The notes: a model not told the origin generated them from the letters alone. Positions 1 to 32,000 are shown, counted from the first letter of the stretch. The stretch: 32,000 bases of DNA from Candidatus Poseidoniaceae archaeon (GCA_943789275.1 CALSTM010000001.1:510001-542000), one strand, 5' to 3'. Made by a program: numbers and translations.

Positions 1-2663
1 CTGTTCGAGAACAATCCGAGTTGGAAAACGCTGTCGTGACTTGAACGGCAATTGATGACATTGAACAATTGATAGAGAATAAACACCGAGAAAGTCATGG
101 TTTGAGCGTAGGCAAATTTCTCCGATGCATACGATTCAGCATCAGCCATTGCGGTAGCATCACCGGCAAGACATGCATCGATATCAAAACCAGTGAATGT
201 AGCAGCATCGGTCATTGGAATCGTATCGCAGGAGGACGGATCAAGACCGCCGCCGGCGAGGAAAAACACGGTCAAAGTGCCAGCAACCATAATGGCTCCA
301 AGCCAGAAAATAAGAGCAACATCACGGAAATTAGGCAAACCTTCGTTCACGGGACGAGGTGGACGTTCCATGACATTCCCATGCTTTTTCTCCACGCCCA
401 AAGCAACAGCGGGTGGACCATCCATGAGGATGTTAATGACCAAAATCTGGGTTGCGGTAAGTGGCAACTCCCAAGGCAATACAAGTGTGGAAAGAACAAT
501 GAGTGCAACTGCAGCAACATTGGTTGAAACTTGGTAACGGACGAAGTTACGTATGTTTTGGTAAATCTTACGCCCTTCTTCAACTGCATGGACAATGTTC
601 GCAAAGTTATCGTCTTGGAGCACCATGTCTGCGGCATCTTTCGCCACATCCGTACCTGCAATGCCCATAGCAATGCCGATGTTAGCCCGTGACAGGGCAG
701 GTGCGTCGTTCACTCCGTCACCGGTCATGGCCACAATTTCACCACGTTCCTGCAAACCGGAAACGATACGCATTTTTTGTTCAGGGGTCACACGAGAGAA
801 AATACTGGCTTGTGTGGCCGCTTCGGCTAATGCTTCGTCGCTCATCGAAGCCAATGCTGCCCCGTTGATTGGTGGGATACCGCCTTCAGTGATGTTGAGT
901 TCTTTACCGATTGCTTCAGCAGTGTACTGTTGATCACCGGTAATCATCTTGACGCGTATTCCGGCTTTCTGGCAAGTGGCAATCGCATCCTTCACTTCAG
1001 ACCGTGGCGGGTCCATGATTCCGACCAGTCCGAGGAAAATAAAACTCGATTCGACCACGTTGACATCATGGATGTCTTCGTCATCATCAAGGCGACGAGC
1101 ACAGAGGGCAAGAACTCTCATGGCTTGATTTGCCATTTCCTTGTTCGCATTCGATGCTTTTTCAAAGTCCTCAGGGGTAATTGGGACAATCTCACCATCA
1201 ACAACTTTCCATTCCACGAGAGGGACGTATCCGCCAGCCCCACCTTTGGAAAAGACCCAGCGTTCGCCTTCATATTCATGGATCACGGACATACGCTTAC
1301 GTGTTGTATCAAAAAAGAACTCGTGAATTCGAGAATGGCGTTGAGAGAATTTTCGAACATCACCGTTTATTTTCCATCCCAGTACTGCACATGCAGAATC
1401 GGTTGGGTCACCAATAGCTTGCCATTGGCCGTCAACTTTCGAAATTTGAGAATTGTGACACAAAGAGAGGCAGGCTGCCGAAAGTCGGAACGCCAAATCG
1501 CTTTGCAAATCACCCATTCCTTCATTGGTTACTTCCGTGCCGTCCAACGAAAGGTTGCCTACTGGTTTGAAACCCTCTCCAGATACGGTGAACGTCCCAT
1601 AGGTCGAACTAAATTGACGTACCGTCATTTGATTTTTAGTGAGTGTACCGGTTTTATCCGAGCATATTACAGTTGTTGAGCCGAGTGTTTCAACTGCCTT
1701 CATACGACGAATAATGGCCTTGTGACGAGCCATGTTCCGCATCCCTAAAGCAAGCGTAATGACCAAAATAATAGGTAATCCTTCGGGTACAATCGCAACG
1801 AAAATGGCGATGGCTATGATGAATTGGTCGACAGCCACTTCCCAAAGATTATCTTCTGCCACTCCGTAAGCAATGATGAGTTCAATCGAAACCAAAAGAA
1901 CGGCCACGACCAAGGCAATGAAACCTAAAAAGCGGCCAAGTGACTCCAGTTTCATCTCCAACGGGGTTTTCGGTGTTTCAGTGTCGACAATGTTGCTCGC
2001 AATACGGCCAAGCTCAGTCTGCATTCCTGTTTCGACGACAATACCAATTGCACGACCGGTCGATACACATGTCCCCATGTAAGCCATGTTGTTGCGGTCA
2101 GCCAAGAGCGTAGTTGCTGGTAGAGAGTCGGTTGATTTGAGAATACTGTTCGACTCACCTGTAAGTGATGACTCGTCAATTTTACACTGATACGATTCAA
2201 TAATTCGTATATCGGCTGGAACATTCAAACCTTCCTCAAGCTTGACAACATCTCCTGGAACTAAATCCGGAGTCGGAATGGACCATTCGATACCTTCGCG
2301 TATGACGACGCATGTCGAAACAGCCATTTGTTTCAATGCATCCATGGCTTGTTCAGCTTGCCCTTCCTGCCAGTATCCAAAAGTAGCGTTCGCTGTGAGT
2401 ACTATGAAGATAAAAATCGCATCCCCAGGATGGTCGGGCTTGATGGCAAGCGCAATGAGAGCCGCACCAATTAACAAGTAATTCAACGGGTCGTTGTATT
2501 GAGAGAGAAACCTGAGTATTGCCGATTTTTTTTCCGGCTCTTTGAGTTTATTCCTACCGTATTTTTCACGACGACTCTGTACTTCACTATTGGATAAACC
2601 ATCGGTGTTGGTGTCGAGATTGTGAAGTGTTTCATCAGAATTCAAGTCATGCCAAGTATTCAC
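1..2663 (-). CDS. Cation-transporting P-type ATPase, type II (Ca2+/cation-like). The C-terminus lies beyond the window start
   Basis: It is missing from the ORF track because no stop codon falls inside the window. Hand translation of the minus strand from GTG at 2663 gives one uninterrupted frame. That frame contains ICSDKTGTLT (phosphorylation site, ~1638-1667), IVPEGLP (TM4), MTGDGVNDAPAL (hinge, ~695-730) and NILMDGPPAVALG (TM6). No ORF in this frame appears in the track, which is consistent with the absence of an internal stop. Confidence 0.9.
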   Translation of the reverse strand, partial: MNTWHDLNSDETLHNLDTNTDGLSNSEVQSRREKYGRNKLKEPEKKSAILRFLSQYNDPLNYLLIGAALIALAIKPDHPGDAIFIFIVLTANATFGYWQEGQAEQAMDALKQMAVSTCVVIREGIEWSIPTPDLVPGDVVKLEEGLNVPADIRIIESYQCKIDESSLTGESNSILKSTDSLPATTLLADRNNMAYMGTCVSTGRAIGIVVETGMQTELGRIASNIVDTETPKTPLEMKLESLGRFLGFIALVVAVLLVSIELIIAYGVAEDNLWEVAVDQFIIAIAIFVAIVPEGLPIILVITLALGMRNMARHKAIIRRMKAVETLGSTTVICSDKTGTLTKNQMTVRQFSSTYGTFTVSGEGFKPVGNLSLDGTEVTNEGMGDLQSDLAFRLSAACLSLCHNSQISKVDGQWQAIGDPTDSACAVLGWKINGDVRKFSQRHSRIHEFFFDTTRKRMSVIHEYEGERWVFSKGGAGGYVPLVEWKVVDGEIVPITPEDFEKASNANKEMANQAMRVLALCARRLDDDEDIHDVNVVESSFIFLGLVGIMDPPRSEVKDAIATCQKAGIRVKMITGDQQYTAEAIGKELNITEGGIPPINGAALASMSDEALAEAATQASIFSRVTPEQKMRIVSGLQERGEIVAMTGDGVNDAPALSRANIGIAMGIAGTDVAKDAADMVLQDDNFANIVHAVEEGRKIYQNIRNFVRYQVSTNVAAVALIVLSTLVLPWELPLTATQILVINILMDGPPAVALGVEKKHGNVMERPPRPVNEGLPNFRDVALIFWLGAIMVAGTLTVFFLAGGGLDPSSCDTIPMTDAATFTGFDIDACLAGDATAMADAESYASEKFAYAQTMTFSVFILYQLFNVINCRSSHDSVFQLGLFSN

Positions 2664-2787
2664 GAAAATACACCCCACCTACTTGCGTAGGCGGTTGTTG
2701 GTACCATGGCGGACTTATGATAATAATGGTGGTCTTCCCTTTCGAGTCAAGCGATGAATTGAACAACTGCTTCGGGTTCGAGGGTCC

Positions 2788-4836
2788 ATGAGCGATTTGG
2801 GTGAGCCTTACATCCCAGCCTCAGAGTCTCCGAAAGAACTTACTTTACGTGTCGTTGTTGTTGGAATTGTTCTTGGAATTCTCATGACCGCTGCCAACGC
2901 CTATCTTGGATTGTATGCGGGAATGACAGTATCTGCAAGCATTCCTGCTGCAGTAATGTCAATGATAATTCTACGGACATTGTTCCAAGATGTGTCCATA
3001 CTTGAGAACAACGCTGTGCAGACCATGGCCAGCGCAGGTGAATCTTTGGCTGCCGGAATTATTTTTACCGTTCCCGCTCTCTTGGTCATCGGGATTTGGC
3101 AAGAAATTCAATGGCTCGACACCATGATTATTGCACTTCTTGGCGGATTATTAGGGACCATGTTCACCATCGCTTTGCGTCGGTTGTTCATTGTCGAAGA
3201 AGCTTTACCGTACCCAGAAGGTGTGGCATGCCGCGAAGTCCTCGTTGCGGGAGAAGAAGGCGGTGAAGGAGCATTAGCCATTCTCTACGCCCTTGCCATT
3301 GGGGCAATCTACGGACTGATGGTGAAGGGCTTTGAGGTGACTCACCACAAAGTCGAAGCCGCTTGGGAATTTCTGGGTACTCGATTTTCCGCTGGTATCG
3401 ACCTTTCAGTTGCGCTGCTCTCAGTTGGGTACATCGTTGGGATACGCATTGCGTCGTTTATTTTCCTTGGCGGTGTCATTGGATTTGCTATACTTGTTCC
3501 AATGTACGGACTCCTTCGTGGATGGCCCCCTGCACCCGATTTGGTGTCGAGTTTCACCATGATCTGGGTTACCCAAATCCGTTATGTGGGCGTAGGTGCA
3601 ATGGTCGTCGGTGGTGTTTACACGCTTTGGTCGATGCGAAAAACCATCTTGACTGGCCTTTCAAAAGCCCTTATCAAGAAAGACGACTCTTCAGAAGAAC
3701 TTCTAAGAACTGAAATTGACCTTCCATTGGATAAAGTCTTGATCTTTTGTGGGATACTGGTTATCCTCACCTTCCTCTATTATTGGTGGGCGACTGGCTC
3801 GCTTATCCTTGCTCTGGCAGGTGCATTATTCCTCGGAGTAGTTTCGTTCTTCTTTGCAGCTGTTGCAGGCTACATCGCTGGTGTCGTGGGGTCATCCAAC
3901 TCTCCAGTTTCAGGAATGACCATCGCCACACTGCTGTTCACCGTAGCACTGGTGTGGGTTGTTGGTGATTTCTTCCTTGGATTACAAACTCAAGAATTAA
4001 TGTTGGCAACAATGTTGATTGCCGCTATCGTTGCATCATCAGCAGCAATTGCTGGAGACGTCATGCAGGACCTCAAGACAGGTCACATGGTTGGTGCAAC
4101 TCCATGGAGGCAACAAACTGCAGAAATTATTGGTGTAGTGACCGGTGCAATTATCATTGGCCCGACATTACAATTGCTCCACAATGCATTCAGGATTTCA
4201 AAAACTGCTTGCGAAATCAATCCGTTACCTTCGGACCCGGGATGCGAAAAGGCGTTGTTTGCCCCACAAGCAGAATTGATCGGTGCCATTGTCCAAGGGG
4301 CTTTCGGAGGAGGTCTCAACGTCGAAATGGTGCTGTTGGGTGCTGTCATAGCAGTCGTACTGATTGTGCTCAAAATGCCTGTTATGAGTGTAGCTATTGG
4401 AATCTATCTCCCGCTGGCTCTCTCAGTTCCAATCATGCTCGGTGGAATAATCTCTTATTTTGCCCTCCACTCAGCCTATATTCGCATTGATGGTTCTCTT
4501 GAATCAGAGCCGTCTCCAGCTGCCAAAAAAGCTGCGAAAGAAGTCGAAAATCGTGGAGTTCTCATCGGCGCTGGATTCATAGCCGGCGAATCGTTGCTCG
4601 GAGTCTTCATTGCATTACTCGTTGTTAGCGATATCAATCTTAGCAAATTGTTTGGGGTTACCACCCTTGGAGATATCTTTTCGCTGATGTTCTTTGGATG
4701 GTTTGTAGCCGTATTCATCTGGTTAGCAACCCGGGCGTTGCCAAAAGGTGGAAATCTTGTGTATGAATCGAGAATCATTGTACTCAACGCTTGTCAAAAA
4801 TTCTTGAATGCCTTCAGACTCCGGAACTTGAAGTGA
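2788..4836 (+). CDS. OPT-family oligopeptide transporter (polytopic membrane protein)
   Basis: A 682-aa ORF with an ATG start. It is hydrophobic throughout, with many predicted TM helices. The N-terminal string ELTLRVVVVGIVLGILMTAANAYLGLYAGMTVSASIPAAV is typical of the prokaryotic OPT superfamily. Confidence 0.8.
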   Translation: MSDLGEPYIPASESPKELTLRVVVVGIVLGILMTAANAYLGLYAGMTVSASIPAAVMSMIILRTLFQDVSILENNAVQTMASAGESLAAGIIFTVPALLVIGIWQEIQWLDTMIIALLGGLLGTMFTIALRRLFIVEEALPYPEGVACREVLVAGEEGGEGALAILYALAIGAIYGLMVKGFEVTHHKVEAAWEFLGTRFSAGIDLSVALLSVGYIVGIRIASFIFLGGVIGFAILVPMYGLLRGWPPAPDLVSSFTMIWVTQIRYVGVGAMVVGGVYTLWSMRKTILTGLSKALIKKDDSSEELLRTEIDLPLDKVLIFCGILVILTFLYYWWATGSLILALAGALFLGVVSFFFAAVAGYIAGVVGSSNSPVSGMTIATLLFTVALVWVVGDFFLGLQTQELMLATMLIAAIVASSAAIAGDVMQDLKTGHMVGATPWRQQTAEIIGVVTGAIIIGPTLQLLHNAFRISKTACEINPLPSDPGCEKALFAPQAELIGAIVQGAFGGGLNVEMVLLGAVIAVVLIVLKMPVMSVAIGIYLPLALSVPIMLGGIISYFALHSAYIRIDGSLESEPSPAAKKAAKEVENRGVLIGAGFIAGESLLGVFIALLVVSDINLSKLFGVTTLGDIFSLMFFGWFVAVFIWLATRALPKGGNLVYESRIIVLNACQKFLNAFRLRNLK

Positions 4837-4917
4837 TTTCCTATCGTGTATCCATCCGAATGCAGGGAAAACCATCAAAGGTCTCCCGCCAAGGCACAGT
4901 ATTACGAGGGTCAACCA

Positions 4918-5751
4918 ATGTCCAAGTCCATCAGTGAATTAGAAGAAATTGCACGGAAATGCCGTGTTGAAATTGTCAAAATGGTTCACCGTGCTCAAGC
5001 GGGCCATCCTGGAGGTTCACTCTCGGAGATTGACCTCATATCTGCACTCTATGCGACACGGATGCGAGTTCGTCCCGACCAACCAGATTGGGAGGACCGA
5101 GATCGATTTATCCTCTCAAAGGGTCACGCATCTCCAGGGATGTACGCGATCTTAGCAGAAATGGGTTTTATCTCCCATGAAGACCTCAAATCATACCGCG
5201 TCCTCGGCGGAGTTTGCCAAGGTCACGTCGACATGAAATGGTGCCCTGGAGTCGATTTCTCTGCAGGTTCTCTTGGAATGGGGCTGTCGTTTGGAATGGG
5301 ATGTGCTACTGCTGCTCGACTCGATGCCAGCGAACGTAGAGCTTTCGTCATGATTGGTGATGGAGAAATGCAGGAAGGCAGCGTATGGGAGGCAGCAATG
5401 GCTGCTGCACATCATGAACTCGGTAATCTCAAAGTCATTCTTGACCGAAACCGAATACAAAACGATGATTTCTGTGAAGAACAAATGCGAATGTTTGACA
5501 TCCCAGCAAAGTGGAAGGCATTTGGATGGAACGTCAAAGAAATTGATGGCCACGATATGACTCAAGTCATGGAAGGTTTAGATTTCCTTGAAGCGCCTGA
5601 AAATTGCAACGGACCGTCAATTCTTATTGCCCACACCATCAAGGGCGCAGGTATATCCTACATGGAGAACAATCCTTCGTTCCATGGTGCTGCACCAAAC
5701 GACGAACAATTCCATCAAGCCATGGTCGAACTTGGAGAGGTGGAAGCATGA
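4918..5751 (+). CDS. tkt: Transketolase, N-terminal (thiamine-diphosphate-binding) subunit
   Basis: Motifs GHPGGSLS, LSKGHASPGMYA and GDGEMQEGSVWEA. I trimmed the start from the track's 4846 to the ATG at 4918 (MSKSISELEE...). The stop overlaps the next gene's start as ATGA. Confidence 0.9.
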   Translation: MSKSISELEEIARKCRVEIVKMVHRAQAGHPGGSLSEIDLISALYATRMRVRPDQPDWEDRDRFILSKGHASPGMYAILAEMGFISHEDLKSYRVLGGVCQGHVDMKWCPGVDFSAGSLGMGLSFGMGCATAARLDASERRAFVMIGDGEMQEGSVWEAAMAAAHHELGNLKVILDRNRIQNDDFCEEQMRMFDIPAKWKAFGWNVKEIDGHDMTQVMEGLDFLEAPENCNGPSILIAHTIKGAGISYMENNPSFHGAAPNDEQFHQAMVELGEVEA

Positions 5752-6686
5752 CACGGATGGCAGCAACACGTGACGGCTACGGCCAAGCACTCCTCGACCT
5801 CGCGGACAATCCGAAAGTGGTTGTTCTAGAAGCGGATTTAGGTAAATCCACCAAGTCTCTGCATTTCCGAAAGGCTCACCCAGAACGAACTGTATCCTGC
5901 GGTATCGGCGAACAAAACATGCTGTTGGTTGGTGCAGGTATGGCTGCTTCTGGATATATTCCATTCGCCAGTACGTTCGCTATATTCACCGAACGCGCCT
6001 TCGAGCAAATGAGAAACGGAGTTGCACGTCCAAATTTGGCAGTTCACCTTTGTGGAAGTCACGGTGGAACCCACACGGGTACAGATGGTTCATCTGCCCA
6101 ATCCATCGAAGACCTGGCCGTATTCCGGACTCTGCCAAACGTAACTGTTCTTCACCCATGCGATGACGTAAGCACTCGCATTCTCACCGCACGACTGGCC
6201 GAAACGAATTCACCATCCTACATGAGAACTGCTCGTAACAAGACCCCCGTCTTGTACGACGATGTTGACCCTGAGTCCATTCAAATCGGTAAAGGAATCG
6301 AATTGAAAGACGGAAATGATGTTGCCATAATCGCATGTGGGGTTTTGGTTTCTGAATCGCTCAAGGCTGCAGAGATGTTGATTGAAGAGGGCATCAATGC
6401 AAGTGTTATCGACATGCACACGCTCAAGCCACTTGATGGCGCTCTTGTCGACCAAATGGTCGAACGATGCGGGGCACTCGTGACTGCTGAAGACCACAAC
6501 GTCATCGGTGGCCTAGGAAGTGCGGTTGCCGAACACCTTGTTGCCAATGCATTCGCTCCTCTCGAAATGGTCGGTGTGCCCGACCGATTCGGAGAATCGG
6601 GTCAAGCCGACGAAATGTTAGACGTCATGAAGTTATCAGCAAAGTACATTGCCGAGGCTGCGAAGAAAGCAATCTCACGAAAGTGA
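5748..6686 (+). CDS. tkt: Transketolase, C-terminal (pyrimidine-binding plus C-terminal domain) subunit
   Basis: MTRMAATRDGYGQALLDLA..., GIGEQNMLLVGAGMA and HGGTHTGTDGSSAQSIEDLA are typical of the split archaeal/bacterial transketolase B subunit. The ATG at 5748 overlaps the upstream TGA (5749-5751). Confidence 0.9.
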   Translation: MTRMAATRDGYGQALLDLADNPKVVVLEADLGKSTKSLHFRKAHPERTVSCGIGEQNMLLVGAGMAASGYIPFASTFAIFTERAFEQMRNGVARPNLAVHLCGSHGGTHTGTDGSSAQSIEDLAVFRTLPNVTVLHPCDDVSTRILTARLAETNSPSYMRTARNKTPVLYDDVDPESIQIGKGIELKDGNDVAIIACGVLVSESLKAAEMLIEEGINASVIDMHTLKPLDGALVDQMVERCGALVTAEDHNVIGGLGSAVAEHLVANAFAPLEMVGVPDRFGESGQADEMLDVMKLSAKYIAEAAKKAISRK

Positions 6687-6710
6687 AAGTGCTGAAGTTA
6701 CATTAGCGAG

Positions 6711-7091
6711 ATGCACCGAGTGCAACTCATGACGGGTGAAGATACACTTGCTTCAACGATGAAAGCAGTTGATTCCTTTACCAATGAAAGGGACTGGAAG
6801 CAATTTCACACCGTCAAAAATTTGATGGCTTCCGTGTCCATTGAGGCGAGCGAACTCAATGAAACCATTCAGTGGAGCAACCCAAGCATCGAAGAAATTC
6901 TCGATAATCCAAAACTTACCGTTGACATCAGCGATGAATTGGCCGATGTCATGGTCTACTGTCTCCGATTATGCTCAGTTTTAGAGTTCGATCCCGTCGA
7001 GATCATGAAGAACAAAATCGAGAAAAACAGGGCCAAATACCCCGTAGAGAAGGCGAAAGGAAATTCGAAAAAATACACAGACTACGAATGA
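6711..7091 (+). CDS. MazG-like all-alpha nucleoside-triphosphate pyrophosphohydrolase (dCTPase/DCTPP1-like)
   Basis: [16 protein letters not shown]...EASELNE...DELADV matches the MazG/dCTPase signature (ERDW-QFH-KNL, ExxE and ExxD metal-binding helices). The start could instead be the in-frame ATG at 6729. Confidence 0.75.
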
Positions 7092-7146
7092 CGAAGCCAA
7101 TGTTCACAGCAAATACTTGAAAGAGTGCCTTCCACATCCTCGCATC

Positions 7147-7809
7147 ATGGAGTTCTTCCTTGACACAGCCGACGTAGACGAAATTCGTGAAATTGCCGCA
7201 TGGGGTATTCTTGATGGTGTGACCACCAACCCTTCTTTGATTAAGAAAAGTGGTCGTGACTTCAAACAAGTGGTCGCTGAAATTGCTTCGATTTGCGATG
7301 GGCCAATATCGGCAGAAGTAACTGCAATGGACACTGAGGGGATGATTACTCAAGGGAGAGCATTAAAGGCAGAACTTCCAGATAATGTCATTATCAAAAT
7401 CCCGTGTACTCCAGAAGGTCTCGCAGCAACTAAAGTTCTCAATGGAGAAGGAATTGACACGAACGTCACTCTCATCTTTTCCGCGGCTCAAGCGCTTATG
7501 GCTGCTAAAGCTGGTGCAACATATGTATCTCCATTCATCGGTCGTATCGACGATACCGGGCATGACGGAATGACGCTGATTGCTGAAATCATGGACACTT
7601 GGGCAAATTATCCATACATTACCACAAAGGTACTCGCCGCTTCGATACGACACCCGACTCATGTGCTGCAGTGCATCCAACTCGGAGCACATACCGCAAC
7701 AATGCCTGCAAAGACATTCCGCCAACTCATGAAGCACCCACTCACCGATCGAGGCCTTGAAGGATTCATGAAGGACTGGGCAGAAGTAGAAAAGGCAGGA
7801 AATGCTTGA
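7147..7809 (+). CDS. tal: Transaldolase / fructose-6-phosphate aldolase family (short ~220-aa class)
   Basis: [42 protein letters not shown] (Schiff-base Lys context) and [11 protein letters not shown] trimmed the start from 7117 to the ATG at 7147. Confidence 0.9.
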
Positions 7810-7881
7810 TTTTGACGAAGGCTATAGAGAAGGAGGCTTCTTGAAGGAAGGCTTCACCCGATTACTTACGGAGGCCGAGAG

Positions 7882-8457
7882 ATGACATCATCAAATGACT
7901 TGTTGAAGAAACTCTTAGCGGGTGACTTTTCACCTGAAGAAATTGCTGGTGACCCGGTTTTAGTGAGTCTTGCTGACCGTATTTACGGCATCAAAATCTC
8001 TCCAGTCACTCCAGTTAAACCGAGGGACGCTCAATCCATCGATTCTGCCATCGCCGCTCCAATCACAGAAGTGGCTCCCCCTACGGACATGCTGATCGAA
8101 GTGATTGGCGACATTGCCCCGGTAACGGCACTTCCTATGCCGTCAGCCGAAATACCCGTGGCCGCTGAAGTGAGGGTTGCAAAGAAATCCAACAACCTTG
8201 CACGATTGCTCATGGTCGGACTCGGAGCCGTGGTGCTGAACCTCTTCGGTGTTTGGTCGTCGGTGTTCGGTTCTATGTGTGAAGCAGGAGATTTGTGTCC
8301 AACCGATGGGTACACACGCATCAATTTGATGGAGGCATACAAAATCAACACCGGCTACGGTTGGTCAGAGCCTGTTCAAACAGGAATATACGGCATTCCT
8401 GATATCGTGGCAGTCGTTGTACTCACTGGTGCTCTCTTCCTCTCCATGCGAAAGTGA
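7882..8457 (+). CDS. Hypothetical membrane-anchored protein
   Basis: A 191-aa ORF preceded by GGAGG 7 nt upstream of the ATG. It has a soluble N-terminus, a Pro/Ala/Val-rich linker and two hydrophobic helices (LARLLMVGLGAVVLNLFGVW and IVAVVVLTGALFLSM). The helices flank a loop with two Cys. I recognise no family. Confidence 0.55.
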   Translation: MTSSNDLLKKLLAGDFSPEEIAGDPVLVSLADRIYGIKISPVTPVKPRDAQSIDSAIAAPITEVAPPTDMLIEVIGDIAPVTALPMPSAEIPVAAEVRVAKKSNNLARLLMVGLGAVVLNLFGVWSSVFGSMCEAGDLCPTDGYTRINLMEAYKINTGYGWSEPVQTGIYGIPDIVAVVVLTGALFLSMRK

Positions 8458-8468
8458 CCGGTGCTTCC

Positions 8469-8747
8469 ATGGACTTCACTTTCAACTCTGAGACGGTGGC
8501 ATTCCTTGGGATGTTTCTCATTCTCTGCGCTTTTTTTCTTGAGACGCAGAGCATCATACACAGTAAAGCCTCATCGTATCTCTTGCTCATGGCAGTTGGT
8601 TCTGGCATCCTTGCAATACGTGCATACCTGATTGAGGAATGGGCGTTCTTTATTCTGGAAGTCGCGTGGTTCATCACTGCTATGTTGGGTTTCTTTGCTC
8701 GTTCCTCGGCAACGAATTCCAAGAAATCATCTGATGAGATTGAATGA
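8469..8747 (+). CDS. Small hypothetical membrane protein with three predicted TM helices
   Basis: The ORF track starts this gene at GTG 8454, overlapping the upstream stop. I prefer the ATG at 8469, which has GGTG 6 nt upstream. The ~92 aa contain three hydrophobic segments. I cannot assign a family with confidence. Confidence 0.5.
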   Translation: MDFTFNSETVAFLGMFLILCAFFLETQSIIHSKASSYLLLMAVGSGILAIRAYLIEEWAFFILEVAWFITAMLGFFARSSATNSKKSSDEIE

Positions 8748-8827
8748 CTCGGTTCACCTTTTGAGAACTCCATTCTTGTTCTAGTTTGAGCGTCATCTTG
8801 ATGAGCGAGAGATGGCGAGTCCCGCCC

Positions 8828-10357
8828 ATGGGCAAAGGACCGAGTAAGGCCAAGCGTGGCATACCGTCAAAAGCTGACAATTTTACCGAATGGTATCCAT
8901 TCATGGTGGAGGCAGCCGAATTGGTGGACAAGCGGTACCCAATCAAAGGCATGGATGTTTGGAGACCTTACGGGTGGAAGACGATGAAACTCATCGACAG
9001 CCTAACTCATGCAGAGATGGAAAGGACCGAACACGAGGAAGTTCATTTCCCATTGCTCATTCCAGAAAACCTGTTGGAAAAAGAAAACGCTCTGGTTGCG
9101 CGACTCAAAAGGGCACGTGAAGAAGGGGTGGATCCCGATGACCTACGCGATGAGGACGAAGAGGGTGGCTTCAAGAAAGAAGTCTACTGGGTCAAACATG
9201 CTGGAGAAAATGAACTCGACATCCCTATGTTCTTGCGACCAACTTCTGAAACTGCAATGTACACCATGTTCCCACTTTGGATACGCTCCCACAAAGACCT
9301 ACCCTTGAAAGTCTACCAAATGGTCAATACCTTCCGGTACGAAACCAAGCAAACTCGCTCATTCATCCGGGTACGTGAAATTCACTTCTTCGAAGCTCAT
9401 ACTGCGCATGCCGACGAAGAAGACGCCTCACGTCAAATCGAGCAGGACCTTGAAATTGTGAACAACATCATGCACGACCTTTGCCTCCCAATCATCAAGG
9501 CAAAGCGTCCGGTCTGGGATACATTTCCTGGCGCATGGTACACCATTGGCATCGATGCAGTCATGCCAAATGGGAGGACCTTGCAAGTGGCTTCTTGCCA
9601 CCACTATAGAGATCAGTGGGCGAAGGCTTTCGACCTCTCTTACGAGAACTTAGAGGCAAAACAACAATTCTGCCACCAAACAACGTACGGTATGTCAGAA
9701 CGGCTCTTAGGTGCTGTTGTAGGTATGCACGGTGACGAAAACGGACTTATCATGCCTCCAGCAGTAGCACCCTTCCAAGTGGTCATATGCCCAATGATTC
9801 GTAAGAATTCAGAGGTCGATACGGTATCGGTTGCCAACGAAATGGCAACAACACTCCGAGCGAGCGGACTTCGAGTTAAAGTTGATGCTCGAGACATTCA
9901 TGCAGGGCAGAAGTACTACGATTGGGAAATCAAGGGCGTACCACTCCGACTAGATGTTGGTCCGCGAGATATTGCACAAGGTACTGCTTTTGCTGCCCGT
10001 AGAACTGGAGGTAAAGAGCCCATTCCAATGGAGGACCTCTCAAATGCATGTAAAACCATACTCGATGAAATTGCTGAAGAATTGCGAAAGCGTTCATCTG
10101 CCCACATGTCCGATGTCATACAACCGTTGCCTAATTTCACTGAGCAAGACGGAACTTGGGTCATGAACGGAGAAATCGAAGAGGGTAAAATCTACGAGAT
10201 TCCATTTGACGGCACCGATGCTCATGCTGAAGCCATAGAGCGTGCAACAAGCCTGACTTTCCTCGGGGATTCAACCGATGAATACGAAACTGAACAGCCT
10301 TGCCATATGAGCGGCAAAATGACCCGTCGCCGTGTGATTCTTGCCAAAACATACTGA
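8828..10357 (+). CDS. proS: Prolyl-tRNA synthetase, archaeal/eukaryotic type
   Basis: Class II motifs and ProRS strings: FTEWY...RYPIKG, LRPTSETAMY, VNTFRYETKQTRSFIRVREI, QTTYGMSERLLGAVVGMHGDENGLIMPP and the terminal ...ILAKTY with the conserved C-terminal Tyr. The start is uncertain: 8828 ATG is preferred, with 8801 ATG and 8786 TTG as alternatives. Confidence 0.92.
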   Translation: MGKGPSKAKRGIPSKADNFTEWYPFMVEAAELVDKRYPIKGMDVWRPYGWKTMKLIDSLTHAEMERTEHEEVHFPLLIPENLLEKENALVARLKRAREEGVDPDDLRDEDEEGGFKKEVYWVKHAGENELDIPMFLRPTSETAMYTMFPLWIRSHKDLPLKVYQMVNTFRYETKQTRSFIRVREIHFFEAHTAHADEEDASRQIEQDLEIVNNIMHDLCLPIIKAKRPVWDTFPGAWYTIGIDAVMPNGRTLQVASCHHYRDQWAKAFDLSYENLEAKQQFCHQTTYGMSERLLGAVVGMHGDENGLIMPPAVAPFQVVICPMIRKNSEVDTVSVANEMATTLRASGLRVKVDARDIHAGQKYYDWEIKGVPLRLDVGPRDIAQGTAFAARRTGGKEPIPMEDLSNACKTILDEIAEELRKRSSAHMSDVIQPLPNFTEQDGTWVMNGEIEEGKIYEIPFDGTDAHAEAIERATSLTFLGDSTDEYETEQPCHMSGKMTRRRVILAKTY

Positions 10358-10358
10358 G

Positions 10359-11030
10359 ATGGTGCTTGGAATGGTCATGGATGAATGGCTGGAAGTAATC
10401 GAACAAGACCATGAAGCCGCAGTCAATCGTTTGAATCAATCGCTGAATCTTAAGGGAGACGCATTGCTCGATCCAAATGTACCTCCGCATACATACGTAG
10501 GTGACATCGACAGTGTCCCACCTGGTGAATGTGTTCTTCTTTTGGGCATTAACCCGAAACGCAATTTTGATGAAAACTTCCAGAGAGTGAACATCAATTT
10601 GCCAATGGAATGCTTGCACAACTACCGAAATTCAGGAAAAGTGGTTGATTTAGAGAATTGGATTCAGTTTCAAAACCAATATTTCCTTCGAGAAGAAAGA
10701 AATCGTCGATACTTCAACAAATACGGTAGCTGGCTGGGTAAGCACTGGTTTACCGAAACTGCTTCGGACTTTTCTACTGCAGATTGGAAGCAAATGGTTT
10801 GCCACAGGCATTTGGTCGAAGTGGATACTGTTCAATACTTCTCACATAAAACTGGCCTTAACCCAGAACACCTCGCCGACCTTATTCAGACGGACCCCGC
10901 TCTTGGTGCGAACATGCGGTTGATTGAAGCAATCATTAAGAAAATCAAGCCTAAATGGGTACAAGTTACTGGAAAGTCAGGGTGGGTGATTATCGAAACA
11001 ATGCTGTACATCAACGGGATGCGAGAGTAA
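10359..11030 (+). CDS. Hypothetical protein translationally coupled to proS
   Basis: The ATG lies 1 nt after the proS TGA. The 223-aa product belongs to no family I can name securely. It contains VLLLGINPKRN and YFSHKTGLNPE, which loosely recall uracil-DNA-glycosylase-superfamily motifs, but only weakly. Its 3' end overlaps the convergent actin-like gene by 20 nt. Confidence 0.55.
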   Translation: MVLGMVMDEWLEVIEQDHEAAVNRLNQSLNLKGDALLDPNVPPHTYVGDIDSVPPGECVLLLGINPKRNFDENFQRVNINLPMECLHNYRNSGKVVDLENWIQFQNQYFLREERNRRYFNKYGSWLGKHWFTETASDFSTADWKQMVCHRHLVEVDTVQYFSHKTGLNPEHLADLIQTDPALGANMRLIEAIIKKIKPKWVQVTGKSGWVIIETMLYINGMRE

Positions 11031-12036
11031 GGTTCTTCCACATCTCTTCTGGAACTTCCATAGCAAGTCGTAGACCTCCCATAGCACCCAATCGAACAGG
11101 GTCGTCTACCACGTGTACATTGACATCGCCCATATCTGAAAGTTTACGCTCAATCATAGCGCCAAGGCCTTTGATTCCAGAACCGCCACCTGCGAGTACC
11201 ATGTTTCGACGGAATTGGTCGTGATATTCAGGGTTGGAACCAGAAATCAATTCCTTAACATTCTCGACAATCGGATCAACAATCGATTCACATGCTCGTT
11301 GAATGCAATCGGTGATGTCAAGATTCATGGCTTTGCCTTCAATTGAGAAGTCAACCATAACTGGTTCGTCAGGGGATGCTGTTCCTACAAAGGAATACTG
11401 TTCCTTCCATCGTCGTGCCATATCCTTGGTGATTTGTGCACCGCTGTACTTGGATTGAACTTCTTCGATGATTTTTCGGTCAACAAAATCACCTGCGTGA
11501 CCGGTGTGCATTTGGTCGCCAGGACCCGGGATTGTACCGTAAACTCGGCAAAGGTCAGCAGTTCCTGCACCAATATCGATAACGAGTGTGTGTTCAATCA
11601 TGTCCAGAGCGTATGCCACAGCGAAAGGTTCGGAGATAATCATAGCAGCGTTAACTGAACCTGCTGCTGCATCAAAAATTGCGGTCTTGTCGACGTAACT
11701 TGCTTCAGCAGGAGCACCAATGACAGCGACGACGCGGTCGTAGTCTTCTGGGTCTGAAAGTCCAATCAGGTGGGTGATGAAGTGTGCAATGAATTCACGG
11801 TCTTCTTGCGTGTCTTTGATAACACCAAGTTCGAGCGGCCGGAAAAGGTTGAGCGCGAGTCGGTTTTTGAGAGCTTCTTCGCCAAACAAAACATCACGCT
11901 TGAGGAAATTACGGGCAATCGGATCTTTCGGAGTACCGATTACGGTCAACTCTTCAACTTCGTGGCTGTCGGATGAAACCATAACCGAACGGAAGGTTCC
12001 CAAATCAATTCCAATATACAATACGTCTTCTGCCAT
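11011..12036 (-). CDS. Actin-fold ATPase, MamK-like (MreB/MamK clade)
   Basis: Actin-fold motifs IGIDLGT (phosphate 1), LVIDIGAGTADLC (phosphate 2) and LAGGGSGIKGL (adenosine). Long collinear strings also resemble MamK as I remember it: GTPKD, GTIPGPGDQ, KEQYSFVG, NPEY and GDVNV..DDP...GAMGGLRLAMEVPEEMWKNL. The track start at 12045 is a TTG, so I prefer the ATG at 12036. Confidence 0.8.
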   Translation of the reverse strand: MAEDVLYIGIDLGTFRSVMVSSDSHEVEELTVIGTPKDPIARNFLKRDVLFGEEALKNRLALNLFRPLELGVIKDTQEDREFIAHFITHLIGLSDPEDYDRVVAVIGAPAEASYVDKTAIFDAAAGSVNAAMIISEPFAVAYALDMIEHTLVIDIGAGTADLCRVYGTIPGPGDQMHTGHAGDFVDRKIIEEVQSKYSGAQITKDMARRWKEQYSFVGTASPDEPVMVDFSIEGKAMNLDITDCIQRACESIVDPIVENVKELISGSNPEYHDQFRRNMVLAGGGSGIKGLGAMIERKLSDMGDVNVHVVDDPVRLGAMGGLRLAMEVPEEMWKNLTLASR

Positions 12037-12093
12037 GGCACTCAACTATCCTTGCCATTGTGAACTACCTTATGAAGGATGCCACACACATGG

Positions 12094-12116
12094 AAAAACA
12101 CAAGTGGAGTGAAAAA
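12094..12116 (-). terminator. Two T5 tracts (minus strand) in the spacer between the twin-zinc-ribbon gene and the actin-like gene. Candidate archaeal oligo-T terminator
   Basis: The plus strand shows aaaaa at 12094-12098 and 12112-12116, which read as TTTTT on the coding strand downstream of the TAA at 12148-12150. Archaeal intrinsic termination uses oligo-T runs. There is no direct evidence of termination here. Confidence 0.25.
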
Positions 12117-12147
12117 TACAATATTCGTGACGTATGAGTTGAAGAAA

Positions 12148-13164
12148 TTAGCACCATTCTTCACAAGGTTGACAATACCATGCAGCATATTCAGGATAAA
12201 GACGAGCCATTGAACCGCATGATGTACATTCTTTCAGCGTGTTCTCGCCGCACATTTCCAGAACCATTTGGACATGGTAAACATCGTCGATACCGAGTTG
12301 TTGACGCATCGACCAAAGCAGTTGGTCTTCGCTCGGAGAAATGATGCCGTCTTCCAAAACCAGTTCAACAATACTGCGGTAGTCTTCGAAATCTTGTAGG
12401 TTTCGTGCGTCTAAAATGACGCCGTTTTTCTCTGCGACAATATCCGTGCCACCTGGGTCGTCAACAAACAACACCAGAGATTCTGCCTTCAAATCTTCAC
12501 TGCGAAGTTCAAATGAAATTCGAGTACCTTCGAGATTTGCGTAAACTAAATTGGAATTGCTGTTAATGACATTCGTAATTGAACGAGCGGTATTGGCTGC
12601 TGAAGAACCTCGCCTCCAACCGTATGGGTCGGAGACATTGAAGCAATAGAATTCGGTTCCCTTTCCGGGATATTCAAGACGTATTTCTTCTCCACCATCA
12701 AACCCATTCGCAACAATCGTGAGTGCTGCAACTTCAGTTGAGACGATGTTATCATCGTCATCAAAACTAATCATGAGTGGTTTTCGTTCTTCTTTGGCCG
12801 TGTTGTAATGCCCTTTCATGCCGGACATCCACTTGTCTTCCAGTCGAGCAAGGGATGCTTCCTGTTCTTCGGACAAACCGCTTTCGACGCCGAGTACACC
12901 CGCAAGACTGCCACTCTCAATTTCCTTGCGGAACTCTTCAATTTTGGCCTGGTCTTGATGATATGTTGGAATGTCAACAGGCCCAGATGATTCAACATAA
13001 TCTGGATCTATCCATTCGTGTTGGCAAGCAACACAGCTCAAGTAACCGTTCATTGTTGATGGTTGAGATTCTCCACCACATCTCGGACAATCTCCACCCT
13101 CGGTAAAAGCGAGGTTGTCAACGGCCTCGCGTCGTCCTTTGCGTATGTTCCCAAAGCCCGCCAT
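12148..13164 (-). CDS. Hypothetical acidic protein bracketed by two CxxC-x14-CxxC zinc ribbons
   Basis: A 338-aa ORF from the ATG at 13164 (the track gives a longer start at 13221). The N-terminal ribbon is CPRC-x14-CVAC and the C-terminal ribbon is CTSC-x14-CQPC. The central region is acidic and unrecognised. A DGIISPSEDQLLWSMRQQLGI segment recalls TerB-like helical repeats, but only weakly. Confidence 0.6.
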   Translation of the reverse strand: MAGFGNIRKGRREAVDNLAFTEGGDCPRCGGESQPSTMNGYLSCVACQHEWIDPDYVESSGPVDIPTYHQDQAKIEEFRKEIESGSLAGVLGVESGLSEEQEASLARLEDKWMSGMKGHYNTAKEERKPLMISFDDDDNIVSTEVAALTIVANGFDGGEEIRLEYPGKGTEFYCFNVSDPYGWRRGSSAANTARSITNVINSNSNLVYANLEGTRISFELRSEDLKAESLVLFVDDPGGTDIVAEKNGVILDARNLQDFEDYRSIVELVLEDGIISPSEDQLLWSMRQQLGIDDVYHVQMVLEMCGENTLKECTSCGSMARLYPEYAAWYCQPCEEWC

Positions 13165-13225
13165 GAATAACCCACAACTATGGCTTTCTATCAAGGCTTT
13201 GGAGAAGCATGGTGAAAACACCCGT

Positions 13226-14077
13226 TCAATTAAGCGAAGGGATTGCTTTGAGTCCGTACCGAATCAAGCCTTCTTGTGCATAGATCCGTCGAACGCCGAA
13301 CTCAACTTGATCGCCGATAGTTGGAGAATAATCAACATCATCGCAGACCAAAAAAACGCCTCTCGGGCCTTCATCGAACTTAACGAGAAGCGTTTGAATA
13401 CCGCCGAGAATCGGAGCACGAAGTGAGAATTCCGAAGGAGCGCCAGCAGCACTTAATTTCGTCCAAGATTCAACGGTCGCCCTATCGGAGAGAAGACCTT
13501 CCTCACGAGGAAGACGGTTTCCAGAAGAATCCATTTGACGAGGTGGCCAAATGATTTGGCCCTCAAAACTTTGAGATGCCAAGGAAAGCCTTGCAGTTCC
13601 CCCCTCCAGATATTGAGATTGTGAGACATAGGCTCCCTGAGAAACATGTTGCTTCGAACATTCATGCTCCCAAGCGGCATTCATATCGTTGAACAAGTCA
13701 TCATCCATGATTTCAGTCCCAGTTGGTTCATCAAACTCAAAGTGTTCAGCGTCCGACTGAGAAAGAACCAGCGTCGCTTCTTCACCTTCAATAACCTGCC
13801 AGTCTACCGTTGCAGTGGGCAATTCTTCATTCCGTTGGGGTGAGTCAACTGATGTCGACATGAAGATCACTTTTGCATCAATAGATTCAGTCAAATGAAT
13901 TGCTGTGATGTGATGACCTTGGTTTTGCAGATACTGAATGCCAGCAACAGCCATCGTCGTCGAATCACTGTCAGGGCCATAGACTGTACAATCATTGTGG
14001 ATGTACGGCGATTGCAGGAGCAGAGAGTCGTTCGAATACGAAATCAAGTATCCTTTCCATTGGGATGAGTCACTCAT
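13226..14077 (-). CDS. DUF35/OB-fold protein (thiolase-HMGCS scaffold family) with an unknown ~145-aa N-terminal extension and no zinc-ribbon cysteines
   Basis: The C-terminal ~110 aa (WPPR...GTVESWTKL...LVKFDEGPRGVFLV.DD...IGDQVEF..RRIY.QEGLIRYGLKAIP) match the DUF35 OB-fold pattern. The ATG at 14077 overlaps the thiolase stop by 8 nt. I rejected the longer track start at 14353 because it would lie inside the thiolase gene. Confidence 0.7.
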   Translation of the reverse strand: MSDSSQWKGYLISYSNDSLLLQSPYIHNDCTVYGPDSDSTTMAVAGIQYLQNQGHHITAIHLTESIDAKVIFMSTSVDSPQRNEELPTATVDWQVIEGEEATLVLSQSDAEHFEFDEPTGTEIMDDDLFNDMNAAWEHECSKQHVSQGAYVSQSQYLEGGTARLSLASQSFEGQIIWPPRQMDSSGNRLPREEGLLSDRATVESWTKLSAAGAPSEFSLRAPILGGIQTLLVKFDEGPRGVFLVCDDVDYSPTIGDQVEFGVRRIYAQEGLIRYGLKAIPSLN

Positions 14078-15245
14078 TTCGATCCCTCCCAAAGACATGC
14101 ACAGCACATGTTGCACCAGAACCGCCAACGTTGTGTGTAATTCCAATTTGAGCATCACGAACTTGTCGCTCAGATTCAACTGAACCTCGCAGTTGCTTGA
14201 ACACTTCAACTGCTTGTCCCGTTCCAGTAGCACCGAGTGGATGACCTTTCGATTTGAGACCGCCGCTCGGATTAATGCAGACAGAACCTTCGTTACGAAT
14301 GCCTCGCCCATCTCGTGCGAACATACCTCCTTGGCCCGACTCAGCAAAGCCAAGGTCTTCGGTTGCTATCATTTCAGCGACCGTAAAACAATCGTGCACT
14401 TCAGCCAAATCCACATCAGTGGCAGTGATACCTGCAGCAGAATACGCTGATTTCGAAGCCTTTTGCGTGGCGACCAATTGTGTGATTGAAGGTCGGTCAT
14501 GCAATGCAAGACGGTCAGAACCAGCCCCAGAAGAACGTAGCCATACAGGGTCATCGGTAAATTGTCGAACAACATGGTCTGCTGCCAAAATCACACATGA
14601 TGCCCCGTCGGAAGTTGGGCAACAATCGTAGAGAGTGAGTGGGTCTGCAACCATGAATCCACTTGCAGCTTTTTCAAAAGAGACTTGCTTTTGAAGATGT
14701 GCCTGTTGGTTTTCAAATCCATGCATGTGATTTTTAACGCTGATGTGAACCAAATCATCGTGTGTTGATCGGTGCTCGTGAAAATGTCTTCGAGCCATAA
14801 GTGCATATGTTCCAGGGAAAGTCAGACCAGCCAACCGCTCCCATTCCGTATCGCCAGAAACCCCGAGCCAGAATCGCTTGCGCTCTGGTGAAAGGTCGTT
14901 CATTTTTTCAATTCCACCGGCAACTACGACATCAGCTTGGCCACTTTTGATGGCCATCCAAGCATCTCGGAGGGCAAACCCAGATGATGCACATGCATTC
15001 TCCACTCGGCGCACAGGGACACCTTCCATACCAGAATGTTCGGTCAAGAGGGCTGCAGTGTTGCCAAGTTGGCCACCGCCGAAAGCAACACTACCGATGA
15101 AGGCTTCATCCACTTGCCGAGGATCAAAATCTTGGTCAACACTGGCAAATGCGTTCTCTGCGGCTTCCGCCCACATACCTTTGAGGCCGAGCTGATGGTT
15201 ACCGTACTTGGTTTGACCCGCACCGATGACTGCTACATCAACCAT
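14070..15245 (-). CDS. Thiolase (archaeal acetyl-CoA C-acetyltransferase, SCP-x-like class)
   Basis: MVDVAVIGAGQTKYG, VENACASSG (nucleophilic Cys), NPSGGLKSKGHPLGATG and HNVGGSG. I trimmed the start from the track's 15563 to the ATG at 15245, where the conserved N-terminus begins. Confidence 0.88.
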   Translation of the reverse strand: MVDVAVIGAGQTKYGNHQLGLKGMWAEAAENAFASVDQDFDPRQVDEAFIGSVAFGGGQLGNTAALLTEHSGMEGVPVRRVENACASSGFALRDAWMAIKSGQADVVVAGGIEKMNDLSPERKRFWLGVSGDTEWERLAGLTFPGTYALMARRHFHEHRSTHDDLVHISVKNHMHGFENQQAHLQKQVSFEKAASGFMVADPLTLYDCCPTSDGASCVILAADHVVRQFTDDPVWLRSSGAGSDRLALHDRPSITQLVATQKASKSAYSAAGITATDVDLAEVHDCFTVAEMIATEDLGFAESGQGGMFARDGRGIRNEGSVCINPSGGLKSKGHPLGATGTGQAVEVFKQLRGSVESERQVRDAQIGITHNVGGSGATCAVHVFGRDRNE

Positions 15246-15351
15246 GACAAGCCGAGGAAGAACAAGCATTTGATTAAGTCGGTCCTTTTTCAACCCGAAA
15301 CCGTACGAAGCACCCGTAGAGTCTAAGAACGCGCCGTTCCCCGCTACAAAC

Positions 15352-16047
15352 ATGCTCAGACAATGCAGAGCCCACGGACACTTCAAAGGTGCCAATTGCC
15401 CGACCTGTAACGAAGAAGGAAAATTCATCATGAGTGACCGGGAATCGAACTCCCTCGGTCGTATGCTTGCATTGGTTCTTCGACACGCACCAGAAAAGTT
15501 CAATGTTGAAATGGACATCAACGGCTGGGTTAACGCTCGCGAACTCTCAGAATCCATCTCCAAACAACGTCGCCACTACCATTGGCTTCGTGGATGGCAC
15601 TTTGCAGCCATCGCAAACGCTGACGATAAGGGGAGATACCAAGTTGAAGGCGACATGCTGCGTGCAACCTACGGGCATTCCATTGAATTGGAACTCGACC
15701 TTCCAACCGACCAAATCCCGGAAGCTTTGTACTGGCCGTGTGAAGAAGGCCAAGTAGAGACAACAATGGAACTCGGAATCACAGCAGGCGACCGAAAGCA
15801 CATACACCTCTCTCGAAGCATTTCAAACGCTATGGAGGCCGGACACGTCCGAATTCATCGACCAACAATTCTCGAAGTCGATACCGTTCGTGCAATCGCT
15901 GATGGACACATCATTTACCGTGCAGGTAAAACGGTGTTCCTTGTTGACGAAATGCCTGGTGAATACCTCTACAAACTCGAAGATGACGACCCAATGATTC
16001 TGGAAATCGTCGCTCAATGGGAACTTGAAGAGCAAGAAGAAGAGTGA
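15352..16047 (+). CDS. kptA: RNA 2'-phosphotransferase, Tpt1/KptA family, with an N-terminal zinc knuckle
   Basis: LGRMLALVLRHAPEKFNVEMDINGWV, LRATYGHSI and IHLSRSISNA fit the Tpt1/KptA core. The N-terminal CRAHGHFKGANCPTC is a C-H-C-C knuckle. Confidence 0.8.
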   Translation: MLRQCRAHGHFKGANCPTCNEEGKFIMSDRESNSLGRMLALVLRHAPEKFNVEMDINGWVNARELSESISKQRRHYHWLRGWHFAAIANADDKGRYQVEGDMLRATYGHSIELELDLPTDQIPEALYWPCEEGQVETTMELGITAGDRKHIHLSRSISNAMEAGHVRIHRPTILEVDTVRAIADGHIIYRAGKTVFLVDEMPGEYLYKLEDDDPMILEIVAQWELEEQEEE

Positions 16048-16383
16048 TTACCGCTTCTCACCGCAAGATGCGCAGAAGTCAAGATCGTTTTCTAGACGCT
16101 TTCCACACCCCGAACAGTGGTCGTGGCCGAGGCTAAGTGACTCTGCCTTCGATACCGGTTGAGTATGTTCTTCATTTGACATTGAACGTACGAATTGGAA
16201 CGGGTCAATACCATGGTCGACCAATTCCTTGTAACGGTTTCCAAACAAAAGAGCTTCTTGTATTGCCGATTCAATTTGGAATTGCCTCGTTTCTCGGTCT
16301 TCACGGTCTGGAATTTCTTCTGATTCTTCCAAGATTGCTTGGAGATGGCGCATGAAGTCGCTCAGAGATGGGCCGTCGGACAT
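16048..16383 (-). CDS. Small hypothetical protein with a C-terminal zinc ribbon
   Basis: A 111-aa ORF with an acidic helical N-terminus and a C-terminal CSGC-x10-CASC. Its stop codon abuts the kptA stop with 0 nt between them (convergent genes). Confidence 0.5.
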   Translation of the reverse strand: MSDGPSLSDFMRHLQAILEESEEIPDREDRETRQFQIESAIQEALLFGNRYKELVDHGIDPFQFVRSMSNEEHTQPVSKAESLSLGHDHCSGCGKRLENDLDFCASCGEKR

Positions 16384-16486
16384 GTTGCTTGGTCGGTGCG
16401 GTGGGTCATCAATCCTTGGTGGAAAAATGTTGATTCCGGAGAAAATCGAGGGGTATGCTCATCAGCGATTTGCTCATGGGGGTATC

Positions 16487-17311
16487 ATGCGTGACAGGGT
16501 GGTCATCAAATGGGGAGGTGGACTCATCACCGACAAATCTTCACTTTGCACTCCGAATCTCGAAGTTTTGAAACAACTGGCCGAAACTGTTGCTGAATGC
16601 CATGCTGAAGGTCAAGAAGTCATTCTCGTTCACGGTGCAGGCTCATACGGCCACCTTCGAGCAAAGAACTGGAGACTCAATGAAGGACACATCCCCGAAA
16701 TGCCGCAGCCTGAAGGAAGTATTTGCGCCACGCAAAGAGATGCTGTAGAACAAGTCCGTCGAGAAATGCTGGAATTGAATCAACATGTCTGTACAGCATT
16801 GGCTGATGCTGGTATTTCGAGCATCGTTCATCCACCCCATCTATGGGCAACCAACACAGGAATGGATTTCCAAGGCGACCTCAAGAGATTCACTCTTCGA
16901 GATGATCACAAAATCCACATTACCTTTGGTGATGTTGTCGAAGTACAAGGTGAACAACAGTTTGGTATCTTATCGGGCGACGACTTGGTTGTTCGATTGG
17001 CACTTGAGTTACCTCATGTCAAGCGTCTAGTGTTTGCCGTTGGCGGTGTTGACGGATTGCTTCGTGTGCCGCCAGAATTTGCTACAGAAGACGACCTCAT
17101 CGAGAAATGGTCGCCTGATATTGAGTTTGAAGGCGTACACCAATCCGACATCGACGTCACAGGAGGGATTGGTTTGAAAGCTGCGAGGGGTGCACATGTT
17201 GCTGCTCGAGGAATCGAGGTTTTGATGGTCAACGGTGGGATACCGGAACGGGTTTTGGCAGCCATGCTCGGAAATCCCGTTCGTGGAACCATTGTCACCA
17301 ATAAACAGTGA
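16487..17311 (+). CDS. ipk: Isopentenyl phosphate kinase (amino-acid-kinase fold)
   Basis: VVIKWGGGLITDK, ILVHGAGSYGH, ILSGDDLVVRLA, VGGVDGLL and IDVTGGIGLK are the IPK signature strings. The alternative ATG at 16427 has GGTGG 4 nt upstream and would add 20 aa. Confidence 0.85.
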   Translation: MRDRVVIKWGGGLITDKSSLCTPNLEVLKQLAETVAECHAEGQEVILVHGAGSYGHLRAKNWRLNEGHIPEMPQPEGSICATQRDAVEQVRREMLELNQHVCTALADAGISSIVHPPHLWATNTGMDFQGDLKRFTLRDDHKIHITFGDVVEVQGEQQFGILSGDDLVVRLALELPHVKRLVFAVGGVDGLLRVPPEFATEDDLIEKWSPDIEFEGVHQSDIDVTGGIGLKAARGAHVAARGIEVLMVNGGIPERVLAAMLGNPVRGTIVTNKQ

Positions 17312-17411
17312 ATTGAAAGGTATTTTTCTATCCAATTTGGATTCCTTTTCTCAACCCATAATACAGAACTCTTCATGTAGCGACCGCGAATCCGTTGGAG
17401 TTGGGGTTCAC

Positions 17412-19169
17412 ATGAGCGGATACGACATCACAGACGTTCCAAACATTGAACTGTCTGATTCTGAGAAAGATTTACTCGACTCATTGGGTGCAGACTCAAT
17501 ACAGTCTACCCTTATGTCCGAAGCAATTATTGCGGTCGATGAGCAAGACATCGTTCTCGGACCAATGTCCAAAATTTCGGCTCACCGTGACGCAGGAGCA
17601 TACCATCGTGCATTCAGTGTCCTCCTCTTTGACTCCAAGAAACGATTGCTGCTTCAGCGCCGTGCCCACGACAAGGTTACTTTCCCTGGTGTGTGGGCAA
17701 ATTCGTGTTGCTCTCACCCCCTTCACAGCGATGAAGAACTGGCAGAAGATGGAGCAATGGGTGTCAAAACAGCAGCCATACGGAAATTGGAGCAAGAACT
17801 CGGTATCGCTCCTGAACTGTTTTCTCCTGACGACTTTACCTTTATGACAAAGATGCGCTATTCAGCCCGAATGAACGAAACGTGGATTGAACGTGAAATT
17901 GACCACATACTGGTTGTTCAGAAGGATGTTGAACTCAAAATTAACCAAAACGAAGTTTCCGATACGATGTGGGTCTCACACGATGAGTTGGAAGAAATGC
18001 TCATCGAAGAAAACCGTACAAACGGTTCTGTTGCCCCTTGGTTTCGGTGCATAGCCGCCCGAATTATGAACGACGATTGGTGGAAAGCAATCGGCGACAC
18101 AGATGCACTTGACGCATTAAGTGATGAAGAGATTCACGACATGGGTGATGTGACGCACATGCTCCCTGAGGCAGAAGGTGCTGGACTGAACATTTCAGTG
18201 CTCGAAGTGAAACCCCTTGTTGAAGAACGCATCATGACCAGTCTGATGGCCTCTCGCCATGAACGGCTTGCTGCAGCGATGACTCACCTCATTCACGGTG
18301 GTGGAAAGCGCTTGCGTGCTACTTTACCATGGCTTGTTGGAAAGGCTGTAGGAGACTCTCACTCTGGTATGCTTGATGTGGGAGCTGCAATCGAGACGGT
18401 ACACAATTTCACATTGGTTCACGATGATATCATGGACGATGATGAAATTCGACGAGGTCGAAATGCTGTCCATATCGAGTTCGACCTTCCTACAGCAATC
18501 AATGCTGGTGATGCTATGCTGGCCATTGCTTTCGAAAGGTTGGTACAAGCAGAAGGCTTGCAAGCAGACGACGTTGCACCACTCGTCAACAGAATCGCTT
18601 GGATGGTTCGTCGAGTCAGTGAAGGCCAGCAAATGGATATCGAGTTTGAAGATGAACTTGCAGTGTCTGAAGATGATTACATTGAGATGATTGAAGGAAA
18701 AACTGCAGTTATGTTCCTCACATGTGCTGAAATAGGTGCACGGATGGCTGGAGCTGACCAAGAAACCATTGAATGCATGGCGGATTGGGGACTTGCAGTT
18801 GGACTGTGCTTCCAACTTATGGATGATTTGATTGATGTTCTTTCTGATTCTGATGTGCTCGGCAAGCCGGCTGGCTCAGATGTGGCCCAAGGGAAGCGTA
18901 CGTTAATGGTGATACATGCACTTTCGCAACCGGATTCAGAAGACAAGCAAACGCTGCTTGCTGCATTAGGCAAAGGCGAAGAGGCTGATGCGCAATCCAT
19001 TGATGCGGCATTAAAGGCATTAGGGAACCTAGGCTCTATCGACTATGCTAAGCAACGAGCAGTCGATTACCATGCAAAGGCCCACGCCTGTTTGGATCGA
19101 ATCCCGCAAGGACCAGCAATGAAGGCTCTTCGTGAACTAACGGACTTCCAATTGAAACGTATTAGTTGA
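17412..19169 (+). CDS. Fusion protein: type 1 isopentenyl-diphosphate isomerase (eukaryote-like) + short-chain trans-prenyl (geranylgeranyl) diphosphate synthase
   Basis: One uninterrupted 585-aa frame. The N-terminal half (~17514-18095) has HRAFSVLLF, LLLQRRAHDKVTFPGVWANSCCSHPL, EREIDHILVV and PWF...WW. The C-terminal half (~18198-19166) has GGKRLRA, FARM DDIMDDDEIRRG (18423 onward) and SARM FQLMDDLID. Phe sits five residues before the FARM, the position that determines a short-chain product. Confidence 0.85.
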   Translation: MSGYDITDVPNIELSDSEKDLLDSLGADSIQSTLMSEAIIAVDEQDIVLGPMSKISAHRDAGAYHRAFSVLLFDSKKRLLLQRRAHDKVTFPGVWANSCCSHPLHSDEELAEDGAMGVKTAAIRKLEQELGIAPELFSPDDFTFMTKMRYSARMNETWIEREIDHILVVQKDVELKINQNEVSDTMWVSHDELEEMLIEENRTNGSVAPWFRCIAARIMNDDWWKAIGDTDALDALSDEEIHDMGDVTHMLPEAEGAGLNISVLEVKPLVEERIMTSLMASRHERLAAAMTHLIHGGGKRLRATLPWLVGKAVGDSHSGMLDVGAAIETVHNFTLVHDDIMDDDEIRRGRNAVHIEFDLPTAINAGDAMLAIAFERLVQAEGLQADDVAPLVNRIAWMVRRVSEGQQMDIEFEDELAVSEDDYIEMIEGKTAVMFLTCAEIGARMAGADQETIECMADWGLAVGLCFQLMDDLIDVLSDSDVLGKPAGSDVAQGKRTLMVIHALSQPDSEDKQTLLAALGKGEEADAQSIDAALKALGNLGSIDYAKQRAVDYHAKAHACLDRIPQGPAMKALRELTDFQLKRIS

Positions 19170-19632
19170 ATTCAACTGTATCGCCAATTTTTACGCTCCC
19201 TTCACTGAGGACTTTCGCATACCATCGAGTCATATGTGGTGCAACTTTCACTGAGATTTCTTTGAACTTGCCGTTGGTAAACGATTCCCGAATCGTCTTG
19301 CACGGTGGAGCGTCGGAAGTGACTTCCAAAATGACTTCAGCAAAATGAAAAACCGTTCCAACACCGACTTTTTCCCATTGTACACCCTCCACAAGTATAT
19401 TTTCCCCGACTGAACCTGGGTAGATCGGATGACCGTTCTCTTGGAGATGACGAATCACCTCGAGACTGAAGAGGCATACGGCCTTATCCGGTCCTCCATG
19501 ATGTTTCTTATCCCGTTGGAAATCACCAACGCATCCATTGAGTTGCACGAGGAGTTCTTCGACCAATGGCTTTGGCACGCCACCCTTAGGGGCAGCATAG
19601 AGGCCCGCAATCGAGCCAAGCATTTGAATCAC
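19162..19632 (-). CDS. MOSC domain protein
   Basis: GDFQRDKKHHGGPDKAVCLFS, PGSVGENILVEG and APPCKTI fit the MOSC beta-barrel signature. The GTG at 19632 overlaps the EF-2 TGA as GTGA. An alternative ATG lies at 19623. Confidence 0.75.
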   Translation of the reverse strand: MIQMLGSIAGLYAAPKGGVPKPLVEELLVQLNGCVGDFQRDKKHHGGPDKAVCLFSLEVIRHLQENGHPIYPGSVGENILVEGVQWEKVGVGTVFHFAEVILEVTSDAPPCKTIRESFTNGKFKEISVKVAPHMTRWYAKVLSEGSVKIGDTVEFN

Positions 19633-21836
19633 TCAGAATAGTAGGATTCTGGGTAAGGTTCTGGCTTGAGCCCCTTACGTGTACGAATCTGACCGACGAC
19701 TTTGTCAAACAACTGCGGCGGCAATTGTTCGAACCCGAGGTTCTCTGTGTTCCAAACTGCACGACCTTGAGATGCTGCACGAATGTCGTTTGAGAAACCA
19801 AATGTTTCTGCGATTGGAAGAACACCAACGACGGTTGTCACTTCACCTTCAGATGGCATGTCTTCGATGATTCCACGGCGGTTGGTAACTTCACGGGTAA
19901 CTTGGCCGAGCCAGTCGTTCGGAACGGAAACGAATGCCTTTTGCATTGGTTCCAAAAGAACGGTCTTTGCCCGCATCATTGCACCCTTGATTCCATTACG
20001 AACTGCTGGGATGGTTTGTGCTGGTCCACGGTGAATTGCGTCTTCGTGGAGTTTTGCGTCAACCAAACGAACAAACATTCCCTGAACTGGTTCATCAGCA
20101 ATTGGACCCTTTGAACAAACGCCGTTGAATGCTTCAATAATGAGTTCACGGGTTTCGTGTAGGCCTTGAATACCCTTGGTGTCGTTCACAAGAACGTTTG
20201 AACCGTTGATCGCGTAAATCTTGCGCATCAAATCTTTATCCATGCCGAGTTCGCCGAACTTACGTCCAGTTTCCTTTGCATCGTTTGGCCGGATGGTTCC
20301 GGAACCCAAATCTCCAGCACGGAGTGCTGCAACGACTTCGGGGGTGAGTGCTTCAATTTCAAAGAAGAAACGGTTGTGTCGGTTTGGAGATTTGCCCTCA
20401 AACGAATTTCCACGGTTGCTTCCTTGGATACCTTCTCGGTAAACCACAATAGGTGGGCTAACGCTGACCTTGATGTTCTGTTCTTCTTCGATTCGGTAGA
20501 CGGTGATTTCCAAATGCAACTCACCCATACCAGCAAGCAGTGCTTCACCGGTTTCTTGGTTCGTTGTCACTTGAAGAGATGCGTCAGACTTTGCTAGAGA
20601 GCGGAGAGCGTCAATGAACTTTGGAAGGTCCTTCATGCTCTTTGGTTCTACAGCAACGGTAACGACCGGGTCTGAGTAGTGTCGAATTGCTTCGAATGGT
20701 GTGAAGTCCTTGTCACGAGAAAGTGTAACACCAGCAGCAGCTGAGCGGATACCAGTAAGTGCTGCAATGTTTCCTGCAACGACCTTGGGGACAGTAATTC
20801 GATCTCCACCGACCATCATGCTCACTTGTTGAACACGTTCAGGCTTGGCTGCGCCAATGGCAAACACCGATTCACCCTGAGCTATTGCGCCAGAGTAGAT
20901 TCTTCCAACTGCAACTTCTCCTGCGTGAGGGTCCATCCAAATCTTGGTGATCATCATGGCAAGTTCAGCTTCAGGGTCACAGCTAATCATTGCCTTACCA
21001 ATTGTTGAGTCGAGGTCACCGGTCCAAATGTTCGGAATACGGTAGGGTTGAGCCTCAACAGGACCTGGCAACTTAGAGACTGCCATGTCCAGAAGAACTT
21101 CGTGGACAGGAGCCTTTTGAGCGAGCGTCTTTTGGTCCTCGTTGTTACAGTATTCGAAAATTTCAGTAAACGAAATCTTGGACTTTGCCATGTAAGGCAC
21201 TGTGATTCCCCAGTTGTGGTATGCAGAACCAAATGCAACGGTTCCGTCTGCAACGGAAACTTGCCAGCTCTTCTTGAATTCTTCAGGTGCAAACTGCTTG
21301 ATAAGTCGGTTGACCTTCTTAATGGTCTCCGTAAATCGGGCCATCATGTCTTCAGGGGTGACCTGCAATTCATTGATGAGACGGTCGACCTTGTTGATGA
21401 AAAGAACAGGCTTTACTTTTTCCTTTAGCGCCTGTCGAACAACTGTTTCAGTTTGTGGCATTGGCCCTTCGACTGCGCAAGCAAGAATGAAACATCCGTC
21501 AACAGCACGCATGGCACGGGTGACGTCACCGCCAAAGTCAACGTGACCTGGCGTGTCGATGAGGTTGATCAGATAGTCGGTGCCTTCAACAGCGTGGACC
21601 ATCGATGCAGATGCTGCGTTAATGGTAATACCACGTGCGGATTCTTGTTCATCAAAGTCGAGAACGCGAGCGGCACCAGCAAGGTCACTGGACATCATTC
21701 CAGCACCTGCAATGAGGTTATCAGAAAGCGTTGTTTTTCCGTGGTCAATGTGTGCTGCGATGCACAAATTTCGAATCTGAGGTAAAATATGCATTACTTC
21801 TGTTGCTTTGTTAATGTTGTCTTCCTTTCGGCCCAT
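19629..21836 (-). CDS. fusA: Translation elongation factor 2 (aEF-2)
   Basis: 735 aa with G1 AHIDHGKTT, DTPGHVDF, NKVDR and the diphthamide-site context HEDAIHRG. AGGTGAT lies 4 nt upstream of the ATG. Confidence 0.97.
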   Translation of the reverse strand: MGRKEDNINKATEVMHILPQIRNLCIAAHIDHGKTTLSDNLIAGAGMMSSDLAGAARVLDFDEQESARGITINAASASMVHAVEGTDYLINLIDTPGHVDFGGDVTRAMRAVDGCFILACAVEGPMPQTETVVRQALKEKVKPVLFINKVDRLINELQVTPEDMMARFTETIKKVNRLIKQFAPEEFKKSWQVSVADGTVAFGSAYHNWGITVPYMAKSKISFTEIFEYCNNEDQKTLAQKAPVHEVLLDMAVSKLPGPVEAQPYRIPNIWTGDLDSTIGKAMISCDPEAELAMMITKIWMDPHAGEVAVGRIYSGAIAQGESVFAIGAAKPERVQQVSMMVGGDRITVPKVVAGNIAALTGIRSAAAGVTLSRDKDFTPFEAIRHYSDPVVTVAVEPKSMKDLPKFIDALRSLAKSDASLQVTTNQETGEALLAGMGELHLEITVYRIEEEQNIKVSVSPPIVVYREGIQGSNRGNSFEGKSPNRHNRFFFEIEALTPEVVAALRAGDLGSGTIRPNDAKETGRKFGELGMDKDLMRKIYAINGSNVLVNDTKGIQGLHETRELIIEAFNGVCSKGPIADEPVQGMFVRLVDAKLHEDAIHRGPAQTIPAVRNGIKGAMMRAKTVLLEPMQKAFVSVPNDWLGQVTREVTNRRGIIEDMPSEGEVTTVVGVLPIAETFGFSNDIRAASQGRAVWNTENLGFEQLPPQLFDKVVGQIRTRKGLKPEPYPESYYSE

Positions 21837-21980
21837 GAAATCACCTATGACTTCTCGTCAATCTTGGCCACCGGAATGGGGTTCTTAAGTGACTCGCTAC
21901 AGAGGTACGAAATGCAACGACCGTGGAGTCATGAATCAACACCAAAGGGCCTGTTTTCGAGGCCAACCAGAAGGATGACT

Positions 21981-22619
21981 TCAACGAGCGGAGGAAGCGA
22001 TACGTTCCAACTCTTCTTTCTTTGCGACCGCAAAGGAAGTTGCATCTCCAGCAGCTGCTTTTGACAATTCGTTGATGATGCAGTTCGTGAGTGTTCGCTT
22101 CGACTTGTGGGTGCCTTGTTGGGCGCCCTTTGCGAGGTTACGTAGTGCTACGTCAAGACGGCGGGAAGGCGATGAATCGACTGCCTTTGGTTGAGATACT
22201 GCGCCGAACTTGATTCGAGTGATTTCTTCCATTGGAGCGCCGTTGCAGATCGCATCGACGAAGACTTGGAGGGGGTTGTCACCGGACTTTGCCGCAATGG
22301 CATCCAATGCTGCTTCAAAAGCCTTCATTGCACCTTGCTTCTTACCAGTGTAAGGTCCAGTTCTCATGAGTTTGTTGATGTAACGCTCGACAACAGACAA
22401 CTTTGCTTTTCCAAACCAAGCGTTTGCGTGCCGGCCACCGGTGTGCGGGATACCGACGGTTGTGAGGTTGATGTAGGGGGAAAGTCCAGGGTCTTTGCAG
22501 GTGATTGCAGATGAATCCCACTTACCGAAGACAAGAGTTCCGATCCCAGCGATTGGGCGTACATCTTCGACTACAACTTCTTCTTCTTCTTCAATTACAA
22601 CTTCAGATTCCGTCATCAT
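21981..22619 (-). CDS. rps7: 30S ribosomal protein uS7
   Basis: LVFGKWD..., PHTGGRHA, KAMKAFEAALDAIA and EELERIASSAR are typical of archaeal S7. I trimmed the start to ATG 22619 (or 22616). GAGGTG lies upstream and overlaps the S12 stop. Confidence 0.92.
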   Translation of the reverse strand: MMTESEVVIEEEEEVVVEDVRPIAGIGTLVFGKWDSSAITCKDPGLSPYINLTTVGIPHTGGRHANAWFGKAKLSVVERYINKLMRTGPYTGKKQGAMKAFEAALDAIAAKSGDNPLQVFVDAICNGAPMEEITRIKFGAVSQPKAVDSSPSRRLDVALRNLAKGAQQGTHKSKRTLTNCIINELSKAAAGDATSFAVAKKEELERIASSAR

Positions 22620-22626
22620 CAACACC

Positions 22627-23058
22627 TCAGCGAATTGGCTTCTCCTTTCGACCTCGGACCATTTCATCAAGTGAAACACCGTTGACTTGGATGACCTTGT
22701 ACCGGACACCAGGAATATCTCCGTACGAACGACCCATACGTCCACCGATACCTTCGACCATCACTTCGTCGTGTTCATCGATGAAGTTGATTGCACCGTC
22801 ACCAGGAGCGAAAGCAGTGAGTTTGTTTCCGTTTTTGATGAGAGAAATTTTGACAGCCTTACGAATTCCGGAGTTCGGTTGTTTCGCTTCGATACCGACC
22901 TTTTCGATGACGATACCCTTGGCTTGAGTGGACCCAGCAAGCGGGTCGTGCTTGGCTCGCGACTTGAGCATTCGCTTCTTGTATCGACGGTCCGACCAGC
23001 GGAACTTTTGTCGGTCCTTTGCCATTTTAGCACCTGCGAAGAGTCCTCTACCCATCAT
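22627..23058 (-). CDS. rps12: 30S ribosomal protein uS12
   Basis: [57 protein letters not shown] and [10 protein letters not shown]. The start is ambiguous between GTG 23064, ATG 23058 and ATG 23055. GGTGAT lies at 23060-23065. Confidence 0.95.
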
Positions 23059-23096
23059 AATCACCGCATTGAAGCACTTTGCCGACTTGAATCCCC

Positions 23097-23105
23097 TATT
23101 TAATA
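23097..23105 (-). promoter_or_regulatory. Candidate TATA box for the S12-S7-EF2(-MOSC) transcription unit
   Basis: The minus strand reads TATTAAATA about 43 nt upstream of the S12 ATG. That spacing would place a start site ~25 nt downstream and leave a short leader containing the GGTGAT Shine-Dalgarno motif. This rests on sequence pattern alone. Confidence 0.35.
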
Positions 23106-23256
23106 GCGACCCTCAAAGCCCATGTGAATGTATGCATGAGCGTTCGATTGAATTACCAAGATTTGCATCTCACTTTTCTCCAAATGTCCGATTTTAGGCA
23201 GTATTGTCACCCCTTGCATAAACAAGGTTCAAACCATGCGTCAATGTGGACGAACC

Positions 23257-24528
23257 ATGGCCTTTCGTGACCACCTTGGCGCAGCCAAAGAAGAAGCAGC
23301 TTCAACAAGTCTCATCCATGGAATGTGGGAGCACTCTCGGGCGAGTCATCATGACCTCACAGTCTTCAGCAATATCCCAGAGTCGCCCGGTCATCGGGCA
23401 GCCATAAACATCCTTACCCGTGATCGCTTGTGCGAATCCATTGGAATTACTCCAGAGGAATACATCGATACCCTCGGATGGGCAATGAGCAACCCAAGTG
23501 AACCTGTGATTGTCGATGCGTCTGAGGCTGAATGTTTTGAAAACTTACAGGAAGTTGTCGACATTACCAAACTACCAATACCGCATCATTGGCCTCAGGA
23601 CCGTGGGCGATATTCGTCGGCAAGTGTCATCATTGCCGAAGATGCTGGAATACGAAACATGTCGTTTCACCGCCAATTTGTACGCGATGAGAATCACCTG
23701 GTCGTTCGTTTGGTGCCGCGGCATCTGCGCACCCTCACGATGAACGCTCGAAAAGAAGGGCGTGAAGTCGACATTGCCATTGTCAATGCACCTGATCCCG
23801 TTGTACTCTTGGCAGCAGCCATGTCCTTCGATGAAAACATCGACGAATTAACCATTGCAGCGGCACTTCATGAGAAATTGTACGGCAAACCACTTCGTCT
23901 GACACGGCTGCCAAATGGTGTTCTGGCTCCGGCTGATGCTGAGTATGTCCTCTGGGGTCGTATAACTGGAGAAGACGATGATGAAGGCCCATACGTCGAC
24001 ATTACGGGAACGGTTGATGATGTTCGCCAAGAACCGGTCATTGAAATCGATGGTGTTGTTCATCGAGACAATCCAATATTCCATGCGCTCATTCCAGGTG
24101 AGGCTGAACACAAGACCTTGATGGGATTGCCTCGTGCCCCGACCATCAAATCTGCTGTCAATGAAGTGTGTGAATGTATTGATGTACACATGACTGAAGG
24201 CGGCTGTGGTTGGCTTGCTGCAGTTGTGAAAATACGCAAGAAGAAACCTGAAGATTCAATGAATGCAATCCATGCTGCTCTAGCAGGCCATCGAAGTATG
24301 AAGATGGTGACGGTCGTTGACGAGGATATTGACATCGGAAACCCAGTCCGAGTCGAATGGGCCATGGTGACGCGATGGCAGCCTGACAAAGATACACTGA
24401 TCCTCTCAAATCAAAAAGGAAGTTCTCTTGACCCATCCCGAGATGGAGATGGACTTACGGCAAAAGTTGGTTTTGATGCAACGCTTCCTTGGGGAGTAGA
24501 CCATGATGGATTCATGTCCGTCCAATAA
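23257..24528 (+). CDS. UbiD-family (prenylated-FMN-dependent) decarboxylase. Candidate trans-anhydromevalonate-5-phosphate decarboxylase
   Basis: A 423-aa ORF with UbiD-family strings: GRYSSASVIIAEDAGIRNMSFHRQ, VVRLVPRHL, EGPYVDITG and HALIPGEAEHKTLMG. The specific substrate assignment is inferred from length and from isoprenoid gene neighbours, not from the sequence alone. Confidence 0.7.
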   Translation: MAFRDHLGAAKEEAASTSLIHGMWEHSRASHHDLTVFSNIPESPGHRAAINILTRDRLCESIGITPEEYIDTLGWAMSNPSEPVIVDASEAECFENLQEVVDITKLPIPHHWPQDRGRYSSASVIIAEDAGIRNMSFHRQFVRDENHLVVRLVPRHLRTLTMNARKEGREVDIAIVNAPDPVVLLAAAMSFDENIDELTIAAALHEKLYGKPLRLTRLPNGVLAPADAEYVLWGRITGEDDDEGPYVDITGTVDDVRQEPVIEIDGVVHRDNPIFHALIPGEAEHKTLMGLPRAPTIKSAVNEVCECIDVHMTEGGCGWLAAVVKIRKKKPEDSMNAIHAALAGHRSMKMVTVVDEDIDIGNPVRVEWAMVTRWQPDKDTLILSNQKGSSLDPSRDGDGLTAKVGFDATLPWGVDHDGFMSVQ

Positions 24529-24573
24529 GCATCTCAACGAAGATATTGAAAGCGAAGACATCGAGTGGTCGCT

Positions 24574-25581
24574 ATGGTAGGGGAGAATGCAGACCTTTTG
24601 CAGCATCCTCGCCGCAACCTTGGTAACAGGTACAGAACTCAAGCACAAAAATTTGCTCGCCTTGCTTCTAAAGACCCTGAGCGATTCGAAGACAACATGT
24701 CTTGGGCTGAACAAAATGCTCGTCAAGCATTGCTTCATGACTTTACTGATGAACGAAATTGGCGGTGCCTCGCCGACATCAAAGTCGTCAACCAAGACGG
24801 CGATGGACTCAGCGCAGTTCTTGAAGACGTCTTCATCGTCTTGGGCCGGGATGCAGAACAGATTGAGCAACTCAAGGAGGTTGATTTCTTACTCGTAGGA
24901 CTCGAACTTTTGGAAGCGGCATTTGCCCGTGACCCCCTTGACCCGGATGCATGGTGGAACATGTATTCCGAGTCGGAAGAAATCGAAGCTGAACTCAAAG
25001 ATTTTGCTGAACGCTGTCGTCGATTGGATTTCAGCGACCAAAGAGCGAACATTGTCTATGCGCGTCGACTCGAACGGATTCGTTCAGGCGGCCGGGAAGG
25101 TCTCTTCATTGAACTGGCCCGTCATCTCCTCGCTCATCGGCCGAACAATCACGAGTTATGGATGGAACTTGGCCGTTTGTACGAACGTCGCTCGGAAATG
25201 GACGAAGCATGGTCTTGCTACGACCACGTTCAACAATTGCAACCTCATCAAACTCCACGCGATGCATTCCTCCAGAGAATCACCGGTAAAATGATGGGTG
25301 AAGAAGCAAAACCTTGGACAGCACCGAGCATTGAAAAACGCTCTCAGTTCCTCGAACAAATGATGCAACTTTCGCAACGGATTTCCAACTTAAGCGAAGA
25401 TTTACCGACTGAAGAAACAAAGGATATCGAGACTGAAAAAGTCAATCCAGACTTGACCAGACTCCAATCCCTTTTGGCTGCAGGAGATGCTTCAGAAGCG
25501 TTCTTCCTCGCACGACGCCTTGTATCACAAGGCGAACAATGGGCCGAAGAGTGGGTTGAAAAAGCCAAAAAAGAATTCTGA
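24574..25581 (+). CDS. Hypothetical helical / TPR-like repeat protein
   Basis: All-helical composition. At least one clear TPR-like unit is visible (HELWMELGRLYERRSEMDEAWSCYDHVQQLQP). The track start is GTG 24565, and the ATG at 24574 is in frame. Confidence 0.5.
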   Translation: MVGENADLLQHPRRNLGNRYRTQAQKFARLASKDPERFEDNMSWAEQNARQALLHDFTDERNWRCLADIKVVNQDGDGLSAVLEDVFIVLGRDAEQIEQLKEVDFLLVGLELLEAAFARDPLDPDAWWNMYSESEEIEAELKDFAERCRRLDFSDQRANIVYARRLERIRSGGREGLFIELARHLLAHRPNNHELWMELGRLYERRSEMDEAWSCYDHVQQLQPHQTPRDAFLQRITGKMMGEEAKPWTAPSIEKRSQFLEQMMQLSQRISNLSEDLPTEETKDIETEKVNPDLTRLQSLLAAGDASEAFFLARRLVSQGEQWAEEWVEKAKKEF

Positions 25582-25590
25582 GGCGAGAAC

Positions 25591-25998
25591 GTGTCACCAA
25601 AGAATGAACCGGTTTTTGTCTTAGCATGGGTTACGACCAGAGCAGAAAAGAGATTTGCACTCGGCAATGGCGGCCGGGTGTTGTTTGTCGAACACCCAGA
25701 ACGAGGGTGGGAAATTCCTGGTGGGCATGTTGAGTTCGAAGAAACTCCAGATGATGCTCTGCTAAGAGAACTGTATGAGGAAACGGGATTGAAAGGGACG
25801 GTTTTGAGATGGAATACGACCTATTATCCAAAGGGCTGGGTTGCACATGTCGTCGTCGAAGATACTGAATTGTTGGAGTGGAACGTTCATGATGAGAATG
25901 TTTCCAATGTGAAATGGTGGAGTGAAGTCCCACCGCTGAAGGAATGGACTGTCGAAGAATTCATAGATTTGTCCGAATGGTGCTGCGGTGAAAATTAA
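25591..25998 (+). CDS. Nudix hydrolase
   Basis: Complete Nudix box GGHVEFEETPDDALLRELYEETGL. The GTG start has GAGG 8 nt upstream. It lies 9 nt downstream of the preceding gene. Confidence 0.85.
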   Translation: MSPKNEPVFVLAWVTTRAEKRFALGNGGRVLFVEHPERGWEIPGGHVEFEETPDDALLRELYEETGLKGTVLRWNTTYYPKGWVAHVVVEDTELLEWNVHDENVSNVKWWSEVPPLKEWTVEEFIDLSEWCCGEN

Positions 25999-27059
25999 AG
26001 CATTGTCAGCGTCGCTAATCGAATATCCCAAAGTCCCTTGAGATGTTGGTCCTCGACAAAACTCTGTACAATTGCAGCCAGCATGGGGTCCTCTACCGAA
26101 TCAGGATTACTGATTATTTCGCTAAACGATTCCAATTTGTCAAAACGATGGGCAAGGCTCACCATTGCACGAAGATCAGGCCGGTCACTTCCAGATGATT
26201 CTTCAGGCATGTTCGAACAACACCAGTTGAATACATTGTCAATATCATCGGGATGTACATTGAGTTCGTGCGCATCTTCTCCAGCCTCTCGGGGTCGAGA
26301 GTTCTCAATCTGGACATGCATTTTTTCAGCAGACGGAACAATCGAAGAACTTGCAAAGTCCAAAAACAATGCACCTCCTTCAATAGCCATGCCAATTTGA
26401 TTGGCCTTAATCGCATGTGCATGCGCATTCCAAGCATGGCGGGCAGCGTTAAACTCGTGACCCAGCGCGGCACAGATTCTGCTTGCACCAAGTCTGGAAA
26501 GGGCAATTGTCTCATCGGCATGCTTGCCGTTTCTTGGAATCTCTGAATACACTGTCAAAGCCATGACTGGTTCGCCACATGCGGTGTGAAGAGCGGCCTT
26601 GTTGATCAACGAGAGATCATGGTCGCGACTGGCAAGCGCTACAGATTTTAGACGAGTTTCTGCCCAAGTCAAATCTTCTTTTGCCCCATCCGCATCTCCT
26701 GCCTCATACTTTGCTAAACCCAGTTCCATTCGAAGTCTTCCTTCAAGAGCGAGGTCCCGAGTCTTTGGACTGCGAGCAATCTCCAAAGCAGCCTCGATGC
26801 TTGGCATCAAGCGATTATCCCCGAGCATTCTGCGTCGAACAAGTGAGAGCGTGGCGGTTTCAGCAGGACTGAGGACGGTTTCGATAAGCGCCAAAAGTTC
26901 AGCAGCATCCAAGAACATTGCCGCTTCAGCAAGAGGCAACCAAGTGTTCCAATTCATTTCTTCACGCCACAAGGTAAGGGTTTCAATATCGACTGGGCCG
27001 TGTTCTCTCCATTTGGAAATAAAATAACCTGGAGCTTGTGGGAACTCTATATCTGACAT
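25995..27059 (-). CDS. Hypothetical all-helical protein, terminal gene of the exosome superoperon
   Basis: A 354-aa ORF whose ATG shares one nucleotide with the DHH gene's TAA (TAATG). The composition is helical-repeat-like (e.g. LEGRLRMELGLAKYEAGDADGAKEDL). I recognise no family. Confidence 0.55.
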   Translation of the reverse strand: MSDIEFPQAPGYFISKWREHGPVDIETLTLWREEMNWNTWLPLAEAAMFLDAAELLALIETVLSPAETATLSLVRRRMLGDNRLMPSIEAALEIARSPKTRDLALEGRLRMELGLAKYEAGDADGAKEDLTWAETRLKSVALASRDHDLSLINKAALHTACGEPVMALTVYSEIPRNGKHADETIALSRLGASRICAALGHEFNAARHAWNAHAHAIKANQIGMAIEGGALFLDFASSSIVPSAEKMHVQIENSRPREAGEDAHELNVHPDDIDNVFNWCCSNMPEESSGSDRPDLRAMVSLAHRFDKLESFSEIISNPDSVEDPMLAAIVQSFVEDQHLKGLWDIRLATLTML

Positions 27060-28060
27060 TATTCTTCACTCCTTGTAATCAGCGCTACTTGCGTTATGAA
27101 AGAAGATTCTGCAGCAATACGGTCGGTTTTTCCACTCCAACCTGCAGCACCAGCGTGACCTCCACCTTCGCCGCCAATCTGTTCAGCAACTTTGGACATG
27201 AGGTTTCCAAGATGAATGCCACGTTGCGTGGTATGGCGTGAGGCACGGGCAGTCAATCGAGTCACTCCATCACGAAACCTGCTCACCAAGGCAATCTCCG
27301 CACCGGTCCCAATCAGAAGGCTTGCTAATCGACCTTCAAGTGTTCCCGAATAGGTGTGAACAATGTTCCATGCACCAGAGTCAATCGAAGTTGCTCTTTC
27401 TAGACCACGCAAGAGACTTCCACGCTCACTGGGTGAAGTCGACTCTGATTCTACAGATTCGACAAAGGATGCATAATCAATATCATCACCTGCGAGTAAA
27501 TCGACGGCTGTTTGAAAGGCACCCTTATCGGCATGTCGGAAACGGGCAGTGTCGGTAAGCAAACCTGCTAAGAGCATCTTACGAACCACTACAGAACGAG
27601 TTTGAGGTGCATGAAGTCGAAGATAGGCGTCCACAATTTGAGTCGTAGCACGTACATCCCATTGCAACAATAAGTCACCTTTGTCCAATTCCCAGTCGCA
27701 AGTCGCATGGTGATCTAAAACGCAAATTGGAATTCCTTCTGGGAGCGACACACCAACTTGGCCAGCTGCTGCTGCATCGACGACGATTATTCCACCAATG
27801 TTCTGTGGCCAGACGGTTTGATGTTCAGATAATTTGCGGAAAGGTGCTTGCAAGGATTCAACCATGCGTTTTGCCGTTCTTCCCAAATGCAGCCCGCAGG
27901 CCATGAGGTTCGGATGTGCAGCCGAGAGGGCGACTGCAGAACCAATGGTGTCCATATCACCGTTTTTTCCAGTAACAATTGGAACAGCACCAATTGAGCA
28001 AGCATCCATGAGCCAATCGTGAAACGATTCAAGGTCTGCATGCTGCTCATCGGCGTTCAT
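27059..28060 (-). CDS. DHH/DHHA1 phosphoesterase (NrnA / RecJ-like)
   Basis: All motifs are present: GDMDTIGS (I), VVDAAAAG (II), VLDHH (III), LLTDTARF (IV) and GGGHAGAAG (DHHA1). The ATG overlaps the prefoldin-beta stop as ATGA. Confidence 0.85.
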   Translation of the reverse strand: MNADEQHADLESFHDWLMDACSIGAVPIVTGKNGDMDTIGSAVALSAAHPNLMACGLHLGRTAKRMVESLQAPFRKLSEHQTVWPQNIGGIIVVDAAAAGQVGVSLPEGIPICVLDHHATCDWELDKGDLLLQWDVRATTQIVDAYLRLHAPQTRSVVVRKMLLAGLLTDTARFRHADKGAFQTAVDLLAGDDIDYASFVESVESESTSPSERGSLLRGLERATSIDSGAWNIVHTYSGTLEGRLASLLIGTGAEIALVSRFRDGVTRLTARASRHTTQRGIHLGNLMSKVAEQIGGEGGGHAGAAGWSGKTDRIAAESSFITQVALITRSEE

Positions 28061-28377
28061 GCGCTCTCCGACCCCGCAAGCATTTGTTTGAGCTGGTCGT
28101 AGGTTGCAAGGAGTTCAGCTTCGCGTCCAGCGAACCTTTCAAGATGTTCTTTGAGGGCAGTAAGCGTTTCTTCAAGTTCCTTAACAAGTGCTTCACGGTC
28201 GAATACCTCAACCATGACCCCGCCCATTTGCTGGTGCAGTGCTAGGTCGTTTGGTTGAGATTTAACCGATTCAAGCGTTGTTTCAAGTTCTAGAACTTGA
28301 GCACGTAGATTTGCCAGTTGTTGACGTGCTGATTGAACTTCGTTAACGACGACTTGCAGTTGTTCCATGTTATCCAT
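28057..28377 (-). CDS. pfdB: Prefoldin beta subunit
   Basis: 106 aa with two long heptad-rich helices flanking a short beta hairpin (MGGVMVEV). AGGTGA lies 4 nt upstream of the ATG. The position in the exosome superoperon is typical. Confidence 0.8.
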   Translation of the reverse strand: MDNMEQLQVVVNEVQSARQQLANLRAQVLELETTLESVKSQPNDLALHQQMGGVMVEVFDREALVKELEETLTALKEHLERFAGREAELLATYDQLKQMLAGSESA

Positions 28378-28394
28378 ACGCTCACCTGTTGTTC

Positions 28395-28676
28395 TCAGTC
28401 GCTTTTGGTTGATGAACCCTCGGACTGGTCCACGAGCGATGAGAGGAGGGAATCGACGGCGATGAGGCCACGCATCCGAGTGTTGAGCATCGCACGCAAA
28501 TCTTTTGCTTTTTCTTCATTCAATTGAAACGAAAAGTGTTCCTTTGAACCAGCCCAAATTATATCTTCGTCGGTGGTGAGTGCATCGGCCAAAGCCTGAG
28601 TGTCCTCACGAGAACTGGATTGAACAGAAAGGGTCAGTGACCACGGCATTGTCAACACTCCACAGAGGGTGTTCAC
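28395..28676 (-). CDS. Pcc1-like KEOPS subunit (tentative)
   Basis: A small ORF with the pattern L.L.V.S.S.EDA.ALADAL...(strand)...DLRAMLNTRMRGLIAV, resembling Pcc1 (LRA-xxN-xxxR). Pcc1 commonly sits next to prefoldin beta in this superoperon. The start is either GTG 28676 (GTGA overlap with the L37Ae stop) or ATG 28649. Confidence 0.5.
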   Translation of the reverse strand: MNTLCGVLTMPWSLTLSVQSSSREDTQALADALTTDEDIIWAGSKEHFSFQLNEEKAKDLRAMLNTRMRGLIAVDSLLSSLVDQSEGSSTKSD

Positions 28677-29032
28677 TCTTCTTCAGTGATTTCGCCTGCA
28701 GCGAGAGCACGTTCGTAATCCATTGCTGCTTGTTGAGCGATGAATGCCATGTCGGCGGTGGTTGCACCTTCGACTGAACGGCGTAGAATTCGACTGTTGG
28801 TATCCGAGGCACGTGTGAATGGTTCCCATGCGCCACCTGCAAAGGTGTGTCCACACTTTCCACAGGACCAGATTCCGACGGATTGACGGGTGACCTTGCG
28901 GTATTGACAAACAGGACAGGTGTACTTGGCGGATTTCTTAGCCAAAGCCGACCCTGCATTACGTCGAACGGATACACCGTATCGAGCTCCAAATCGTGCT
29001 GTTGCGCCTGCTTTTTGTGTTCGCTTTGCCAA
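28673..29032 (-). CDS. rpl37ae: 50S ribosomal protein eL43 (L37Ae), TTG start, with a C-terminal extension
   Basis: MAKRTQKAGATARFGARYG plus the CPVC...CGKC zinc ribbon. The conserved N-terminus is obtained only if TTG at 29032-29030 is the initiator. Confidence 0.9.
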   Translation of the reverse strand: MAKRTQKAGATARFGARYGVSVRRNAGSALAKKSAKYTCPVCQYRKVTRQSVGIWSCGKCGHTFAGGAWEPFTRASDTNSRILRRSVEGATTADMAFIAQQAAMDYERALAAGEITEEE

Positions 29033-29818
29033 TCAGTTCCCCTCCTGGTTTGCTACGAGTGTTCGAAGATCGGTACATCGCTGATGCGCCACATCGAATA
29101 TCTCTGCAAATTCGGCCGGCGTGAACACCCCTCTTAACCCCTTTTGTAGGGAGTGGAGGTGACCCTCGTCTCCGAGCGTAATGTGAATTCGCTCATCGCC
29201 ACCAAGTTCTTCCTCTTCAGATGGGTCGTAAATGTAACGCCCTCCGACACGAGTAAACGATGACATGATAGGTGTTCCATTGACTTTCAGTTTGTAATCT
29301 TCACCAACATCAAATCGTTCAGCAGGAACAATTGCAGTTCGCAAAGCAGCGATTGCCGCAAGTCCGCACGCATCGAAAATATTTCCGCCGTCGGAAAGAA
29401 CGTGGATGTCAATCATGACACCCCAGACTTTCTCACCAGGAACAATGCAGAGACTTTCCATGTCAATGCATCCGGATTCACGGATTCCACGGTCAACAAC
29501 TCGGCCCAGTTCAATGGATTGAGGTGAAGGTGGTCCTGGCTCATACTTTCGGTGAGCGACAGGTCGTAGTTCGGCACCGCACATGAGCGAACCCTGAGTT
29601 GGGCGGTCTGGCCAAGGTGTTCGGAGTTCGAACTTGACACCGGCATAGACAATGGTTTTGCCCATAACGACTTTTGCGGAACCTTCAGCATTGTAAAGGC
29701 AATCGACTTCAAGACTAACTTCACGACCTTCCCATTGAGAACGGCCATCGAGTCTTTGATCGTCTTCAGCGAGGCGAGCGAGTTCTTGGCGAAGCAATGT
29801 TGGCACGAGTTCGACCAT
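29033..29818 (-). CDS. rrp42: Exosome RNase PH-like subunit Rrp42
   Basis: 261 aa with RLDGRSQWEGREVSLEV...AEGSAKV and an RNase PH fold pattern. Its ATG shares one nucleotide with the rrp41 TGA (TGATG), and GGAGG lies upstream. Confidence 0.88.
   Translation of the reverse strand: MVELVPTLLRQELARLAEDDQRLDGRSQWEGREVSLEVDCLYNAEGSAKVVMGKTIVYAGVKFELRTPWPDRPTQGSLMCGAELRPVAHRKYEPGPPSPQSIELGRVVDRGIRESGCIDMESLCIVPGEKVWGVMIDIHVLSDGGNIFDACGLAAIAALRTAIVPAERFDVGEDYKLKVNGTPIMSSFTRVGGRYIYDPSEEEELGGDERIHITLGDEGHLHSLQKGLRGVFTPAEFAEIFDVAHQRCTDLRTLVANQEGN
29041..29046 (-). promoter_or_regulatory. Shine-Dalgarno AGGAGG serving the TTG start of L37Ae
   Basis: The plus strand reads cctcct at 29041-29046, which is AGGAGG on the coding strand. 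It lies 8 nt upstream of the TTG and inside the 3' end of rrp42. Confidence 0.5.
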
Positions 29819-30546
29819 CAGTTTTCCCCTCCTTCGTATCGGCGCTTGAGCGCATCGACCATGATTTCATGAATCTCAGCAGCTGCTTTGAAGTTGTATT
29901 CCATTGCAAGGTTGTATTCATCTGGTGAAAGGTCGCCATCCATTTGGAGGAAAGCAATTTCACCGGTGTTTGGAAGAATACCAACTGGCAAATCTGCTTG
30001 GCCGTAGTTGTCTTCTGCCTTGTCAAGGTCGAGAACAACGATGCCTTCGACTTTTCCTGAAGCGACACCGACAATGAGGTCGCGCATTGGGATTCCAGCG
30101 TCAGCAAGTGCAACTGCTGCAGCGGTAAGGCCAGCACAGCGAGTTCCAGCTTCAGCAGCCAAAATCTCGATTTCTACACGGATTTTTGAGCGTGGATATC
30201 GTTCAACAAGAACGACGGACTCAAGTGCTTCAGCGGTCACCTTGGAGATTTCCCGTGAGCGTCGATTGTAGCCGGGACGAATTCGGTCACCGGTTGAGAA
30301 AGGAGCCATGTTGTATCGCACGTCAATGACTGCACGGTCTTGGCGCTGAATCTTTCGAGGGTGCGCTTCCATAGGCCCGTACACAGCAGCAACTGCCACG
30401 TTCAATCCATGCGTCACCATTGCTGAACCATCTGCAGCAGGAAGAATTCCTGCCTCGATAGAAACTGGTCGCATTTCGTCAAGCTTGCGTCCGTCCAGTC
30501 GTAGACCGTCGTCGCGTAATAATTGTACATCACCGTATCCGCCCAT
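29818..30546 (-). CDS. rrp41: Exosome catalytic RNase PH subunit Rrp41
   Basis: RLDGRKLDEMRPVSIEAGIL..ADGSAMV, VYGPMEAHPRK, RRSREISKV, EAGTRCAGLTAAAVALADAGIPMRDL. The ATG overlaps the rrp4 TAA (TAATG). Confidence 0.92.
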   Translation of the reverse strand: MGGYGDVQLLRDDGLRLDGRKLDEMRPVSIEAGILPAADGSAMVTHGLNVAVAAVYGPMEAHPRKIQRQDRAVIDVRYNMAPFSTGDRIRPGYNRRSREISKVTAEALESVVLVERYPRSKIRVEIEILAAEAGTRCAGLTAAAVALADAGIPMRDLIVGVASGKVEGIVVLDLDKAEDNYGQADLPVGILPNTGEIAFLQMDGDLSPDEYNLAMEYNFKAAAEIHEIMVDALKRRYEGGEN

Positions 30547-31241
30547 TAAGCATCACCATTTTTTGGAGCATTTTTTTCAAGAGCAGTTAAATCTGCTTCG
30601 AATGTGTTTTTGTGTCCTGATTTAACAATCAAGTCAAACGCTTGGCGAGCCCAAGCCGTTCCTTCTGAGTTGCCATCAACCCAAACCTTGCCGTTTTCTC
30701 CGACAATGATTCGGCAATCGCAAGCGTCTCGAAGACGCTGTAGAGTTGCGTTACCTTCACCGCGTAGGCGGTCAAGGTGGTTGATAGGCACCGAGTGTAG
30801 AGAACCTTGCGTGAGTCGTCGAAGGCCGACGCCCTTCATTGTGAGGACAACATTGTGACACTCATCAACTTCTTGAACACGAGCGAGAACGACATCGCCG
30901 ATCCCCATATGTTGACGTGCTGCACCAAATTCTACTTTCCATGGTGCCAGAGACATTGGCAACAGACCTTGGAATGGACCGTTGATGTTCATGAACCAAA
31001 GGTTGTTTCGAACTTCTGCTACTGTGGCAACGATGAGGTCGCCTGAGCGAGGCATGTATGCGCTGTTAATCGGGTCAACAGACACCGTATTGTTGAGTTG
31101 TTTGACCCACCCGAGACGGGTAGCAATGATTGTTTCGTTGTGTGCGATTGCACCACTTCCTACGCGAATCCCGGCAGATGGCCCAATAGCCATACCCGGG
31201 GTCACGAGGCGCAGCTCGGCGCCGTTTTGACCGTTGGACAT
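30546..31241 (-). CDS. rrp4: Exosome RNA-binding cap subunit Rrp4 (N-terminal + S1 + KH domains)
   Basis: VTPGMAIG..., SGDLIVATVAEV (S1), GDVVLARVQEV and CRIIVGENGKVWV (KH). The ATG at 31241 has GGAG 9 nt upstream. An alternative ATG lies at 31277. Confidence 0.85.
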   Translation of the reverse strand: MSNGQNGAELRLVTPGMAIGPSAGIRVGSGAIAHNETIIATRLGWVKQLNNTVSVDPINSAYMPRSGDLIVATVAEVRNNLWFMNINGPFQGLLPMSLAPWKVEFGAARQHMGIGDVVLARVQEVDECHNVVLTMKGVGLRRLTQGSLHSVPINHLDRLRGEGNATLQRLRDACDCRIIVGENGKVWVDGNSEGTAWARQAFDLIVKSGHKNTFEADLTALEKNAPKNGDA

Positions 31242-31324
31242 TTCTTTCTCTCCATTCGTGGCGAATCGCCATCCCATGATAAAACCGACCCATAGAGATT
31301 CTTTCGAACCTCAATAAAAAAGCT

Positions 31325-32000
31325 TCAGAGTTCTTTCATTTCGGTATCGGAAGAGACCCTCATCAATTTGCCATAAATGGTATCTTTCATACCGGCTGGA
31401 ATCTCAATAATTCCGGCCCAAGAACCGTTTTCGAGCCATTGTTCCTTCTCAAGGAACGGGCGTAGAATCCGAGATGAGCCACCATAGGCTGAGCCAGGGA
31501 CTCGTACAGCAAGGCGTATTGATTCAAAAGACAAGGGAATCATGGGCTTAAGCAATTCAAGAGCATCTTTGACTTGGTCGTCCAGTCGCTTGAATGGGTC
31601 AACCGAGTAACGCGACTCTGTCAGTGCCAATTCGATACGAGTTTTGGGATGAGGGCTTTTGGTCTTTGGATCGACGGCTTGCGTATGTATTTCATGAACA
31701 ATCTGCTGGCGCATTTGCTCTACACGAGCCTTACGTTGAGCAGTCGTGAGTTGGATACTTCCTTTAGCAAGAATCGTTTTGGTGATTTCGAAAATATCCT
31801 GCGTCCCAAAGGTCTTCGCAATGGCATCCTCTGTCGGTCGCTCACCACCACGGATGTCATGAAAGACTTCGTCCATGGCCAAAAAAGAATTGAGGTCAAC
31901 TGAAGCAGGTTCAGACTTGAACTCATCAACCAAGTTCGGATCGACCAGTAATTCGTATCGCTTTCCACCTTTTTCCATGCGTGCGAGCACGGCATCATCA
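31325..32000 (-). CDS. SBDS/Sdo1-family ribosome maturation protein. The N-terminus lies beyond the window end
   Basis: ARMEKGGKRYELLVDP, DEVFHDIRGGERP and ILAKGSIQLTTAQRK fit the SBDS family. The frame stays open to position 32000, so the true start is off-window. Confidence 0.88.
   Translation of the reverse strand, partial: DDAVLARMEKGGKRYELLVDPNLVDEFKSEPASVDLNSFLAMDEVFHDIRGGERPTEDAIAKTFGTQDIFEITKTILAKGSIQLTTAQRKARVEQMRQQIVHEIHTQAVDPKTKSPHPKTRIELALTESRYSVDPFKRLDDQVKDALELLKPMIPLSFESIRLAVRVPGSAYGGSSRILRPFLEKEQWLENGSWAGIIEIPAGMKDTIYGKLMRVSSDTEMKEL

Follow-up and report, generated by a model that had tools for sequence, protein, structure and literature searches.

MamK filaments are parallel, non-staggered and double-helical, and their assembly is ATP-dependent. 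Outside magnetotactic bacteria, MamK-like actins are already known in databases from Nitrospira, Gemmatimonadota and ANME-2; these proteins are uncharacterised and usually annotated as MreB. The archaeal actins studied to date are crenactin, Ta0583, salactin, volactin, lokiactin and methanogen MreB. In the plasmid-segregation systems ParM/ParR/parC and AlfA/AlfB, the gene of an actin-like ATPase is paired with that of a small neighbouring adaptor. The crenactin gene of Pyrobaculum is clustered with those of lineage-specific partners, the arcadins, in the ‘arcade’ cluster, and arcadin-2 regulates the crenactin filament (PMC5173319). BeeR, the three-stranded tubular actin of Verrucomicrobiota (8R2N), is defined by a disordered N-terminal domain, and both MamK and BeeR polymerise (PMC11929497).

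Our literature search found no paper on actin in Marine Group II (MGII)/Poseidoniales or on a MamK-like actin in archaea, and no filament data for any archaeal MamK-like protein. Here we describe a MamK-like actin gene and its neighbour in a 32-kb stretch of DNA (the window) from an MGII archaeon of the Poseidoniaceae. The first-pass annotation had placed the locus in an archaeal core genome, and aEF-2, S7, the exosome genes Rrp4/41/42, SBDS and ProRS do surround it. Its view of the host as a non-magnetotactic archaeon without magnetosome genes also agrees with our searches, in which no window ORF scanned matched a Mam/Mms/Mad family. The isoprenoid-lipid genes IPK, IDI/GGPPS and UbiD-like are likewise found around the locus.

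Sequence and fold of the MGII actin

The actin gene, here called actin1, lies at 11011..12036 on the minus strand and encodes 341 aa plus a stop. The ORF itself runs from 11011 to 12045; starting at the ATG at 12036 gives a product of the same length as nearly all homologues. This product had been credited with complete actin-fold nucleotide-binding motifs, and IGIDLGT, VIDIGAGTADLC and LAGGGSGIKGL are all present. The strings that had been listed as collinear with MamK (G.PKD, DIGAGT.D.C...GT.PGP.DQ, KEQ.SFVG, PEY and GD.NV...DP...G..G.LRLA.E.P...W..L) were all recovered in the HMMER alignment to MamK 5LJW/5JYG. Since residues 2-336 align with PDB MamK (5LJW) at E 3.7e-76, the agreement is, judged from this alignment, far past chance. 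The likeness to Magnetospirillum MamK (5LJV, 5LJW, 5JYG) is full-length at roughly 40% identity and takes in the nucleotide-binding residues and the C-terminal W-containing motif.

Profile searches bore out the suggested kinship to MamK over MreB. Among NCBIfam models, actin1 scored 360.2 bits against MamK (NF040964; E 9e-108, positions 1-331 of 335 covered), 212 against BeeR, 92 against MreB and 69 against salactin, and its PDB sequence matches followed the same order (MamK, E 4e-76; BeeR, 6e-44 and 154 bits; MreB, 1e-12). Actin1 stays under the NF040964 cut-off of 400 bits, as does its MGIIb orthologue (367.5 bits); on the same model an AMB-1 MamK-like protein scores 472 bits, P0272 508, and the Nitrospira, Gemmatimonadota and ANME-2 actins 425, 412 and 371. 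The scores also lie far below the cut-off for BeeR (NF053558, 530 bits) and below that for salactin (NF053533, 68.5 vs. 400 bits), and the Pfam Salactin score (60.5 bits) lies below that of MreB_Mbl. The Pfam Actin score was 29 bits, Hsp70 and kinase models from Pfam and NCBIfam gave negligible scores, and the same profile searches found actin1 not to be ParM-like.

The AF2 model of actin1 (pLDDT 90.4) found its best fold match in the MamK filament subunit 5LJV (TM 0.90/0.94, rmsd 1.9 Å), followed by BeeR (TM 0.84) and MreB (TM about 0.79). Residues E136 and D154 align to the catalytic E143 and D161 of MamK, both being kept. BeeR, also a MamK-related actin of non-magnetotactic organisms, is the second-best PDB and NCBIfam match, but actin1 is without its defining disordered N-terminal domain: the first strand of the model begins at residue 5, with no N-terminal extension before it.

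That actin1 is an ordinary MreB, guiding envelope growth as in bacteria, is what its public annotation implies, proteins of this type being named ‘rod shape-determining protein MreB’ or ‘hypothetical’. The best Pfam match is indeed MreB_Mbl (PF06723, 91 bits, gathering score 27), and the lipid-synthesis genes that adjoin both MGII actin types (thiolase here, PcrB at the second type described below) could hint at a role in membrane growth. However, Pfam has no separate MamK model and its broad MreB_Mbl absorbs MamK-like sequences, while the NCBIfam MreB cut-offs are far from reached (PRK13927, 91.6 vs. 293 bits; TIGR00904, 81.3 vs. 365.75 bits), and both the PDB sequence matches and the fold comparison rank MreB well behind MamK. 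The window ORFs scanned contained no match to mreC, mreD, rodZ or the peptidoglycan elongation machinery, and archaea are without peptidoglycan. We therefore regard an MreB identity as most improbable.

ATP is most likely both bound and hydrolysed by actin1, which we think highly likely to polymerise; it is probably a filament former. A non-polymerising actin-fold ATPase, chaperone- or kinase-like and merely resembling MamK, would be compatible with the Asp that MGII actin1 carries at the position of MamK A278, A278D being the change in a PDB MamK entry titled as a non-polymerising mutant, and with the negative literature search for filaments of archaeal MamK-like proteins. We set this residue aside as an argument against polymerisation since 26 of 78 MamK-like representatives naturally have D or E in this column. 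Such an ATPase is very unlikely in our view, given that the MamK alignment is collinear with no domain inserted or deleted, that the model comes nearest to MamK in its filament form, that the characterised relatives MamK and BeeR polymerise, that Hsp70 and kinase models score negligibly, and that actin1 is so highly conserved within MGII.

Distribution and placement among MamK-like actins

Relatives of actin1 are encoded in 218 GTDB species genomes. The best 80 of these are essentially all MGII, with 78 in records titled as archaeal; the other two, L044 and L076, belong to MAGs with bacterial titles. Actin1 is 80.6% identical between the window (MGIIa) and Thalassarchaeaceae (MGIIb), as compared to 68.5% for ProRS, 55% for the neighbouring gene product discussed below (twinZn) and 52% for KptA. 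Conservation above that of an aminoacyl-tRNA synthetase would fit a polymer with many constrained surfaces.

In a neighbour-joining (NJ) tree with Kimura correction, whose deep nodes are poorly supported and not trustworthy, the MGII proteins formed their own clade with 100% support and were not nested among the magnetosome MamKs. The earlier assignment to the MamK clade thus stands in part: MamK is the best characterised relative, but the separate MGII clade and a score of 360 bits under a cut-off of 400 set actin1 apart. It further differs from MamK in its archaeal host without magnetosome genes, in the Asp at A278, and in having twinZn rather than MamJ or other Mam proteins as its neighbour. 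We conclude that actin1 represents a genuine branch of the MamK-like actins in archaea, one not described before. The non-magnetotactic MamK-family or MamK-like actins of Nitrospira, Gemmatimonadota, Acidobacteriota and ANME-2/Methanosarcinales belong to the same broad family, being 41-45% identical to actin1; those of Nitrospira and Gemmatimonadota exceed the NCBIfam MamK cut-off, and that of ANME-2, which places the family in other archaea already, is comparable to actin1. The ANME-2 actin gene has a giant coiled-coil gene (1940 aa) after it, not twinZn, and the nearest non-MGII relatives differ in that their actin domain is fused with a disordered linker and a coiled coil.

A second MGII actin type (P0247/P0518) is sister to actin1 (97% bootstrap, NJ), 45% identical to it, found in the same order and MamK-like at 330 bits; it is a probable paralogue. 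Its locus is without twinZn, consisting instead of an S8 peptidase, the actin, a 426-aa coiled-coil gene and PcrB. It is the more conserved of the two types, with 96-99% identity between copies named Thalassarchaeaceae and Poseidoniaceae and about 84% for distant order-level variants. As to whether one genome holds both types, their contig records and locus tags share only the metagenome sample ERZ27294709.

The twin-zinc-ribbon neighbour

Directly upstream of actin1 on the same strand lies the gene we call twinZn (12148..13164, minus strand), which encodes 338 aa counted from a conserved MAGFG start. The first-pass annotation had described an acidic protein of this length with a zinc ribbon at each end and no recognisable family, a description that fits: the pI is 4.35, CxxC-x14-CxxC occurs at residues 26-47 and 313-334, and we obtained no match to a known family or fold, only sub-threshold zinc-ribbon matches. 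Among the 120 listed of its 291 homologue clusters, those that are named all come from MGII.

The N-terminal ribbon (residues 23-55, 13000..13098, minus strand) is preceded by a basic tail and carries Cys 26, 29, 44 and 47, which are invariant or nearly so, with pLDDT about 80; it has a weak L37Ae/eL43-like match (E 0.004). Residues 101-143 (12736..12864, minus strand) combine a column identity of 0.87-0.89 with a pLDDT of 28-57, which makes them a candidate partner-binding segment. The central alpha/beta domain (residues 144-255, 12400..12735, minus strand; pLDDT 63-84) had no match better than E 1e-3 in a PDB fold search. In the model and in the conservation profile, a C-terminal three-helix segment (256-306) and the second ribbon (307-338; Cys 313, 316, 331 and 334) follow at 12151..12399 on the minus strand. 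The helical segment is weakly TerB-like (sub-threshold, best E 5e-4) and contains an invariant DGIISPSEDQ.

Searches at the level of family models and folds showed no likeness of twinZn to the known actin adaptors ParR, MamJ, AlfB or the arcadins, and Pfam and NCBIfam revealed no ribbon-helix-helix or other known DNA-binding adaptor domain. The crenactin system is like this locus by analogy only, and crenactin belongs to a different actin subfamily, as the Pfam Actin score of actin1 indicates. The ParM and AlfA systems differ in that the MGII pair sits at a chromosomal core-gene locus without a centromere-like direct-repeat array; a search of 10800-13500 returned only short two-copy chance repeats.

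Upstream of twinZn are a gene for a DUF35-like OB-fold protein without its zinc ribbon (13226..14077, minus strand; OB_ChsH2_C, a weak 19 bits), probably context outside the actin system, and one for an archaeal-type acetyl-CoA acetyltransferase, or thiolase (14070..15242, minus strand; start approximate, set from homologues of about 390 aa), whose stop the DUF35-like start overlaps by 8 nt. DUF35 proteins form the scaffold of the archaeal thiolase/HMG-CoA synthase complex. We considered twinZn as a divergent DUF35, an idea that arose from the beta-beta-beta-alpha-beta-beta order in the model and the thiolase neighbour, and rejected it: hhalign against the neighbouring DUF35-like family gave a probability of 0.3%, and twinZn has no Pfam match to PF12172 or PF01796 (zinc ribbon and DUF35 OB fold). 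A separate DUF35-like gene is in any case already present beside it.

Gene order, transcription and a possible partnership

Synteny had been proposed as a check on the pair. TwinZn lies directly upstream of actin1 on the same strand in 79/79 Poseidoniaceae loci with upstream DNA, and the order is the same in Thalassarchaeaceae (MGIIb loci L081-L083). Theirs is the sole invariant junction of the neighbourhood, the flanking genes changing around it. Downstream lie, variously, orf229, a membrane zinc-ribbon protein, a 92-aa gene, or a 233-244-aa gene with SIR2; the membrane protein, polytopic with a cytoplasmic zinc ribbon, is encoded convergently just downstream of actin1 in many lineages. Upstream, two non-orthologous thiolase types occur across MGII loci, and the DUF35-like gene is missing between thiolase and twinZn in Thalassarchaeaceae and the L061 lineage.

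The 111-nt spacer between twinZn and actin1 (97-160 nt across loci) does carry the two T5 tracts that had been reported, at 12112-12116 and 12094-12098 on the coding (minus) strand (12094..12116). Archaeal transcription terminates at oligo-T tracts, and these may possibly terminate twinZn transcription. A TATA-like box, CTTCATAAG (12069..12077, minus strand), stands 34-41 nt upstream of the actin1 ATG and is conserved in the window and 79 related loci, its CTTCATAA core at least 90% conserved and in the same register to the ATG, with no second copy in the 32-kb window; it is likely the putative actin1 promoter. A second TATA-like box, TTGATAGA (13187..13194, minus strand), lies about 30 nt upstream of the twinZn ATG, with the consensus caAAGc.TT[C/G]ATAGAAAG in 69 distinct upstream sequences aligned by their ATG. 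Because each gene has its own box and the spacer holds two T5 tracts, co-transcription of the pair is unsupported, in keeping with the caution originally attached to it.

A regulator site common to both genes was also considered and is probably not what the motif represents. It looks like the lineage’s ordinary TATA box, since similar boxes, of the TTCATAA- and TTGCATAAA-type, precede other window genes, though the strict pattern has only 7 matches in the 32 kb, of which 3 lie upstream of ORFs.

The invariant junction may suggest a partnership, but adjacency is weak evidence for it because the thiolase and KptA genes upstream are syntenic to the same degree as the actin; it could be explained by inherited gene order within one order. 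Such a twinZn, unrelated to actin1, would instead act with the thiolase and DUF35-like proteins of the mevalonate pathway or, for example, bind nucleic acid, and the weakly L37Ae-like ribbon and the isoprenoid-lipid genes around the locus speak for it. So do a thiolase ahead of twinZn in every lineage examined, even after its type was replaced, and the contrast between the longer spacer and promoter-like box before actin1 and the short spacer behind the upstream gene, which is 61 nt in the window and, counted from the MAGFG start, would be about 20-40 nt in L061 and MGIIb. Gene callers sometimes give twinZn an earlier start, which makes it overlap that gene by 4 nt. Yet these longer N-terminal extensions are not conserved, 71/78 loci starting at MAGFG; twinZn has its own conserved box and so is more than a terminal gene in a thiolase operon; it shows no homology to DUF35; and only its junction with actin1 never varies. 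We regard an unrelated twinZn as a real though lesser possibility. A physical or functional link to actin1, taken by itself, we hold tentatively, somewhat short of an even chance, and twinZn is a plausible candidate actin adaptor.

Weighing these points, we lean slightly towards an order-wide, MamK-like filament actin of MGII with twinZn as a lineage-specific companion acting on the filament. Actin1 would then be an order-wide actin of Poseidoniales, transcribed from its own conserved TATA-like promoter, a MamK-like ATPase assembling into MamK-type filaments whose cytoskeletal task would lie outside magnetosomes: they might, for example, position or segregate some component of the cell, or give the cell or membrane its shape. 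TwinZn would serve as adaptor or regulator, its conserved but intrinsically unstructured residues ~101-143 contacting actin1 and its two ribbons holding something else.

Adjacent or fused partners have precedent in the clade, given the coiled-coil genes beside the second MGII and ANME-2 actins and the coiled-coil fusions of the nearest non-MGII relatives. A broader and rather unlikely picture is an MGII cytoskeleton of two paralogous MamK-like filaments with dedicated partners, tied to membrane/lipid biogenesis or segregation: a coiled-coil protein for the second type and, for actin1, twinZn as a new adaptor or regulator, joined in many lineages by the downstream membrane protein.

MGII archaea are abundant worldwide but uncultured, and hardly any of their cell biology has been worked out. 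If the broader picture is right, one of the ocean’s most abundant uncultured archaea would have an undescribed actin cytoskeleton. With conservation above that of a tRNA synthetase and a family-less neighbour that never changes, actin1 offers a concrete, clonable entry point to MGII cell biology. MamK-like filaments form a broad family, most of it outside magnetosomes, whose members would recruit partners of different kinds, encoded next door or fused, whether zinc-ribbon or coiled-coil, and this breadth bears on the way in which MamK came to serve in magnetosomes.

Family and fold of the Poseidoniaceae actin

The 341-aa actin-fold ATPase (actin1; window 11011-12036, minus strand, counted from the ATG) lies in a Marine Group II (MGII; Candidatus Poseidoniaceae) core-genome stretch that carries a series of isoprenoid-lipid genes and the genes for ProRS, aEF-2, S7, exosome subunits, SBDS, transketolase and transaldolase. 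The nearest homologues and loci bear the names Poseidoniaceae or Poseidoniales. All of the nucleotide-binding motifs claimed in the first-pass annotation are present, and the collinear strings that it ascribed to MamK match residue by residue in HMMER alignments to the MamK crystal and cryo-EM chains. Of the NCBIfam models, MamK scored highest at 360 bits (E 9e-108), followed by BeeR (212), MreB (92) and salactin (69); FtsA and Hsp70 did not rise above trace values. Comparison with the sequences of solved structures gave a full-length match to MamK at E 4e-76, with BeeR at 6e-44, MreB at ~1e-12 and eukaryotic actin at ~1e-4. An AF2 model built from 42 sequences (pLDDT 90.4) found its top fold match in the MamK filament subunit 5LJV (TM 0.90/0.94, rmsd 1.9 A), with lower matches to BeeR (0.84), MreB (~0.79) and actin (~0.77). 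The catalytic residues are also kept, E136 and D154 being the equivalents of MamK E143 and D161. Model scores, structures, fold and catalytic residues therefore bear out the reading of actin1 as MamK-like and not generic MreB, and its public annotation as 'MreB' is imprecise.

The further proposal that actin1 belongs within the MamK clade held only in part. Its score falls below the NCBI MamK family cut-off of 400. When ten relatives were scored against the MamK model to calibrate this cut-off, MGII actin1 proteins (360-368), a second MGII actin type (330) and an ANME-2 protein (371) fell just outside. Inside it were Nitrospira (425) and Gemmatimonadota (412), together with true MamK or MamK-like proteins (472-508). 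A search for actin homologues returned representatives of 150 clusters with E below 1e-30, among which no relative from outside MGII was more than 48% identical to actin1. A neighbour-joining (NJ) tree built on 78 full-length domains grouped the MGII proteins in one clade (100% support) with the second actin type (P0247) as its sister (97% support); canonical MamK was placed elsewhere in this tree, whose deeper nodes had under 30% support. The protein is thus MamK-like by scores and fold, but sits under the cut-off and in an MGII clade of its own, apart from canonical MamK.

In MGII, Asp stands at the position of MamK A278, and a PDB entry titled 'non-polymerising' carries A278D. We take this as a caution only, because the column holds D or E in 26 of the 78 representatives. 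BeeR, a MamK relative of non-magnetotactic bacteria, polymerises (PMC11929497), and the salactin study places MamK as the subfamily nearest to salactin (PMC10746226). The literature searched contained no papers joining MamK or actin with Marine Group II or Poseidoniales, and none on archaeal MamK-like actins.

The twin-zinc-ribbon neighbour and its synteny

Directly upstream of actin1 lies twinZn (window 12148-13164, minus strand), which encodes 338 aa counted from a conserved MAGFG start. The protein is acidic (pI 4.35), has no transmembrane-like segment and carries a CxxC-x14-CxxC ribbon at residues 26-47 and a similar one at residues 313-334. Pfam and NCBIfam gave only sub-threshold zinc-ribbon, TerB and ENT matches, and the sole match in a profile search of PDB sequences was a weak one to an L37Ae-type ribbon (E 0.004). 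Its AF2 model (pLDDT 66.8) comprises the two ribbons, an alpha/beta core (144-255) and a three-helix segment (256-306); residues ~101-143 are highly conserved, yet modelled with low confidence. Foldseek found no fold match in the PDB below E 1e-3. Among the best 120 of 291 homologue clusters, all named ones were MGII.

Adjacency of the two genes, noted initially in the window, recurs among relatives. Synteny was read in the best 80 loci of 218 GTDB genomes with an actin relative, and in 79 of them twinZn was the adjacent upstream gene on the actin strand, the 80th having no upstream DNA. The adjacency extends to Thalassarchaeaceae (MGIIb), where a 336-aa upstream gene is a twinZn orthologue (55% identity over the full length).

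The genes around the pair vary between loci. Only some Poseidoniaceae have a DUF35-like gene. Upstream of twinZn, the window has a thiolase of the archaeal Thiolase_C_1 type, and L061 and MGIIb have a classical, non-orthologous one. Downstream, the neighbour of actin1 is orf229 (in the window), a convergent zinc-ribbon membrane protein or a 92-aa gene, with a same-strand 233-244-aa gene plus SIR2 as a further variant. The constancy of the pair amid such change is the main evidence for a twinZn-actin1 link. This evidence loses force because thiolase and KptA are equally constant. The main rival explanation is that twinZn is no more than a neighbour of actin1 by synteny, or belongs with the thiolase genes. 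Identity between the window and the Thalassarchaeaceae locus was 80.6% for the actin, 68.5% for ProRS, 55% for twinZn and 52% for KptA. Such constraint on actin1 would suit a polymer that has several surfaces engaged in interactions.

Several of the variable genes merit description. The two thiolases occupying the same position (window 14070-15563 vs L061:3358-4866 and L081:3738-4865) are ~25% identical; the Thiolase_C_1 type is accompanied by a DUF35-like protein that lost its zinc-ribbon cysteines, and the classical Thiolase_N/C type has no DUF35-like gene. Without a family in Pfam or NCBIfam, orf229 (window 10341-11030, plus strand) overlaps the 3' ends of ProRS (17 nt) and of the convergent actin1 (20 nt), and among the loci examined is confined to L001-L003 and L005, the closest relatives of the window; L004 lacks it. 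The membrane protein, a candidate membrane anchor, is polytopic, 190-200 aa long, with a C-terminal CPxC...CPxC zinc ribbon, and its gene is convergent right after the actin stop (L081:7024-7599(-), L061:7032-7604(-), L098:5618-6226(-)). It occurs in Thalassarchaeaceae and several Poseidoniaceae lineages, was in range in 34 of ~100 loci and is absent from the window lineage at the actin1 locus. MGII actin also appeared in MAGs titled 'Verrucomicrobiales bacterium' (L044, with full MGII gene order) and 'Rhodobiaceae bacterium' (L076), which are probably mis-binned MGII contigs.

Transcription signals at the locus

The two genes are separated in the window by a 111-nt spacer containing two T5 tracts, and by 97 to 160 nt across the aligned spacers. 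Across all of these, a CTTCATAA core placed 34-41 nt before the actin ATG shows at least 90% conservation, and a similar conserved box, caAAGc.TT[C/G]ATAGAAAG, lies ~30 nt upstream of the twinZn ATG. The strict pattern has only 7 matches in the window, 3 of them upstream of ORFs. Since looser versions precede other window genes, we regard both boxes as probable TATA boxes of the ordinary kind. With one conserved box for each, the genes look independently initiated, in keeping with the separate transcription suspected at the outset. No centromere-like repeats were found at the locus.

One of only three ORF-proximal motif copies in the window is a TTGATAGA box 33 nt upstream of the TTG start of an unknown 141-152-aa ORF without a family (window 69-527, plus strand). 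A palindrome, TTCTATAGAA, that follows the twinZn stop at a distance of 10-35 nt is conserved in most Poseidoniaceae loci (L006-L080) and has no counterpart in the window (12037-12147) or in L001-L003, L005 and L008. A second TATA-like box, a terminator and a binding site are all conceivable roles for this palindrome.

Partners of related actins and the possible role of the pair

Judging from gene order and domain composition, MamK-like actins commonly have an adjacent or fused partner. A 426-aa coiled-coil gene always follows the second MGII actin type, and in the closest non-MGII relatives (P0244-P0259), which are 700-1230 aa long, a coiled coil and a long disordered linker are fused to a MamK-like actin domain at the C-terminus. 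Such partners elsewhere in the clade make a partner role for twinZn plausible, although they are coiled-coil proteins and twinZn is not.

Individual loci illustrate this variety. The second MGII actin of Poseidoniales (L084-L097; 334-336 aa, MamK-like, 45% identical to actin1) always has an S8 peptidase upstream and, downstream, the coiled-coil gene and then GGGP synthase PcrB (in L084, actin at 6001-7008 and coiled coil at 7101-8381); copies named Thalassarchaeaceae and Poseidoniaceae are 96-99% identical. In ANME-2/Methanosarcinales, a MamK-like actin (L087:6001-7077) is followed 25 nt on by a gene for a 1940-aa repetitive coiled-coil protein (7103-12925) with no Pfam match. One fusion (L102:7944-11570) precedes a second actin (11753-12793), four Roadblock/LC7 genes and an Arf-like small GTPase. 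Another MamK-like actin (P0251, 45% identical; L103:1890-2936) lies inside a chemotaxis operon ordered CheA/CheW, CheC, CheD, actin, unknown gene, CheC. The isoprenoid-lipid neighbourhood around the actin1 pair (window 13226-19169 and 23236-24528) holds thiolase, DUF35-like, isopentenyl-phosphate kinase-like AA_kinase, Nudix/polyprenyl-synthetase fusion and UbiD-like decarboxylase genes, and the lipid gene PcrB likewise abuts the second actin type. The presence of lipid genes beside both MGII actins may be fortuitous or may point to a role connected with membranes.

twinZn is an invariant, lineage-specific neighbour of actin1. That it acts as a putative adaptor or regulator of the actin is a tentative reading, to which we give somewhat less than an even chance. 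actin1 itself represents an archaeal branch of the MamK-like actins that is genuine, under strong constraint and so far undescribed and, to judge from its sequence and predicted structure, very probably forms filaments.
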